Below, piece after piece: positions 1-64,000 of a DNA stretch of 64,000 bases (within the stretch, counting starts at the first letter, position 1; each line of letters opens with the position of its first letter). The stretch is from NCBI GenBank assembly GCA_049320885.1, contig JBMORA010000001.1:114622-178621 (forward strand), given 5' to 3'. A program made the position numbers and the translations under genes. Source of the stretch: Thermodesulfobacteriota bacterium. Its GTDB lineage: Bacteria; Desulfobacterota; Desulfobacteria; Desulfobacterales; SURF-7. Below the pieces are notes generated by a model that searched no databases, was not told where the DNA came from, and saw nothing but the letters and a program-made list of their open reading frames with translations.

Positions 1-47
1 CATATACATTAAATAGTTCAATATAATTTAAGGAAAGGGAGAAAAAA

Positions 48-650
48 ATGGTCAAAATGTTAGCAACGGTCTGCACCATCTTGGTGACGGTGTGTAATGC
101 CTGGGCATTGCCGATGGCAGGTGATTATGTCACCATGCTGAACGACTGGACGGTACCCTACTCCATGCAGGATGAACGCGAGGGCGTAACCTACGCAACC
201 TTCTGCCTGGAAAGCCGTAATTATTTCAACCCCGGAACCCGCTATCTGGTAACATCCGTTGGGGAGAATGCGGTCGGCGGAGGCGGCGGAGCAGTCAACG
301 GGCAGGATCCGGTTTCGGAGTCCACAAAATGGCTTTATGCCGCGTATATGTCGGATGTGTTTAAAAATGTCGCCAATGCCGCGGCAAGAGTTCAAAACGC
401 CATCTGGTGGCTGGAAGCGGAAATCGGAGGGATCAAGGCCGATTGGGACTATTTCCAGGGCAATTTTTCATTTGACGATTCCGGCTGGAAAGTGATCGCC
501 GTGAACCTGTCAATCGATGGCAGAACCGACAATCAGAGCCAGCTGGTGGGCGTTGTTTCCCCGGTTCCCGAGCCGGCAACCATGCTGCTGCTGGGCGCCG
601 GGCTGCTGGGCCTGGCCGGCGTCAACCGGAAAATGAGACAAAAGGGTTGA
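48..650 (+). CDS. PEP-CTERM sorting domain-containing surface protein (possible thioester-type domain)
   Basis: N-terminal signal peptide (AWA-). C-terminal VPEPATMLLLGAGLLGLAGVNRKMRQKG = PEP motif + TM helix + basic tail. Purine-rich RBS upstream. Confidence 0.93.
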   Translation: MVKMLATVCTILVTVCNAWALPMAGDYVTMLNDWTVPYSMQDEREGVTYATFCLESRNYFNPGTRYLVTSVGENAVGGGGGAVNGQDPVSESTKWLYAAYMSDVFKNVANAAARVQNAIWWLEAEIGGIKADWDYFQGNFSFDDSGWKVIAVNLSIDGRTDNQSQLVGVVSPVPEPATMLLLGAGLLGLAGVNRKMRQKG

Positions 651-686
651 TAGGGATCAAAACAGACTGAATCGTTTTTTTCGTTC

Positions 687-738
687 AAAGGCCGGGGATG
701 GAAGCACACCAGCTGATATCCCCGGTCTTTTTGTTTTT
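687..738. terminator. Likely bidirectional intrinsic terminator
   Basis: Stem aaaggccggggat (687-699) / atccccggtcttt (718-730) followed by a T-rich tail, between convergent genes. Confidence 0.7.
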
Positions 739-743
739 GCAGC

Positions 744-1766
744 TCAACGCAACCACCTCTCCCTCACCTGCCGGGAGAGTTCCCGGATGGTCAGGAAGGC
801 CTTTTCAACCGTCCTTTCCTTGTCCGGATTCACCAGACAGCAGGTGGCCGGCGACAGCAGACTCCTGGAAAGCAGGAACTGCCTGTCGATTCCATTTCCG
901 GCAAGTGTTTGAAAAACCGTTTCCAACCGGGCGATGAGACTCTGGATGTTTTCTTTCTCAAACGGCTCGAAATTGGTCGGCACGATTCCCCAGACGATGA
1001 CTCCCCCCCTATCCAGAAATCGATGGATGGATTTGGCGTAAGAAGAAAATACCTGGGCATTGCTGTAAATGTCCATGGACAGGATATCCAGATCCCTTTG
1101 GAGCAGAAAATCCCAATCCGGGTTGCCGCAGAGATGAATCCCCCGCGGGCGTTCGATCATGGCGAAAAAAGCGTCCAGATCGGCCCTGGCCTTCTGGTCG
1201 TCATAGCCCGAGAGCGCTGAAAATAAAAACTGGAGCCCGGGTTCATCCACGAACATGAAGGCATTGGGGTTGATCGCCTTCAGCCGCGCCAGTTGGACAT
1301 TGATCCGTCTGGCCATGAACTCCATCATGAACGGCCGGACCGTATCGTTGAACAGGATGGGACGTTCGTCCTGATCCAGCACATTGAAGCCGAAGCTGAT
1401 GGGGCCTTCCAGCTGGCCCCGGATCGCCGGCCGGTCCGCCAGATCCAGGGCCAGAAAGCGATGGTAAACCTGGGAATAGGTCTCGCTGATATCGAAATAA
1501 GCAGGCTCTTCAAACCGCGCCATGGTTTCTTCGAACTGCTCCACGAATTTTTCATCGGAAAATTTCAGGGTCCGGTTTGCCACATCCAGCAGAATACCCG
1601 GGAAATGCTCGGCGGCCTGGACGTACATATCCTCATAATAATTGAAATTGGGCAGTTGGGGCCAAAAGGGGATGTCCAGGGAAAGGGCCAGTTCCAGCGC
1701 CCGATCCACATCCGTATGGGGCATGACAGCCATGGCGGTGGTCAACAGGTTGCCTGGAATGGGCAT
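744..1766 (-). CDS. Cobalamin-independent methionine synthase catalytic-core-like protein (MetE/URO-D fold, MesB-like)
   Basis: Motifs IPFWPQLP, GPISF, DEP, GIHLCG (HxC), WGIVP and SPATCC; 340 aa single-barrel size. Confidence 0.7.
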   Translation of the reverse strand: MPIPGNLLTTAMAVMPHTDVDRALELALSLDIPFWPQLPNFNYYEDMYVQAAEHFPGILLDVANRTLKFSDEKFVEQFEETMARFEEPAYFDISETYSQVYHRFLALDLADRPAIRGQLEGPISFGFNVLDQDERPILFNDTVRPFMMEFMARRINVQLARLKAINPNAFMFVDEPGLQFLFSALSGYDDQKARADLDAFFAMIERPRGIHLCGNPDWDFLLQRDLDILSMDIYSNAQVFSSYAKSIHRFLDRGGVIVWGIVPTNFEPFEKENIQSLIARLETVFQTLAGNGIDRQFLLSRSLLSPATCCLVNPDKERTVEKAFLTIRELSRQVRERWLR

Positions 1767-2038
1767 TCGGGAAACCTCCTTTCATCTGCGGGAAGAACAA
1801 GCCATGTTTGTTTAGCAATAGCATTTCCCATCCCATATCGCAAGGCGCCTAGAACCAACCGGCAGGGAAAAAACATGGACATTCGACACAGCTGGGCCAG
1901 TGGATGGCGATAAAATCTGTTTATTTTAACCTTGCTATCTGATAGAGTACAAGACTTAAGCTATTGCCTTTTGCCTCGACCCATTTGGTAGAGATTCAAT
2001 TGACGGATGCAGGCGTTCGTTACAAAAAGGGTTCCCCA

Positions 2039-3622
2039 ATGAACAACACCAAAGGAATGATCAGTATCGGTCAAGCAATTGAGATCATGTCACGAAGGCG
2101 CTGGTTTATCATCATACCGTTCTGTATTTCGATGATTGTCGGTATCTATCTTGCCCTTACCCTGCCTAAAATTTATGAGGCCAGCACCTTGATCCTGGTC
2201 GAAGCCCAGCGTGTACCGCAAAGTTATGTACAGTCCGTGGTCTCATATGATTTTGACGCCAGGATCAACACCATTTCCCAGCAGATTCTCAGCCGCACGA
2301 ATCTCGAGAAAATCATCAATGATTTGCAGTTATTTTCCCAAAGCCGGAATAAAAAAAACGAAATGCACATGGAAGAAAAGATCGAAACCATGCGCAAACT
2401 GATCTCGGTGAAAATTACGCATACCCGCGGCAGAGCCAATTCAGGCGCCGACTCGTTCACGATCTCATACAAAGGCGGGGATCCGGCGCAAATTGTTAAT
2501 GTTGTCAATACATTGGCATCCTACTTCATCAATGAAAACCTGAAAGTGCGGGAAGAACAAGCCATTGGCACAAGCGAGTTCCTGGACGGCGAACTTTTAT
2601 CCATGCGCCAAAAACTCGAGGAAGTCGAAGAAGTCATGAAGGAGTATCGTCGCGCACATATGGGCGAACTTCCCGAGCAACTGGAAAGCAATTTGAGAAT
2701 TTATGACCGGATTGATCAGCAGCTGAATGAAAAAAAACAACGCCTGAACGAGGAGCAGCAGAAACTGATCATTTTTGAAAATCAATTGGCGGCATCGGGG
2801 CAGAACGCCCCCGCCATCCAGACATCCGGCGTAAACACGTCTCAACCGACGGAGCTGGAGCGTCAGCGGGAACTGCTGGCGAATCTGAAAAGCAAATACA
2901 CGGAACAACACCCGGATATCCTGAGATTACAGAAAACCATCGCCGATCTGGAAAAAGAGGAAAACAGCAGAGCCGCGAGCGCTTTAAACGACAGGGGTGG
3001 GGCCGATAAACCGGTAAGTCGGGCAACCCTGGCGAATCAACGGCAGTTGAATGACATGAATCGGCTGATCAGAGAGCTGACAAGTGAAATCGCCGAGCTG
3101 GAAGCCCAGAAAATCGAATACAAATCCCGGGTGGAAAACACGCCCAAACGAGAGCAGGAATTGATGACGCTGAAGAGGGATTATCAGAATATCCAAAAGA
3201 CATACAGCTCGCTTCTGAATCGCAAACTGGAAGCCGAAATCTCGGTCAATATGGAGAAGAAACAAAAAGGGGAAAGATTCCGGGTGATTGATGTAGCGAA
3301 AAAACCGGAAAAACCCGTGGAGCCGGATTTGAACAGGCTTTTTGTCATGATCTTGGCAATCGGCATGGGTTTCGGCGCGGGGGCCGTCGTCCTGCTGGAA
3401 TATCTGGATACATCCTTTAAAAATACCGCGGATGTGGAATCCTATCTGGGTTTACCGGTCATTGCAACGATACCGCAACTCTTTCAACAAAAAGACCACT
3501 CCCTGAGGAAACTCCATCAAGTCTCAACCATGGTATCGATCGTCATATCCATCGGCCTGTTTGCCTCATTTGCATTGATCATATTGAGTGGTCCGGAAAG
3601 AGTGTTGGCGATGATTCGTTGA
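2039..3622 (+). CDS. Polysaccharide co-polymerase / chain length determinant (Wzc/GumC-like, exosortase-system type)
   Basis: N-terminal TM followed by PKIYEAST, long coiled coil with YTEQHPDI, RDY, C-terminal TM, VESYLGLPVIATIP. Start placed at ATG 2039 (ORF open from 1964). Confidence 0.9.
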   Translation: MNNTKGMISIGQAIEIMSRRRWFIIIPFCISMIVGIYLALTLPKIYEASTLILVEAQRVPQSYVQSVVSYDFDARINTISQQILSRTNLEKIINDLQLFSQSRNKKNEMHMEEKIETMRKLISVKITHTRGRANSGADSFTISYKGGDPAQIVNVVNTLASYFINENLKVREEQAIGTSEFLDGELLSMRQKLEEVEEVMKEYRRAHMGELPEQLESNLRIYDRIDQQLNEKKQRLNEEQQKLIIFENQLAASGQNAPAIQTSGVNTSQPTELERQRELLANLKSKYTEQHPDILRLQKTIADLEKEENSRAASALNDRGGADKPVSRATLANQRQLNDMNRLIRELTSEIAELEAQKIEYKSRVENTPKREQELMTLKRDYQNIQKTYSSLLNRKLEAEISVNMEKKQKGERFRVIDVAKKPEKPVEPDLNRLFVMILAIGMGFGAGAVVLLEYLDTSFKNTADVESYLGLPVIATIPQLFQQKDHSLRKLHQVSTMVSIVISIGLFASFALIILSGPERVLAMIR

Positions 3623-3728
3623 TGGAATGCGATCCGGTTTGTCCTGACCCATTGTGTTTTGATCATGACTTTTTCGGGCGCCATCCGGAAATAGGGAAGT
3701 GATCCAACCAGACGGAAAGGGTTCTTAT

Positions 3729-4580
3729 ATGGGTAAAGTGTTTGATGCCTTGGAAAAAAGCAACCAAAAACCGAAACCTGTTTCCGGTATGTTCAAAATC
3801 GAACAACAGACTGGTACCGACACGCGACAAGATACAAAAACCGACGAGGCATCGAATCTCCGCTCATCGGACATCGGCTTGCGCCTGGACAACAATCTGA
3901 TCGCCTTTTCAGACGCGCAGTCGTTTGAGGCCGAACAGTTCAAATCCCTGAAGACCAACATCCTTTTCCCGGCCGACGGAAAGGTGCCGCGGGTCATCAT
4001 GGTCACCAGCGCTCTGCCCAACGAGGGGAAGTCCTTTGTGGCCTCCAATCTGGCGATCAGCATTTCCCAGAATATCGATGATCACGTTCTGCTGATTGAC
4101 TGTGATCTGCGCCTGCCGACAGTCCATACATTGTTCGGCCTGGGGGAGGGACCCGGCTTGAGTAATTATCTGTCCTCCAACAAACCGCTGCCTGGCTTTC
4201 TGCGGAGAACAAACATCGGCAAGCTGAATATCCTCCCCGGCGGCCCGCCGCCCAAAAACCCGGCGGAGCTGCTTACCTCCGAGAAAATGGCTCAACTTAT
4301 TGCCGAAGTCAGAGAACGGTATCCGGACAGATATGTGATCATGGACACCGCCCCGCCGCAATTGACGGCGGAATCCAATGCCATCGCAAGAAAAGTCGAT
4401 GGAATTTTAGTGGTGGTGAATTATCGGAAAACCAGAAGAGAAAATGTCGAACAATTGATCAACATGATCGGCAAGGAAAAAATCATCGGCATCATTTTAA
4501 ATCGTTTTGACATGCGGGCATCCAGCTACTATGGATACGGTAAGTACAGCGACTATTCAAAATACTATTTAGCCAGATAA
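3729..4580 (+). CDS. Polysaccharide biosynthesis tyrosine autokinase (BY-kinase, CpsD/CapB family)
   Basis: Walker A SALPNEGKS, LLIDCDLR, IMDTAPP, Tyr-rich C-terminus (SYYGYGKYSDYSKYY). Confidence 0.93.
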   Translation: MGKVFDALEKSNQKPKPVSGMFKIEQQTGTDTRQDTKTDEASNLRSSDIGLRLDNNLIAFSDAQSFEAEQFKSLKTNILFPADGKVPRVIMVTSALPNEGKSFVASNLAISISQNIDDHVLLIDCDLRLPTVHTLFGLGEGPGLSNYLSSNKPLPGFLRRTNIGKLNILPGGPPPKNPAELLTSEKMAQLIAEVRERYPDRYVIMDTAPPQLTAESNAIARKVDGILVVVNYRKTRRENVEQLINMIGKEKIIGIILNRFDMRASSYYGYGKYSDYSKYYLAR

Positions 4581-4602
4581 TTCGAGCAGCCGTCTATATA
4601 AC

Positions 4603-6006
4603 ATGCTTAATTTATTCAAACAGTATTATCCGGTTCGGAATATCGTCTTCATTATCGGGGAGGGATTGTTAATCATCCTGTCCGTATTGATCGCCTGTTA
4701 TCTGCTGCTGGGTTTGGATTCCTTTGCCTATGATAATTTTATCCTCTTGAAATGTCTTATCATCACCATCGTAATTCAAACCTGCATCTACTATTACGAT
4801 CTGTATGACCAGAAGGTAACGAGCACCTATGCCGAAATCGGAATCCGACTGTTTCAGGCCCTCGGCACCGCCGCCATTTTTTTGGGTATTGTCTATCTGC
4901 TTTTTCCGGTCCTGATTGTCGGGCAGGGGATTTTCCTGGTCAGCACCGGTTTGGTGTTGCTGCTCATCGCCATATGGCGTTTCGGCTATACCGTCATCTT
5001 GAAAAAGGGTCTCTTCAACGAAAAAATCATCCTGCTGGGTTCGGGAAAACTGGCGCAACACATCGTATCGGAAATCAATGACAAGCCGGACTGCGGATAT
5101 ACCATCGCCATGGTGGTTACCGAAAAGGACGGCCGGGATGAGTCGTTTTCGGTTCCCGCCGGATCCCATGTGACGATAAAAGACATCGGCCAGGTCGATT
5201 TATGCGATCTCTCAAAACAGCTGAAGATCAGTAAAATTATCGTTGCCATCAAAAACCGGCGGGGGAATTTCCCGGCCAAGGAACTGCTGCAATGCCGGGT
5301 GGACGGGTTTAACATCCTCGAAGGAAATACGTTTTATGAAATGCTGACAGGGAAAATCATGGTGGATTTGATCAATCCCGCATGGCTGATTTTTTCATCG
5401 GGCTTCCATAAATCGTATAGAAAGCTGATCATCAAGCGCATTTTCGATATTGTGTTCTCCTGTTGCCTGCTGGTGGTCCTGGCGCCGCTTGTGGCGCTGT
5501 GCGCCATCGCCATCAAAATCGATTCCAGGGGGCCGGTCTTCTTTTCCCAGGAACGCATGGGCGAAAAAAGAAGAAAGTATGTCATCCATAAATTCCGGTC
5601 CATGATTCACGATGCGGAAACAGTCACCGGACCCGTCTGGGCGAGCGATAAAGATCCCCGCATCACCCGGGTGGGAAAAATCATCCGTAAAACCCGAATA
5701 GATGAAATTCCACAGATTTGGAATGTCCTGAAAGGGGAAATGAGCTTTGTCGGCCCCCGGCCGGAACGGGAACATTTCGTCAAGCAATTGGAGGAAATCA
5801 TCCCGTATTACACTGAACGGATGACCGTCAAGCCGGGCATCACGGGATGGGCCCAGATCAGTTATGGATACGGCGCCTCGGTTGAAGATGCCATCGAAAA
5901 GCTGAGTTATGATTTATTTTATACCAAGAATTTTTCCATTTTAATGGACATTATGATTGTCATGCGCACCATTAAAATCGTGCTCTGCAGCAAAGGGGCA
6001 CATTGA
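4603..6006 (+). CDS. Priming polyprenyl glycosylphosphotransferase (PEP-CTERM system-associated sugar transferase)
   Basis: N-terminal TMs, [47 protein letters not shown]. Confidence 0.93.
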
Positions 6007-6147
6007 CCGGAGGGTGGGCGCGGCGCTCCGAATAAAACAATTTTATAATATTTTTGATTAGTTATATTGTTTTTTTCCACCAATCGACAAAGCGGAGCTA
6101 TATCCCGTATGGTAGCAATGGTCCGTCTTCATGGATATGGGGCCGCA

Positions 6148-6777
6148 ATGAAAGGAGTACAACCGTTGAAAAATATCATGTTTTCAGACCCACGGAAATG
6201 GTCCGGGCTGTTCCTGGCAGGCTTGCTTTTGTCGGTTTTCTCCATGACCAGCGCCCATGCAGCCGATACTCCGATTCCAGCCGAAAGACCTGCGGACTAT
6301 ATCATCGGCGGCGGCGATATCCTTGAAATCAAGACATGGAAAGAACCGGATTTTTCCATTCCGGATGTGATCGTCAGAATTGACGGGAAGATATCCTTTC
6401 CCCTCCTCAACGATGTGCAGGCCGCCGGTCGCACCCCCATGCAACTCAAAAGAGAGCTGGAAGAAAAGCTGAAAATGTATGTGGAATCGCCGGTGGTCAA
6501 TGTGATTGTAAAAAATCCCTTGAGTCAAAAAATCTATATTTTAGGCGAGGTGGTCCGCACCGGTGAATACAATCTGACAAAACCCCTGACGGTCCTCCAG
6601 GCATTTGCCTTGGCCGGCGGCTTCACGGAATGGGCTTCCAAAACCGAAATCGTGCTGCTGCGCCAGGAAGGCAGAACGGTAAAAAGCATTCGCATTGATT
6701 TCCGGAATATTGTCAAAGGGAAAGATCTGGAACAGAACATGATGCTGAAAGCCGACGACACCATCATCGTTCCCTGA
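6148..6777 (+). CDS. Polysaccharide biosynthesis/export protein (Wza/EpsE-like, Poly_export + SLBB)
   Basis: YIIGGGDILEI, VRIDGKISFPLL, ILGEV, ALAGGFT, DDTIIVP. Start uncertain (ATG 6148, or TTG 6166 after aaaggag). Confidence 0.88.
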   Translation: MKGVQPLKNIMFSDPRKWSGLFLAGLLLSVFSMTSAHAADTPIPAERPADYIIGGGDILEIKTWKEPDFSIPDVIVRIDGKISFPLLNDVQAAGRTPMQLKRELEEKLKMYVESPVVNVIVKNPLSQKIYILGEVVRTGEYNLTKPLTVLQAFALAGGFTEWASKTEIVLLRQEGRTVKSIRIDFRNIVKGKDLEQNMMLKADDTIIVP

Positions 6778-6818
6778 TCGGTCAAGGGTCGGCAACGCTC
6801 CCCGGATCTATAGGCACC

Positions 6819-7709
6819 ATGCCCCCTAAACAGATTATCCTTACGGTGGATGTTGAGGATTGGTTCCAGGTGGAAAATCTGCGTCCGGAATTCCCGATCT
6901 TCCGGTGGAACAACCAGCCCCTGCGCGTTGAATCCAATACCCACCGCTTACTGGACCTTTTCGACTCCTTCAGCAGCCCGGTCAAGGCCACTTTTTTTAT
7001 CCTTGGCTGGGTCGCCGAGAATTGCCGCCAGCTCGTGCGTGACATCCAAAACCGCGGCCACGAGATCGCCTCCCACGGGTATCGGCATTCATTATGCCCG
7101 CAACTGAATGCAACCGAGCTTTACCAGGACCTCGTCCGCAGCAAAAAACTGCTGGAAGACATATCCGGGGAGGCGGTTCACGGGTATCGGGCTCCCAATT
7201 TTTCCATCAGTGATGAAGTCCTGGCGGTTGTGAAGGCTTGCGGATATCGATATGATTCCAGCTACAACTCGTTTTCAAAAAACCACCGCTATGGAAAGAT
7301 CAGCATTGATGGAAAAAAACGCCATGGATTGGCCCTGGAATTGGCCGACGATTTTTATGAGCTGCCCATCAGCAATCTCTCCATGGCCGGTCAAACCCTG
7401 CCCTGGGGAGGGGGCGGCTACTTCCGATTTCTGCCGCCGCCCATATTTCGGGCCGGGGTTGACAGAATCCTGAAGAAAAGCGACGCCTATCTGTTTTATA
7501 TGCACCCGTGGGAAATAGATCCCGGTCAGCCGAAAGCAAGAACGGTGACAGGATTGAACAAATGGCGGCATTATGTCAACCTGGAGAAAACCCATGACCG
7601 TCTGGCCACATTCATTGAGACCTATTTCCGGTTAGGGTATTCCACATGCCATCGCTATCTGGAAGAGCAAAAAAACCGGGGGCCGTCCATGTTTCCGGCA
7701 ACCGGCTGA
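6819..7709 (+). CDS. Exosortase-system polysaccharide deacetylase (CE4, DUF3473-type)
   Basis: TVDVEDWFQV, ATFFILGWVA, HEIASHG, GYRAP, YDSS, GGGGYFR, YMHPWEID. Confidence 0.92.
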   Translation: MPPKQIILTVDVEDWFQVENLRPEFPIFRWNNQPLRVESNTHRLLDLFDSFSSPVKATFFILGWVAENCRQLVRDIQNRGHEIASHGYRHSLCPQLNATELYQDLVRSKKLLEDISGEAVHGYRAPNFSISDEVLAVVKACGYRYDSSYNSFSKNHRYGKISIDGKKRHGLALELADDFYELPISNLSMAGQTLPWGGGGYFRFLPPPIFRAGVDRILKKSDAYLFYMHPWEIDPGQPKARTVTGLNKWRHYVNLEKTHDRLATFIETYFRLGYSTCHRYLEEQKNRGPSMFPATG

Positions 7710-7815
7710 GGCGGCCTCCATCATGGACCCGACTTCCCATGCGAGATCGAATATGACGGACAGATTCCAGTCGACTGAAAAAAATGCCCCAACCGGTATG
7801 GACGAAAACGGGGGA

Positions 7816-8640
7816 ATGAAAAACAATTTCCTGCCGTACGTCTTGTTGCTGTCGATCAGTTTCCTTTTCCTCTACCTGCCGGTCTGGCGGAATCTGATAT
7901 CGACCTGGTCCTCGGATGACGATTACTCCCACGGGTTTTTCATCGTCCCCCTCGTTTGTTTCATCGCGTGGCGGAAACGGGGAACCTTACAACAGACCCG
8001 GATTGAACCGGGATCATGGGGCCTGGGGCTCATCATCCTGTCCCTTGTGCTGTATCTGCTGGCAACGACAGGGGAAATAATAACCGTTGCATCGATTTCG
8101 CTTGTCCTGGTGTCAGCCGGCGTCATCTGGTATCTGTTCGGGAAATACGTATTGCGGGAGCTGGCCTTCTGCTTCCTGTTGCTTCTTTTCATGATTCCGA
8201 TACCCTCCCAGATCTATTCCACCCTGACGGTTCCCCTGCAGCTGCTCGTATCCCAGCTCAGCACCATGCTGGCCCGTTCCATGGGGGTGCCGATCTTTCG
8301 GGAAGGGAACGTGATCTTCCTGTCGGACTGGACCTTGCAGGTGGTTCAGGCTTGCAGCGGTTTGAGATCCATCATGTCCCTGCTGACCCTGAGCGCCGTT
8401 TTCGGTTATCTCACGCTGCGATCCAACCTGCTCCGGCTGCTGCTCCTCCTGTCCAGCATTCCGGCGGCGATCCTCGTGAATATCTTCCGTGTCTCCATGA
8501 TGATATTCGCCTACCAGTATTTCAGCTATGATCTGACAGCCGGGACGACCCATACCGTGTTCGGGCTCCTGATCTTTTTTATTTCCCTGGCATTGATCGC
8601 ATCCTTCAAAGGAGTACTGTCGATTTGGGAAAAAACCTGA
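7816..8640 (+). CDS. xrt: Exosortase (EpsH/Xrt family)
   Basis: Multi-TM protein with DYSHG, MIPIP, PLQ, REGNVI, catalytic Cys in VVQACSGLRS, Arg in NIFRV and His in THTVFG. Start could be 7723, 7753, 7798 or 7816. Confidence 0.92.
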   Translation: MKNNFLPYVLLLSISFLFLYLPVWRNLISTWSSDDDYSHGFFIVPLVCFIAWRKRGTLQQTRIEPGSWGLGLIILSLVLYLLATTGEIITVASISLVLVSAGVIWYLFGKYVLRELAFCFLLLLFMIPIPSQIYSTLTVPLQLLVSQLSTMLARSMGVPIFREGNVIFLSDWTLQVVQACSGLRSIMSLLTLSAVFGYLTLRSNLLRLLLLLSSIPAAILVNIFRVSMMIFAYQYFSYDLTAGTTHTVFGLLIFFISLALIASFKGVLSIWEKT

Positions 8641-9275
8641 ACCGCAGAATGTTGATTGTCGCCGTTTGCTTTCTGCTTACCGGCGTGCTGGTGCACTGGA
8701 AACCGGAAACCACCATTGCGAGGAAACCGGAAAGCCTTGACCGGGCCTTTTCCAAAATCGAAGGCTGGCAAAACCTGGGCATGGCACCCATCGAGGAAAG
8801 CATCGTTCAATCCTTGATGCTGGACGATTATCTCAATAACCGTTTCCGTAAAAACGGTAGCGATGTGATGCTGTATATCGGCTATTACCTTGCTTCCAAA
8901 AATGTCGGCGCCGCCCACTCCCCCCTGGTTTGTTTTCCCGGCCAGGGATGGCAGCTCGCGGATTTTGCGGAAAGAAGCGTGGATATCGGGGATCATCGGA
9001 TTCATCTGATGACCATGACTGCGACCTCCCCCCTTCAGAAAATCCTCCTGATGTACTGGTTCCAGGCCTTTGAAGAAACCTCGCCGGAAACATTCCTGCA
9101 GAAAATCAATCTTATCCGGGCAAAATGGCTGAAAGGGCGCGAGGATAACGCATTTGTCCGGCTGACCATGTCCCTGGATTCGCAATCTCCCGAACAGGCC
9201 TATGCCACCGGTATCTCCTTTATCCAGTCCTTTTACCCGGTTTTGTTGTCGCACATAAAAAGCAACCAGCCGTAG
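8625..9275 (+). CDS. epsI: EpsI family exosortase-associated protein
   Basis: N-terminal TM, LYIGYY, AHSPLVCFPGQGW, YWFQ, DNAFVRL; overlaps the exosortase stop. Confidence 0.85.
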   Translation: MGKNLNRRMLIVAVCFLLTGVLVHWKPETTIARKPESLDRAFSKIEGWQNLGMAPIEESIVQSLMLDDYLNNRFRKNGSDVMLYIGYYLASKNVGAAHSPLVCFPGQGWQLADFAERSVDIGDHRIHLMTMTATSPLQKILLMYWFQAFEETSPETFLQKINLIRAKWLKGREDNAFVRLTMSLDSQSPEQAYATGISFIQSFYPVLLSHIKSNQP

Positions 9276-9291
9276 ACAATCAGAGGTTCCC

Positions 9292-10443
9292 GTGACGTTT
9301 TGTATCGAAATACTCTTCTGGGGTGCATTGTTCGCTGTTTGGTACGTGTATGTGGGCTACCCCTTGGCGGTGCTGGTCCTGGGCTTCTTTCAAAAACGGG
9401 AGATACGCCAAGGGCCGTTCGAGCCTTTGGTCACGGTTCTGATCCCCGCCTATAACGAGGAAACCGGTATCGCGGCGACCATTCGGAACAAGCTGGCCCT
9501 CGACTACCCCCGCGACAGGCTTGAAATCATCGTGATCTCAGACGGCTCCACCGACCGGACCGATGAAATTGCGCTGGGGTTCCAGGAAAACGGCGTGCGG
9601 CTGCTGCGCCAGCAGCCCCGGGCCGGCAAAACGTCCGCGTTAAACATGGCCGTCGGCCAAGCCAGGGGGGATATTCTGGTGTTCTCCGATGCCAACTCCA
9701 TGTATGCGCCGGACGCCTTGCGGAAACTCATGCGTAATTTTTCCGACCCCGAAGTCGGCTATGTCACCGGCAAGATGATCTACGTCAACCCGGACGGCAC
9801 CCCCGTGGGCGACGGATGCACGGCCTATATGAAATATGAAAATTTTCTCCGGCGTCTAGAAACCGGTGTCGGCTCCATCGTGGGGGTGGACGGAGGCATC
9901 GATGCGGCGCGCAAAAAGCTGTATCGCCCGATGAATGCGGATCAGCTTCCGGATTTCGTATTGCCGTTGAACGTCATCGATCAAGGCTACCGGGTGGTCT
10001 ATGAGCCCGAGGCCCTGCTCAACGAGGAGACCCTGAAGACCGCCGGCGATGAATATCGGATGCGCGTCCGCGTGGCCCTGCGCTCCCTGTGGGCCCTGTG
10101 GGACATGCGGCGGCTCCTGCTGCACCCGCGTTCCCGGATGTTCGCGTTTCAACTCTGGTCCCACAAGGCGTTGCGGTATCTGGGTTTCCTGTTCCTCCTG
10201 GTCGCTTTTCCGGCCAATATCGTTCTCTGGTCCAGCGGAGGAATATACCCGTGGCTGCTGATCCTCCAGATCACGGGATATCTGGCGGCCGCTGCGGAGC
10301 CCCTGCTGGAACGGCGCCATCTTCGTTTCCGGTTGGTTCACCTGGCGCATTATTTTTTCCTCCTGAATCTCGCGTCGGCCCATGCCTTCATCAAATTCAT
10401 CATGGGACAAAAGCAGGTGCTGTGGACGCCGCGAAAAGGATGA
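9292..10443 (+). CDS. Glycosyltransferase family 2 (CESA-like)
   Basis: IPAYNEE, SDGSTD, GKTSALN, FSDAN, RMRVR; C-terminal TMs. Confidence 0.9.
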   Translation: MTFCIEILFWGALFAVWYVYVGYPLAVLVLGFFQKREIRQGPFEPLVTVLIPAYNEETGIAATIRNKLALDYPRDRLEIIVISDGSTDRTDEIALGFQENGVRLLRQQPRAGKTSALNMAVGQARGDILVFSDANSMYAPDALRKLMRNFSDPEVGYVTGKMIYVNPDGTPVGDGCTAYMKYENFLRRLETGVGSIVGVDGGIDAARKKLYRPMNADQLPDFVLPLNVIDQGYRVVYEPEALLNEETLKTAGDEYRMRVRVALRSLWALWDMRRLLLHPRSRMFAFQLWSHKALRYLGFLFLLVAFPANIVLWSSGGIYPWLLILQITGYLAAAAEPLLERRHLRFRLVHLAHYFFLLNLASAHAFIKFIMGQKQVLWTPRKG

Positions 10444-10462
10444 GAACGGGCAGGGAATTCCA

Positions 10463-11602
10463 TTGAAAATTCTGCACCTCATCGATTCCGGCGGTCTCTA
10501 CGGCGCCGAGGTCATGCTGTTGAACCTGGCCGGGGAGCAGCTGCGGATGGGATTGGAACCGACCATCGCCAGCATCGGCGAGAAAGGCATCCCGGAAAAA
10601 CCCATCGAAAAGGCGGCCCGGGAAAATGGGCTCCCGCTACAAACCTTCCGGATGGCGCCGGGTTTCAATGTCGCCGGGGCTCTCCGGATTCTTCGCTATG
10701 CCCGGCGTAGCGGTTTCCAGATATTTCATTCCCACGGCTACAAGGCCAATATCTTCTTCGGCCTGATGCCGTCCCGGCTGCGCCGGGTGCCCATGGTTTC
10801 CACCCTGCACGGCTGGACCAGCACCGGCGGGTTCAAAAAAATCCGCCTGTATGAAGCCCTCGATCGCCTGAGCCTCTGTTTTGTCGACGCCGTCGTCTGC
10901 GTCAATGCCGGAATGCTGGAAAACCCCCGCATCAAAAACCTTAAACAGGTAAAACGACTATGGGTCGTGGATAACGGCCTCCCCATGGATCCGATGGCCC
11001 AGGACGGCCGGGAAACACCCGGAGCCATACCGGAAACGGATGCCGGGCTCTTCTGCAACCGGAAGCGGTTCACCATCGGAACCATCGGGCGCCTGTCGAC
11101 TGAAAAAGGCTATGACGACCTTATCATGGCCCTGGCCCGGATCGTCCAAAACGGCGTGGATGCCCGCCTGATCATCATCGGGGAAGGATATGCCCGCAGG
11201 CAGCTCGAAAACACCATCCGGATTTCCGGCTTGTCGGAACGGGTCTTCCTGACCGGTTATCGTCCGGACGCCAGACGATATATGCCTTTCTTCGACGCGT
11301 ACGCGATCTCTTCCCTGACCGAAGGACTTCCCATCACCCTGCTGGAAGCCATGCAGGCGCGAATCCCCGTGGTGGCCACCCGGGTGGGCGGGATTCCCCA
11401 TGTGCTGGAAGGCGGCAGGAACGGCATCCTGGTGGAACCGGGGAATCCGTCCGCCCTGTCCGAAGGAATCCTGCGGCTCGCCCATGATCCCGACCTGGGC
11501 AAGGCCCTGGTCCGGAACGCCTACAGGCGGGTCGCCGGCTCCTATTCCAGCCGCCGCATGGCGGAGAACTACCGGAATATTTACAACCAATTGCTGCGCT
11601 AA
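10463..11602 (+). CDS. Glycosyltransferase family 4
   Basis: KILHLIDSGGLYGAE, GRLSTEKG, EGLPITLLEAM, VATRVGG; TTG start inferred. Confidence 0.9.
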   Translation: MKILHLIDSGGLYGAEVMLLNLAGEQLRMGLEPTIASIGEKGIPEKPIEKAARENGLPLQTFRMAPGFNVAGALRILRYARRSGFQIFHSHGYKANIFFGLMPSRLRRVPMVSTLHGWTSTGGFKKIRLYEALDRLSLCFVDAVVCVNAGMLENPRIKNLKQVKRLWVVDNGLPMDPMAQDGRETPGAIPETDAGLFCNRKRFTIGTIGRLSTEKGYDDLIMALARIVQNGVDARLIIIGEGYARRQLENTIRISGLSERVFLTGYRPDARRYMPFFDAYAISSLTEGLPITLLEAMQARIPVVATRVGGIPHVLEGGRNGILVEPGNPSALSEGILRLAHDPDLGKALVRNAYRRVAGSYSSRRMAENYRNIYNQLLR

Positions 11603-11621
11603 TCCCAAACGGAGAAATCCG

Positions 11622-12644
11622 ATGCCCCAGGCTGTTCTTTTCCAATCCACTGAGCGTTTTCAGGCGTTCCGCAACAAACTGGAAAGCTACGCCGTCCCCA
11701 CCGTCGTGCTGGACTTCAACGACGCCGACTGGATGGACTATGATTTCAATAAAGCGGATTTCGTCATCTATTATCCTTCTTTCGAGTTTTCCTCCAACAG
11801 TCCCCTGGCCCTGCAGAAAGTTTACGACAACATCGTTTTTCTGCACGAAACCTATCCGCACCTGCTGCTCTATCCCGATCCGAAAGCAGTGCGGTATTAC
11901 AACGACAAATACCGCCAGTTCCTCTTTCTGCGGCACAACGGTTTTCCCATTCCCGAAACCATCCCGCTGGCTTCACCCGCCATGGTGGACCGGGCCGACC
12001 GGCGCCTGGGGTACCCCATGATATTGAAGAATCGTTACGGAGCCGGCGGCGGAACGGTTTTTCTGATTCATGACAAGGCGGAATTGAATTCCTACTACCG
12101 GATGTCGCAACTGGATTTCATCCATCCCGGCGCCCTGAAATATTTCGCTTCCATGATTTCCAGCCGGCTGTTCTTCTGGCAGCTGCTGAAAGCCAGGAAA
12201 GCCCGGTTCCCGTTTTTTTCTGCGCCTATGCTGGCCCAAAAATATGTCCGGATCACCCGGGATCTCAAAACCGTCGTCAACGAAGACAGGGTCGTGGAAG
12301 CCCACTGGCGCTTCCAGGCGGACACCTCCATGTGGAAAATGAACATCGACGGCGGCGGCACCGGAGTCTGGGCCCATGTACCCCGGGAAGCCCTGGATGT
12401 TTCCACCCGGCTGGCCACGACCCTGCAGGCCTCCTGGCTCAACCTGGATCTGATCGAATCCGAAGGACGGTTCCTCATAACCGAATTCTCGCCGGTCTGG
12501 CATCATTATGCCTACAAGGAAAAACCCAGCTTCGTTTATCAAGACGATTACAATATCCCAATGCCCCTGGAAATTTCCCTGGATCTGGAACGCATCATCG
12601 TCGAATCCTTTCTTTCCTCCTGTGAACACCGAAAGAAAGCCTGA
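11622..12644 (+). CDS. ATP-grasp (RimK-like) ligase
   Basis: NDKYRQ, FPIPET, YPMILKNRYGAGGGTVFL, LAQKYV, DLK, WKMN, LDLI..FLITE; RBS ggag before ATG 11622. Confidence 0.8.
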   Translation: MPQAVLFQSTERFQAFRNKLESYAVPTVVLDFNDADWMDYDFNKADFVIYYPSFEFSSNSPLALQKVYDNIVFLHETYPHLLLYPDPKAVRYYNDKYRQFLFLRHNGFPIPETIPLASPAMVDRADRRLGYPMILKNRYGAGGGTVFLIHDKAELNSYYRMSQLDFIHPGALKYFASMISSRLFFWQLLKARKARFPFFSAPMLAQKYVRITRDLKTVVNEDRVVEAHWRFQADTSMWKMNIDGGGTGVWAHVPREALDVSTRLATTLQASWLNLDLIESEGRFLITEFSPVWHHYAYKEKPSFVYQDDYNIPMPLEISLDLERIIVESFLSSCEHRKKA

Positions 12645-13703
12645 TTGCCAATTTCCCGCATGCACACCCTGACCGCATCGACGAAGGTCGTTCCCGAGGA
12701 TTGGAACCGGGAGCTGGCCGGATTGCAAAGCTGCCCTTTCCACTCCCACCAATGGAGCTGTTACAGTGCCGAAAACAACGGCCAGTCGCCGCTGTATTTT
12801 ACGCTGCGCGATGCCGCAGGCGGTGTCGCGGCTCTCACCCACGGCCTGGTCGTCAGGCGCTTCCCGCGCCGGATTCCGGTCTTCCGCTCCCTCTCCTTCG
12901 GCAGTCTGCCCGCCTATTCGACTCCCGAGGCCCTGGATGAGTTGATTGGACGGATCCGGGACTATGCCGCCGGCCATGGCTTCATGACCGTGGAATGGAA
13001 TTCCTTCGGCTCCCCGGAGGCCTGCCGCCTGACACAGGCCCTGCCGAAAACCGGGAAAAAACGCTGGGAATTCCTTATTGCGCTCGGGGATTCCGAGGAG
13101 GCCCTTTGGAAACGCCTCCACGGGAAAAAGCGCAACATGATCGCCAAAGCCAAGAAATCCGGCCTGCGGGTCGACCGGGCGCACACCCTTGAGCAGCTTC
13201 GCGATTACCGGCAGCTGGCCATGCAAACATGGCAACGGAAAACCGCCATGGGGATTCCGTTTCCGAAACCGCCGGAGGAAGCGACCCTGGAAAAAATGCG
13301 CCGGCACTTGATCGACCACGGCCTCGGCCGGTTCTATCTCGCATACGACGACGCAGCAGCCGTGGCCGGTGCCTTTTTCCTGGAATTCGCCGGAACCGCC
13401 TATTATGTGCTGAGCGCCGCGGCTGAGGAAGGTCTGAAAAAGTCCGCGCCGGATCTGTTGATCTGGAACGCAATGGTTGACAGCCGCAACTCCGGATGCC
13501 GGACCTTGAACCTGGGGGGCCTGGCGGAGTCGGAGTTGAACGGGCTCCCCCTGGAACAGGCCGGATTGTACCATTTCAAGGAACGTTTTTCCGCGACGAT
13601 TCATCCCTGTTTCACGGCCGGCATTGTCCTGAATCCGCTTTTTTATCGCTTATGGAAAAGCCTGGGGAAGATAAAAAAGGGCTATAGGGGCATCGGGGTA
13701 TAG
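12645..13703 (+). CDS. FemAB-like/GNAT family acyl- or aminoacyltransferase
   Basis: LWKRLHGKKRNMIAKAKK, AYYVLSA, PDLLIW, LNLGG, GLYHFKERF. Confidence 0.8.
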   Translation: MPISRMHTLTASTKVVPEDWNRELAGLQSCPFHSHQWSCYSAENNGQSPLYFTLRDAAGGVAALTHGLVVRRFPRRIPVFRSLSFGSLPAYSTPEALDELIGRIRDYAAGHGFMTVEWNSFGSPEACRLTQALPKTGKKRWEFLIALGDSEEALWKRLHGKKRNMIAKAKKSGLRVDRAHTLEQLRDYRQLAMQTWQRKTAMGIPFPKPPEEATLEKMRRHLIDHGLGRFYLAYDDAAAVAGAFFLEFAGTAYYVLSAAAEEGLKKSAPDLLIWNAMVDSRNSGCRTLNLGGLAESELNGLPLEQAGLYHFKERFSATIHPCFTAGIVLNPLFYRLWKSLGKIKKGYRGIGV

Positions 13704-13728
13704 GCGATAGAAAACAGAAAACGGGAGA
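13682..13728 (+). repeat. Degenerate purine-rich heptamer tandem array
   Basis: tataggc-gatagaa-aacagaa-aacggga shows 7-nt periodicity just upstream of the DegT gene. Confidence 0.45.
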
Positions 13729-13740
13729 AGGCTCGCCACC

Positions 13741-14997
13741 ATGTTCAACAGACATCGCCGCGTCATTCCCTATTGCGTGCCCTCCTGGGGATGGCGGGAA
13801 CATCTGATCATCGCGAAATGCCTGATCACCGGCACCGTCATCAACGGCCGGAGTATCCGGAATTTATATGACCTCATCCGGGAAATGACCGGCGTGCCCC
13901 ATGTTTTCGGATTCGGCAGCGGCGCGGAGGCGATTTCGGCCTGTCTCAGGGCTTCCGGAATCGGACCGGGCCATGAGGTCGTCATGCCCTCTTTCTGCTG
14001 CCACAGCGTGGCCGATGCGGTCAGGTCCTGCGGCGCCGAACCGCTTTTCTGCGAGGTCGGACGGGATCTGAATCCCGATGGGAATCACATCCTGTCCCTG
14101 CTGAACCCTTCCGTCCGGGCGATCATTTTCCCCCATCTGTTCGGCCGGCCGGGCGACATCCAACTGCTGGAAGAAAAATTGCACCGCTCGGGGGACCGGG
14201 ATCGCATCCTGCTGATCGATGACGCGGCCCAATCCTTCGGGGCCTGCATCGACAGCCGGCCCATCGGGACCTTCGGCGACGCCGGCATCATCAGCTTCGG
14301 ACCCGGCAAGATGACCACCGCCAGCGGAGGGGGACTGTTGCTGACAAACTCGCCGGCGTTGGCGGAAACAATCGGAAAACTGCCGGCATCCCCACCCGGC
14401 CTGCCGGACAAGATCCGGGAGCTGTTTTATTGGCTGATTTTTCGCCGCTGGCGAAAATACACTGCCCGGGCATTCCCGTACCTCGGTTTTTTTTTCCGGA
14501 AAACCGGGAAGGCGGAAGGACACCTTGCCCGGCTGGCCAATATCGATGCCGCCATCGCCCTTTCCCAAATCCGGCGTCTGGACGACATCATCGCCATGCG
14601 CCGGAAGGTCAAAAACCAGTTGGACGAGGTTCTCGAAGACATCCGCCGGACATATCACCTGCCGATCCGCTTCCCGGAGGAATTGCCCGCAGGACGCCGG
14701 GAGACCTTCACCAAACAGGTCTTTTTTTTGGACGGCGCCGGCCAGGCCGGTTTCAGTGCGAAACAGTTCTATGCCTTTTTGCACCAGGCCGGGATCGAAT
14801 TGCAGCCCCTCTACTCTCCGTTGCATCTGAACCCGCGCTACCGGAAACCGGAAGCGCGCCTGGCCTTCACGGAACAGCTGTCCGATACCGTCCTGAACCT
14901 TTCCAATGACCCGACAATATCACCGGAGGATATCCGGCATATCCGCAAGACCCTGAACAATTTTTTCCAGCCGGCAGACCAACGGCAAGACACATGA
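13741..14997 (+). CDS. DegT/DnrJ/EryC1/StrS PLP-dependent sugar aminotransferase
   Basis: GIGPGHEVVMPSF, HLFG, IDDAAQSFGA, SFGPGK..GGG (PLP Lys). Confidence 0.85.
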   Translation: MFNRHRRVIPYCVPSWGWREHLIIAKCLITGTVINGRSIRNLYDLIREMTGVPHVFGFGSGAEAISACLRASGIGPGHEVVMPSFCCHSVADAVRSCGAEPLFCEVGRDLNPDGNHILSLLNPSVRAIIFPHLFGRPGDIQLLEEKLHRSGDRDRILLIDDAAQSFGACIDSRPIGTFGDAGIISFGPGKMTTASGGGLLLTNSPALAETIGKLPASPPGLPDKIRELFYWLIFRRWRKYTARAFPYLGFFFRKTGKAEGHLARLANIDAAIALSQIRRLDDIIAMRRKVKNQLDEVLEDIRRTYHLPIRFPEELPAGRRETFTKQVFFLDGAGQAGFSAKQFYAFLHQAGIELQPLYSPLHLNPRYRKPEARLAFTEQLSDTVLNLSNDPTISPEDIRHIRKTLNNFFQPADQRQDT

Positions 14998-14999
14998 GA

Positions 15000-15067
15000 T
15001 TTCTATTCCGTCTTCTGTCTTCTGCCTATTGTCTTCTGACTTCTGACTCCTGACTTCTGTCTCTTCT
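15000..15067 (+). repeat. Pyrimidine-rich heptamer tandem array (TTCTGAC/TTCTGTC-like)
   Basis: ttccgtc ttctgtc ttctgcc tattgtc ttctgac ttctgac tcctgac ttctgtc fills the intergenic gap. Confidence 0.8.
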
Positions 15068-16423
15068 ATGCTTTCCCCCGACCACATCCGCCTGGCCCTA
15101 ACCGCAACCGCCCTGCTGCTGACCGCCGGTATTCTGTTTCGTCCCTTTTACGGCGTCATCGGCTATCTGATCATCATGGTGGTGCGTCCGGGAGTCTATT
15201 ATCCAGCCCTGGGAAGCATCCGCATAGAGCTGATAGTGGGGCTCATCAATATAGCAGTAATGCTCTTTTCACCGGGCAGGCTGCAACGCGGCAGCCCGAA
15301 ACAAAGCGGAATTACCAAATCCATGCTGATACTGTATGGAATAATGCTGGTCTCCATGATCCAGGCGTTTAATTTTTCCCACTCATATGACTGGATGAAG
15401 GAGTTCACCAAAGTCCTTGTTTTTTTCATGATGATCGTCACCTTGTCGGAAACCGAACGCGACCTAGAAACTCTTCTGTGGGTGTTCGGGATTCTAACTG
15501 CTTATCTGGCTTATCAGGCGATCTACAATTTTCACACCGGCTTCATCGTCAAAAGTATCAGTGACCAACGAATCGACTATGCCACCACCGGCGATGGCAT
15601 GGGAGCCGGGCATGTGGCCCTGGCCAATTTGATTTTGCAAGGTATGCCGTTTCTATGGTATCTCAGTATCGCGAACACAAACAGACTGCTCAGAACAGTT
15701 GGCTTCGGATTGCTTGTGCTCTGTCTGTACGGGGTGATCATCAGCGGCTCCAGGGGCGGCTTTGTCGGTCTGGTAGTTTTTTATCTGTGCCTCCTTTACT
15801 TTTCTAAAAAACGGATAGTTGTCGGGATTGCGGGCGTTGCCGGCGCTTTTTTACTCCCCCTGGTGGCCGGTGAAAATTACCTCAATTACATGGATACCAT
15901 TCTAGGATTGTTTACCGGCTCGGCGGGAGTATCCGAAAGTTCTAGAATAACGGGCTTGAAACATGGTTTTGAGATGCTCCTCCAAAGGCCGCTGCTGGGC
16001 GTCGGTCCCGGCTGCTATCCCCTGGCCCGGAAAGCCTGGTTCGGCTGGGGGCTTTGGGCTCATAACCACTATGGAGAGTTGATGGGAGATCTGGGAATTA
16101 TCGGCACCATCGCGTGGTTCGCGCTTTTCAAAAATTACTTCATGAAGGCTTGGCCTGTTGTGAAAGAAAGGAGCCCTGACCCAAGTCTGAACAGCATATA
16201 TCCGGCGATCGTGGTCTCCTCTATCGTTCGTTTGGTGGTCGGGATGGGGACTCATAGTGTATATATCTTTTTCTGGTATATGATCGCTGCGGTTATCGCC
16301 GCCTCATCCAGAATCCGGACCGAATCAGGCAAAGAGAAGGCCATGTCCCTGCCGGACAAAGGACCAAAAGCTTCCCGGATCAAACCACATGGGGGTTCAG
16401 CCCGGGAGACAAAGCAACGATGA
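15068..16423 (+). CDS. O-antigen ligase/polymerase family membrane protein (Wzy_C)
   Basis: Many TMs, SGSRGG, SR, PLLGVGPG, AHNHY.E...DLGIIG. Confidence 0.88.
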   Translation: MLSPDHIRLALTATALLLTAGILFRPFYGVIGYLIIMVVRPGVYYPALGSIRIELIVGLINIAVMLFSPGRLQRGSPKQSGITKSMLILYGIMLVSMIQAFNFSHSYDWMKEFTKVLVFFMMIVTLSETERDLETLLWVFGILTAYLAYQAIYNFHTGFIVKSISDQRIDYATTGDGMGAGHVALANLILQGMPFLWYLSIANTNRLLRTVGFGLLVLCLYGVIISGSRGGFVGLVVFYLCLLYFSKKRIVVGIAGVAGAFLLPLVAGENYLNYMDTILGLFTGSAGVSESSRITGLKHGFEMLLQRPLLGVGPGCYPLARKAWFGWGLWAHNHYGELMGDLGIIGTIAWFALFKNYFMKAWPVVKERSPDPSLNSIYPAIVVSSIVRLVVGMGTHSVYIFFWYMIAAVIAASSRIRTESGKEKAMSLPDKGPKASRIKPHGGSARETKQR

Positions 16424-17934
16424 GCGCGACCAAAACCAGCGGGTTGGGGTACCAAATCCGGAAACTGGGCACTCATGGAGCTATTTATGGTCTTGGCTCC
16501 ATTTCCAACAAGCTTATCGGCTTCCTGCTGATTCCATTGTATACGCATTTTCTGACTCCCGAGGATTATGGGGTCCTCCAATTGATCTCCCTTACCATCG
16601 AGGTAGTCAGTGTAATCATTGGGCTCCGGCTGGCTGCTACGGTATTTCGTTTTTATCATGAAACCGATCAAGACAACAGACGAAAAGAGGTCGTCGGCAC
16701 CGCCATGACCGGCGTCATTATCATGGCTACGATCCTGATAACACCACTGCTGGCGACCTCTCCCTGGACAGCGGCATTGATTTTGAAAGACGACAGCCAG
16801 GCTATCCTGTTGTTCATCGCCTTTATCAGCCTTTGGATTCAGTTGCCAATCAGTGTTGTTAACAGCTACATTCAGGTCAAGGAACGCTCTCTTTTATTTG
16901 TCGGGGTATCCCTTTCCCGGCTCATTGCCGGCGCCTCGTTGAATATCTATTTCGTTGCCGTGGCCAAAATCGGCGTAATCGGCATCCTGTTAAGCACCCT
17001 GATCGTGGATATAATCACTGGCCTGCTGCTGTTTCCCTATGTGATCCGGGAAAACGGGCTCCATTTTTCCCGGCCCTTGTTTATCAAGATGCTGCGGTTC
17101 AGTGCGCCGCTGATTCCCAGTTCCCTGGCCAGCATGGTCACCCATGCCTCGGACCGGTATTTTATCAGCGGGTACCTGTCGCTGGCCGATACGGGCATTT
17201 ACAGCCTGGGATATAAAATGGGCAACAGCATTCACAGCCTCTTTTATGTGCCCTTCTCCCAGGTGTGGAACGCCCGCAGGTTTGCCATTGAAAAAGATCC
17301 GGATGCCAAAAAAATCTATGCCAAGGTATTTACCTATTTCATCTCCGCCATGTTTTTTATCGGTCTGGGTATGTCCCTGTTTGCGACGGAAATCGTTATG
17401 CTGATGTCGCCGTCGAAATATTGGGAGGCAGCCCGGATCATTCCTCTCATTGTTTTGTGTTATATCGTTTACGCCATGGAGGATCATGTCAGTACCGGGC
17501 TGTGGCTGAAAAAGAAGACCGAACGGATCGCCACGGTCACCATGGCAACGGCGGGCATCAACCTGGGATTGAATTTTCTCCTAATCCCCCGATTCGGCAT
17601 GTATGGAGCCGTAATGTCAACCCTGATTTCCTTTGTATCCAGAAATCTTGGGCTTTACCTCATGGCCAGGAAGGTCTATCCGATACCGTTTGAATGGATG
17701 AAACTGCTCGGTGTTTTCACCTTGTGCCTGTTGTTATACCTGTTCAGCGAAACGCTGATGGGCGTGGAGCTTTTCATGCGCACAGCTAGTAAAATCGGCT
17801 TATGGTTCGCATACCCTGTTGCTTTCATAACTATTTTTGTTGGTAAAACCGAACGCCAGAACGCCCTGGACGGGCTCAAATCCCTCCTGACAACATCATC
17901 AAAAAAGGTCGGCGGCAAAAAGATTTCGGCGTGA
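16420..17934 (+). CDS. Oligosaccharide flippase (Wzx-like)
   Basis: LLIPLYTHFLTPEDYG, DRYFI, GIYSLG, LNFLLIPRFGMYGA; about 14 hydrophobic segments. Confidence 0.88.
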   Translation: MSATKTSGLGYQIRKLGTHGAIYGLGSISNKLIGFLLIPLYTHFLTPEDYGVLQLISLTIEVVSVIIGLRLAATVFRFYHETDQDNRRKEVVGTAMTGVIIMATILITPLLATSPWTAALILKDDSQAILLFIAFISLWIQLPISVVNSYIQVKERSLLFVGVSLSRLIAGASLNIYFVAVAKIGVIGILLSTLIVDIITGLLLFPYVIRENGLHFSRPLFIKMLRFSAPLIPSSLASMVTHASDRYFISGYLSLADTGIYSLGYKMGNSIHSLFYVPFSQVWNARRFAIEKDPDAKKIYAKVFTYFISAMFFIGLGMSLFATEIVMLMSPSKYWEAARIIPLIVLCYIVYAMEDHVSTGLWLKKKTERIATVTMATAGINLGLNFLLIPRFGMYGAVMSTLISFVSRNLGLYLMARKVYPIPFEWMKLLGVFTLCLLLYLFSETLMGVELFMRTASKIGLWFAYPVAFITIFVGKTERQNALDGLKSLLTTSSKKVGGKKISA

Positions 17935-18012
17935 CCCTGCCATAACCTAATGAATCGTATCCGGATCAGGCAGTACGGAATCAAGGACCGCCAGTAAGAG
18001 GAATTCTGTTCT

Positions 18013-19239
18013 ATGAATTTCGTAGAGAATATCAGAAAAAAAATGCCGCAAAACCTCTGGGAACTCCTTCCCATTGACCTGGAAGCGAAAAAAGAAGTAT
18101 CGCAAGACAAGCAGGGTGGACGACAAAACGATAGGAGTGACAGAGATCACCTGCTTGAGACCATTAACTGGCTTTGCAGAGCTCAGGATTCAAGCCCAGA
18201 CGGCGGCGTCGCCAGGGGATATCACGCAACACGCTGGCGCGGATACCTGCCAAGGGGTTGGCAGGCCTCCTACCCGGAAACCACCGGATATATCATTCCC
18301 ACCATGCTTGCGGCTTCGGACCACCTGAACCAACCGAACCTTCGGGATCGGGCTTTCCGAATGGCGGATTGGGAAATCGACATCCAACTGCCGTCCGGTG
18401 CGGTAATGGGCAGCGTTGTCACTGCCCGCCCTCTTCCCGCTGTTTTCAATACAGGCCAGGTGATCTTCGGTTGGCTTGCGGTTTTTAAACTCACCAATAC
18501 CGAAAAATATATCAAAGCCGCCGCTAAGGCAGCGGACTACCTGATGCAGGTTCAGGAATCCGATGGCGCGTGGCGCTCCGGCAATTCCCAATATGCACTT
18601 TCCTCTTCAACCGTATACAACACCCGGGCCGCATGGGCACTGATTGAACTCGGCCTGCATATGGATCATGCCGGGTATGTCACGGCAGGACGCAACAACA
18701 TCGAATTCGCCTTGAAGCGACAAAAAGAAAACGGCTGGTTCAGCGACAATTGTCTCAGCGATCCCGCCAGACCGTTGTTGCATACCATTGTGTATGCCAC
18801 CCGCGGCATTCTGGAGTCCGGTATGCGATTAAATGAAAACCGCTATGTTAACGCCGCCTTGCGGACATTGGATGCCCTGTGCAATTGCCAGCGGGAGGAC
18901 GGAGGCATTCCAGGCCGTCTGGATGAGCATTGGAATGCAATGGTTTCCTGGGATTGTGTAACCGGCGACGCCCAGGCCGCCATCGCCTGGCTGCGCGCAA
19001 ACGCCCTTACGGGTGATCCAAAGTATCGGCTGGCAAGCCGAAAGGCCATCGATTTTGTCAAAAAAACCCAAAACCTGAGGCACCCCAACCCCGGTATCCG
19101 GGGCGGCGTGAAAGGTAGTTTTCCCTTTGACGGTGAATACGGCCGATTCGAAATGCTGAACTGGGCGGCCAAGTTCTTTTGTGACGCCCTTTTGATGATC
19201 ACCGACGAAAACCGGCCCCAAACAGGGATATGTGGATAG
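18013..19239 (+). CDS. Alpha/alpha-toroid protein (prenyltransferase/squalene-cyclase-like repeats), function unknown
   Basis: Repeated W/Y-L..Q..DG-type motifs (WLCRAQDSSPDGG, YLMQVQESDGAW, ALKRQKENGWF, CQREDGG) and SYPETTGYIIPT. Confidence 0.65.
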   Translation: MNFVENIRKKMPQNLWELLPIDLEAKKEVSQDKQGGRQNDRSDRDHLLETINWLCRAQDSSPDGGVARGYHATRWRGYLPRGWQASYPETTGYIIPTMLAASDHLNQPNLRDRAFRMADWEIDIQLPSGAVMGSVVTARPLPAVFNTGQVIFGWLAVFKLTNTEKYIKAAAKAADYLMQVQESDGAWRSGNSQYALSSSTVYNTRAAWALIELGLHMDHAGYVTAGRNNIEFALKRQKENGWFSDNCLSDPARPLLHTIVYATRGILESGMRLNENRYVNAALRTLDALCNCQREDGGIPGRLDEHWNAMVSWDCVTGDAQAAIAWLRANALTGDPKYRLASRKAIDFVKKTQNLRHPNPGIRGGVKGSFPFDGEYGRFEMLNWAAKFFCDALLMITDENRPQTGICG

Positions 19240-19247
19240 TAGGGATG

Positions 19248-20231
19248 GGAATGATCGCAACGACAAACAACAAGACGATGACTCCAGATGGGAACAGGAG
19301 TGAAATACGGAATGGCAACCGAAATCGATTCGCCTTCATGTTCTCCAACTGGTATTCCGGCGCAACGCTTCTGGCTATCCTGCTGAACAACCATTGCCGA
19401 TTGACCTGCAATGGCGAAACCTTCCCATTCAAGGTCACGGATCTGGAAATTTACCGCTGCTCCTGCGGCAAGGACCTGATGAGTTGCGAATTTTACAGGG
19501 TTGCGGGCGTGCATATGTTGGATAACCCGCAATTCCCGGAAAACAGAAATTTGTTTTCGATACTTCCCCGGTTTTCCCGTTTCAAGCCCATGGACCAATG
19601 GCTGAACAGCCTGAACTATCTGCCGGGGTTGCGTGACCTGATCATCCGAAAAAATCATGGTTATCGCAGCAGGGCAGCTGGATTCGTCAACGCTCATCGA
19701 GCTTTTTTTGATCGAAGCTGCGCTTTTGAAGGCAGTGATCTATACATAGACGGCACCAAGTCCGTCCGGCGAGCCGAGTTGTTCGCCCAATATCAGCCCG
19801 AACCTTTTCGCATTGTATACCTGTTACGGGATGGTCGCGGTTTTTGCAGGTCGTTTCTCAAAAATCGTAAGCTGGATAACACCCATCTGGCACTGGCGGC
19901 AAATACATGGCGGGAGTATATCCAGATGGTGGATCGATTTATCCTGCGCAACCCCGATATTCCGGTATTGATGATTCGCTATGAAGATATCTGCCGAAAT
20001 CCAGAGATGATCCTCTCCCAGGTCACCGACTTTCTGGAAGTGGAACGGGATCCGGCGATGCTGACCGATTTTTCCAGGGAATACCACATACTGGGAAATG
20101 TAATGCGCAAAGGGTTCAATGGACGTGTCACCGAGGATCTTTCCTGGCAAACGGTGTTCTCAGGAAAGGAAATCGATGTGATGACAGCCATCATGAGGAG
20201 CGATTTGGTCCGGTTTGGATATATGGAATAA
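19248..20231 (+). CDS. Sulfotransferase family protein
   Basis: 5'-PSB-like YSGATLL..LLNNH...GE, 3'-PB-like LLRDGR, IRYEDIC..PE, HILGN. Start uncertain (19230-19278). Confidence 0.75.
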   Translation, partial: GMIATTNNKTMTPDGNRSEIRNGNRNRFAFMFSNWYSGATLLAILLNNHCRLTCNGETFPFKVTDLEIYRCSCGKDLMSCEFYRVAGVHMLDNPQFPENRNLFSILPRFSRFKPMDQWLNSLNYLPGLRDLIIRKNHGYRSRAAGFVNAHRAFFDRSCAFEGSDLYIDGTKSVRRAELFAQYQPEPFRIVYLLRDGRGFCRSFLKNRKLDNTHLALAANTWREYIQMVDRFILRNPDIPVLMIRYEDICRNPEMILSQVTDFLEVERDPAMLTDFSREYHILGNVMRKGFNGRVTEDLSWQTVFSGKEIDVMTAIMRSDLVRFGYME

Positions 20232-20294
20232 TTCTTGTTGATGGAGTCATTAGCGCCAAAACTGTCAAGCCGTTCTGATAAACCGAAGGCAATC

Positions 20295-21599
20295 ATGAAA
20301 ACATTGTTGATGATCAGTTACCCGTTTCCTCCCAATGCCACGGCGGGCGCTGTCCGCTCAGAGCGATTCGCCCGGTATCTCCAGGAATTCGGTTGGAGCA
20401 TCGACGTGGTGAGCATCAAGCCAAGGGAGGATCTGTTCGCGGACACGGCCAGGGTCGCCAACCTGGGAGAAAACGTCGGGCTTCATCTGACCTCCACGGT
20501 TGATCCCTGGCTGTGGGCCAGAAACAAGAATCCGAACAATAGAATCCTGCGGGTCCTGCGAAGCCTGATAATGGAACTCTCCGCCTTCCCGGATCATATG
20601 CTGTTCTGGGTCCCCTTCGCCGTCCGCAAGGGACTTGAAATCCATAAACGCAGTCCCGTGGACGCGATCTATACCACATCGCCGCCCCACTCCACTCATC
20701 TGGCCGGGCTGCTGTTGTCCAAAAGGCTGAATATCCCCTGGGTGGCGGATTTCCGTGATCCCTGGACCCTGAACGCCTATCGCCAGGAAGGCTTTCCGAA
20801 AAACACCCTGTCAAAACTGGAACGGTTTCTGGAAAGAAAGGTATATGAAAAGGCGGCCGTGATCCTGGCCAATACCCGCGCCAACCGGAAGAACCTGCTG
20901 GCCGCCTTTCCCTGGCTGGGTGAGGATAAAGTCCAGTACCTGCCCAACGGCTGGGAGGAGTTTCCCGACCAGTTCTATTCCAAGGGACGAAACGAGGTTT
21001 TCACCATCGTGCATGCCGGAACCTTCTACCCGCGCTTCCGTCCCTACGGCCTTTTTCATGCCCTGGCGACCTGGCGGGACGGGAAGCAGCCGCCGGCTGT
21101 TCCGGAACTGGACAAATCCATCCGCATTGTCCTGCTGGGCGCCAGAGATGCGGAAACCAGAAAGACCGTCCAGAATCTCGGCCTCGAAGACTGGGTGGAA
21201 ATCAGGCCCTGGGTGGCTCTGGAGGAGGCCCGCAAAATCATGTGCAGCGCCGATCTCCTCTGGGCTACCCTGGGAACCGGCAGGGAGAGCGCCACCTATG
21301 TTCCTTCCAAACTGTTCGAATACATGGCGGCCCAAAAGCCGATCCTGGGTTTTTTCCCGGAAGGAGACGCCTCCGGCCTCATCCGGGAAACGCGCACCGG
21401 CGTGGTTTTCACCGCCGATGACCCGGGCCCGGTGATTGAATTCCTGTGGAAAATGAAATCCGCGCCGGCGAATGAATGGAAGGGGGGAAGCCGAATCCAT
21501 GACCCAAACGACCCCATGGCCGGGTATCATATCCGAGCCATTACCGGGAATCTGGCCGGTATCCTGGAGGAGATTAGCCAGGGGAAAAGCCGGTCATAA
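20295..21599 (+). CDS. Glycosyltransferase family 4-like
   Basis: MISYPFPP, TSPPHSTH, WVADFRDPW, LPNG, HAGTFY, PSKLFEYM. Confidence 0.88.
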   Translation: MKTLLMISYPFPPNATAGAVRSERFARYLQEFGWSIDVVSIKPREDLFADTARVANLGENVGLHLTSTVDPWLWARNKNPNNRILRVLRSLIMELSAFPDHMLFWVPFAVRKGLEIHKRSPVDAIYTTSPPHSTHLAGLLLSKRLNIPWVADFRDPWTLNAYRQEGFPKNTLSKLERFLERKVYEKAAVILANTRANRKNLLAAFPWLGEDKVQYLPNGWEEFPDQFYSKGRNEVFTIVHAGTFYPRFRPYGLFHALATWRDGKQPPAVPELDKSIRIVLLGARDAETRKTVQNLGLEDWVEIRPWVALEEARKIMCSADLLWATLGTGRESATYVPSKLFEYMAAQKPILGFFPEGDASGLIRETRTGVVFTADDPGPVIEFLWKMKSAPANEWKGGSRIHDPNDPMAGYHIRAITGNLAGILEEISQGKSRS

Positions 21600-21615
21600 A
21601 AAGAAAGGAAACCAT

Positions 21616-22974
21616 ATGCCTTCGCTGCATGGCCGCATCATTCATAAAATTCTGTTCCCATTGAATGAAAAACGAGAGGGAACCAATATCCTGGGAGCCC
21701 TGGAGGTGCTCGAGAAAAGCCAGTACTGGTCACGGGAACGGCTGGCGGAGTGGCAGTTCAACCGCCTGAAGCTGGTGTTGAACCAGGCCTATGAGCACAC
21801 GGTTTTGTACCGCAGGAGATTCGACGAGATCGGCTTTCACCCCCGGGATTTCCGCGATTTTTCGGATTTACGGAAACTCCCCCTGCTGCGAAAAATGGAT
21901 TTGAAAAACCACCTGAACGAATTGATCGCCGACAACTATCCGGAAAAAGACATCCATGAAAGCACCACCGGCGGCACCACGGCGGATTATACGGTTTTTT
22001 ACCGCGATAACGCGAGCCTGAACTTCAAACTGGCCTCCACCATGCGCCACGACCGCTGGTGCGGATGGGACATCGGGGAAAAGGAGGCGATTGTCTGGCC
22101 GGCTTCCATTGATTTCCGCGGTGAAAAGAACTGGAAATCCTTTATCAGAAACCAGCTGCTGGACAGAAGATTGCGAATTTTCGCCGGCGTGCTGGATGAA
22201 AAGACCCTGCATGACATCTGCCGGCAACTGGAACGGTTCAGGCCTTGCCTGATGCGCGGATTCCCGAATCCCATTTCCGTCATGGCGGATTTCATCGAAT
22301 CCGGAAACCGCTATCATATCCAGCCGGGCGCCATCAAATCCGTTGGGGAGCCCTTGAGCAGCCGGGCCAGAGAACAATTCAAAAAGGTCTTCCACTGCGA
22401 TGTATTCGATTACTATCTGTCGCGGGAATCCGGCACCATCGCCAGTGAATGCGAGAAGCATTTCAAGATGCACATGAACGCCGAAACCCTCTATATCGAA
22501 TTTTTAAAGAACGGTCAGCCGGTGGAAAACGGGGAATCCGGCGATGTGGTTGTCACGGATCTGTTCAACCTCGGAATGCCATTTATCCGCTACCAGGTAG
22601 GGGATATCGGCGCGCCGGTTCAGGGTTCATGCACGTGTGGACGCACCCTGCCGCTCATGGAAATGGGCGCCGGCAGGGAGTCGGATTACCTGATTTCCCC
22701 CCATGACGGCTCCCTGATCATGGGCCTTTCCCTCCTGGTGCCCCTGGTCGAAAACCCCAAAGTGGGCCAGCTCCAGATCATTCAGGACGAGCGCGATCAT
22801 ATCATCCTGCGGATCGCCAAGGACAAGGATTTCCAAACCGAAAACATGACGCTCCTCGAAAAGACCATCGGCAATATCTTCCATGGGAAAATGCGGTTTA
22901 CGGTCGAATTCGTCGACGCCATCCCCCATGACAAATCCGGGAAGTATCGTTTCGCCATTCGAAAAGAATTCTGA
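21616..22974 (+). CDS. Phenylacetate-CoA ligase/CapK-like adenylate-forming enzyme
   Basis: LPLLRK, TTGGTT, GE, Y.SRE.G, VVTDL.N..MPFIRYQVGD, GR, SGKYR; RBS aaagga. Confidence 0.85.
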   Translation: MPSLHGRIIHKILFPLNEKREGTNILGALEVLEKSQYWSRERLAEWQFNRLKLVLNQAYEHTVLYRRRFDEIGFHPRDFRDFSDLRKLPLLRKMDLKNHLNELIADNYPEKDIHESTTGGTTADYTVFYRDNASLNFKLASTMRHDRWCGWDIGEKEAIVWPASIDFRGEKNWKSFIRNQLLDRRLRIFAGVLDEKTLHDICRQLERFRPCLMRGFPNPISVMADFIESGNRYHIQPGAIKSVGEPLSSRAREQFKKVFHCDVFDYYLSRESGTIASECEKHFKMHMNAETLYIEFLKNGQPVENGESGDVVVTDLFNLGMPFIRYQVGDIGAPVQGSCTCGRTLPLMEMGAGRESDYLISPHDGSLIMGLSLLVPLVENPKVGQLQIIQDERDHIILRIAKDKDFQTENMTLLEKTIGNIFHGKMRFTVEFVDAIPHDKSGKYRFAIRKEF

Positions 22975-22975
22975 A

Positions 22976-24166
22976 ATGGATATGCGTGAACCTCCAGCAG
23001 CCATGCCATCCACCTCCCCGGGGCGCGGCATCCGCTTGACGGCGGTTGGCGATGTTTCCTTCCAGGGGAAAAACGCCGACACCCCTGCCCTGTCCGCTTT
23101 TTCATCCATTTTGCCGTATTTTTCAGGGGACGCGAACCTGGTGATCGCGAATCTGGAAAACCCGGTCCTGGAAAACGGCGCCGCAACCCCCGGCAAATGC
23201 ACCCTCCGGGGGGCTGTCGGCTGGGCCGATGTGATGAAGCAGGCCGGGATCCGGCTGGTATCCCTGGCCAACAACCACATGATGGATTACGGCGCCGCAG
23301 GGCTATCCAGCACCATTGCCGCGCTGGAAAAGGCCGGCATCGATTTTGTCGGAGCAGGGGAAAACCGGACCGAAGCGCTTGCGCCCGTTTATATCGACCA
23401 TCAGGGCCAACGGATCGCCTTTCTGGCCAGAAGCGATGTTTTTGTCGCCTCCCACTGCTTTGCCACCGACGAACTCCCGGGCGTGGCCTTTTTCGACCTG
23501 GAGGAAACCAGGCGGAGCATCGCCGCCTGCCGCCGGCAATCGGATTTGGTGGTGCTTCTGCTGCACTGGGGCCTGGAACATTATCTCTACCCCTCCCCCG
23601 GACAGCGCCGGACTGCCGCGGAATTGATCAGCGCCGGCGCCGGCCTGATTCTGGGGCATCATCCCCATGTGTTGCAAGGCACGGAGCGCATCGGCAAAGG
23701 TCTGGTCTGCTACAGCCAGGGAAATTTTCTTTTTGACGAAGTGGAATGGTCGCTGCCGGATGGAAACGGCAACAGACGGACATTGACGGTGCACTTGAGC
23801 GCGGAAAACCGCCGGGGCGGGATCCTGGGAGTCGAATGGATACCCGGAGAGGGGATCACGGCCACCGATTTTCACCCCACCTTCATCCGGCCGGAGGGCT
23901 TGGTCGCGGCCGAGGATACAGTGGATCGACGCAGACATTATGACCGCTTGTGTTCCCGATTACACTGGCCCGGTTACGGGCTCTGGTGGCGGCTGTATTC
24001 CCTGAAACGGGAAATGGAACTGAGAATCCTGCCCCTCTTCCGGGACAAATTGACCTGGCGGAAATTGCGCAAACTGCGGCTGCGTCATTTCCGGGAGCTG
24101 CGGGACAAGCTGCGCCGTTCCGCCAGGATATCCGCCGGGAAATCCAAAAGCCCCTATGATGGGTAA
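22976..24166 (+). CDS. CapA family metallophosphatase (poly-gamma-glutamate CapA-like)
   Basis: AVGD, ANLE, SLANNH..DYG, LHWG.E, GHHPHVLQ, YSQGNFLF. Confidence 0.88.
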   Translation: MDMREPPAAMPSTSPGRGIRLTAVGDVSFQGKNADTPALSAFSSILPYFSGDANLVIANLENPVLENGAATPGKCTLRGAVGWADVMKQAGIRLVSLANNHMMDYGAAGLSSTIAALEKAGIDFVGAGENRTEALAPVYIDHQGQRIAFLARSDVFVASHCFATDELPGVAFFDLEETRRSIAACRRQSDLVVLLLHWGLEHYLYPSPGQRRTAAELISAGAGLILGHHPHVLQGTERIGKGLVCYSQGNFLFDEVEWSLPDGNGNRRTLTVHLSAENRRGGILGVEWIPGEGITATDFHPTFIRPEGLVAAEDTVDRRRHYDRLCSRLHWPGYGLWWRLYSLKREMELRILPLFRDKLTWRKLRKLRLRHFRELRDKLRRSARISAGKSKSPYDG

Positions 24167-24168
24167 CT

Positions 24169-25218
24169 ATGCCACTCGCGACCTCTGAGACGGACCCGCT
24201 CCTGATCCACTTCCTGACATCCGGGGAAGAACCGGATTTACTGCGTTTTTATCAGGCCAATCTGGATAGATACGACCTGTTTCAGACGCTGTGGTCCTGG
24301 CGGAACGGCAATGCCGGCGCTTCGGGCGGCGAAACGGCCGTGATCGCCGGGCGGGAAAACCGGCTGGTGGGCGCCGTGGGTATTGTGCCGGTGGATATGC
24401 GGATCAACGGGGAGCCCATCCGGGCTTCCTGGCAGCAGGACTCGCTCATCGCCGCCTCGGAACGGGGAAAAGGCGTGGGCAAAAAGCTGGTATCGGCCGC
24501 GGCCGAACCTTACGACCTGGTCATGGCCAAGGGCACCAGCCGGGCCATGTATGGTTTGCGCAAAAGCATGGGCTACAGCGACGTGCCGTATTCGGATTAT
24601 CTGCTGGCGGTAAATTCCCCGGAAACCCGCCTGAAGCATCCTGCCAAAAGCCTGCTGTTCCGGATGCTGTGGCTTTGGAAACAACTCCTGCCGCTTCCCC
24701 GGGAAAACGCCGATTTGCCGGTCAGGGAGATCAGCGCCTTTGAGGAGGCAGCCTACGACCACCTGGCCGAAAAAATGAGCCGCGGGGGGACGTTCGGTCC
24801 GTATAAAAGCGCGGCCTATCTGAACTGGCGATATATGGCCTGCCCGGTAAAACAGTACACGGTTTTTCAAGCCGGAAACGATGACCCTCGCGGCGCCGTT
24901 GTTCTGGGCTTTTCAGCAGAAGCCCCCATGGACGGCTGGGTGGTCGATTTGATCTGCCCTTCGGATGACAAACAGTGCGCATGCCGGCTGTTGACCGCGG
25001 CCATGCGATTTTTCAAACAGCGACGGTTCAACAAGATCTGGACCTTTGCGACCCTGCCCGCAGCACGCCGGTGGCTGCTGCGTTTCGGTTTTGTGCCCAC
25101 GCGGATTTCCCCCCGTTTTACCTGCAAATTCAAGGACGAGTCCCGAACGCCGGCCTCCTCTCCGGATATTCCATGGAATATCTGGCACGGCGACGGGGAT
25201 CTCGAACTATATCTCTGA
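24169..25218 (+). CDS. GNAT family N-acetyltransferase (two-domain)
   Basis: RGKGVGKKL acetyl-CoA-binding motif, YLNWRY, C-terminal GDGD. Confidence 0.72.
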   Translation: MPLATSETDPLLIHFLTSGEEPDLLRFYQANLDRYDLFQTLWSWRNGNAGASGGETAVIAGRENRLVGAVGIVPVDMRINGEPIRASWQQDSLIAASERGKGVGKKLVSAAAEPYDLVMAKGTSRAMYGLRKSMGYSDVPYSDYLLAVNSPETRLKHPAKSLLFRMLWLWKQLLPLPRENADLPVREISAFEEAAYDHLAEKMSRGGTFGPYKSAAYLNWRYMACPVKQYTVFQAGNDDPRGAVVLGFSAEAPMDGWVVDLICPSDDKQCACRLLTAAMRFFKQRRFNKIWTFATLPAARRWLLRFGFVPTRISPRFTCKFKDESRTPASSPDIPWNIWHGDGDLELYL

Positions 25219-25229
25219 GGCAACCGACT

Positions 25230-26342
25230 ATGAATGAAACCATCCGGTTGACCTATCTGGTGGATTTTTTCAGGACCGTGCAGGCCGGCACCGAAACGCA
25301 ACTGGCGCATCTCCTGACCCATCTGCCCCGGACCGGATACCGCATTCATCTTCTCTCCTTTCAGGACAGCCCGTTTCTACAGGAAACCGCCCCGAAAATG
25401 TTCCCGGAAATCGCCATCACCACCCTCGGCGCCCGGGCGGACATGTCCAAATCCTTGTTTTCCCTGTGGCGCCTCTATCGGATTCTGCGGGATACCCGTC
25501 CGAATATGGTTCACACCTTTTTTCATGCCGCCAACAGCCTCGGAGTGATGATCGCCCGAGTGGCCGGTGTCCGCCAGGTGATTTCCTCGCGGCGGGACAT
25601 GGCCTTCAATATCACTTCCCGGGATCTGGTGTTGCTACGGATCGCCGACAGATTCGTGTCCTGTGTCATCTGCAACGCCCGGGCGGTCCGGAACAAGGCC
25701 ATGCAATCGGAAGGACTGCGGGAGGACAAGACGCGGATCATCTATAACGGCATCGCCGTGGAAAACTACTCTCCTTCGGATCGCATCTGTCAGGAGACCG
25801 CGCCGGTCATCGGGATCGTCGCCAATCTGAACCGGGAGGTGAAACGGGTGGATCTGTTCATCCAGGCAGCGGCCATGGTGCATCAAAGCCATCCCCGGGC
25901 CCGATTCTGGGTCGTCGGGGACGGCCATCTGCGTGCCGGCCTGGAAAAGCTGGCCCGGGAGTCGGGCCTGCAATCCGCCATTCAATTTTGGGGCCGGCGG
26001 GCCGATGTTCCGACCTTGCTCAAGGAGATGTCCATCGGGGTGATTTGTTCCGATTCAGAGGGATTTTCCAATGCGGTCATGGAATACATGGCCGCCGGCC
26101 TGGCCGTCATCACCACGGATTCAGGCGGCGCCGGGGAAATCATCCGCCATGGCCAGACCGGGATGCTCGTAGCGCCAGGCGATGCGCCAGGTCTGGTCGC
26201 TGCCATCCGGCGGATGCTGGATGAGCCGGACGCAGCCGCCGATCTTGCCCGGGCCGGTCATGCAGCGGTCCACAAACAGTTTTCCGTGGAGCGGATGCTC
26301 CAAGAAACCGACACGGTGTACCGGAATCTCATGCTGTCATGA
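25230..26342 (+). CDS. Glycosyltransferase family 4
   Basis: AGTE, SSRRD, IYNG, VANL...K, GDG, SEGFSNAVMEYMAAG. Confidence 0.9.
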   Translation: MNETIRLTYLVDFFRTVQAGTETQLAHLLTHLPRTGYRIHLLSFQDSPFLQETAPKMFPEIAITTLGARADMSKSLFSLWRLYRILRDTRPNMVHTFFHAANSLGVMIARVAGVRQVISSRRDMAFNITSRDLVLLRIADRFVSCVICNARAVRNKAMQSEGLREDKTRIIYNGIAVENYSPSDRICQETAPVIGIVANLNREVKRVDLFIQAAAMVHQSHPRARFWVVGDGHLRAGLEKLARESGLQSAIQFWGRRADVPTLLKEMSIGVICSDSEGFSNAVMEYMAAGLAVITTDSGGAGEIIRHGQTGMLVAPGDAPGLVAAIRRMLDEPDAAADLARAGHAAVHKQFSVERMLQETDTVYRNLMLS

Positions 26343-27370
26343 CCATCTCCAAACATCGCATCGCCCTGTGGACCGGCCTTCCCGCGCTGCTGAATATCTA
26401 TCACCGTCATAGGCTTCTGGTGGTGACTTATCACGGGGTGTATGGCGGCCCGGATGACGCCGGCCATGTCTATCCAGACACGTTTGTGCACGTGGACCAG
26501 ATGGAAGCGCAGCTGACTTATCTCCGGCGACGGTACCGGGTCATTTCTCCGGAAGAGCTGTTGCAATCCATAAAGTCCCGGACACCGTTGCCGGTGCATG
26601 CGGCCTTGGTGACCTTCGACGACGCCTATGTCAATTTCAAACGCCTGGCCTTTCCCGTTCTGAAGCGCCTGGGAATCACCCCCATTGTTTTTGTTCCCAC
26701 CTATTATGTCGAAAACCAGGTGCCCCTTTGGTATGATCTGGTATGGTATTATTGTGGCCGTTCGCCGAGACCAGATTTGGAACCCATCGGCCGGAAATTG
26801 CGCATCCAATTACAAGACTTGCAGCCGGAGCAGATGTCAGCGGCCTGCCTCGGAGTTTTGAAACGTTTTGATTTCGCAGCCCGTTCTGAAATCATACAGG
26901 ATATTTCCAATGCCATGAACCGCGATGGAATGTCCCCTGCGGAAGAGTTGGCCGATTTTTTGGTGCTGCAGGCGGATGAGTTGCGGGAATTGAGCAAGGA
27001 AGGGGTATGCTTCGGCGGCCACACCCATACCCATACCATACTGACCTCCATGGAGCACGCTGCCGCCCATGAGGAAATCCGCCTGAACAAATCCCGTTTG
27101 GAAACAATTCTGGGCCAAACCGTTCATTTTTTTGCCTACCCCAACGGCTCTGAAAACGATTTCACCCGGCAGCATGAAAAAATGCTGCAACAGACCGGCT
27201 ATGCGGGCGCTTTCACGCTGAATCAGACTCGCAGCAGTCATCCTGAAAATCCGATGGCCATTTCTCGCATTCACGTTGCGCCGGAAGATACGATGGATTC
27301 TTTTCGAATGCATTGCACAGGGATCGTGCCGATCATTAATAAAGCCCGGTATCATTTGAGCTGCTCTTAA
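26339..27370 (+). CDS. Polysaccharide deacetylase (CE4/NodB-type)
   Basis: TYHGV, VTFDDAY, GGHTHTH, FAYPNG. Confidence 0.88.
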   Translation: MTISKHRIALWTGLPALLNIYHRHRLLVVTYHGVYGGPDDAGHVYPDTFVHVDQMEAQLTYLRRRYRVISPEELLQSIKSRTPLPVHAALVTFDDAYVNFKRLAFPVLKRLGITPIVFVPTYYVENQVPLWYDLVWYYCGRSPRPDLEPIGRKLRIQLQDLQPEQMSAACLGVLKRFDFAARSEIIQDISNAMNRDGMSPAEELADFLVLQADELRELSKEGVCFGGHTHTHTILTSMEHAAAHEEIRLNKSRLETILGQTVHFFAYPNGSENDFTRQHEKMLQQTGYAGAFTLNQTRSSHPENPMAISRIHVAPEDTMDSFRMHCTGIVPIINKARYHLSCS

Positions 27371-27396
27371 TATGAGCAGGGAGCCCATATTATTCC

Positions 27397-28857
27397 ATGG
27401 TTTTCAACTCACTGTCATTTTTTTTGTTTTTTAGTATTGTACTGGCTCTTTATTACAGCCTGCGGCATCACCTGCAGAATCGCATGCTGCTGGTGGCCAA
27501 TTATGTTTTTTACGGCTGGTGGGACTGGAGATTTCTGTCCTTGATCATGATCATCACGGCGATAAACTACTATTGCGGAAAGATGATCTTTCTTCACAAC
27601 AACCGCCAGGGAAAAAAGAAATACCTGTATCTCAGTATTGCCGCGAACCTGGCGCCTTTGGCTTTTTTTAAGTACTGCAATTTTTTTATCGGCTCTTTTG
27701 CCCAAATATTATCAACGTTCGGGTGGAGTGTCAGCCTGCCGGTATTACATGTCCTGCTGCCTGTCGGGATTTCTTTCTATACGTTTCAGGCCATGACGTA
27801 TACCATTGACATTTACTATAATAAACTAAAGCCGGTTGATGATGTCCTTACCTTCGCCCTGTACGTGTCTTTTTTCCCTCAATTGCTCTCCGGCCCCATT
27901 GAGCGCGCCCGTGAGCTGCTGCCGCAGATAGAAAAACCGCGATCGTTTCAAAAAGAATCATTTATAAGCGGATTGCAGCTGATCTATTGGGGACTTTTTA
28001 AAAAAATATTTGTGGCCGACAATCTGGGGGTCATTGTTGATCGCATCTATGCAGCGCCCTCGGCAAGCGGGATGGAATATATCGTTGCAACCTGGGCATT
28101 TGCCTGGCAGCTATTCTGCGATTTTTCAGGATACACGGATATGGCCCGGGGGGTGGCCAAATGCATGGGGTTTGAACTGCAACGAAATTTTCGCCAGCCA
28201 TATTTTGTAACCAATCCCAGCGATTTCTGGAGGCATTGGCACATCAGTTTCTCCTCCTGGCTGAGGGATTATCTGTATATCCCACTTGGCGGAAACCGGT
28301 TTAGAAAATACATGACCTATCGCAATCTCATGATCACCATGCTCCTGGGTGGTCTCTGGCATGGCGCCAACTGGACTTTTGTGCTATGGGGGGCCTTTCA
28401 CGGCGCGCTCTTGTGTCTGTTTCGAATGGCAAGGGACTTCCAACTGACGGCAGAATCAAAACAACACTCGCCGGCAATTTATTTATTCAAAGCGTTCCTG
28501 ATGTTTCAGATCACTTGTATCGGCTGGTTTTTTTTCCGAGCCACCGATATTCATCAAATCCTGATGATTTTTCAACAGATGTGGGCTTTTGAATTCCTCA
28601 GCTGGACAACGGATGAAAAGGCCCTGCAAGCCTTACGCGATGTTTTGTTCTTTGCAGGCGCCCCCTGTATCGTGATGGCGGCGGTTGCATTGAAAAATGC
28701 ATCCCAATCGGAGGAAGCGCTGATCGGGTGCAGCAGCGACCTGGCCATACTGGATAAACAGCCTTTGGTGTTGAAAAGCGCTGCATATGGCGTTTTTTCT
28801 TACCTGCTGTGTTTTTACGGTGCCAAAGCACAATCCTTTATCTATTTTCAATTCTAG
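27397..28857 (+). CDS. MBOAT family O-acyltransferase (AlgI-like)
   Basis: MVFNS, LPVGISFYTFQ, FFPQLLSGPIER, DFSGYTD, FWRHWHIS, DYLYIPLGG, GLWHGA. Confidence 0.93.
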   Translation: MVFNSLSFFLFFSIVLALYYSLRHHLQNRMLLVANYVFYGWWDWRFLSLIMIITAINYYCGKMIFLHNNRQGKKKYLYLSIAANLAPLAFFKYCNFFIGSFAQILSTFGWSVSLPVLHVLLPVGISFYTFQAMTYTIDIYYNKLKPVDDVLTFALYVSFFPQLLSGPIERARELLPQIEKPRSFQKESFISGLQLIYWGLFKKIFVADNLGVIVDRIYAAPSASGMEYIVATWAFAWQLFCDFSGYTDMARGVAKCMGFELQRNFRQPYFVTNPSDFWRHWHISFSSWLRDYLYIPLGGNRFRKYMTYRNLMITMLLGGLWHGANWTFVLWGAFHGALLCLFRMARDFQLTAESKQHSPAIYLFKAFLMFQITCIGWFFFRATDIHQILMIFQQMWAFEFLSWTTDEKALQALRDVLFFAGAPCIVMAAVALKNASQSEEALIGCSSDLAILDKQPLVLKSAAYGVFSYLLCFYGAKAQSFIYFQF

Positions 28858-28906
28858 TCAATTCCTGTTGCCGACTTGCTGAAAATGGTATCTATGCTGG
28901 AAACGA

Positions 28907-30073
28907 ATGGATCGCAGCTCCTCTACTTATAAGCAGTTCGAAAGTAAAAAAGGCCATCGGATTTTCCGTGCAATTTTGGCCGTATCCTTTTTTTTTGTCA
29001 GCATGGAAATCACTGCCCGAATCGACGATTTTGCAAAATACCGTGCTCCGTTTTGGGAAAAGTATACTGCCGATAGACTGCGTTCAAGAGATCGGAACGG
29101 AATTCGCCATAACGTACCCGGGAGTCGTTTTGAGAAATGGATCATCAATGCTTCCGGTTTTCGCGGTCCGGAAATTGCTGTCAAAAAAAAGGCGGGAATC
29201 AAGCGAATTGTCTGCATGGGAACTTCCGAAACCTTCGGTTTATATGAACCCTCCGGTCAAGAGTGGCCGTCACAATTATCCTCATTGCTGAGCAAATATC
29301 ATGGATATGAAGTCATCAATACAGCCGTGGTAGGTCTCGAATTGGGCCTATACCAACCGTATATCCAGCAATATATTATTAATTTTCAACCAAATATCAT
29401 CATTCTGATGATCAACCCCTTTTCCTATGCCAGCGGGAGATATCGACGAGAAGCGGCATCTGAACAAGATCCAAATCACACTCCACAACAAGTGAAAAAT
29501 CGACCGGGCATGGATTTATCGGGAGTTTCAGGGATTATCGATGGTTTGAGATTGCCGTCCAAGATGAAACAGACATTCAAGCAGCTGATTCCGGAATCCG
29601 TATTGGCCACCTACCAACTATGGAATATGCGATGTCAAGTGAGTGCCATAGAGACTATTCGGTTGAAAGGAAAAAGCCCGAGCGATCACGCCTCCCCGGA
29701 AGGTCTCGCTCTCTTCCAAGCCAGAATCGAAGAGTTGATCAACTATCTGACTGAAAACCATATTAAAGTTATCCTGTGTTCTTACCCTGTATTGATCGAT
29801 GCCGACAATATCGATCAATACCCGGCTGTCTTTTGGGACCATCGCAGATTCTACGTGGAACTTTCCTTTAAAGGGCTTATCGACGCTTCCATTCAATGTA
29901 ATCAGGCCCTGCGGATCATGGCCGAAAGGCACCAAATCGCTTTTGTCGATCTTGACAGGGCAATTCCAAATGATATGGACCATTTTGGGGATAATGTCCA
30001 CTACACGGGTAAAGGCGCGAAACTTGTTGCCATGGAGTTGGAGAGGCAACTGGTTTCTGCACCCTCCATGTAA
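28907..30073 (+). CDS. SGNH/GDSL hydrolase-like protein (probable acetylation partner of the MBOAT)
   Basis: N-terminal TM, INASGFRG, GTSETFG (block I-like), VINTAV.G, DNVHY (DxxH). Confidence 0.7.
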   Translation: MDRSSSTYKQFESKKGHRIFRAILAVSFFFVSMEITARIDDFAKYRAPFWEKYTADRLRSRDRNGIRHNVPGSRFEKWIINASGFRGPEIAVKKKAGIKRIVCMGTSETFGLYEPSGQEWPSQLSSLLSKYHGYEVINTAVVGLELGLYQPYIQQYIINFQPNIIILMINPFSYASGRYRREAASEQDPNHTPQQVKNRPGMDLSGVSGIIDGLRLPSKMKQTFKQLIPESVLATYQLWNMRCQVSAIETIRLKGKSPSDHASPEGLALFQARIEELINYLTENHIKVILCSYPVLIDADNIDQYPAVFWDHRRFYVELSFKGLIDASIQCNQALRIMAERHQIAFVDLDRAIPNDMDHFGDNVHYTGKGAKLVAMELERQLVSAPSM

Positions 30074-30172
30074 ACAGCTTTATTCGTCGCATGCAACATA
30101 CGTCTTCGGTGATCTGTTTTGCAACCAGCCGGGCGCCTGACCAAAAACCATTATTGAAAAAAGAGAACATCC

Positions 30173-32089
30173 ATGTGTGGCATATTCGGTCTTCTGAGCA
30201 CCAAAACCGACCTCGATGTTAAAAAATTCAATCTTCCCTTTGAAACCGACATATTGCGGCATCGCGGGCCCGACGACAATGGACACCACCTGGATCATAA
30301 GGTTTTTCTTGGTCATCGACGCTTAAGCATCATCGATCTGAACACGGGAAAACAGCCGATTTATAACGAGGATCGTACGAAATGCATCATTTTCAACGGG
30401 GAAATTTATAATTTTCAAGCGGTACGCGAAATTCTTCAGCAGCGGGGCCATCGCTTCGCCACCGATAGCGATACGGAAACCATTCTGCATGCATATGAGG
30501 AGTGGAGCACCGAATGCGTCGAAAAGCTCCGTGGCATGTTTGCCTTTGCCATCTGGGATGCTCCACGGCAAAAATTGTTTATCGCCCGGGATCGGTTGGG
30601 AATCAAACCGTTATTTTATGCCATGTGGGATGGTGTCTTTTATTTTGCATCTGAAATGAAAGCAATCCTTCAGTTCCCTGAATTTCCCCGCGTAATGGAT
30701 ATGGATGCACTGGCGGCCTATTTCAGTCTGTCCTACATCCCGGCACCGCTGTCCATTTTCAGACAGATCCGCAAACTGGAACCCGGTCATTTCATGACAG
30801 TGGAAGGAGGCCGCCTCACCATCCGGAAATATTGGGACCTGCATTTTATTCCGGATCGTTCCCGAAATATGAAGAAAAGCATCGATGGTTTCATGGAACT
30901 GCTTTCAGAGGCTGTCCGGATGCACATGATCAGCGATGTGCCCCTGGGGGCTTTTCTCAGTGGTGGAATTGACTCTGGCGCGATTGTGGCTCTGATGAGC
31001 CAGGTAAGCAATGCTCCGGTTAACACCACCAGTATCGGGTTCGGAGGTCAGGTGGGGGGCTATCTGGATGAACGGGGATATGCCCGCCAAGTGGCCGCTC
31101 GATACGGAACCAACCACACCGAATATACGGTTGTTCCACAAGTTTCCGATATTATGCAAGATATAGTTCGCTCGTTTGATGAACCGTTCGCGGATCATTC
31201 CACGGTACCCTCTTTCTATTTATGCCAGAAAACACGTGAAAAAGTCACGGTCGCCCTTTCCGGATTAGGCGGTGATGAACTCTTCGGAGGCTATGAGCGT
31301 TATCTGGGGTTCAAGCTCAGTTCGCTCTATCACAAACTTCCGTCCGTTGTCCGCCGGAAAATCATTAAAAGCCTCATTGAAAAAATACCAGAAAGACCTG
31401 ATGGACATTACACTGTCAACCATTTAAAACGGTTTGTACGTTCGGCCGATTTTGCACAGGATGACAGGTATTATCAGTTTACTTCAATGCTTGGCACCAT
31501 ATCCGCCGGGAATCTGTTTGCGAACTTTAAAACATTTGAAAACGGCTTAGAGCATTGTCGGGAAATGATCACCCGTTATTTCAATGCCGATAATGCCACA
31601 GAGCCACTGGATCGTGTTTTTTATTGTGATATCAAGACGTATCTTCCGGAGGATATCCTGGCCTGTACCGACCGTATGAGCATGCGGCATGCCCTGGAGG
31701 CACGGGTCCCCTTCCTGGACCACAAACTGATGGAATTTTGCGCAACCATACCCAGTGAGATGAAAATCCATCTTTGGCGGAAAAAACATATATTGAAAAA
31801 AGCAATGGCGGACTTGCTTCCCGGAGAGGTCATCTCCCATAGGAAACAAGGTTTTGTGGGGCCGATGACCCAATGGCTGAGAACGGATTTAAAGGAGTAT
31901 GCCGAATCTGTCCTGAACGTACAGAATCTGGATAAACACGGCCTGTTCAATAAACGCATAATCCGAAAAATTTTGGATGAGCATTTCACTCGTGTTGAAA
32001 TTCACGACAAATTAATCTGGTCATTGATGATGTTTCAAGTCTGGTATGAAACCTATATCGAAAATGATTATCCGGTTCACTCTGTCTGA
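30173..32089 (+). CDS. asnB: Asparagine synthase (glutamine-hydrolysing) family amidotransferase
   Basis: MCGI, HRGPD, HRRLSIIDL, FNGEIYN, SDTE, RDRLGIKP, LSGGIDS, SGLGGDELFGGY, RVPFLD. Confidence 0.93.
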   Translation: MCGIFGLLSTKTDLDVKKFNLPFETDILRHRGPDDNGHHLDHKVFLGHRRLSIIDLNTGKQPIYNEDRTKCIIFNGEIYNFQAVREILQQRGHRFATDSDTETILHAYEEWSTECVEKLRGMFAFAIWDAPRQKLFIARDRLGIKPLFYAMWDGVFYFASEMKAILQFPEFPRVMDMDALAAYFSLSYIPAPLSIFRQIRKLEPGHFMTVEGGRLTIRKYWDLHFIPDRSRNMKKSIDGFMELLSEAVRMHMISDVPLGAFLSGGIDSGAIVALMSQVSNAPVNTTSIGFGGQVGGYLDERGYARQVAARYGTNHTEYTVVPQVSDIMQDIVRSFDEPFADHSTVPSFYLCQKTREKVTVALSGLGGDELFGGYERYLGFKLSSLYHKLPSVVRRKIIKSLIEKIPERPDGHYTVNHLKRFVRSADFAQDDRYYQFTSMLGTISAGNLFANFKTFENGLEHCREMITRYFNADNATEPLDRVFYCDIKTYLPEDILACTDRMSMRHALEARVPFLDHKLMEFCATIPSEMKIHLWRKKHILKKAMADLLPGEVISHRKQGFVGPMTQWLRTDLKEYAESVLNVQNLDKHGLFNKRIIRKILDEHFTRVEIHDKLIWSLMMFQVWYETYIENDYPVHSV

Positions 32090-32146
32090 AAAATCCACTT
32101 TCCCATTCTTACAAGATGGGGTATATCTAAAAAACGGCATGTTCTC

Positions 32147-33079
32147 ATGACTCCAGTGACGATTTCCATATTAACGTACAATCGAAGTTCTCTGCTGAAA
32201 ATACTCGTAACGGATCTGACCGCGCTCTCCTATCAGCCCCTTGAAATTATCGTTGTCGACAACCATTCTGAGGATGCCACGGAGCAGATCATGCGCACGG
32301 AATTCCCCGATGTGATTTATGAACGTACGGAAACGAATTTGGGGGCCGGGGCAAGAAACATTGGAATGAAGCGGGCAAGGGGCGATATCGTCATTACACT
32401 GGATGATGACGTTCGCGGTGTTACTGACACGGCAATTTGTGAAATCGTCCGATTGTTTCAAGGCCGCAACCGATTGGCTGCCGTTAATTTTAAGGTATTG
32501 GACCATCAAACCGGCGAAATCTGCAATTGGGTGCACCATTGCCTTCCAGAGGGATTCTGTGGGAGAGAATTCAACACCTACGAAATCACCGAGGGTGCTG
32601 TGGCCTTCCGGAAAACCGCCTTGGAACGAGCCGGGTATTATCCTCAACATTTTTTTCTCAGCCATGAGGGGCCTGACTTGGCCATGCGGTTGCTTGATCA
32701 CGGTTATGACGTTATCTACTCGCCGAATATCGAGGTGATTCATTGCCACTCCCAGCTGGGACGAAAAACATGGACCAATTATTATTATGACAATCGCAAT
32801 TTATTGTGGCTGGCGGCTCGGAATTTTCCTTTATCCTATGCCATTGTTTATTTAATTCGTGGACTGGGGTCCATGCTGGTGTATTCCATCCGGGATGGGT
32901 ATTTCATTTATTGGCTCAAAGGTCTTCGGGACGGCTTCAGAGGCATGGGAGAGGCGTTGAGGGAGCGACGGGTATTGCGGAAACGCACCATACGATTCCT
33001 TAAGGAAATTGACGAAAACAGGCCCGATATCCGCTATATGATTCGGAAACGTCTGTTAAAAAAAGGAATAAGGCTATAG
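32147..33079 (+). CDS. Glycosyltransferase family 2
   Basis: LTYNR, VVDNHSED, ARN.G, LDDD, RN.LW. Confidence 0.88.
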   Translation: MTPVTISILTYNRSSLLKILVTDLTALSYQPLEIIVVDNHSEDATEQIMRTEFPDVIYERTETNLGAGARNIGMKRARGDIVITLDDDVRGVTDTAICEIVRLFQGRNRLAAVNFKVLDHQTGEICNWVHHCLPEGFCGREFNTYEITEGAVAFRKTALERAGYYPQHFFLSHEGPDLAMRLLDHGYDVIYSPNIEVIHCHSQLGRKTWTNYYYDNRNLLWLAARNFPLSYAIVYLIRGLGSMLVYSIRDGYFIYWLKGLRDGFRGMGEALRERRVLRKRTIRFLKEIDENRPDIRYMIRKRLLKKGIRL

Positions 33080-33368
33080 AGTTATTAATGGCAATTCAAT
33101 CTTTCCCAAGGAACGGAAATTTCCATCTTGATCATAATGATGTTTGTAACCTTTTTTAGCCATAATGCAAAAAATGAAACATCGGTTCTACCGAGTATGA
33201 AGCCGACACCCTTTCTTTTCATCCTGCTTCTATGCTATGAAGGAATAATGCGATTGCCGTTGTCCTTGACGGATTATTGGGGAAACACACCAAGATCAAT
33301 AAATAATCAGGTCTTAATGGTTGGACTGAATCACATGCAAGATGAATCGAGGCCACGGTTATTATCGA

Positions 33369-33384
33369 TGGCACAATGCTTGCT
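33369..33384 (+). promoter_or_regulatory. Sigma54 (-24/-12) promoter
   Basis: TGGCACAATGCTTGCT matches TGGCAC-N5-TTGC, about 60 bp upstream of ATG 33444. Confidence 0.78.
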
Positions 33385-33443
33385 TTTATTATGGCAAACA
33401 AAGCATTTGTTGGATTTTTTTAATAGAGAAGGAGGCTACGGCT

Positions 33444-34508
33444 ATGTTTAGAAAAAGCTTATGCATGGGATTAATACTGTTATTGTCCATCCCCGCGGTG
33501 GTGTTTTCTGCGCCATCCATCACCAGTGTTACGGGTACAATCGCCAAAGACGAAATACTGACCATTACCGGGGCGGCTTTTGGTACAAAGGCGACTCCCA
33601 AACCATTCAAATGGGATAATTTTGAAAAAGGAACGCTCGGAGCAAAAGTCGGTGCCCCCAGTTCATTGAGCGCGAATACGACAAATTGGATTCTGAAATC
33701 TTCCGGAGTCGCCGGTCGCGAACCGGTTTACAACGGTACCCAACTACGAAAGAACAGCGCGCGTTCCTCATACCATAACATGTCGGTGCCTGACGAAAAT
33801 TGTTATGGCAGTGGTTTGGGTATCGACTTCGCATCCGAAGATTTTATTTATCTGACCTGGTGGGGATATTATGAAGAGACAGGCAATCCGACCGACAACT
33901 GGAAATACTTCCGGCATTACGGCCCGCCGGTACATGGAATTACGAAATTGACTAGTCCCGTCTATTACATGGAGGGAATTGTAACCGATTATGTTAACAA
34001 ATCCATACCCAACAAGCAATGGGTCAGAATAGAATGTGCCTATAAAGCAGGCCTGGACGGTGCCGCCAAATTCTGGCTTCACACCACTTCACCGGAATCA
34101 ATCATTTTAAACAGCGATATCAGTGGAGATTACTCCGGATCGTTCAAAGAGCTGCGGATCATGGATTATTACCGACGCATGGCCGCGGGCTCCACTGTCG
34201 TGGATCGAGGCCTAAATGCATGGCTTGACGATGTGTACGTCGATACCACCCAGGCGAGGGTGGAAGCGGGGAATATGGAAACCTGGTCCGGCTGTACTCA
34301 CCGTGAAATACAGATTCCCTCTAAATGGGAATCGAATTCCATTTCGATAACCTTCAATCAGGGTTCGTTCGATAACGGGAAAACGGTGTTTGTCTATGTG
34401 GTGGATGCCAATGGGAGCGTCAATACCCAGGGATATCCCGTAACCATCGGCGGTACTGCGGCAGCCACGGCTCCGCCGGCGACCACGTTAAGCATCTCGA
34501 CCAATTGA
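33444..34508 (+). CDS. Secreted protein: IPT/TIG-like Ig fold plus beta-jelly-roll-like insert, function unknown
   Basis: RBS aaggagg, signal peptide (VFS-A), PSITSV..LTITGAAFG, DNFE.G, WLDDVYVD, VYVVDANG. Confidence 0.7.
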   Translation: MFRKSLCMGLILLLSIPAVVFSAPSITSVTGTIAKDEILTITGAAFGTKATPKPFKWDNFEKGTLGAKVGAPSSLSANTTNWILKSSGVAGREPVYNGTQLRKNSARSSYHNMSVPDENCYGSGLGIDFASEDFIYLTWWGYYEETGNPTDNWKYFRHYGPPVHGITKLTSPVYYMEGIVTDYVNKSIPNKQWVRIECAYKAGLDGAAKFWLHTTSPESIILNSDISGDYSGSFKELRIMDYYRRMAAGSTVVDRGLNAWLDDVYVDTTQARVEAGNMETWSGCTHREIQIPSKWESNSISITFNQGSFDNGKTVFVYVVDANGSVNTQGYPVTIGGTAAATAPPATTLSISTN

Positions 34509-34537
34509 TCGTACCCTCGATCATTTTCAGCCATCAC

Positions 34538-34577
34538 AAAAAAGCAGGATCGACATTCCGGTCCTGCTTTTTTTTTT
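34538..34577. terminator. Bidirectional intrinsic terminator
   Basis: aaaaaagcagga ... tcctgc followed by a T run, between convergent genes. Confidence 0.85.
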
Positions 34578-34579
34578 GT

Positions 34580-35665
34580 TCAGGGCGCCACAATATCCCA
34601 AATCCGTTTGGATGCCTTGCCGTCCCACTTCGGTGGCAGACGGCGGTCTTTCATATCACGGGTTTGGCTTTCTCGATAGGCTTTCAGAATTCCGTCCTTT
34701 GATGTTCCGGCAAGGATATTCGTTCCCTGTTCGATGGTGATGGGGCGTTCGGTATTGTCCCGGATGGTGACGCAGGGCACTCCCAGGGCAGTGGTCTCTT
34801 CCTGAAGACCTCCGCTGTCGGTGAGCACCACGGCCGCATCCTTCCACAGAAACAACGCTTCCCTGAAACCCAAGGGCGACAGCAGATGGATGCCCTCTGC
34901 GAATCGGATTCCAAACGTTTCTTTCATCTTGGCGGTTCGCGGATGGATCGGGAAAAGAATGGGTCTTTCCCCTGCAATCGTATTCAAGGCAGATGCGATT
35001 TCCATGAATTTTTCCCGATCATCCACATTGGAAGGCCGGTGGAGGGTCAGAAAAGCATAGCCGGGATTCTGTTTTTTCAGGGTGGCTGTTTCAAAGGTCC
35101 GTTCCGATTCCTGGTTCAGACGGGCATTCTGGTGGAGCAGGTTGTCCACCATGACGTTGCCCACAAAATGAATGCGGCTTTCGGATTTGCCTTCCCGGAC
35201 CAGGTTATTCCGGCCGCTCTCTTCCGTAACAAACAGAAAATCGGAAAGGACATCCGTGACCATGCGGTTGATTTCCTCCGGCATCTGCAGATCGAAACTT
35301 CTCAGGCCGGCCTCCACATGGGCCACCTGAATGCCCAGTTTCTTCGCCACCACGCTGCAGGCCAGGGTTGAATTCACATCCCCCACCACCATCACCAGAT
35401 CCGGCTTCTCCTGTTCGCACACTTTTTCAAATTCCACCATGATCCTGGCAGTCTGCACCGCATGGCTGCCGGATCCGGCATTCAGAAAATGGACCGGCTG
35501 GGGAAGCTCCAGATCGTTGAAAAAAGTCTGGGACATATCATAATCATAGTGCTGGCCGGTGTGCACAATTCTGCAATCCACCAAAGACCGGGCCTTCGAT
35601 TCCCGGTAAATCGGGGCGATTTTCATGAAATTCGGCCTGGCGCCGGCCACAAGCAGCACTTTCAT
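34580..35665 (-). CDS. wecB: UDP-N-acetylglucosamine 2-epimerase (non-hydrolysing)
   Basis: GARPNFMK, HTGQHYD, GDVNST, HVEAGLRS, MPEEINR, TLHRPSNVD, TDSGGLQEE, TERP. Confidence 0.95.
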   Translation of the reverse strand: MKVLLVAGARPNFMKIAPIYRESKARSLVDCRIVHTGQHYDYDMSQTFFNDLELPQPVHFLNAGSGSHAVQTARIMVEFEKVCEQEKPDLVMVVGDVNSTLACSVVAKKLGIQVAHVEAGLRSFDLQMPEEINRMVTDVLSDFLFVTEESGRNNLVREGKSESRIHFVGNVMVDNLLHQNARLNQESERTFETATLKKQNPGYAFLTLHRPSNVDDREKFMEIASALNTIAGERPILFPIHPRTAKMKETFGIRFAEGIHLLSPLGFREALFLWKDAAVVLTDSGGLQEETTALGVPCVTIRDNTERPITIEQGTNILAGTSKDGILKAYRESQTRDMKDRRLPPKWDGKASKRIWDIVAP

Positions 35666-35784
35666 TCCGCATTTCCTTCTTTGTTGGTGTTATTTCTCCG
35701 ATTATACACTTTGCCTGTCTCCGCGAAGACCTGTACTATAGAATAAACAGGTGAAAAGTGCAGCAATAAAATGATCCGGCATTC

Positions 35785-36675
35785 ATGGAATTGAAACAAC
35801 GGCTTTTTTCGAAATCTACCACGCTCTATTGGGCAGGCCCATGTCTCCTGATACTGGCGGTGATGGCATACGGTTATTGGCTGGAGCCTTTCTGGATCAG
35901 GACGACCCATGTGACCATCCCCGATGCACGGTTGAGCCGTATCCTGAAGGACAAAACCGTCATTCAGTTGAGCGATCTGCATATCGAGGGAATCGGCCGG
36001 CGGGAAAAGGCGGTCCTGCGGATATTGCAGGACTTGCGGCCGGATATTCTCCTGCTGACCGGAGATTATGTCCCATGGAAGGGCGACTACCGGCCGGCCC
36101 TGGATTTTTTATCCAGGCTGCGCGCCGGCACCGGGATATGGGCGGTCATGGGAGACCACGATTACAGTAATGACCGGCAGTCCTGCCTGTTCTGCCATGA
36201 ACCGGGAACCGGGAATCCCACACGGCGTCATCCGGTACGGTTTCTGCGCAATTCCCATGATACCATCGCCATCAACGGTGCCACCCTCTGCCTGTATGGC
36301 ATGGATTCCGGCGACATGGATCAAATCACGGAAAAAGCAGGAGCGACATGGGTCGGTGACAACCACCCCCTTATCGGGTTGGCCCATGACCCCTTATTGT
36401 TCGACACCGTTCATGATGATTCCGATATGGTTCTTCTGGCTGGCGACACCCATGGCGGTCAGATCGGATTTCTGAATGGTCTCGCCGGGTTTCTTGGATA
36501 TGAAAAAAACGATCGTTATCATTACGGCCTGTTCCGCCATGGTAAAAAACAACTGTTCGTCAGCAGGGGAATCGGGACCAGCCATGTGCCGATCCGGTTG
36601 CTGTGCCGGCCGGAAATTGTCGTCTTGCATTTTGTCGATCCGGCGGAGCCCGGAACAACTCCAGGAGGCCGGTAA
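35785..36675 (+). CDS. Membrane-anchored metallophosphoesterase (YkuE-like, divergent)
   Basis: TM followed by EP, QLSDLH, LTGDY, GDHD, AHDP, GDTHGGQ, VSRGIG, RPEI. Confidence 0.82.
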   Translation: MELKQRLFSKSTTLYWAGPCLLILAVMAYGYWLEPFWIRTTHVTIPDARLSRILKDKTVIQLSDLHIEGIGRREKAVLRILQDLRPDILLLTGDYVPWKGDYRPALDFLSRLRAGTGIWAVMGDHDYSNDRQSCLFCHEPGTGNPTRRHPVRFLRNSHDTIAINGATLCLYGMDSGDMDQITEKAGATWVGDNHPLIGLAHDPLLFDTVHDDSDMVLLAGDTHGGQIGFLNGLAGFLGYEKNDRYHYGLFRHGKKQLFVSRGIGTSHVPIRLLCRPEIVVLHFVDPAEPGTTPGGR

Positions 36676-37374
36676 ATGATCAAGGCACCTCACGCTGGAT
36701 ATGGAGCGGCCCATTCGTTCCTGCTGCTGCTGGCGCTGCTGATGTTGCGCGGCTGCGAACCCGGAATGGTGGACGATGCGGTGCTCAACGATTTCGAGTC
36801 GGACGCGGATCTGGACGCGGTGCGCTGGACTTGCGGCCGGCTGTACGCCCTTTCGGAAAACCATGCCACGTCCGGACAAAAATCCCTGGTCATGACCCTG
36901 TATCCGGCTGCCTATCCGGGACTGGCCCTGAGGCTGCGGCAAACCGACTGGCGGGGATTCACCCATCTATGCATGGATATCTTCAATCCCCAACCGGAGA
37001 CATTGTCCATCACGATCCGGGTGGATGACCGCGAGGAGTATCCGCCATATGCGGATCGCTTCAATCAGAGCTTCTCGATGGCACCGGGTAACAATCACCT
37101 GGAGATACCGTTGAACAGCCTGATCACCTCCGGCTCCCGGCGGCCCCTGGACCTGGAAAACATCCGGCGGTTTTTATTTTTCATGGTGGATACGAAACAG
37201 ATCTATCACTTCCATGTCGACAACATCCGTCTCGTGAATGTGCTATCCTTCAACACTGTTTCTCACTCAATCACATACCGGACGACGGTCCACGTCCCGT
37301 TGTCATACAACACCCTGCCGGCATACTGCTTTGCCAGTTCCTTCCTGGTTGCCTCGTCCAGTAGAAATACATAG
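36676..37374 (+). CDS. Putative lipoprotein with a galactose-binding/CBM-like domain
   Basis: Lipobox-like LLMLRGC, LNDFE, DWRGF..L..DI.NP, VDNIRL; the 3' end overlaps the convergent gene. Confidence 0.62.
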   Translation: MIKAPHAGYGAAHSFLLLLALLMLRGCEPGMVDDAVLNDFESDADLDAVRWTCGRLYALSENHATSGQKSLVMTLYPAAYPGLALRLRQTDWRGFTHLCMDIFNPQPETLSITIRVDDREEYPPYADRFNQSFSMAPGNNHLEIPLNSLITSGSRRPLDLENIRRFLFFMVDTKQIYHFHVDNIRLVNVLSFNTVSHSITYRTTVHVPLSYNTLPAYCFASSFLVASSSRNT

Positions 37375-39356
37375 TTTCTCTTCATCAGGACATCCGGGAT
37401 CCGGTATCCCTGGTACACGGCTTCCACGGTCCTGACCCTTTCCTCGATCTCCGCCTTCCCCAGGTATTTGCCCACCTTGCCGAAACGATACCCCTCTAAA
37501 TAAACAGGCCGTTCCGCGAACGTACTGGTCTGGTAGGCCACGGGTCGGCCGTTTTTCAGCTGAATGAACGGCGTGACCACCATGGTGTCCCGGGGAGTGT
37601 TCTCGCGGATATATTGCAGGGCCGCGTAGAGTTTCGGGGTAATAGTCTGATGGGCTTTTCGATAGTCGGTTTTGGAAAATTTGGCATCCATGGCCTGCCC
37701 GATTCTGCCGTACATGAAAAAATTATACGCATAGTCCTTGCGCACCCAGTTCGGCAGGCTCACAAACGGCAACGCCAGGATCACCAGTGCCCCGACCAAT
37801 CCATACAGCCGGCCGTTTCGGTAATAATCGGCCAGCAGGAAAAACACGTTTTCCCTTGCCAGATAGGACACGAAAAACAGATCCAGCAGGAAAACCGCGC
37901 TGGTGATGAAATAGGCCGTATCCTGGGGCCCCAGTCGGATACTGTAGGTGATGGCCAGGGAGCCGAGGATAACAAAGAGAATTTTGGTGTGATTCTCCTC
38001 CATACCAGCGGTTTTCATCCAATAGGGCACCAGCAGGCGGTATGAAAAATACAGCAACAGATAGATGGGCAAAATGCAAATGGTAAATACGGCATGGGCC
38101 GGGAGTTGAAACGATTCCGGCACATATTTGTAAATCACGTCCAGAAACGGCCTGGAAAAGGCATTGCCGGTTACGTATGAAAGCGGAACCAACCAGGCGC
38201 CGGACTTGCCCGCCACCTTATCCACCAGCACCTGCCCCCGAACCGGCAGCCAGAAAAAAGCGCCGTAGGCCGCGGCGAACCCCGTGAGGCCGCCGCCGAT
38301 ATCGGCCAGGTCCCGCCCATTGAACCGCTTCCGGGCAACCTGAAAAACTCCCCAGAAAAGCATACCGGCTGCAAGCGAGGCGCCGATGGAGCCTTTTGCC
38401 GCCGTGGCCAGAAAAAAGCCTGTCAGATAGACCAGGAGGCTGCCGGTTTTGGTATAGCGACCGCTATGGATCATCAGATGGATCACCGTAAAAAGCAGGA
38501 TAATCCCCATGAAATTGGTATTGCTGTTCAGATAGGAGTTGACCTTGACCTCATGAACCAGGGAGAAGCCCCCGCCGAAAAGCAGCACCGCCAGGCCATA
38601 AAATAGATAGGCCCGTTTACCCTTGACGAATTGTTGGAGAAGAAGCGCCATGTTCAGGATCAGAAACGGCACCAGCGGCACGAAACCATATTGCAGGCCC
38701 ACCATATGAGGGACCAGTCCGGTCACAAGCGCCAGGTGCGCGCCGAGAATGTGCACCAGGATATGATAGCCGACACCGGGACGACTCTCCACGTTCAGGG
38801 ACTTGAGGGGAAAGTCCGACACCAGGGAGACCGTATGCCCCGCATTCCAGACATGATCATGGAAAATATCCAGGGGCAGCAGGCCGGGCGTTGCCCTGGA
38901 CAGAAAAAACAGCCCGTTGAGAATCAGAACGAACAAGAGAAAAACCGCAAGGGTCCAGCCGGACAAAGCCGCGGCGGCGCGGAAATGGTATCCCGCGGCA
39001 TCCCGGAAAAGGTTCCTGAACGGCCCGGCTAAAAATGCAAGCATTGGCCAGACAACCCCGTAATAAAAACCAGGGAGTCCCGTCAACTGGCCGGCAAGAT
39101 AGGAGGCGCATACATTGGCCAGGCCGAAGATGGTCGCCAGGGGAAGGAGGGTGTCCCAGGCCGGTTGATGCGTGAAATCCCGCTGGAAAAACCGCAAAAA
39201 AACCAGGGCCATGATATATCCCGGCAGGAGCACTGCGACGAAAAAATGGCCCAGGGCCAGAAACACGCCGTCCAAACCGATGGCAAACAGATAAAAGAAC
39301 GCCAGGTTGGCGGCCAGCAACCCAATGGAAACCCCGATGGCAAGAGCTCTCATCAT
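37263..39356 (-). CDS. Polytopic membrane protein, possible GT-C-fold glycosyltransferase
   Basis: About 13-15 hydrophobic segments, periplasmic-like loop DIFHDH..YH, soluble C-terminal ALQYIRENTP; RBS aaaaggag before ATG 39356/39353. Confidence 0.6.
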   Translation of the reverse strand: MMRALAIGVSIGLLAANLAFFYLFAIGLDGVFLALGHFFVAVLLPGYIMALVFLRFFQRDFTHQPAWDTLLPLATIFGLANVCASYLAGQLTGLPGFYYGVVWPMLAFLAGPFRNLFRDAAGYHFRAAAALSGWTLAVFLLFVLILNGLFFLSRATPGLLPLDIFHDHVWNAGHTVSLVSDFPLKSLNVESRPGVGYHILVHILGAHLALVTGLVPHMVGLQYGFVPLVPFLILNMALLLQQFVKGKRAYLFYGLAVLLFGGGFSLVHEVKVNSYLNSNTNFMGIILLFTVIHLMIHSGRYTKTGSLLVYLTGFFLATAAKGSIGASLAAGMLFWGVFQVARKRFNGRDLADIGGGLTGFAAAYGAFFWLPVRGQVLVDKVAGKSGAWLVPLSYVTGNAFSRPFLDVIYKYVPESFQLPAHAVFTICILPIYLLLYFSYRLLVPYWMKTAGMEENHTKILFVILGSLAITYSIRLGPQDTAYFITSAVFLLDLFFVSYLARENVFFLLADYYRNGRLYGLVGALVILALPFVSLPNWVRKDYAYNFFMYGRIGQAMDAKFSKTDYRKAHQTITPKLYAALQYIRENTPRDTMVVTPFIQLKNGRPVAYQTSTFAERPVYLEGYRFGKVGKYLGKAEIEERVRTVEAVYQGYRIPDVLMKRNYVFLLDEATRKELAKQYAGRVLYDNGTWTVVRYVIE

Positions 39357-39448
39357 GACTCCTTTTGTTCTGGTCTCCCGCCTTGGCGGAAGCAACGGAA
39401 GAAGGACCTGTCGGCGTGTCACTCTATAGAAGGAACGGGATTGTTATA

Positions 39449-39490
39449 TTCCGACTTCTGATTCCTGTCTACTGACTTCTATGAAGTCAG
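39449..39490. repeat. Heptamer array ending in a hairpin
   Basis: ttccgac ttctgat tcctgtc tactgac ttct; ctgacttc-tat-gaagtcag is a perfect 8-bp stem (39472-39490). Same unit type as 15000-15067. Confidence 0.6.
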
Positions 39491-39539
39491 CAAAGTTTTC
39501 TTGTGGATGGATATTTGGGGGGTTGACGGACAGGAGAAT

Positions 39540-39576
39540 CGTGTTCCCCGTGCGCCATCGGCGCACAGGGAACACG
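39540..39576 (-). terminator. 3' hairpin of paralogue 1 (terminator or stabiliser)
   Basis: cgtgttccccgtgcgcc-atc-ggcgcacagggaacacg; no clear poly-U tail. Confidence 0.55.
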
Positions 39577-39585
39577 GATGGAACG

Positions 39586-41769
39586 CTACCTCATGGAAGG
39601 CGGCAGTTGGGTGAAATCATAATATTCGTAAAGACCGGTGTGAACGGAATTGAGATAGGTCAGCAACTGCTGGTCTGTATACCCATCGACGACATAACGC
39701 TTGATGAATCCCGTTTCAGCGCCGTTTTGCGAATTCCAGTTGGTGTAGAACATCCGGCCCTGGTGGAAGGTGTCGATATAGTATTTCCCGGAAAAGCAGG
39801 TGTTGAAGAAGATCATCTTGTATTTGCAGTCTTCCGGCTGGATGTCCTTGCTGTTGGTGGCATCTATGATGGTCTTGTTGCCGTACCGGGAGTCCTCGAA
39901 ATGGGACCGGTATTCGTCCTGGTTGTCGATGCGGGAGGACTGCCGGGTGTTGGCGGGGTTGACCGCGGACAGATAATCCGCGATCATCCGGCCGCTGCCA
40001 CTGCCGGTAAGGGTCACGGTGACCGCACCCTCCACCACCGGATAGGTGCCGATGGAAGCAGTCACATAATTGCCGGCCGGTGTGTCGGCGGGTTCCCGCT
40101 GGTTCAGGGTGACGGTCCCAAGCACGGTGTTGTTCTGTTGGATGGTGTAGGTCACGGCTGTATCATTGTTCGGATCCGGGTCATAGGTGACGGAAAAATC
40201 ATAGGTGCCGGCCGGATTTCTGGTAGGATAGAATGCCAGGGTATACGTGAAGGTGTCCGCAATCGTCTGGTTGGGGGTGAAACTGTAGGTATACCCGCGG
40301 AATCCATAGAGGGTGCTGTTTTTCTGCACCGCCCAGTTGCCGCTGTATTCCACGTGGCTGAATTCCGGTTTTGAGTTGACGATGAAATAACTCGGGTTGT
40401 TCACCGGATTCGGCTTGGCGCCCGTGGGGGAATACCAAGCCGAGCCGCTGCCCTGGAAGCGCTCGAGGTATTGGCCGTTGGACGAGGCTTCCACCCGGTA
40501 GTGGGTGGGATCGCCCGGCAGGGTATAGGTCAGGTAATAATTGTAAGCCGGCAGGCGGCCCGCCGGATCATCCCAGCCATAGGGCCATTTGGCGTCGCTG
40601 CCGTCCTGATAGATGGGCGTCCAGTTGGGATAGGCCTGGCTGTAGCGGAACCCGGCGGTGGTGACATCCACCATGTCCGAGGAGCAGTTGAAGATCAGGT
40701 TGTCGTCCACATAACGCACATTCTGGAGCGCGGTGTTAAACGGCGGGAAGGTCAGGCCCAGACCGTAATTGGAATGCCCGCGGATCAGGATCACGGCGCC
40801 CTCTTCCCGGACTGCAGCCAGGAATTGTTCCTTGGTCTTCACCGGGTGGAAGAAATAGGTCACCCCGTTTTTGGGACTGGTGTAACGCCAGATCCCGTCC
40901 ACCTTGACGGCGCCGTAGCGCGACAGGCTCTGGCCGGCCACTTCCGCGAAATTGGAAATGCCGCCGTAAATTTCCACGCAGTAGATATTTTCCGACGCGG
41001 AGGTCAGTTTGATGTAGGCCTCCTTCACCATGGTATCGCTGCCGAACTCATTGGAAGCGGTCAGGCTGACGGTATAGTCACCGTCTTGGTCATACACATG
41101 GGCCGGATTCTCCTCGAAGCTGGTCTGACCGTCACCGAAATCCCAATACCATTCGGTGGCCGCGCCGCCGGTGCTCAGGTCCGTGAACTGGATCGTGGCA
41201 GGCGCACCGCCGATGGTTTTATTGGCGGAAAACTCCGCCACCGGCGGCAGGGTGTTGATCACCTCGGTGAACTTCACCGCATCGGCGCAGGTGGTATAGG
41301 TGCTGTTGGTGCCGGTTATGGTGACTGTGTATACAATACCGGCCACGAAGGAATAGGTTCCAAGGACATTCCATTGCCCGCCGTTGACGCGCTGGTTGAC
41401 CCGGACCGTGGCGGTTCCGTTGGCATGCCGGATGGCAATGGGCGCGCTGGTCACCCGGTTGGCAAACACCGTCCACCAGGCGGAGACTTCATATTCGGCT
41501 GTGGTGGGCGGAATGAAGGTATAGGTATAGGTCGCATTGTTTTTGGCATAGATGCTGTCCACACCATAGGGATCCACGCCGCTGGAAACCAGCCACGTAC
41601 CGGTATAGGACGTTTCATTGTCGCCGTTGTCGATGATGATGTCGGCCGCGGCAGAGGCGAGCCCCACCACCATAGACAGTGTTAACAGGATAAATATACT
41701 GAATATACGGGCCGGAACCGGCCTCCATCTCGCATTTTTCTTTTCCGTGATGTTTCTGAAAGTGTTCAT
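39586..41769 (-). CDS. Secreted golvesin/Xly-CBD-like + PKD protein, 1 module (727 aa), putative His-Cys peptidase-like C-terminal region
   Basis: RBS ggag, signal peptide (ASA-), IIIDNGD..TGTW..YEVSAWW..VNQR.NGGQW..ADAVKF, PKD WYWDFGDG, GHSNYG and FFNTCFSG. Confidence 0.82.
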   Translation of the reverse strand: MNTFRNITEKKNARWRPVPARIFSIFILLTLSMVVGLASAAADIIIDNGDNETSYTGTWLVSSGVDPYGVDSIYAKNNATYTYTFIPPTTAEYEVSAWWTVFANRVTSAPIAIRHANGTATVRVNQRVNGGQWNVLGTYSFVAGIVYTVTITGTNSTYTTCADAVKFTEVINTLPPVAEFSANKTIGGAPATIQFTDLSTGGAATEWYWDFGDGQTSFEENPAHVYDQDGDYTVSLTASNEFGSDTMVKEAYIKLTSASENIYCVEIYGGISNFAEVAGQSLSRYGAVKVDGIWRYTSPKNGVTYFFHPVKTKEQFLAAVREEGAVILIRGHSNYGLGLTFPPFNTALQNVRYVDDNLIFNCSSDMVDVTTAGFRYSQAYPNWTPIYQDGSDAKWPYGWDDPAGRLPAYNYYLTYTLPGDPTHYRVEASSNGQYLERFQGSGSAWYSPTGAKPNPVNNPSYFIVNSKPEFSHVEYSGNWAVQKNSTLYGFRGYTYSFTPNQTIADTFTYTLAFYPTRNPAGTYDFSVTYDPDPNNDTAVTYTIQQNNTVLGTVTLNQREPADTPAGNYVTASIGTYPVVEGAVTVTLTGSGSGRMIADYLSAVNPANTRQSSRIDNQDEYRSHFEDSRYGNKTIIDATNSKDIQPEDCKYKMIFFNTCFSGKYYIDTFHQGRMFYTNWNSQNGAETGFIKRYVVDGYTDQQLLTYLNSVHTGLYEYYDFTQLPPSMR

Positions 41770-41880
41770 AGTCTCCGTTCTCCCATTGTTATCTTGATAC
41801 AAACAAGGATCATCATGTTGCGTGAATCCGGCCCACATCCATGGGCCGCATCCTTCCTGCTTTATGTACGGCATCAGTAG

Positions 41881-41896
41881 AGCAATAGGCATGCCA
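41881..41896 (-). promoter_or_regulatory. Sigma54 promoter
   Basis: The minus strand reads TGGCATGCCTATTGCT (GG-N10-GC). Confidence 0.78.
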
Positions 41897-42189
41897 CCCG
41901 CCCCTGCCGGTCACAAAGAAATCCATTGTTATATTATTATGTAATTTGAAATATTTATAATATTTCAAAATCGAGCGGTTCCGACATGCAACCGGCTTGT
42001 GTAATTGTTTTCCTATTTATCATGTACCATTTTACCGATATGCAGCACCTTACCGACTCATTTCTGCAACCCCGTTCCGTTGCAGGGAGGCATCCCACTC
42101 ATTTTTTGCAGCACCAGGGGGTATCCAGATGCTATCGTTGGAGTTTCTTGTGGATGAATGCGGCTGGCGCGGATGGCCGGGTGGGATCG

Positions 42190-42227
42190 TGCTCCCCGTG
42201 CGCCTGACAAAGGGCGCACGGGGAACA
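42190..42227 (-). terminator. 3' hairpin of paralogue 2
   Basis: tccccgtgcgcc / ggcgcacgggga stem, homologous to 39540-39576. Confidence 0.55.
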
Positions 42228-42238
42228 GGGCTGGCCTG

Positions 42239-45088
42239 CTACCTCATGGAAGGCGGCAGCTTGGTGAAATCATAGTATTCATACAGGCCCGGATGTACGG
42301 AATTGATATAGGTCAGCAATTGCTGATCCGAATATCCATCCACGACATAGCGTTTGATGAATCCCGTTTCCGCGCCGTTCTGCGAATTCCAGTTGGTATA
42401 GAACATCCGGCCCTGGTGGAAGGTGTCGATGAAATATTTCCCGGAAAAGCAGGTGTTGAAGAACATCATTTTGTACTTGCAGTCTTCCGGCTGGATGTCC
42501 TTGCTGTTGGTGGCATCCAGGATGGTCTTGTTGCCGTACCGGGAATCCTCGAAATGGGACCGGTACTCATCCTGGTTGTCGATGCGGGAGGACTGCCGGG
42601 TGTTAAGGGGATTGACCGCCATCAAATAGTCCGCGATAATCCGGCCGCTGCCGCTGCCGGTAACCGTAACAGTCACAGCCCCTTCCACCACGGGATAGGT
42701 GCCAAGGGAAACGATTACATACTTGGCTGCCGCCGTATCCGCGGGTTCCCGCTGATTCAGGGTCACGGTCCCGAGCACGGTGTTGTTCTGTTGAATGGTA
42801 TAGGTCACGGCCGTGTCATTGTTCGGATCCGGGTCATAGGTGACCCGAAAATCATAGGTTCCTGCCGGATTTCTGGGCGCATAGAATGCCAGGGTATAGG
42901 TGAAGACATCTGCTCCCGTCTGGTTGGGGGTATAGCTGTAGGTATATCCTATGAATCCATAAAGCGAGCTGTTTCTCTGGGCGGCCCAGTTGCCGCTGTA
43001 TTCCACGTGGCTGAATTCCGGTTTCGTGTTCACAATAAAATAACTCGGATTGTTCAACGGATCGGGCTTGGCACCGGTGGGGGAATACCAGGCCGGGCCG
43101 CTTCCCGCGAAGCGCTCGAGGTATTGGCCGTTGGACGAGGCTTCCACCCGGTAATGCGTCGGATCGCCTGGCAGCGTGTAGGTCAGGTAATAATTGTAGG
43201 CCGGCAGGCGGCCCGCCGGATCATCCCAGTCATAGGGCCATTTGGCGTCCGTTCCGTCTTGATAGATGGGGGTCCAGTTGGGATAGGCCTGGCTGTAGCG
43301 GAACCCGGCCGTGGTCACATCCACCATGTCCGAGGAACAGTTGAAGATCAGATTGTCGTCCACATAGCGCACATTCTGGAGCGCGGTGTTGAACGGCGGG
43401 AAGGTCAGGCCCAGACCGTAATTGGAATGCCCGCGGATCAGGATCACGGCGCCCTCCTCCCGGACCGCCGCCAGGAACTGTTCCTGGGTCTTGACCGGAT
43501 GGAAGAAATAGGTCACGCCGTTTTTGGGGCTGGTGTAGCGCCAGAGTCCGTCCACCTTGACGGCGCCGTACCGCGACAGGCTCTGGCCCACGACTTCCGC
43601 GTAGTTGGTGATGCCGCCGTAGATTTCAACACAGTAGATGTTTTCCGACGCAGAGGTCAATTTGATGTAGGCCTCCTTCACCATGGTGCCGCTGCCGAAC
43701 TCATTGGAAGCGGTCAGGCTGACGGTATAGTCACCGTCTTGGTCATACACATGGGCCGGATTTTCCTCGAAGCTGGTCTGGCCGTCGCCGAAATCCCAAT
43801 ACCATTCGGTGGCCGCGCCGCCGGTGCTCAGGTCCGTGAACTGGATCGTGGCGGGAGCGCCGCCGGAGGTTTTATTGGCGGAAAACTCCGCCACCGGCGG
43901 CAGGGTGTTGATCACCTCGGTGAACTTCACCGCATCGGCGCAGGTGGTATAGGTCGTGGAAACGCCGGTTATCGTGACTGTGTAGACCATTCCGGCTACA
44001 AAGGAAAAGGTCCCCAGGGAATTCCATTGTCCGCCGTTCAGGCGCTGGTTGACATAGACGGTTGCTGTTCCGTTTGCATGCTGGATGCGTATCGGCGCGT
44101 TTGTGACCCGGTTCGAATAGTAAGTCCACCAAGCGGACACTTCATATTCGGTAGTGGTGGGTGGAATGAAGGTATACGTATAGGCGGCATTGTTCTTGGC
44201 ATAAACGCTGTCGACGCCGTAGGGATCCACCGCAGTGGAAACCAGCCAGGTTCCGGTGAAGGAAGTGCCATTGTCCCCATTGTCGATGATGACTTCACCC
44301 GGATCTCCGCCGGTTCCGGCGCTGATGGTGATGTAGGCCGTCTTGACAGCCGTATCGCTGCCGAATTCATTGGCGGCGGTGAGGGTCACGGTGTACACGC
44401 CTTCCTGCTCATATACATGGGCCGGATTCTGTTCGGTACTGGTCTGGCCGTCGCCGAAATCCCACAGCCAATCCGCAGGAATACCGCCCGTGCTCCGGTC
44501 GCTGAACTGGATGGTGGAAGGAACCCCGCCGGTGGTCCTGTCCGCTGAAAAATCGGCTGCCGGCGGTAGCGTATTGATGATTTCGGTGAATTTCACCGCA
44601 TCCGCGCAGGTGGTGTAGGTGCTGTTGGTGCCGGTGATGGTGACCGTGTACACAACCCCGGCGACAAAGGAGAAGGTCCCCAGGGAATTCCATTGCCCGC
44701 CGTTCAGACGCTGGTTGACATAGACGGTTGTTGTTCCGCTGGCGTGCTGGATGCGGATCGGCGCGCTGGAAACCCGGTTCGAAAAATAGGTCCACCAGGC
44801 AGACACCTCGTATTCCGAAGTGGTCGGCGCCGTGAAGCTATAGGTATAGGTTGCGTTGTTTTTACAGTAGATGCTGTCCACGCCATAGGGGTTGACACCG
44901 CTCGATACCAGCCAGGTTCCGGTTGCGGAAGTCCCGCTGTCGCCGTTGTCAATGATCACATCGGCTGATGAACTGGCGGCTCCGAACACCAGCGAAAGGG
45001 ACAGCATGATCACAACCGGTAAAAAATAGGCGTGCAGCTGCCTTGGCCTCATTTTTTTCTTTTGCAAATTATTCTTGAATGAATTCAT
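42239..45088 (-). CDS. Secreted golvesin/Xly-CBD-like + PKD protein, 2 modules (949 aa)
   Basis: RBS ggagga, signal peptide (SSA-), two CBD+PKD modules, the same C-terminal region ending YEYYDFTKLPPSMR. Confidence 0.82.
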   Translation of the reverse strand: MNSFKNNLQKKKMRPRQLHAYFLPVVIMLSLSLVFGAASSSADVIIDNGDSGTSATGTWLVSSGVNPYGVDSIYCKNNATYTYSFTAPTTSEYEVSAWWTYFSNRVSSAPIRIQHASGTTTVYVNQRLNGGQWNSLGTFSFVAGVVYTVTITGTNSTYTTCADAVKFTEIINTLPPAADFSADRTTGGVPSTIQFSDRSTGGIPADWLWDFGDGQTSTEQNPAHVYEQEGVYTVTLTAANEFGSDTAVKTAYITISAGTGGDPGEVIIDNGDNGTSFTGTWLVSTAVDPYGVDSVYAKNNAAYTYTFIPPTTTEYEVSAWWTYYSNRVTNAPIRIQHANGTATVYVNQRLNGGQWNSLGTFSFVAGMVYTVTITGVSTTYTTCADAVKFTEVINTLPPVAEFSANKTSGGAPATIQFTDLSTGGAATEWYWDFGDGQTSFEENPAHVYDQDGDYTVSLTASNEFGSGTMVKEAYIKLTSASENIYCVEIYGGITNYAEVVGQSLSRYGAVKVDGLWRYTSPKNGVTYFFHPVKTQEQFLAAVREEGAVILIRGHSNYGLGLTFPPFNTALQNVRYVDDNLIFNCSSDMVDVTTAGFRYSQAYPNWTPIYQDGTDAKWPYDWDDPAGRLPAYNYYLTYTLPGDPTHYRVEASSNGQYLERFAGSGPAWYSPTGAKPDPLNNPSYFIVNTKPEFSHVEYSGNWAAQRNSSLYGFIGYTYSYTPNQTGADVFTYTLAFYAPRNPAGTYDFRVTYDPDPNNDTAVTYTIQQNNTVLGTVTLNQREPADTAAAKYVIVSLGTYPVVEGAVTVTVTGSGSGRIIADYLMAVNPLNTRQSSRIDNQDEYRSHFEDSRYGNKTILDATNSKDIQPEDCKYKMMFFNTCFSGKYFIDTFHQGRMFYTNWNSQNGAETGFIKRYVVDGYSDQQLLTYINSVHPGLYEYYDFTKLPPSMR

Positions 45089-45204
45089 ATTCATCCTCCG
45101 ATGGTTGTTGTCCCGCTTGGAAACAAGAATGCGCCATATTTTATGAATCCACCTGTCATCCATGTGGCGCGAACTTCCTAATTTTTCCTGTATGAACGTT
45201 TTAA

Positions 45205-45220
45205 CGCAATAGACATGCCA
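45205..45220 (-). promoter_or_regulatory. Sigma54 promoter
   Basis: The minus strand reads TGGCATGTCTATTGCG. Confidence 0.78.
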
Positions 45221-45501
45221 GCCCCGATACCAAAAAATGACGGGAAAATCAATTTTAATTTCTATTTTATTCAAACGAGTTATAAAATATTGCCGTCCAG
45301 CCGCGCTGGCCCGGAAAGAACTATGCAATATTTTTCCTATTTATTGTGAAAAAATATACCGAAATAGCACCGGTCCGTTATAGTCCAAATTCTGATTGAT
45401 CTCTATCGGCTTTTTTCAGATGGGAGCAGTCGCGGATGACAGGGAGGGTTCCGGTTTCCAGTGCATCCATCAAGGACGAACCGGAAACCGGGAATGGCCC
45501 G

Positions 45502-48500
45502 CTACCGCATGGAAGGCGGCAGTTTGGTGAAATCATAGTATTCATACAGGCCCGGATGAACGGAATTCACATAGTCCAGCAACTGCTGATCCGAATATCC
45601 ATCCACCACATAGCGTTTGATGAATCCCATTTCAGCACCGTTTTCCGAATTCCAGTTGGTATAGAACATCCGTCCCTGATGGAAGCTGTCGATGAAATAT
45701 TTCCCGGAAAAACAGGTATTGAAAAACATCATTTTGTATTTACAGTCTTCCGGACGGATGTCCTGGCAATTGGTGGTGTCCAGGATGGTCTTGTTGCCGT
45801 ACCGGGAGTCCTCGAAATGGGACCGGTATTCGTCATTGTTGTCGACCGCGAAGAACTGCCAGGGGATGGCCGGATTGAATGCCGCCAGACCATCCGCGAT
45901 CATCCAGCCGCTGCCGCTGCCGGTCAGGGTAACGGTGACCGCGCCTTCCGCCACGGAAAAGGTTCCAAGAGAGGCGAGCACATAACTCCCGGCCGGTGTG
46001 CCGGCGGGTTCCTGCTGGTTCAAGGTCACGGTGCCGAGCACGGTATTGTTCTGTTGAATGGTGTAGGTCACGGCCGGGTCATTGGTCGGCTCCGGATCAT
46101 AAGTGACTTTGAAGTCGTAGGTACCGGCTGGATTTCTGGGTGCGTAAAACGTCAGGGTATAGGTAAACGTATCGGCGATTGTCTGGTTGGGAGTGTAGCT
46201 GAAGGTATATCCCGCGATCCCATAAAGGGTGGCGTCTTTCTGCACCGCCCAGTTGCCGCTGTGCTCCACGTGGCTGTATTCCGGTCTGGTATTGGCGATG
46301 AAAACCTCCGGATTGCTCACCGGATCGGGCTTGGCGCCCGTGGGGGAATACCAGGCCGGACCGCTGCCGGCGAAACGCTCAAGGTATTTTCCGGTGGAGG
46401 AGGATTCCACCCGGTAGTGGGTGGGATCGCCCGGCAGGGTGTAGGTCAGATAATAATTGTAGGCCGGCGTGCGGCCCGCCGGATCATCCCAGGCATAGGG
46501 CCAAATGGCGTCCGTGCCGTCCTGGTAGATGGGCGTCCAGTTGGGATAGGCCTGGCTGTACCGCAGACCGGCCGTGCTGACGTCCACCATGTGGGAGGAA
46601 CAGTTGAAAATCAGGTTGTCGTCCACATAACGCACATTCTGGAGCGCGGTGTTAAACGGCGGGAAGGTCAGGCCCAACCCGTAATTGGAATGCCCGCGGA
46701 TCAGGATCACGGCACCCTCCTCCCGGACCGCGGCCAGGAACTGTTCCTGGGTCGTGACCGGATGCAGAAAATAGGTCACGCCGGTATTGGGATTGGTATA
46801 GCGCCAGATGCCGTCCACCTTGACGGCTCCGTACCGCGACAGGCTCTGGCCGGCGACTTCCGCATAATCGGTGATGCCGCCGTAAATTTCCACACAGTAG
46901 ATATTTTCCGACGCGGAGGTCAGCTTGATATAGGCCGCCTTCACCATGGTGTCGCTGCCGAATTCATTGGCAGCGGTCAGGCTCACGGTATACTCGCCCT
47001 CCTGCTCATACACATGGGCCGGATTCTGCTCGGTGCTGGTCTGGCCGTCGCCGAAATCCCACAGCCATTCGGTGGCGTTACCGCCGGAGCTCAGATCCGT
47101 GAACTGGATGGTGGCGGGTGCGCCGCCGATGGTCTTGTTCGCTGAGAAATCAGCTGCCGGTGGGAGCGTGTTGATGATTTCGGTGAATTTCACCGCATCG
47201 GCGCAGGTGGTATAGGTGCTGTTGGCACCGGTGATGGTGACCGTGTACACAACCCCGGCGACAAAGGAGAAGGTCCCCAGGGAATTCCATTGCCCGCCGT
47301 TCAGACGCTGGTTGACATAGACGGTTGCAGTTCCGCCGGCATGCTGGATGCGGATCGGTGCGTTGGTGACCCGGTTCGAAAAGTAGGTCCACCAGGCGGA
47401 AACTTCATATTCAGCCGTGGTGGATGGAATGAAGGTATATGTATAGGCGGCATTGTTCTTGGCATAAACGCTGTCGACGCCGTAGGGATCCACTGCAGTG
47501 GAAACCAGCCAGGTGCCGGTGAAGGAGGTGCCATTGTCCCCGTTGTCGATGATGACTTCTCCCGGGTCTCCGCCCGTTCCGGCGGTAATGGTGATATAGG
47601 CCGTCTTGACAGCCGTATCGTTGCCGAATCCATTGGTGGCGGTGAGGGAGACGGTGTACACGCCTTCCTGCTCATATACATGGGCCGGATTCTGTTCGGT
47701 GCTGGTCTGGCCGTCGCCGAAATCCCACAGCCATTCGGTGGGGATACCGCCCTCACTTTGATCGGTGAACTGGATGGTGGCAGGAGCGACACCGGTGGTT
47801 CTGTCCGCTGAGAAATCGGCTGCCGGTGGGAGCGTGTTGATGATTTCGGTGAATTTCACCGCATCGGCGCAGGTGGTGTACGTGCTGTTGGCGCCAGTGA
47901 TGGTGACCGTGTAGGTTATTCCGGCGACAAAGGAGAATGTCCCCAGGGAATTCCATTGGCCGCCGTTCAGGCGCTGGTTGACATAGACGGTTGTTGTTCC
48001 GCTGGCATGCTGGATGCGGATCGGAGCGCTGGAAACTCGGTTCGAAAAATAGGTCCACCAGGCAGATACCTCATATTCGGACGTTTTCGGCGCCGTGAAA
48101 CTGTAGGTATAAGCGGCATTGTTCTTGGCATAAACGCTGTCAACACCGTAGGGATCCAGCGCGGTGGAAACCAGCCAGGTTCCGGTTGCGGAAGTTCCAT
48201 AATCCCCGTTGTCGATGATGATTTCCCCCGGGTCGCCGCCTGTTCCGGCGGTAATGGTGATGTAGGCCGTCTTGACAGCCATATCGCTGCCGTATTCATT
48301 GGCGGCGGTGAGGGTGACGGTGTACACGCCCTCCTGCTCATACACGTGCGATGGATTCTGCCCGGTGCTGGTCTGGCCGTCGCCGAAATCCCACAGCCAA
48401 TCCGTGGGAATACCGCCCGTGCTCCGGTCGCTGAACTGGATGGTGGCCGGAACCATGCCGGTGGTCCTGTCCGCTGAAAAATCGGCTGCCGGCGGGAGCG

Positions 48501-49017
48501 TATTGACAATCTCGGTGAACTTCATTGCATCGGCGCAGGTGGTGTACGTGCTGTTGGCGCCGGTGATGGTGATTGTGTAGGTAATTCCGGCGACAAAGGA
48601 GAATGTCCCCAGGGAATTCCATTGGCCGCCGTTCAGGCGCTGGTTGACATAGACGGTTGTTGTTCCGCTGGCATGCTGGATGCGGATCGGGGCGCTGGAA
48701 ACCCGGTTCGAAAAGTAAGTCCACCAGGCAGACACCTCGTATTCCGAAGTTGTCGGCGCCGTGAAACTGTAAGTGTAGGTGGCATTGTTCTTGGCATAAA
48801 CGCTGTCAGCGCCGTAGGGATCCAGCGCGGTGGAAACCAGCCAGGTGCCGGTGGCGGAAGTCCCGCTGTCGCCGTTGTCGATGATGATGTCAGCCGCTTC
48901 ACCGGCCGTTCCAGCCGCCAATGTCAGGACCAGCATGATAACCACATGGAACAAAGAGGTCTGTAACCGCCAAAGCCACATGTTGTTCTTTTCCGCGTTG
49001 TTTCTGAATCTGTTCAT
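45502..49017 (-). CDS. Secreted golvesin/Xly-CBD-like + PKD protein, 3 modules (1171 aa)
   Basis: Signal peptide, three CBD+PKD modules joined by TAGTGGDPGE, the same C-terminal region; the MNRFRNN start parallels MNTFRN and MNSFKN. Confidence 0.82.
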   Translation of the reverse strand: MNRFRNNAEKNNMWLWRLQTSLFHVVIMLVLTLAAGTAGEAADIIIDNGDSGTSATGTWLVSTALDPYGADSVYAKNNATYTYSFTAPTTSEYEVSAWWTYFSNRVSSAPIRIQHASGTTTVYVNQRLNGGQWNSLGTFSFVAGITYTITITGANSTYTTCADAMKFTEIVNTLPPAADFSADRTTGMVPATIQFSDRSTGGIPTDWLWDFGDGQTSTGQNPSHVYEQEGVYTVTLTAANEYGSDMAVKTAYITITAGTGGDPGEIIIDNGDYGTSATGTWLVSTALDPYGVDSVYAKNNAAYTYSFTAPKTSEYEVSAWWTYFSNRVSSAPIRIQHASGTTTVYVNQRLNGGQWNSLGTFSFVAGITYTVTITGANSTYTTCADAVKFTEIINTLPPAADFSADRTTGVAPATIQFTDQSEGGIPTEWLWDFGDGQTSTEQNPAHVYEQEGVYTVSLTATNGFGNDTAVKTAYITITAGTGGDPGEVIIDNGDNGTSFTGTWLVSTAVDPYGVDSVYAKNNAAYTYTFIPSTTAEYEVSAWWTYFSNRVTNAPIRIQHAGGTATVYVNQRLNGGQWNSLGTFSFVAGVVYTVTITGANSTYTTCADAVKFTEIINTLPPAADFSANKTIGGAPATIQFTDLSSGGNATEWLWDFGDGQTSTEQNPAHVYEQEGEYTVSLTAANEFGSDTMVKAAYIKLTSASENIYCVEIYGGITDYAEVAGQSLSRYGAVKVDGIWRYTNPNTGVTYFLHPVTTQEQFLAAVREEGAVILIRGHSNYGLGLTFPPFNTALQNVRYVDDNLIFNCSSHMVDVSTAGLRYSQAYPNWTPIYQDGTDAIWPYAWDDPAGRTPAYNYYLTYTLPGDPTHYRVESSSTGKYLERFAGSGPAWYSPTGAKPDPVSNPEVFIANTRPEYSHVEHSGNWAVQKDATLYGIAGYTFSYTPNQTIADTFTYTLTFYAPRNPAGTYDFKVTYDPEPTNDPAVTYTIQQNNTVLGTVTLNQQEPAGTPAGSYVLASLGTFSVAEGAVTVTLTGSGSGWMIADGLAAFNPAIPWQFFAVDNNDEYRSHFEDSRYGNKTILDTTNCQDIRPEDCKYKMMFFNTCFSGKYFIDSFHQGRMFYTNWNSENGAEMGFIKRYVVDGYSDQQLLDYVNSVHPGLYEYYDFTKLPPSMR

Positions 49018-49125
49018 TACGTCCGCCCCCGGGTTTGTTATCTGAATCACTAAATGGTTTTGCCTGTTACAGCGTCAATCCGCCAGCACCTATGGTATCT
49101 ATTATCAATAGCGCCCCATCGCAAA

Positions 49126-49141
49126 AGCAATAGACATGCCA
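49126..49141 (-). promoter_or_regulatory. Sigma54 promoter
   Basis: The minus strand reads TGGCATGTCTATTGCT. Confidence 0.78.
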
Positions 49142-49370
49142 GTGCCCCATGCGAGCCATAAAAAAACATTGTTCTATTTTACGGGGTTACAATGCGGGAA
49201 AAAAACGGCAGCTGTTTCAAGGGGAAACTATGCACTATTGTTCCTATGCTATGTACTATTTTTCGTATTATTATATAAAATTTTAACCATATACAAACCT
49301 GCCCACCTGCCTTAGGCAGGACGCTATCCGTTGCCGGGCATCCTTCCCCCAGCCGTTTTTCCATCACGGA

Positions 49371-50513
49371 TCAGCGACTGGCAAAAAACCCCTTGATGGA
49401 ATCCACCACCAGATCCTGTTCCTCGGATGTCAACTCATAAAAGAACGGCAACCGGAGAAGCCGGCCGCTCATGGTTTCCGTGACCGGCAATTGCCCGTCC
49501 GTATATCCCATGGACCGGCCGATGGGCGAAAGATGCAGCGGAAGATAATGGAAAACCGCCATGATTCCCTTTGTTTTCAAATAGGCCATGAGGGCATCGC
49601 GGGTATTTTCATCGTTCAGGATGATATAAAACAGGTGGCTGTTGCCCTGGCATTCGCTGGAAAGATAGGGCAGCCGGAGCTTGCCGTCGTTCACGAGGGG
49701 AATCAATGCCTTGAAATAATAATTGTAGAGTTCCTCCCGCTGGCTGTTGATCTTGTCCATGTTTTCCAGCTGGGCGAACAAAAAAGCGGCCAGCAGGTCG
49801 GAAGGGAGATAGGATGACCCCACGTCCACCCAGTTGTATTTGTCCACCTGGCCCCGGAAGAACTTGCTGCGGTCGGTCCCCTTTTCGCGGATGATTTCGG
49901 CCCGTTCGATAAATTTTGGATTGTTGATCGCAATGGCCCCGCCTTCGCCGCTGATGAAATTTTTCGTCTCATGGAAGCTGTAGGCCCCGATGTCGCCGAT
50001 GGTTCCAAGGAATTTGTCCTTGTATTTGGCGTTGACGCCCTGGGCCGCGTCCTCGATGACATACAGGTTGTGCCGCCGGGCGATATCCATAATGACTCCC
50101 ATATGGCAGCCCTGGCCGGCATAATGTACCGGGACGATGGCTTTCGTTCTTTCCGTAATCGCCGCTTCGATTTTGGTCTCATCAATGTTCAAGGTGTCGG
50201 GGCGGATGTCCACGAACACCAGCTTGGCCCCCCGCAGATAAAAGGCGTTGGCCGTGGAGACGAAGGTGAAGGAGGGCAATATCACTTCATCGCCGGGTCC
50301 GACTTCGCACAGCAGGGCGGCCATCTCCAGGGCGGCGGTACAGGAATGGGTCAGCAGGACCTTGGGGATATTGAATTTTCTTTCCAGCAACTCATGACAT
50401 TTTTTAGTGAACAGACCGTCCCCGGCGATTTGTCCGCTTAACACCGACTGGGAGATGTAATACAATTCCTTGCCCACGATGAAAGGCTTGTTGAACGGTA
50501 TACTGTAATCCAT
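49371..50513 (-). CDS. wecE: dTDP-4-amino-4,6-dideoxygalactose transaminase
   Basis: IPFNKP, SCTAALE, PSFTFVSTANAF, EDAAQG, SFHETKN..GEGG, REKGTDRS.FFRGQVDKY.W...GSS, FHYLPLH. Confidence 0.9.
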   Translation of the reverse strand: MDYSIPFNKPFIVGKELYYISQSVLSGQIAGDGLFTKKCHELLERKFNIPKVLLTHSCTAALEMAALLCEVGPGDEVILPSFTFVSTANAFYLRGAKLVFVDIRPDTLNIDETKIEAAITERTKAIVPVHYAGQGCHMGVIMDIARRHNLYVIEDAAQGVNAKYKDKFLGTIGDIGAYSFHETKNFISGEGGAIAINNPKFIERAEIIREKGTDRSKFFRGQVDKYNWVDVGSSYLPSDLLAAFLFAQLENMDKINSQREELYNYYFKALIPLVNDGKLRLPYLSSECQGNSHLFYIILNDENTRDALMAYLKTKGIMAVFHYLPLHLSPIGRSMGYTDGQLPVTETMSGRLLRLPFFYELTSEEQDLVVDSIKGFFASR

Positions 50514-50577
50514 GGCCGCGGCCCCTGTCTTGAACGTCGTGCTGGTTTTTGTGGACAAGTCGCCCTCCTCAGATAAT

Positions 50578-51894
50578 TCAGATATATTCATGCCCGATTT
50601 TCGATACAATGAACGGCGTTTTCCCGCTGTTCCTTCTTTCCAACTGGGCAACGAGCTTATAATCGATTTTGATCTCATTCCCCAATCGTTTCCGCAAGCC
50701 GGCCTCCAGGGCTTTTTTAGAATCCTCGCTGTAGCTGCCGTCGACGATCAGGTTCAGATAGATATGATCCACGGCGTCCTGCACGCACTGGGACAGCATC
50801 ACCCCTTTTGCGCCGTCAACGGAGTGCTCCAGGACATTGCCCAGGTATCGGCCGTCGGGGGTGACGATATAATCGTTCTGCCTCCCGACGATGGCTTTTA
50901 TCTTGCGGAAATGCCGGCCGCATCGGCAGACGGCAGGGTCCTTATCCAATATAACCCGGTCGCCGGTTCGATAGCGGATCAAGGGCATGGCGTAGTTGAC
51001 AAACCCGGTACCGATGAGTTCTCCTTCTCCGAGCCGGGAAGAGTCGTTGCCGGTTTCATCCACAATCTCGTTGTAGGCGAAATCCTCGCAGATATGTTTG
51101 GTCTGGTGACCGCATTCCGAAATGATGGTCACATTCTCATGATGGGAATAAAAATCATATACCTTGCAGCGGTAGGCTTCCTCCAGCAGTTTCCGTCTTT
51201 GTTCGGACAGGGTTTCGCCGGCGGTGACGATGGATGTAAGGGGCCGGATCGGTTTTCCCTGCTCCCGGGCGAACCGGGCCAGCATATAAATGGAAAACGG
51301 ATACCCGATAAAAACAGACGGACCGATCCGCGCAATCATGTCCAGCAGCGTTGCCGCCGAGTCTTTTTTCAATTGCTTTGCATCAAATCTCCACAGCCGG
51401 GCCATGGGGTAGTGCTTGAAGAACGCCCCGGGATCATCAAATTTATAGCTCTGAAACGAAAACGTTTTTCTGCCGGGAAAGTGTCCGGCCCACTGATAGC
51501 TTCTCAGCACACAGGCCAGCTTTTGCGCTTTGGCCGCATGATCCACGATAAAATGAAGGGGCGTGCCGGTGGAGCCGCTGGTGGAATCCCAATTAATACC
51601 GTATTCGGCGGCATTTTCGGCAACAAACTCGTCTTGATGGGTCCGCAGGATCTCCTTGCTCAATAACGGGATTTTATGCATGTCCTGCCGGCCGCGGAAG
51701 GTGGAAGGGTCGAGTTGTATTTTGTTAAAAAGATTTCGATAATATGGAACGTTTGCAGCGGCATGGCGCACGATGTTGATGAGCCGCTCATCCTGGTAGG
51801 CATGGATTCTCGCCCGATCCCATTTCTGGCTCGTCAAAAAGAAAAAATATTGCTGCGCCACCCTTGCCGCGAAACCTAGTGTCGATGTGTTCAT
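50578..51894 (-). CDS. Phenylacetate-CoA ligase/CapK-like adenylate-forming enzyme
   Basis: VPYYR, TSGSTGTP, GYP, AGETL, MPLIRYRTGD, GRQND, SGK. Confidence 0.87.
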   Translation of the reverse strand: MNTSTLGFAARVAQQYFFFLTSQKWDRARIHAYQDERLINIVRHAAANVPYYRNLFNKIQLDPSTFRGRQDMHKIPLLSKEILRTHQDEFVAENAAEYGINWDSTSGSTGTPLHFIVDHAAKAQKLACVLRSYQWAGHFPGRKTFSFQSYKFDDPGAFFKHYPMARLWRFDAKQLKKDSAATLLDMIARIGPSVFIGYPFSIYMLARFAREQGKPIRPLTSIVTAGETLSEQRRKLLEEAYRCKVYDFYSHHENVTIISECGHQTKHICEDFAYNEIVDETGNDSSRLGEGELIGTGFVNYAMPLIRYRTGDRVILDKDPAVCRCGRHFRKIKAIVGRQNDYIVTPDGRYLGNVLEHSVDGAKGVMLSQCVQDAVDHIYLNLIVDGSYSEDSKKALEAGLRKRLGNEIKIDYKLVAQLERRNSGKTPFIVSKIGHEYI

Positions 51895-51937
51895 CCCGGA
51901 TTCCTTTTTACTGCTCACGGTTGCGGACAGACACCCA

Positions 51938-53176
51938 CTACCATTCAATACCCCGAATACCACCGGGTGTTGCGACTTCAATCACCAGCGTTTCCTGAAC
52001 CTGCTTGATGGTTTCCTGCAAATCGTTCCGGTCCTTTCCGGCAACCAGAATCGGCCCGAGCCGCAGAGTCTTGTCTTTCAGTGGACTGATATGATTTCCC
52101 ACCCGGATGTCCTCCAGGCTGACTTTTTTCACCCCCGGCAGGGAGCTGAGTTCCTCGATGCCGCTTACTCGCCGGATTTCCCCTTCCGGCAGATAAAAAC
52201 AGAGATAACCCGAGGACCGGTGCTGGATATCGGCCTTGTCGATCCGGACCCTGCCGGAATCGGTGGCGCAGGTGATCAACAGTTCGTTGACATTGATGCC
52301 GGAAGCCAAGGGGACGAGATCCGAGGAAATGAAGACGCCGCCTCCCCGGATGGCGGTTTCCACCAGATGGACATCGCCGGTGTCCGGATCGATGAGGTAT
52401 TCGCTGTGGGTGTTGCCGAATTTCGGCGCGAAACTCTTGATCAGATGTTCGTTAATGTTCAATACTTTTTGCTGAATATCCCCCGGCAGCAGGGAGGGAT
52501 ACAGGGTTTGCTTGGGGATGAACATATCGGGAAGATGGAAATAATACCGGTCGCCGATGGTCAGGTTGGTAAACTGGAAATCAAAGGCGAATCCCTGGAC
52601 AACCACCTCTTTCCGGTTCGGCAGAAACTGCTCTACGATGGCGGTCTTGCAGGCGGAAAAGCCGATGGCACTGTTCAATTTGTCTTTCAGATCATGCCGG
52701 CCGTTGACCCTGCTGACGCCGCGGCTGCCCTGACTGTCCACCGGCTTCACAACCAGGGGAAAGCCCAGTTCTTCCGCCCGATCCCGGGCGTCTTCATAGG
52801 ATTTGGACAGGAAATGCTTTGGCACGGGGACCCCGATGCTGTCGCAATATTCCCTCATCTGGAATTTATTGGTGAACCGCAGGGCGCAATCGTACCCGAT
52901 CCCGGGGAGTCCCAGTTGCTCCGCAATATAGGCGGCCGTCAGAACCGGGATATCCGTCTGATCGGTCAAAATCCCGCAGATATTTTCGGCTTTCGCAACC
53001 CTCAGGATTTCATCCTGATCCCGCACGTCGATTTCACAGGCCTTGTCGGCGGTTTTGAATCCGGGATAATCCCCCTTCATGCTCACCGCGATGGTGAAGA
53101 AACCCATTTCCTGGGCCTGCCGGATGACCGGCACCTGACATTTTCCCGCACCTAAAATCATCAGTTTTTGTTTCAA
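51938..53176 (-). CDS. ATP-grasp domain protein (carbamoyl-phosphate-synthase-like / amino acid ligase)
   Basis: ILGAG..Q, NKFQMRE, PLVVKPVDSQGSRGV, VEQFL, HSEY, VETAIRGGG; TTG start. Confidence 0.85.
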   Translation of the reverse strand: MKQKLMILGAGKCQVPVIRQAQEMGFFTIAVSMKGDYPGFKTADKACEIDVRDQDEILRVAKAENICGILTDQTDIPVLTAAYIAEQLGLPGIGYDCALRFTNKFQMREYCDSIGVPVPKHFLSKSYEDARDRAEELGFPLVVKPVDSQGSRGVSRVNGRHDLKDKLNSAIGFSACKTAIVEQFLPNRKEVVVQGFAFDFQFTNLTIGDRYYFHLPDMFIPKQTLYPSLLPGDIQQKVLNINEHLIKSFAPKFGNTHSEYLIDPDTGDVHLVETAIRGGGVFISSDLVPLASGINVNELLITCATDSGRVRIDKADIQHRSSGYLCFYLPEGEIRRVSGIEELSSLPGVKKVSLEDIRVGNHISPLKDKTLRLGPILVAGKDRNDLQETIKQVQETLVIEVATPGGIRGIEW

Positions 53177-54171
53177 TTATCGTTTCCCTCCGCTCCGGTT
53201 GCATCCGATATGGCCAGTTTCGGTGTTTGTTCACGAATCACATAGGGCGGTTTTCCCATGGTCCGAAAATGCATCCTGGCCAGATATTCTCCGATGATGC
53301 CGATGGCAAACAACTGGAGACCGGCGAAGAGCGCGATTTCCGCCGCCATGAAGGCGAAGCCGGGGACATAGCGGGTCTGTATAATGCGCCGCACAATCAC
53401 GTACACAAACATCAAAAAACCCATGAAAGAAGTAACCAGCCCCAGGGCGCTGGCGATCCGCAGGGGTAGCGTCGAATAGCCGGTCAACATATTGAAGGCC
53501 AGCAACATCAATTTGGTCAAGGAATAACTCGACCTGCCGACCTTGCGCGGCTGATGATCAACCGGAATATTGGTCACGCCGGCCACGCTCCACGACAACA
53601 ACACATCGATGGACAACTGGGGATCGTTGAAATTCTGAAAGCCTTTCATCAGAATGGAACGAAAGGCCCGGAATGCGCTGCTGTGCCCTCCCATCTCGGC
53701 GCCGAGCACCACTTTTAATATGCCTTTCAACATCCGGGACGAGAAATTGCGGGCCGCGCTGTGCTGCCGGACCCTCGGCTTGCCGTACACCACATCGTAT
53801 CCCTCGACAAGCTTCGCGAGCAGGTTGGGAATTTCTTCCGGCGGATTCTGCAAATCGTCATCGATGGTGACGATAAAATCGTATCTCGCGTTTTGAATGC
53901 CCGCCAGCAACGCATTATGCTGGCCATAGTTGTGCATCAAGGTCATGCCGCGGACCTGCTTATTCGAACGCGACAAATCGGTGATCACCTGCCAGCTTCT
54001 GTCACGACTCCCGTCGTTGACGAATATGATCTCAAATCGATCCACCAGCGGCGTCAGTGCCAGACCGATCCTCTCGGCAAGCTCGGCCAGGGTCGCCTCG
54101 CTGTTATAAACCGGAACAACCACGGAAACGGAACTGGACGATAGAAGCTCATGTTTTTCGTTACCGGTCAT
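53173..54171 (-). CDS. ArnC/GtrB-like polyprenol-phosphate glycosyltransferase (GT2)
   Basis: VPVYNS, VNDGSRD, NYGQHNALLAG, DDDLQNPPEEIP, two C-terminal TMs, GEYLAR. Confidence 0.88.
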   Translation of the reverse strand: MTGNEKHELLSSSSVSVVVPVYNSEATLAELAERIGLALTPLVDRFEIIFVNDGSRDRSWQVITDLSRSNKQVRGMTLMHNYGQHNALLAGIQNARYDFIVTIDDDLQNPPEEIPNLLAKLVEGYDVVYGKPRVRQHSAARNFSSRMLKGILKVVLGAEMGGHSSAFRAFRSILMKGFQNFNDPQLSIDVLLSWSVAGVTNIPVDHQPRKVGRSSYSLTKLMLLAFNMLTGYSTLPLRIASALGLVTSFMGFLMFVYVIVRRIIQTRYVPGFAFMAAEIALFAGLQLFAIGIIGEYLARMHFRTMGKPPYVIREQTPKLAISDATGAEGNDN

Positions 54172-54216
54172 CCTTTACCTCGTATTTGTATCGGTTCTTC
54201 CCTTATGCCTGGTTGA

Positions 54217-56349
54217 CTACCAATACCAGCCGATCGTGCCGGTCACCCCCCGCACATTGTCATAGTCGACCTGGATGACAATCGGCCATTTCAGATACTC
54301 CGGGAAATAACTCAGCCCCCCGCCATAGAGGGCCTGAATTTTGCTGTCCGACGATTCCTCATAGATTCGCCCCGTGGCTTCCGAGCGGGAAAGCTCGCTT
54401 TCGGTGTATATGGTGCACCCGCCGATGGCCGACAGGTAGAGATCGGTGGAACCGATCTCCACCCCCAATTTGCCGAGCAGGCCGAATTCGGTTCCCTTTC
54501 TCTCACTCTCCAACCGGATGCAATCATCATTGGGACATGGCGAGGAAATCGTTGGCTCCGGGAGAGCCCTGTCGCTATGGGGAATAAACGGGATTCCGAC
54601 TCCGAACAACAGGTTCAGATTGCCGAGGCGGATTTCATTGGCACCGGTTTCCACCGTGACATTAAATTCATCCGCCTCGCCGCCGCCGCCGCCGCCCGCG
54701 GCAAAATATCCTGCCCGGGCGGGAGTGGTCATGGACAGAAGCCCCACCAGCAGGAACGACCAAATGATCAGCCGGGTTCTCCTTGCGGCCCGTGCGGCCG
54801 CGATCACCAGGAATAGGGCGGACGCGAGCAGAAAGAGGCCATGCCGCCCTTCATATGCACTGTCTGATATGCTGGACGGCGACAGGGCGCCGATAAAGCA
54901 ACCACCGATGTCCACAACGGGAAGCGCCTCGTCCGGCCGCACCGTAACGGTGGTCGTGTCCGTATGCGATATGCCGGATCCGGTTGAGACGGTTAACTGA
55001 AACTGGAGGACAACCCCACTGGCGCCTCCCAGGGGCGCCACAAAAGAGGCAACCCGGCCCTCCGGTTCTTTCAACCTGACTGTGGGTCCGGAGGTTTGCC
55101 GCCATTGATAGACCGCGGTCCCGTCCGGATCATAGGAGCTGCTTCCATCCAACGTCACCTCCTGATCGGCGAAGGCTTCCTGATCCGCGCCGGCGTCCGC
55201 CACCGGGGGGTAGGACAGGCTCGATCCGGCTCCAGCAAAGGCCTCACCGGCAATCGGCTGGTATTCGACAACGGGTAAGCGGTAGTCATTGTTGTGATCA
55301 TAAATCGAATTGTCGATGACTGTCGAATCGGCGGTCCCCCACCAGTTGCCGGTCATCGCCAGTGTGGACAGGCTTTCCGCCCAGTCGTAGGTATATACGA
55401 TGTATCCGGGATAGCCCTCCAGACTGAAATTGTTTCCCGTGATCCGCAATTCAAAAGCGGCCGCGTCCGCAACGCTGACGGCGATAAGACCGACGACGGA
55501 ATGTTCGGCCTGCAACTCATTGGCGGTGATGCCGATTTCGGCCGGAGTTACCGGACCATCGGAAACAGTGGCGTTGAAAACAAGCCGCATAGCGCTTCCG
55601 ATGGCATTCGAATCCGTGTCGACCACCGTATTGTTGACCACCTGAAGATCATGGGAACGGATGGAGAAATCCAAGGCCCGCTTGTTATTCAACAAATAAT
55701 TGTCGGCGACAAGCCCTCCCTCGGCTGAAAACAAAATGCCGGTTGCATTGCCGTAGATCTGGTTTGAAACGATCCGGATATCACCGCTGGGGGAAATGAG
55801 GTTGCTTGAATTGGCTGCGGCGGTGGATGAGATCCCCGCCGAGGAACTGAACCGAATCGCATTGCCGACAATATAGGGCATGGCGTTGGCGGTGACAATC
55901 ATCCCGGTGACATCGGGATCATTTCCGCCATACTCGACGATGCAATAGGCGATTACGCTTCCGGTTCCGGTGGATTCGTTATAATCCCGGCTGCTGTCAC
56001 TGAAGACAATCGCCCCCCAGGGAATCCGCCTGTCCAGACTGGTAAACACAATGGGGGTAGCGGGGGTTCCCCTGGCGACAAGGGTCCCCTCCACCCGGAT
56101 GGTGTGCCCCCGGCTGCCGTCCGGACGCGGCGTGAAAATCACCTCCACACCGGGTTCAATGGTCAGGACGGCGCTCTGTTCGATCAGAACATCGCCGGTT
56201 ATGACGATGGGGCTGTCCGATACATTCCAGCCGGTGTCCGAACTGATGACACCGTTGAAATTCATGGAGGCGAACACGGATAACGGTCCGCCCGACACCA
56301 GGATCAGCATCAAGAAAGACCCGACGACAAGGCCTTTTCGTATTCGCAT
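54217..56349 (-). CDS. Secreted beta-helix + PKD/REJ-like protein with internal GGCFI motif and C-terminal putative outer-membrane beta-barrel
   Basis: Signal peptide, LTIEPGVEV, parallel beta-helix-like repeats, NWWG, PVADAGADQ..LDGSSSYDPDG..WRQTSGP, GGCFI + TM, terminal GWYW. Confidence 0.72.
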   Translation of the reverse strand: MRIRKGLVVGSFLMLILVSGGPLSVFASMNFNGVISSDTGWNVSDSPIVITGDVLIEQSAVLTIEPGVEVIFTPRPDGSRGHTIRVEGTLVARGTPATPIVFTSLDRRIPWGAIVFSDSSRDYNESTGTGSVIAYCIVEYGGNDPDVTGMIVTANAMPYIVGNAIRFSSSAGISSTAAANSSNLISPSGDIRIVSNQIYGNATGILFSAEGGLVADNYLLNNKRALDFSIRSHDLQVVNNTVVDTDSNAIGSAMRLVFNATVSDGPVTPAEIGITANELQAEHSVVGLIAVSVADAAAFELRITGNNFSLEGYPGYIVYTYDWAESLSTLAMTGNWWGTADSTVIDNSIYDHNNDYRLPVVEYQPIAGEAFAGAGSSLSYPPVADAGADQEAFADQEVTLDGSSSYDPDGTAVYQWRQTSGPTVRLKEPEGRVASFVAPLGGASGVVLQFQLTVSTGSGISHTDTTTVTVRPDEALPVVDIGGCFIGALSPSSISDSAYEGRHGLFLLASALFLVIAAARAARRTRLIIWSFLLVGLLSMTTPARAGYFAAGGGGGGEADEFNVTVETGANEIRLGNLNLLFGVGIPFIPHSDRALPEPTISSPCPNDDCIRLESERKGTEFGLLGKLGVEIGSTDLYLSAIGGCTIYTESELSRSEATGRIYEESSDSKIQALYGGGLSYFPEYLKWPIVIQVDYDNVRGVTGTIGWYW

Positions 56350-56439
56350 GCAACCTCCAGATATAGTGGCTTCATTGTGTTAGCGGTCATCCAGCCCGAT
56401 CCCGCGGCCTGTTCATTTCCATCATATGCCGGTTTCCGT

Positions 56440-57720
56440 TCACGGGTTTAACCGGACTTCCCGCTCGGGCTTCAGGGATACCGATAATATTCCGCGGTTC
56501 TCCACATAGTTGTTGGCGGTATCGTCCGAGTATAACTTCCGGAAAACGTATTCCAGCCGCACAGCCATCCAGGGCAATGCCTGATAAACCAGTCCGGCGT
56601 TGCTTCGCCATATGGTGTCTTCCCGCTCGGGAGCCTGGTCCATGTAGATGTTCCGGCGGTAACCGGTGCCGATCGAACCGGACAGCCTTTTGCCCAGCTG
56701 CTGGCTCACGCTTCCCGACATATGATAAAAAGGGCTGAACCCCAGATTTTCAGCTCCATAAGAGGCGATATCATACCCGACCTTGCCGGAGACGGCAATG
56801 GCGCTGCCTTCATCCCAGCTGTAGGCGCTTTCTATGGAGCCGACAATTCCGGTATCATCATCACCCGCCTCGGTGTCCCGGAAAAAATAACCGAAACTGG
56901 CCCCCAAACTTGAATTGGCTTGTTCCTTCCAGTCGAATCCCACCAGGGAACTGTGGACCTGATAGTCATCCCCCCCGGCCATGAAAACCGTATCCACGTG
57001 CGAATAGGCGATGTACCCCTCGAATTGACGCCCAAAACGCTTGATCAGACGCAGTTTGTTCATCACATCGTCAAAGTCTTCAGAAATTTCAAGGTCGTTA
57101 CGTGTATATTTGCATTCCCATTCCAGGGCATATCGGCTGGGCGACATCCAGTACATGAGCAAAAGACTTGGTCGATAGTATTCCTTGTTTTCAAGACTCG
57201 GGTCTTCGTTGTCGATCAGATAGTATTCATACCGGAGTGCGATGGAATCGTTTTTGCCGAATTGATTCAGGATGCCGAAACTGGCCGTATTGGTCTGATA
57301 GGGCTCGCGGCCCTGCCGGACGGTGAAATCCGTATCGGAAATCGGATCCTCCGTATACAGATACCGGTTTCCCAGTTCGATCCTGGTATTGTCGGTAATC
57401 TTGCCCCAGGCCCCGACGGCTGCGCTGTGGCGCAAAATGTTGTTTTCGGGGAAACGGGTATAGGAGGCGTAGGTCGGGTTGTAGGAAATGGTGAGGGCGC
57501 TGTTCCTCTCGTACATGCTCAAATCCACCCCCGGATTGAGTGTGGTGATATAGTCATATTCCTCATCCTCGGGGGTCAGGCTGGCATTGTCCGTGAAAGT
57601 GCTGCTGATGGTGAGTCCGGGCGTGAACTGAATGGTGGCGGCGGCTCTTGCCGTCATCAGAAGAAAGCACAGCACAATAACGCCCAGATATCTCATGGCA
57701 TGATAACTATATGAATTCAT
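56440..57720 (-). CDS. Outer membrane beta-barrel protein (EPS-export-associated, EpsL/BBP2-like)
   Basis: Signal peptide, FTPGL....FTDN, DYIT..NPG, alternating beta strands, YVENR. Start 57720 or 57696. Confidence 0.78.
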   Translation of the reverse strand: MNSYSYHAMRYLGVIVLCFLLMTARAAATIQFTPGLTISSTFTDNASLTPEDEEYDYITTLNPGVDLSMYERNSALTISYNPTYASYTRFPENNILRHSAAVGAWGKITDNTRIELGNRYLYTEDPISDTDFTVRQGREPYQTNTASFGILNQFGKNDSIALRYEYYLIDNEDPSLENKEYYRPSLLLMYWMSPSRYALEWECKYTRNDLEISEDFDDVMNKLRLIKRFGRQFEGYIAYSHVDTVFMAGGDDYQVHSSLVGFDWKEQANSSLGASFGYFFRDTEAGDDDTGIVGSIESAYSWDEGSAIAVSGKVGYDIASYGAENLGFSPFYHMSGSVSQQLGKRLSGSIGTGYRRNIYMDQAPEREDTIWRSNAGLVYQALPWMAVRLEYVFRKLYSDDTANNYVENRGILSVSLKPEREVRLNP

Positions 57721-58002
57721 TGTGCGCAATAAATGTCGTTCTCTTCCAATCCGCTTGATTTACACGAATGCCGGACATTTCTTTCTTCCGCTCTCCGCGA
57801 TTGATGACAATATGCATGAGACAAGCAGTTCCGCGCCCTGTTTTTCCTTGAAAAACAGACGCAAGTTCACCGAACCCGGCATGGCGGCAGGGGGCTGTTT
57901 TCTCAAGTGCCCTTTTATATTAAAAAAACAATTACGTGTCAAGGAGATATCACCGATTTTTCCGGATAAATAATATCATTGAGATATCGATGTCGATGCA
58001 CT

Positions 58003-59574
58003 ATGATACTTCGCCAAAAAGGCGCGCAACGGGAATCAGGGAAAAGCGTGGGGAAGAACTCAGAAAAAAAACCAACCGGTGACGGATCGTTCGGCGTCAA
58101 TGTGGCTTTAATGGCCGGTGGAACAACCTTTTCCAGCGCCCTGGTGTTCCTGGCCGAACCGGTTACGTCCAGGATGTTTCCGCCGGAAGCCTTCGGGGCG
58201 GCGTCCACATTCTATGCCGGGGCGACCATTCTTGGCACCGTCGCTTGCCTGAGATATGAAATGGCCCTGCTGCTGCCGAAGGAGGAAGAAGATGCGGGCA
58301 ATATCTTTTTTCTGTGTATTTTCATTCTCACGGCAATAACGGTCTTAGCCGGCATTTCGGTCTATGGCATCGGGCGGCATGTCCTGGCGCTGCTGCGCAT
58401 GGAAGCACTCTGGCCTGCAAGCCTGTGGCTGTTCCCGGCCGCCGTATTTTTGACCGGACTGGATTTGCTGCTCCGTAGATGGCATACGCGTCAAAAGCGG
58501 TTCAACAGCATCGCCTTATCCCGCGCGATGCAATCCATCCCACGGGTCCTTGCGGAGGTCTGCGGCGGGGCGGCCGGTTTCATCAGCGCCACCAATTTTA
58601 CTTCCTTCAGGGTTTTCGGACTCATCGGCAGCCCGTTGAATCTCTCCTATGCCTTCCTGAAGCACGATCTAACCAGGGTGTATCAGCACTTTACGAAAGC
58701 AGGTTTGCTTGCCGCCGCCATTCGATACATCAAATTCCCGCTGTATGAATCCGCATCCGCCCTGGTGATGCTGCTGTCCTTATATTCACCCATCATTCTG
58801 CTGTCTTCCTTCTTCGGCCCCGACAAGGCAGGACTGTTTTCGAAGGCTTTTTACCTGTTGTATATGCCCATCCTGATAGTCGGAGACTCGACCAGCCAGG
58901 CGTTTTTTCAATTGTCCTCGCATAGAAAAGCCATGGGCAAGGAATTGGGCGCCGTGGTGGAATCGGTTCTTACCAGAATGATCAGTATCGGCGTGCTTCC
59001 ATTCTCCCTCATCGCTTTGGCAGGACCGAAGATCTTCAGCTTTGTCCTGGGCTCCTGGTGGTCCGAAGCCGGCATATATGCCCAAATCATTTGCCCCTGG
59101 CTGTTCGTCGTGCTGTTGAACAATTCCATTTCAACCCTTTTCGGGACACTCGAACGTCAGGGTGCCGGCCTCCTGTTTAATCTCGTCCTCATTGCGTTTC
59201 GTTTGGGCGTTCTGTTCCTGGGGGGATTGCTGATAAAAGATGCGCTTGTCACCGCCATGCTTTTCACGGCAACCAGCGTTCTGATCATCCTGCTGATGTC
59301 TTCTTATCTCATCCGGCAAGTCGGTTCATCCTACCGGCGGTTATGGCGGCATTTTTTCCAAAGCCTCCTGATGGCGTTCCCAACCCTGGTGATGACGGCC
59401 TTGGTCGACCGGGTTTTCAAGGCGCCACCCGGATATGTCTTTGTCACGGCTGTGCTTTCGTCACTGCCTTACCTCATGATGGTTTTTCGCTCTGATCCGG
59501 AATTACGGAATTTATCGCTGAATCTTCTGGAAAAACTGGGTGTACATGGTAAAAGAAATTCCGACAAAAATTGA
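58003..59574 (+). CDS. Second oligosaccharide flippase (Wzx/MOP family)
   Basis: PVTSRMFPPEAFG, CLRYEMALLLP, Y.KFP, FVLGSWWSEAG; many TMs. Start uncertain. Confidence 0.83.
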   Translation: MILRQKGAQRESGKSVGKNSEKKPTGDGSFGVNVALMAGGTTFSSALVFLAEPVTSRMFPPEAFGAASTFYAGATILGTVACLRYEMALLLPKEEEDAGNIFFLCIFILTAITVLAGISVYGIGRHVLALLRMEALWPASLWLFPAAVFLTGLDLLLRRWHTRQKRFNSIALSRAMQSIPRVLAEVCGGAAGFISATNFTSFRVFGLIGSPLNLSYAFLKHDLTRVYQHFTKAGLLAAAIRYIKFPLYESASALVMLLSLYSPIILLSSFFGPDKAGLFSKAFYLLYMPILIVGDSTSQAFFQLSSHRKAMGKELGAVVESVLTRMISIGVLPFSLIALAGPKIFSFVLGSWWSEAGIYAQIICPWLFVVLLNNSISTLFGTLERQGAGLLFNLVLIAFRLGVLFLGGLLIKDALVTAMLFTATSVLIILLMSSYLIRQVGSSYRRLWRHFFQSLLMAFPTLVMTALVDRVFKAPPGYVFVTAVLSSLPYLMMVFRSDPELRNLSLNLLEKLGVHGKRNSDKN

Positions 59575-59615
59575 TATCTCATCTGCCCCTTATCGTGATC
59601 AAGTAGGGTGATAAC

Positions 59616-61139
59616 ATGAAAGTAAACATGCGTTGCCACGAAGTGAAGGAACTGCCGAAACTGGCATGGATCGCCTCTCATGAACTTGGTTCCGGGACAA
59701 TCACCGTCTGCCATGGTTCCGCCGTGGAATACGGAGATACCTGGATCGTGGAAGGCGTGTGGGACAATGACTTCCATTCGGCCGATTTTCACACAAGCGA
59801 CATTTTTTTTGGCAGCGGCATCCGGGTCGACGACGAGACGATCCATTTCGTTCCCTCGAGGGCCTTGGTGGACAGAATCGTATACTGCCGTAACGACCGG
59901 CGTCTGATCGTGTCCAACAGTCTCGTCGTGCTTATGGCCCATACCGGCGCACGCCTGAATCTGGAACATGATTACCGGTCCGAAGCGTTCACGATCCTTG
60001 ACGGCGTCAAAAAGTATAAACGGGAATTTTCCATCCTGCATCCGGAAATCACCTGCTTTTACCAGTTGTTCCGCCACAATCTCTTGGTTACCGGTGAGGC
60101 GATCTCCTTTTCGGATGAAAAGGAGTCCAGACCGATCCGCTCGTTCGCAGAATACCATGGTCTTATGACGGAAACACTGGAGAGGATCAGGCGGAACTAC
60201 GAAAGCAGCGACAGGAAGCACCCGGTTTCGACCTTCACCACCATGTCGTCCGGATACGACTCCACCGCCGTATCGGCGCTCGTCAGCAAGATCGGGGTGG
60301 ACGATTGTTTTACCAGTAAAATGAGCAATTCGATTCTGCCGGCCTGGCTCAGCCCCAGAATCGCCATGGACGACGGAAGCCCCGTGGCCGAGTCCTTGGG
60401 CTATACCGTTCACTACCTGGATCATGACAACATTTCCGAGGACGAATTATACTTTCTGGCGGCAAGTTGCGCCGGGCCGGAGTCGGTTTATTATTCTTTG
60501 GCCCGGAAAATTTATTCCGATTGCCAGGTCGGATTGGTTTTCACCGGATATCACGGCGATGTCATGTGGGATCTGAAACTGAAACCCGGAGAATCCGGGG
60601 GCGACATCATACGTGGGGACACATCCGGATTCAATCTGGCGGAAATCCGCTTGAAAAGCGGGTTCATTCATGTGCCTGTTCCCTTCATGTACGCGAGCAG
60701 CGTCAAGGATGTTGTGGGAATCAGTCTGTCCGAGGAGATGTTTCCGTGGCGCCTGTTCAACGATTATGACCGGCCTGTCGCAAGACGCATCCTGGAAACT
60801 TCCGGCGTGCCTCGAAATTATTTTGGATTCCGCAAAAAAGGAGTCACCAGGTATTACAACTACCCCAAGAACATGAAACTGAGAAGGCGGTTTTTCACGT
60901 TTCTGAAACAGCAGCAACAGACATCATCCCTCCTCGTTTATGCCTATGCTTTTTTCGTTCACTACCCCGTCCTGATCCTGATGGGCGTGCTGTACAATAT
61001 CGGGCTTGGGAAAATCATCGACAAAAATCGGCGGCCGGGATTGGATTTGTCCAGGAAAATGTTCGTGTGGGCGGCCAATTCATTGGCTGAAACCACTGCT
61101 CACGACTGCAACGGATTCTCCATCGGTGAAGCTCCATGA
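59616..61139 (+). CDS. Asparagine-synthase-like N-type ATP pyrophosphatase, divergent
   Basis: PP-loop MSSGYDS, FTGYHGD, VPF, YDRPVARRI; no N-terminal catalytic Cys. Confidence 0.6.
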   Translation: MKVNMRCHEVKELPKLAWIASHELGSGTITVCHGSAVEYGDTWIVEGVWDNDFHSADFHTSDIFFGSGIRVDDETIHFVPSRALVDRIVYCRNDRRLIVSNSLVVLMAHTGARLNLEHDYRSEAFTILDGVKKYKREFSILHPEITCFYQLFRHNLLVTGEAISFSDEKESRPIRSFAEYHGLMTETLERIRRNYESSDRKHPVSTFTTMSSGYDSTAVSALVSKIGVDDCFTSKMSNSILPAWLSPRIAMDDGSPVAESLGYTVHYLDHDNISEDELYFLAASCAGPESVYYSLARKIYSDCQVGLVFTGYHGDVMWDLKLKPGESGGDIIRGDTSGFNLAEIRLKSGFIHVPVPFMYASSVKDVVGISLSEEMFPWRLFNDYDRPVARRILETSGVPRNYFGFRKKGVTRYYNYPKNMKLRRRFFTFLKQQQQTSSLLVYAYAFFVHYPVLILMGVLYNIGLGKIIDKNRRPGLDLSRKMFVWAANSLAETTAHDCNGFSIGEAP

Positions 61140-62062
61140 AATTTAAACGGTATCACAAATCCATGCAGCTGGACGACTCCCAGATGATTCCGGAAGCCCC
61201 TTCCTGCGCCTTTTGCTTTTCCAAGGACAGGATTCCTGTCTGGGTCTTGCAGAACAATCCGGCGGTGACCTTACTGCTTTGCCGAAATTGCGACGCCGTT
61301 TCCGCCTCGCGCATGCCGACCGGCGAGACCCTTTCCGATTTTTACAATGACTACTATGATGAAAAAAGTTACTACGGAAAAGGGAACAAAGTTACCTTTG
61401 ATTTGACCAATAAATTCGCCAAACACATTATGCGCCTAGCTGCCCGGCATCTGAAGCAAAATAAATTATCCCTCCTCGATTTCGGCGGCGGGGATGGATC
61501 AATGGCCGTGCAACTGGGGAAAGAACTCCTGAAAACGACCTGCTCCCAGATTCACATCACCGTAGTCGACTATCATACCGTCTTGCCGGCTGTCGATGAT
61601 GACAGGATTCAGCTTGAATTCGCCGCCGACCTCGCGGATGTCATATCTGACGGCTATCATTTGGTTATCGCCAGCGCGGTCCTGGAACATCTGCCCGAAC
61701 CCGGGAAAACCCTCGCCCGATTATTGAGCCTGTTGAAAATTGACGGCCTTTTTTATGCCAGAACGCCGTATATGCTGCCTTTCATGAGGGGCGCCCATTC
61801 AATCGGTCATGAATGGGATTTCCACTACCCGTCCCATCTTCACGATCTGGGCCCATTGTTCTGGAACAAGATTTTTCCGATCATCGATCCCGGGAATTCT
61901 TACAGGACACTTCGATCACAACCCTCCATCGTCGAAACCTCCTTCCGAAAACATTTTTTGCGGACACTGATCGCCTATGGGTTCAAGCTCCCTTGGTATT
62001 TGCTGGGAAACCGCTACAAGATGGTGGGGGGATGGGAAATTCTCACAATAAAATCACAATAA
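61136..62062 (+). CDS. Class I SAM-dependent methyltransferase with N-terminal Zn-ribbon
   Basis: CAFC...CRNC, LLDFGGGDG, AVLEHL..P, YPSHL. Confidence 0.85.
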   Translation: MKFKRYHKSMQLDDSQMIPEAPSCAFCFSKDRIPVWVLQNNPAVTLLLCRNCDAVSASRMPTGETLSDFYNDYYDEKSYYGKGNKVTFDLTNKFAKHIMRLAARHLKQNKLSLLDFGGGDGSMAVQLGKELLKTTCSQIHITVVDYHTVLPAVDDDRIQLEFAADLADVISDGYHLVIASAVLEHLPEPGKTLARLLSLLKIDGLFYARTPYMLPFMRGAHSIGHEWDFHYPSHLHDLGPLFWNKIFPIIDPGNSYRTLRSQPSIVETSFRKHFLRTLIAYGFKLPWYLLGNRYKMVGGWEILTIKSQ

Positions 62063-62133
62063 AAAAATAACGAAATCAAAACTTTATGCACATAAGAATC
62101 ATCCGAGCGGCTGGATGATTTTACATTCTTAAT

Positions 62134-62181
62134 AAAAAAAAGGGTTGCGGTACTTGATTTCCCGCAAACCCTTTTGTTTTT
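62134..62181. terminator. Bidirectional intrinsic terminator downstream of the tRNA
   Basis: aaaaaaaagggttgcgg ... ccgcaaaccctttt stem with A/T tails. Confidence 0.8.
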
Positions 62182-62183
62182 TG

Positions 62184-62270
62184 TGGTGCCGAAGGGGAGA
62201 CTCGAACTCCCACCGGGGACCCCCGACTAGACCCTGAACCTAGCGCGTCTACCAGTTCCGCCACTTCGGC
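62184..62270 (-). tRNA. tRNA-Leu (anticodon CAG)
   Basis: Minus strand GCCGAAGTGGCGGAACTGGTAGACGCGCTAGGTTCAGGGTCTAG...GTTCGAGTCTCCCCTTCGGCACCA: long variable arm, T-loop GTTCGA, encoded CCA, 87 nt. Confidence 0.96.
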
Positions 62271-62373
62271 TTGATCTGAAAGCAAAAAACTGTTTGCTTT
62301 CAAATTTGAGATACACTATGTATACTGATTTGATATGCCTGTCAAGCAGATTATCAAGGATTTGTAAGCAACC

Positions 62374-63309
62374 ATGAAACTAATTCAAAACATTTATGAA
62401 TTCACCGAAAAACTCCCGAATGCGGTGGTTACCATCGGCAATTTTGACGGCGTTCACAAAGGGCACCAGGCCCTGCTGGCCGAAGTCAAACAAAAGGCGG
62501 CCGCCCTGTCCGGAACATCCGTTGCCGTGACCTTCGAGCCCCATCCGATTCATGTGCTCCAGAACAATACCTACCTTCCCCACATCACGTTGTTCGACCA
62601 GAAAATGGAGCTCCTCTCCCAAACAGGCATTGACGTAACGGTCTGCATTCCCTTCACAAAAGAATTCGCCAAGCTGACCGCCAAACAGTTTGTGGAAGAT
62701 ATCCTCGTTCGTCGCATCGGCATGAAAGCCATTGTGGTGGGAAAAGACTATGCTTTCGGTAAAAACCGCGAGGGAAACGTCGCTTTTTTGCAGGCCTGCG
62801 GGGAGCAACTCGGATTTGAAGTCATTATCAAAGATTGGGAGCGATACGGGGGAAACAAAGCGGAAAGGATCAGCAGCACCCAGATCCGGGAAACCGTAAT
62901 GGAGGGAGACGTGGAAAAGGCCCGGGATTTTTTGGGCCGCTATTATCAAATCCGGGGAACCGTGGAAAAAGGCCGCGACCGCGGTGGGAAATTACTGGGT
63001 TTCCCCACCGCCAATATCCGGCTGCAGGGCGAGCTCTGCCCGAAAAGCGGTGTCTACGCCGTAACCGTGGAATGTGCTGGCGGCCTTTACAAAGGCGTGG
63101 CCAATATCGGATACAGCCCGACGTTTACCGACCACCTGTTTACCATCGAGGTTCACATAATGGACTTTAACGACAATATTTATAACCAAACCATATACGT
63201 GAATTTCGTCAAACGGTTACGGGATGAAAAGAAATTCTCCGACATTGCCCAACTTTCCGTACAGATCAACCAGGATATCCTGGCGGCGAGACATCTGCTG
63301 AATGAATAA
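62374..63309 (+). CDS. ribF: Bifunctional riboflavin kinase/FAD synthetase
   Basis: IGNFDGVHKGH, TFEPHP, ISSTQIR, LGFPTAN, GVY, EVHI, LRDEKKF. Confidence 0.96.
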   Translation: MKLIQNIYEFTEKLPNAVVTIGNFDGVHKGHQALLAEVKQKAAALSGTSVAVTFEPHPIHVLQNNTYLPHITLFDQKMELLSQTGIDVTVCIPFTKEFAKLTAKQFVEDILVRRIGMKAIVVGKDYAFGKNREGNVAFLQACGEQLGFEVIIKDWERYGGNKAERISSTQIRETVMEGDVEKARDFLGRYYQIRGTVEKGRDRGGKLLGFPTANIRLQGELCPKSGVYAVTVECAGGLYKGVANIGYSPTFTDHLFTIEVHIMDFNDNIYNQTIYVNFVKRLRDEKKFSDIAQLSVQINQDILAARHLLNE

Positions 63310-64000
63310 AAAAATCATTCTCTCCCTTTTGTTCGGTGGCATTTTATCGATCATCACCCTGTATTTCGCATTCCGGAACGTGCCGTTCGCCGCACTGATC
63401 GATTATCTGGGTTCCATCAACTTCATCTGGATCATCCCCTCCGTTCTGTTTGTTTTGATCGGTTTCATGGGACGGGCTCTGCGCTGGCAGGTTATTCTGC
63501 AATCCTCCCATCAGATTCGGTATTGGCGGGCCTTCCATCCCATGATGATCGGTTTCATGCTGAACTGCATACTGCCCGCCAGAATCGGTGAATTGGCCAG
63601 ACCGGCGGTATTGCTCAAAAAAGACCATGTCCCGTATACCACCGGCCTGGCCACGGTAGCCACGGAAAGAGTCTTCGATCTGCTGATCATGATCACCCTG
63701 TTTACCATCGTATTCCTGAATGTCCGGATCGATCCGAATCTGGAAATACCCTTTGGTGCCTACAAGTTGAATAAGGATACGCTGGAAAGCATCGGCAGCG
63801 GGATGATCAAATTGTTATTGGTTCTGATCGCCGGCATTGTCATCATCAGCATCGACCGGGTGAAGACGGGCATCATTCGGATCATATCGCGACTGCCAGA
63901 CCTGTTTTTTGTTGCAGGTCCGGGCGCACAACAAATGATCTCCCGGTTCATTGCCCTGCCTCTTGTTCGGGTCGTCGAAAACGTCGCCGCCGGTTTCGTC
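63302..64000 (+). CDS. Lysylphosphatidylglycerol-synthase TM (UPF0104) flippase-like protein, truncated by window end
   Basis: Not in the ORF track (no stop in window). Manual translation gives MNKKIILSLLFGGILS...RALRWQ...GFMLNCILPARIGELARP...ATERVFD. Confidence 0.85.
   Translation, partial: MNKKIILSLLFGGILSIITLYFAFRNVPFAALIDYLGSINFIWIIPSVLFVLIGFMGRALRWQVILQSSHQIRYWRAFHPMMIGFMLNCILPARIGELARPAVLLKKDHVPYTTGLATVATERVFDLLIMITLFTIVFLNVRIDPNLEIPFGAYKLNKDTLESIGSGMIKLLLVLIAGIVIISIDRVKTGIIRIISRLPDLFFVAGPGAQQMISRFIALPLVRVVENVAAGFV

Follow-up and report, generated by a model that had tools for sequence, protein, structure and literature searches.

Three tandem genes within an EPS locus are best explained as lineage-specific paralogues whose family, so far unannotated, would consist of secreted cysteine peptidases of clan CD targeted to polysaccharide, a reading that we favor with moderate confidence. 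The family appears not to have been described previously. Its predicted fold, that of caspases and haemoglobinases, lies in the C-terminal region of each protein and was missed by an earlier sequence-only reading of this DNA. The 1-2-3 series of lengths formed by the three genes is probably a chance product of duplication in this lineage.

The genes lie in a 64,000-nucleotide stretch of DNA (the window) that carries an EPS locus of the PEP-CTERM/exosortase type (Table 1). ORF coordinates agree with the earlier claim of three adjacent minus-strand paralogues, and the exact 666-bp steps in length hold provided that gene 2 starts at the ATG at 45088. This codon has GGAGG 6 nt on its 5' side; another ATG is possible at 45094. 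Each protein begins with a 42-aa leader that by inspection resembles a Sec signal peptide, as claimed earlier, and ends with the highly similar C-terminal region reported before, which spans 471 aa. The modules between them are 222 aa long (214 aa for the one adjacent to the core) and consist of a Golvesin_C domain (PF25275) and a PKD domain. The claim of one, two and three such modules stands, but the number of CBMs does not follow it: a profile search finds two, three and four stretches of PF25275 above the cut-off in genes 1, 2 and 3, the extra CBM lying within the C-terminal region. The proteins were also said to lack a PEP-CTERM tail, and indeed their C-termini read YDFT(Q/K)LPPSMR, with no match to a PEP-CTERM model in an NCBIfam run for gene 1. 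The PEP motif, transmembrane helix and basic tail of exosortase substrates are absent from all three C-termini, and the proteins show no sign of a membrane or sorting anchor. The earlier view that they are secreted and probably bind polysaccharide is supported.

Table 1. Features of the EPS locus and of the three-gene array (positions in the window)
Feature	Position	Strand	Remarks
EPS locus, PEP-CTERM/exosortase type	1964..61139		Wzc, priming transferase, Wza, exosortase, EpsI, Wzy, two Wzx, GT2/GT4, FemAB-like, ATP-grasp, AsnB-like, CoA ligases, MBOAT/GDSL, DegT
Gene 1	39586..41769	-	2184 bp, 727 aa; leader, one CBM+PKD module, predicted split clan CD domain (His332, Cys658)
Gene 2	42239..45088	-	2850 bp, 949 aa; leader, two modules, predicted split clan CD domain (His554, Cys880)
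Gene 3	45502..49017	-	3516 bp, 1171 aa; leader, three modules, predicted split clan CD domain (His776, Cys1102)
Gene 1 CBM+PKD, one module	41002..41643	-	
Gene 2 CBM+PKD, two modules	43655..44962	-	
Gene 3 CBM+PKD, three modules	46918..48891	-	
Gene 1 C-terminal region	39589..41001	-	Core with predicted caspase/haemoglobinase fold, split by a family-specific subdomain of ~130 aa and by a CBM (model, fold search, conservation)
Gene 2 C-terminal region	42242..43654	-	92% aa identity with gene 1
Gene 3 C-terminal region	45505..46917	-	83-84% aa identity with genes 1 and 2
CBM between His and Cys, gene 1	39952..40362	-	Fold search, profile
CBM between His and Cys, gene 2	42605-43015	-	
CBM between His and Cys, gene 3	45868-46278	-	
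Sigma54-type -24/-12 site, gene 1	41882..41896	-	5' end 41896
Sigma54-type -24/-12 site, gene 2	45206..45220	-	5' end 45220
Sigma54-type -24/-12 site, gene 3	49127..49141	-	5' end 49141
AT-rich 18-mer, gene 1	42000..42017	-	Candidate activator site, 103-110 nt upstream of the -24 site
AT-rich 18-mer, gene 2	45324-45341	-	As above
AT-rich 18-mer, gene 3	49252-49269	-	As above
3' hairpin, gene 1	39540..39576	-	No U-tract
3' hairpin, gene 2	about 42190-42227	-	No U-tract
3' hairpin, gene 3	about 45449-45491	-	No U-tract

The array is not an assembly artefact, because its modules differ from one another by 11-25% of nucleotides, the longest exact repeat across it is 107 bp, and both intergenic junctions are bridged. 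The bridging contigs come from run X1, which is possibly the source sample; they cross the junctions with 0 differences and at a depth of 18, compared with 22 in the flanks, and no single X1 contig covers the entire array.

A model of the C-terminal region built from a 75-row alignment has a pLDDT of 93.2 and a pTM of 0.90, whereas a single-sequence model has a pLDDT of 36. Strands occupy residues 2-10, 47-54, 70-74, 396-400, 416-420 and 458-462 and are flanked by helices; these at least six strands with flanking helices correspond to the clan CD sheet as judged from the secondary structure of the model. In clan CD enzymes, strand 3 ends in a His and strand 4 in a Cys (PMC4357240). His76 and Cys402 follow strands 3 and 4 of the model. 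Among the best 50 matches in a wide fold search of 48,161 PDB representatives, nine span both ends of the model, and all nine are of clan CD type (Z 8.7-11.5, rmsd 3.0-3.8, 140-166 aligned). The best is SAVED-CHAT 8tl0 (Z 11.5, rmsd 3.3, 162 aligned), and the others include four separases (Z 9.3-9.9), DdvA (9.5), OaAEP1 (9.2), the C11 enzyme iotapain (9.2) and legumain (8.7). The Z scores are modest, structural identity to these proteins is 6-14%, and the superposition of the dyad on clan CD enzymes is read from secondary structure, as the fold search gave no residue-level alignment. Foldseek and its VIA second look gave only CBMs among the matches listed; the core came up in the wide search alone.

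Conservation points to the same two residues. The His is retained in 102/103 aligned relatives and the Cys in 107/108, even though the relatives are only ~30-40% identical and the residues around the Cys vary; the remaining Cys residues of gene 1 are not conserved among them. A CBM lies between the two putative catalytic residues in 85/99 cores, and a CBM with two PKD domains in 59/99 relatives. Because 13 of the 99 cores have no CBM or PKD insert, the two halves form one domain.

Profile searches leave the core unrecognized. Pfam and NCBIfam do not match it, named clan CD Pfam families give nothing at 1e-4 for the three genes, and profiles for CHAT, C11, C13, C14, C25, C80 and DUF6345 give nothing up to E 1 in 13 relatives, uninterrupted cores included; a core profile searched against the PDB finds no clan CD chain. 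ESM Atlas offers DUF6345 (0.88) and CHAT (0.87, 41% of members) as leads, both under 0.9. A profile comparison with three DUF6345 sequences was not significant (probability 0.3%), although the His motifs did align. The core shares with the clan CD families (CHAT/separase, legumain C13, clostripain C11, gingipain C25) a predicted six-strand core and the same placement of His and Cys, and clostripains and gingipains are secreted bacterial members too. It differs from known clan CD proteins in its lack of a Pfam or NCBIfam match, its GHSNYG motif, the ~320 residues including a CBM that separate His from Cys, the N-terminal CBM/PKD stalk, the linkage to EPS loci, and the dedicated HEAT-like partner of most relatives.

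The inserted CBM is structurally nearest to the C-terminal domain of Paenibacillus xanthan lyase (6F2P; Z 16.1, rmsd 2.1, 124 aligned), which we take to be CBM84. Both profile (E 2e-22) and fold place it in the Golvesin_C/xanthan-lyase type, and it shares the fold of CBM35/CBM6 and of MiXBM 7EHG (Z 11.7). However, the inserted copy is only 20% identical to the xanthan lyase domain, and it is joined here to a peptidase-like rather than a glycan-cleaving domain. PMC10049358 reports that CBM84 of Paenibacillus and MiCBMx raise the xanthan binding of a xanthanase, and PMC9166713 describes lectins that contain this type of domain. The CBMs of the three proteins probably bind polysaccharide, with the EPS of the host as a ligand assumed from the fold.

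Relatives are distributed patchily over several phyla, and some are scarcely more than the core alone. The core occurs in 6/401 genomes of the order of the host and is absent from both other genomes of its genus (n=2). The proposed link with EPS loci is borne out: polysaccharide genes flank 13/22 homologous loci when BLAST to the EPS proteins of the window is used, compared with 8% of 1962 random 21-kb windows of the host genome, and 16/22 once Pfam is added. Five loci lack a polysaccharide gene, and one has no flank. A dedicated HEAT-like partner accompanies 16/22 loci, as a separate small downstream gene in 13 and fused to the enzyme in three; fusions also occur in further database proteins, and no partner was found in the host genome, which has three intact enzyme copies. 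A predicted complex of core and partner (locus L019) scored high, but so did the control. A tie of the family to the exosortase was rejected for lack of enrichment, because PF09721 occurs in 12/22 carrier genomes (of their 23 matches, four plus one more are weak and partial) and in 71/151 genomes of the order. No description of the family turned up in the paper listings searched, which cover few subscription papers; supplements such as the additional files of PMC3482391 could list members.

The earlier claim that each gene is a separate transcription unit stands in part. A -24/-12 site precedes each gene, and a hairpin (about -35 kcal/mol per 75-nt stretch) follows it. However, because the hairpins have no U-tract and a terminator scan reports none of them, separate units are only plausible. 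The pattern TGGCATG[TC]CTATTGC, derived from these very three sites, has three matches in the 5.6-Mb genome, one upstream of each gene, and rpoN is present. The AT-rich 18-mer, a pattern likewise taken from the three sites, has no further match in the genome and is absent upstream of the seven PEP-CTERM genes detected. The hairpins were also considered as members of a dispersed repeat family, which was rejected: a 16-mer gives six matches with at most two mismatches, and two of these are the hairpins themselves. PMC1569441 describes a PEP-CTERM/exosortase system under sigma54/PrsR control with a similar locus and single-gene units bearing -24/-12 sites; the present array differs from that system in its C-termini, in the distribution of the 18-mer and in the absence of exosortase enrichment.

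The expectation of a conserved molecular ruler fared poorly. Of the three outcomes that the earlier reading named as refuting it, a survey of carriers shows two: homologues are mostly single-copy, with one copy in 20/22 genomes, and module numbers are spread irregularly between 0 and 6 or more. Tandem graded paralogues do not recur, since none of the 22 genomes carries two copies on the same contig and no ladder was seen. Because of this single-copy state, variable module number and lack of tandem arrays, the ladder is taken to be lineage-specific. The three paralogues are monophyletic (support 0.99). Their PKD halves fall into two types, with dS of 0.15-0.39 within and about 1.0 between types and the last module of gene 3 intermediate; the types predate the duplications of the core (dS 0.4-0.8). 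The modules are mosaic, and a test for a clean chimeric origin of the gene 1 module gave no support for one. The observed series would result if a gene that already had two or more module types was duplicated and its copies then gained or lost entire 666-bp units and recombined in patches. Values of dN/dS of 0.06-0.27 in all parts of the genes indicate that all three copies are maintained under purifying selection; differing avidity may favor their retention, with the exact series being incidental.

In the favored reading, sigma54 and one activator would switch on the three genes together, and Sec would export the products. The xanthan-lyase/CBM35-like CBMs may anchor the enzymes on the cell's own EPS with the PKD domains as spacers, and the CBM in the loop that follows the catalytic His may present the enzyme to a glycan-associated substrate. 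The His-Cys dyad would then cut peptide or amide bonds in envelope or matrix proteins for maturation, turnover or release.

Alternatively, though we consider this unlikely, the same dyad might belong to an enzyme that acts on the EPS as a transpeptidase or amidase, joining proteins to polysaccharide or removing or cross-linking amino-acyl or amide decorations. The linkage to polysaccharide loci and the CBM between the catalytic residues suit such an activity, the fold matches include an asparaginyl peptide ligase, and AsnB-like, CoA-ligase, ATP-grasp or FemAB/GNAT enzymes are encoded in the host locus and in L018, L019, L023, L025, L026, L031 and L038. A precedent is PorU, according to PMC4560394 and PMC8545088 a gingipain-family C25 protein and proposed sortase that joins proteins to A-LPS, and thus likewise a Cys/His enzyme at a surface polysaccharide; the likeness is one of concept and clan only, and no T9SS context was seen at the homologous loci. 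No shared sorting signal of cargo was seen, there is no exosortase tie, and the family is too rare in the order to be a core step of this type of EPS. Equally doubtful is the fuller version, in which new secreted clan CD transpeptidases or amidases act on EPS outside the PorU and exosortase routes, the HEAT-like partner controls one clade, and the partner-less clade has expanded into unequal stalks. Genome G570, of that clade, has four paralogues on four contigs with 1, 1, 5 and 8 CBMs ahead of the core; therefore, paralogue sets of differing length have evolved on two or more occasions. Together with purifying selection and separate promoters, this set favors a series under selection for length, in which two, three and four CBMs give differing reach or residence time in the matrix. 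We nevertheless regard such selection as quite improbable: none of 22 other genomes has an array or ladder, the equal steps are a consequence of the length of the unit, random sampling of three values from the module counts in the family yields consecutive numbers in order in ~6% of cases (a crude figure that includes truncated proteins), and with no visible anchor a ruler would have nothing from which to measure depth.

Two further readings are very unlikely. The proteins could be non-catalytic lectins or adhesins with a purely structural core, as CBM and PKD domains are the bulk of each and no known peptidase matches in sequence; however, His and Cys are near-invariant at catalytic positions amid varying neighbors, some relatives have little beyond the core, and a predicted catalytic domain likewise tells against the scaffold set of the sequence-only reading. 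Slighter still is the chance of a conflict system that pairs a secreted caspase-like toxin of the Tox-Caspase type with a downstream immunity or inhibitor protein. Variable N-terminal repeats before a C-terminal caspase-like domain, the small gene downstream at many loci and the patchy distribution resemble such systems, and PMC3482391 lists toxins with a caspase-like domain at the C-terminus as well as immunity proteins made of HEAT repeats. That paper pairs Tox-Caspase with Imm36/Imm57, not with HEAT repeats. Moreover, polymorphic toxins combine a variable C-terminal domain with a constant N-terminus and a cognate immunity gene, whereas here the core is constant and the N-terminus variable; the partner is fused to some enzymes and missing from the host, the surroundings are EPS biosynthesis genes, and PADLOC gives no credible match, its sole one being to DrmC and both weak and short.

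The ladder by itself is of small importance. If the peptidase assignment is true, a new family of clan CD peptidases would take in about 100 sequence clusters whose present labels are "PKD repeat protein" or hypothetical. Its build, in which a carbohydrate-binding module separates the catalytic His from the Cys, would be unusual, and it would be linked to EPS loci of anaerobic sediment and biofilm lineages. How proteins are attached, matured and released in PEP-CTERM-type and other EPS matrices is poorly known, and the family would bring to this question a specific enzyme with two putative catalytic residues, together with one candidate regulator. The three natural length variants would offer a ready series for relating CBM number to avidity and activity.

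Beneath the 1-2-3 length ladder we found an unrecognised family of predicted enzymes. The three adjacent genes and their module counts were confirmed (table). Each protein begins with a 42-aa leader that by inspection has a basic n-region, a hydrophobic stretch and a small-residue end. One, two or three Golvesin_C + PKD modules follow (genes 1, 2 and 3, respectively), and then a C-terminal region of 471 aa, 83-92% identical among the paralogues. An assembly artefact was rejected and the array upheld: its copies differ by 11-25%, its longest exact repeat is 107 bp, and contigs of sequencing run X1, possibly from the source sample, cross both intergenic junctions with 0 differences and flank-like depth.

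The genes lie in a PEP-CTERM/exosortase EPS locus of ~60 kb. The -24/-12 promoter motif and 3' hairpin that the sequence-only reading assigned to each gene are present as sequence elements, the hairpins being strong and without U-tracts. Each gene is preceded by the same -24/-12 15-mer, which has no further match in the genome, where rpoN was also found; a shared 18-mer lies 103-110 nt upstream of it, both patterns having been derived from these sites. Genes 2 and 3 are each overlain by a long antisense open frame, probably a shadow of codon bias. Elsewhere in the window, a 710-aa secreted protein has a beta-helix-like N-terminus, a PKD domain and an internal GC-F-I-x hydrophobic segment that by eye resembles a sorting signal; the reading frame then continues into a C-terminal part that is barrel-like. 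Two multi-pass membrane proteins of the EPS locus match no Pfam or NCBIfam family, the minus-strand one being encoded directly downstream of gene 1. An unannotated protein adjoining a metallophosphoesterase resembles, by eye, a small beta-sandwich lipoprotein.

Coordinates of the paralogues, neighbouring features and selected genes at homologous loci (L-numbers)
Feature	Sequence	Position	Strand	Length or remark
Gene 1	window	39586-41769	minus	727 aa
Gene 2	window	42239-45088	minus	949 aa
Gene 3	window	45502-49017	minus	1171 aa
Antisense frame over gene 2	window	42158-44548	plus	
Antisense frame over gene 3	window	45436-47145	plus	
Secreted PKD protein	window	54217-56349	minus	710 aa
Membrane protein	window	37263-39422	minus	
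Membrane protein	window	59616-61139	plus	
Unannotated protein	window	36676-37374	plus	232 aa
Separate partner gene	L019	11069-11770		11 further loci besides L019 and L018
Separate partner gene	L018	1129-1893		
CBM/PKD-only gene	L037	4006-8493		
CBM/PKD-only gene	L019	13967-17950		

In the 471-aa region, Pfam detects one further CBM and nothing else. Searches for homologues returned 27 proteins when clustered at 90% and 312 when clustered at 50% (E up to 0.001); the best 150 of the 312 were taken, and many weaker members of these match through the CBM alone. Among the matches listed, both halves of the conserved domain occur in 108/162 proteins, and the predicted catalytic residues His332 (motif GHSNYG) and Cys658, in gene 1 numbering, are retained in 102/103 and 107/108 aligned sequences. 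Between the halves of the 99 listed cores long enough for a tree lie a CBM and two PKD domains (59), one CBM (24), nothing (13) or other inserts (3). Five short, divergent relatives (P0141, P0146, P0148, P0160 and P0162) have the same motifs, a shorter, different insert and no CBM; some are lipoprotein-like, and P0148 carries a distant fused version of the partner domain described below.

The fold predicted from a 75-row alignment (pLDDT 93) has an alpha/beta core in which His immediately follows the third strand and Cys the fourth, as stated for clan CD in PMC4357240. When 48,161 PDB representatives were searched, 41 of the best 50 rows matched the inserted CBM (top, xanthan lyase 6F2P, Z 16.1) and nine covered both model ends: SAVED-CHAT (Z 11.5) and, at Z 8.7-9.9, four separases, DdvA, asparaginyl peptide ligase, C11 protease and legumain. 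DdvA holds a CHAT domain. Counting against the assignment, identity to clan CD structures is 6-14% in this search, whose output stops short of residue-level alignment; Pfam, NCBIfam and profile comparisons link the core to no named family, and the ESM Atlas leads, DUF6345 and CHAT, both score below 0.9. The family is taken to work like secreted clan CD enzymes, and both testable structural features of these were found. The core shows these features but lies outside the families of Pfam and NCBIfam, and so counts as a new family within an established type; no description of it appeared in the literature listings searched, which covered open-access papers without their supplements.

The computed distribution is rare and patchy: 6/401 genomes of the order carry the family, the source genome included, and the core is absent from 60 relatives, two of the same genus, among which one weak CBM-only match appeared. 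With loci from Nitrospirota, Planctomycetota, Verrucomicrobiota, deltaproteobacteria and one Prolixibacteraceae record, contributed by a collection scan, the set comprised 22 distinct loci; it is skewed toward one clade because only eight sequences served as seeds. BLAST to the window's EPS proteins places a polysaccharide gene in the flank of 13/22 loci, the background in the source genome being 8% for 1962 random 21-kb windows (blastp versus tblastn, with non-independent kin among the loci). Pfam on 126 of 233 neighbour ORFs below 1000 aa added three loci, flanked by nucleotide-sugar or Wzm/Wzt genes, for a total of 16/22; five have no such gene, and one has no flank. Exosortase is not enriched (12/22 carrier genomes versus 71/151). 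Given that a xanthan lyase provides the closest CBM structure, it is notable that polysaccharide pyruvyl transferase genes adjoin the homologues at L026 and L031; none was detected in the window. At two loci the enzyme gene adjoins a CBM/PKD-only gene without the catalytic core (table).

Directly downstream of the enzyme in 16/22 loci is a conserved helical partner of ~200 residues with the motif RxCDxAYNQLV, encoded separately with an apparent signal peptide (13) or fused to the enzyme (three: L028, L031 and L033). HEAT_2 matches 8/16 members weakly. Strong matches occur in 3/401 genomes of the order, two of them enzyme carriers. The partner may serve as an inhibitor, a chaperone or an adaptor. 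A midpoint-rooted tree places the window genes in a clade supported at 1.0; its members of known context come from three genomes and all lack the partner, which the other clade has at 17/21 loci.

The ladder had been proposed to act as a molecular ruler, and the tabulated relatives do not support a conserved system of this kind. Carrier genomes hold one copy in 20/22 cases, two in one and four in one, multiples always on different contigs. CBMs before the core range from 0 to 6 without pattern among the 99 listed cores, truncated proteins included, and no anchor from which length might set depth is visible in the three proteins. Genome G570 has four dispersed, partner-less paralogues, at L036, L047, L048 and L049, in which 1, 8, 5 and 1 CBMs precede the core; they are a second expansion within the partner-less clade. 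The window genes are each other's nearest kin (support 0.99), their closest outside relatives being differently built. Purifying selection acts on all parts of the window genes (dN/dS 0.06-0.27), from which we conclude that the copies are functional and did not arise recently. Their PKD halves form core-proximal and distal types whose divergence (dS about 1) predates the core split (dS 0.4-0.8). This order fits descent from a gene that already had two modules or more, with one loss and one gain later on; the CBM halves, being mosaic, yield no clear history. The equal 666-bp steps reflect unit length, and a crude draw from family counts yields an ordered consecutive series ~6% of the time.

The fold, the conserved residues, the EPS linkage and the gene history are computational results, and secretion past Sec, ligand, substrate and activity we infer. 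An EPS-directed transpeptidase or amidase, for which PorU serves as a precedent (PMC4560394 and PMC8545088), is rather unlikely. Somewhat less likely again is a graded set under selection, which would be compatible with the peptidase reading. A non-catalytic lectin, to be set beside the almost invariant His and Cys, is improbable; marginally more so is a toxin-immunity pair of the kind treated in PMC3482391, the partner not having been found in the 98% complete source genome.

We consider it probable that the three genes encode cysteine peptidases that would be switched on together, exported by Sec and held to EPS by two to four CBMs, where they may cut envelope or matrix proteins. The 1-2-3 ladder would then be a by-product, perhaps retained for the differing avidity of its members.
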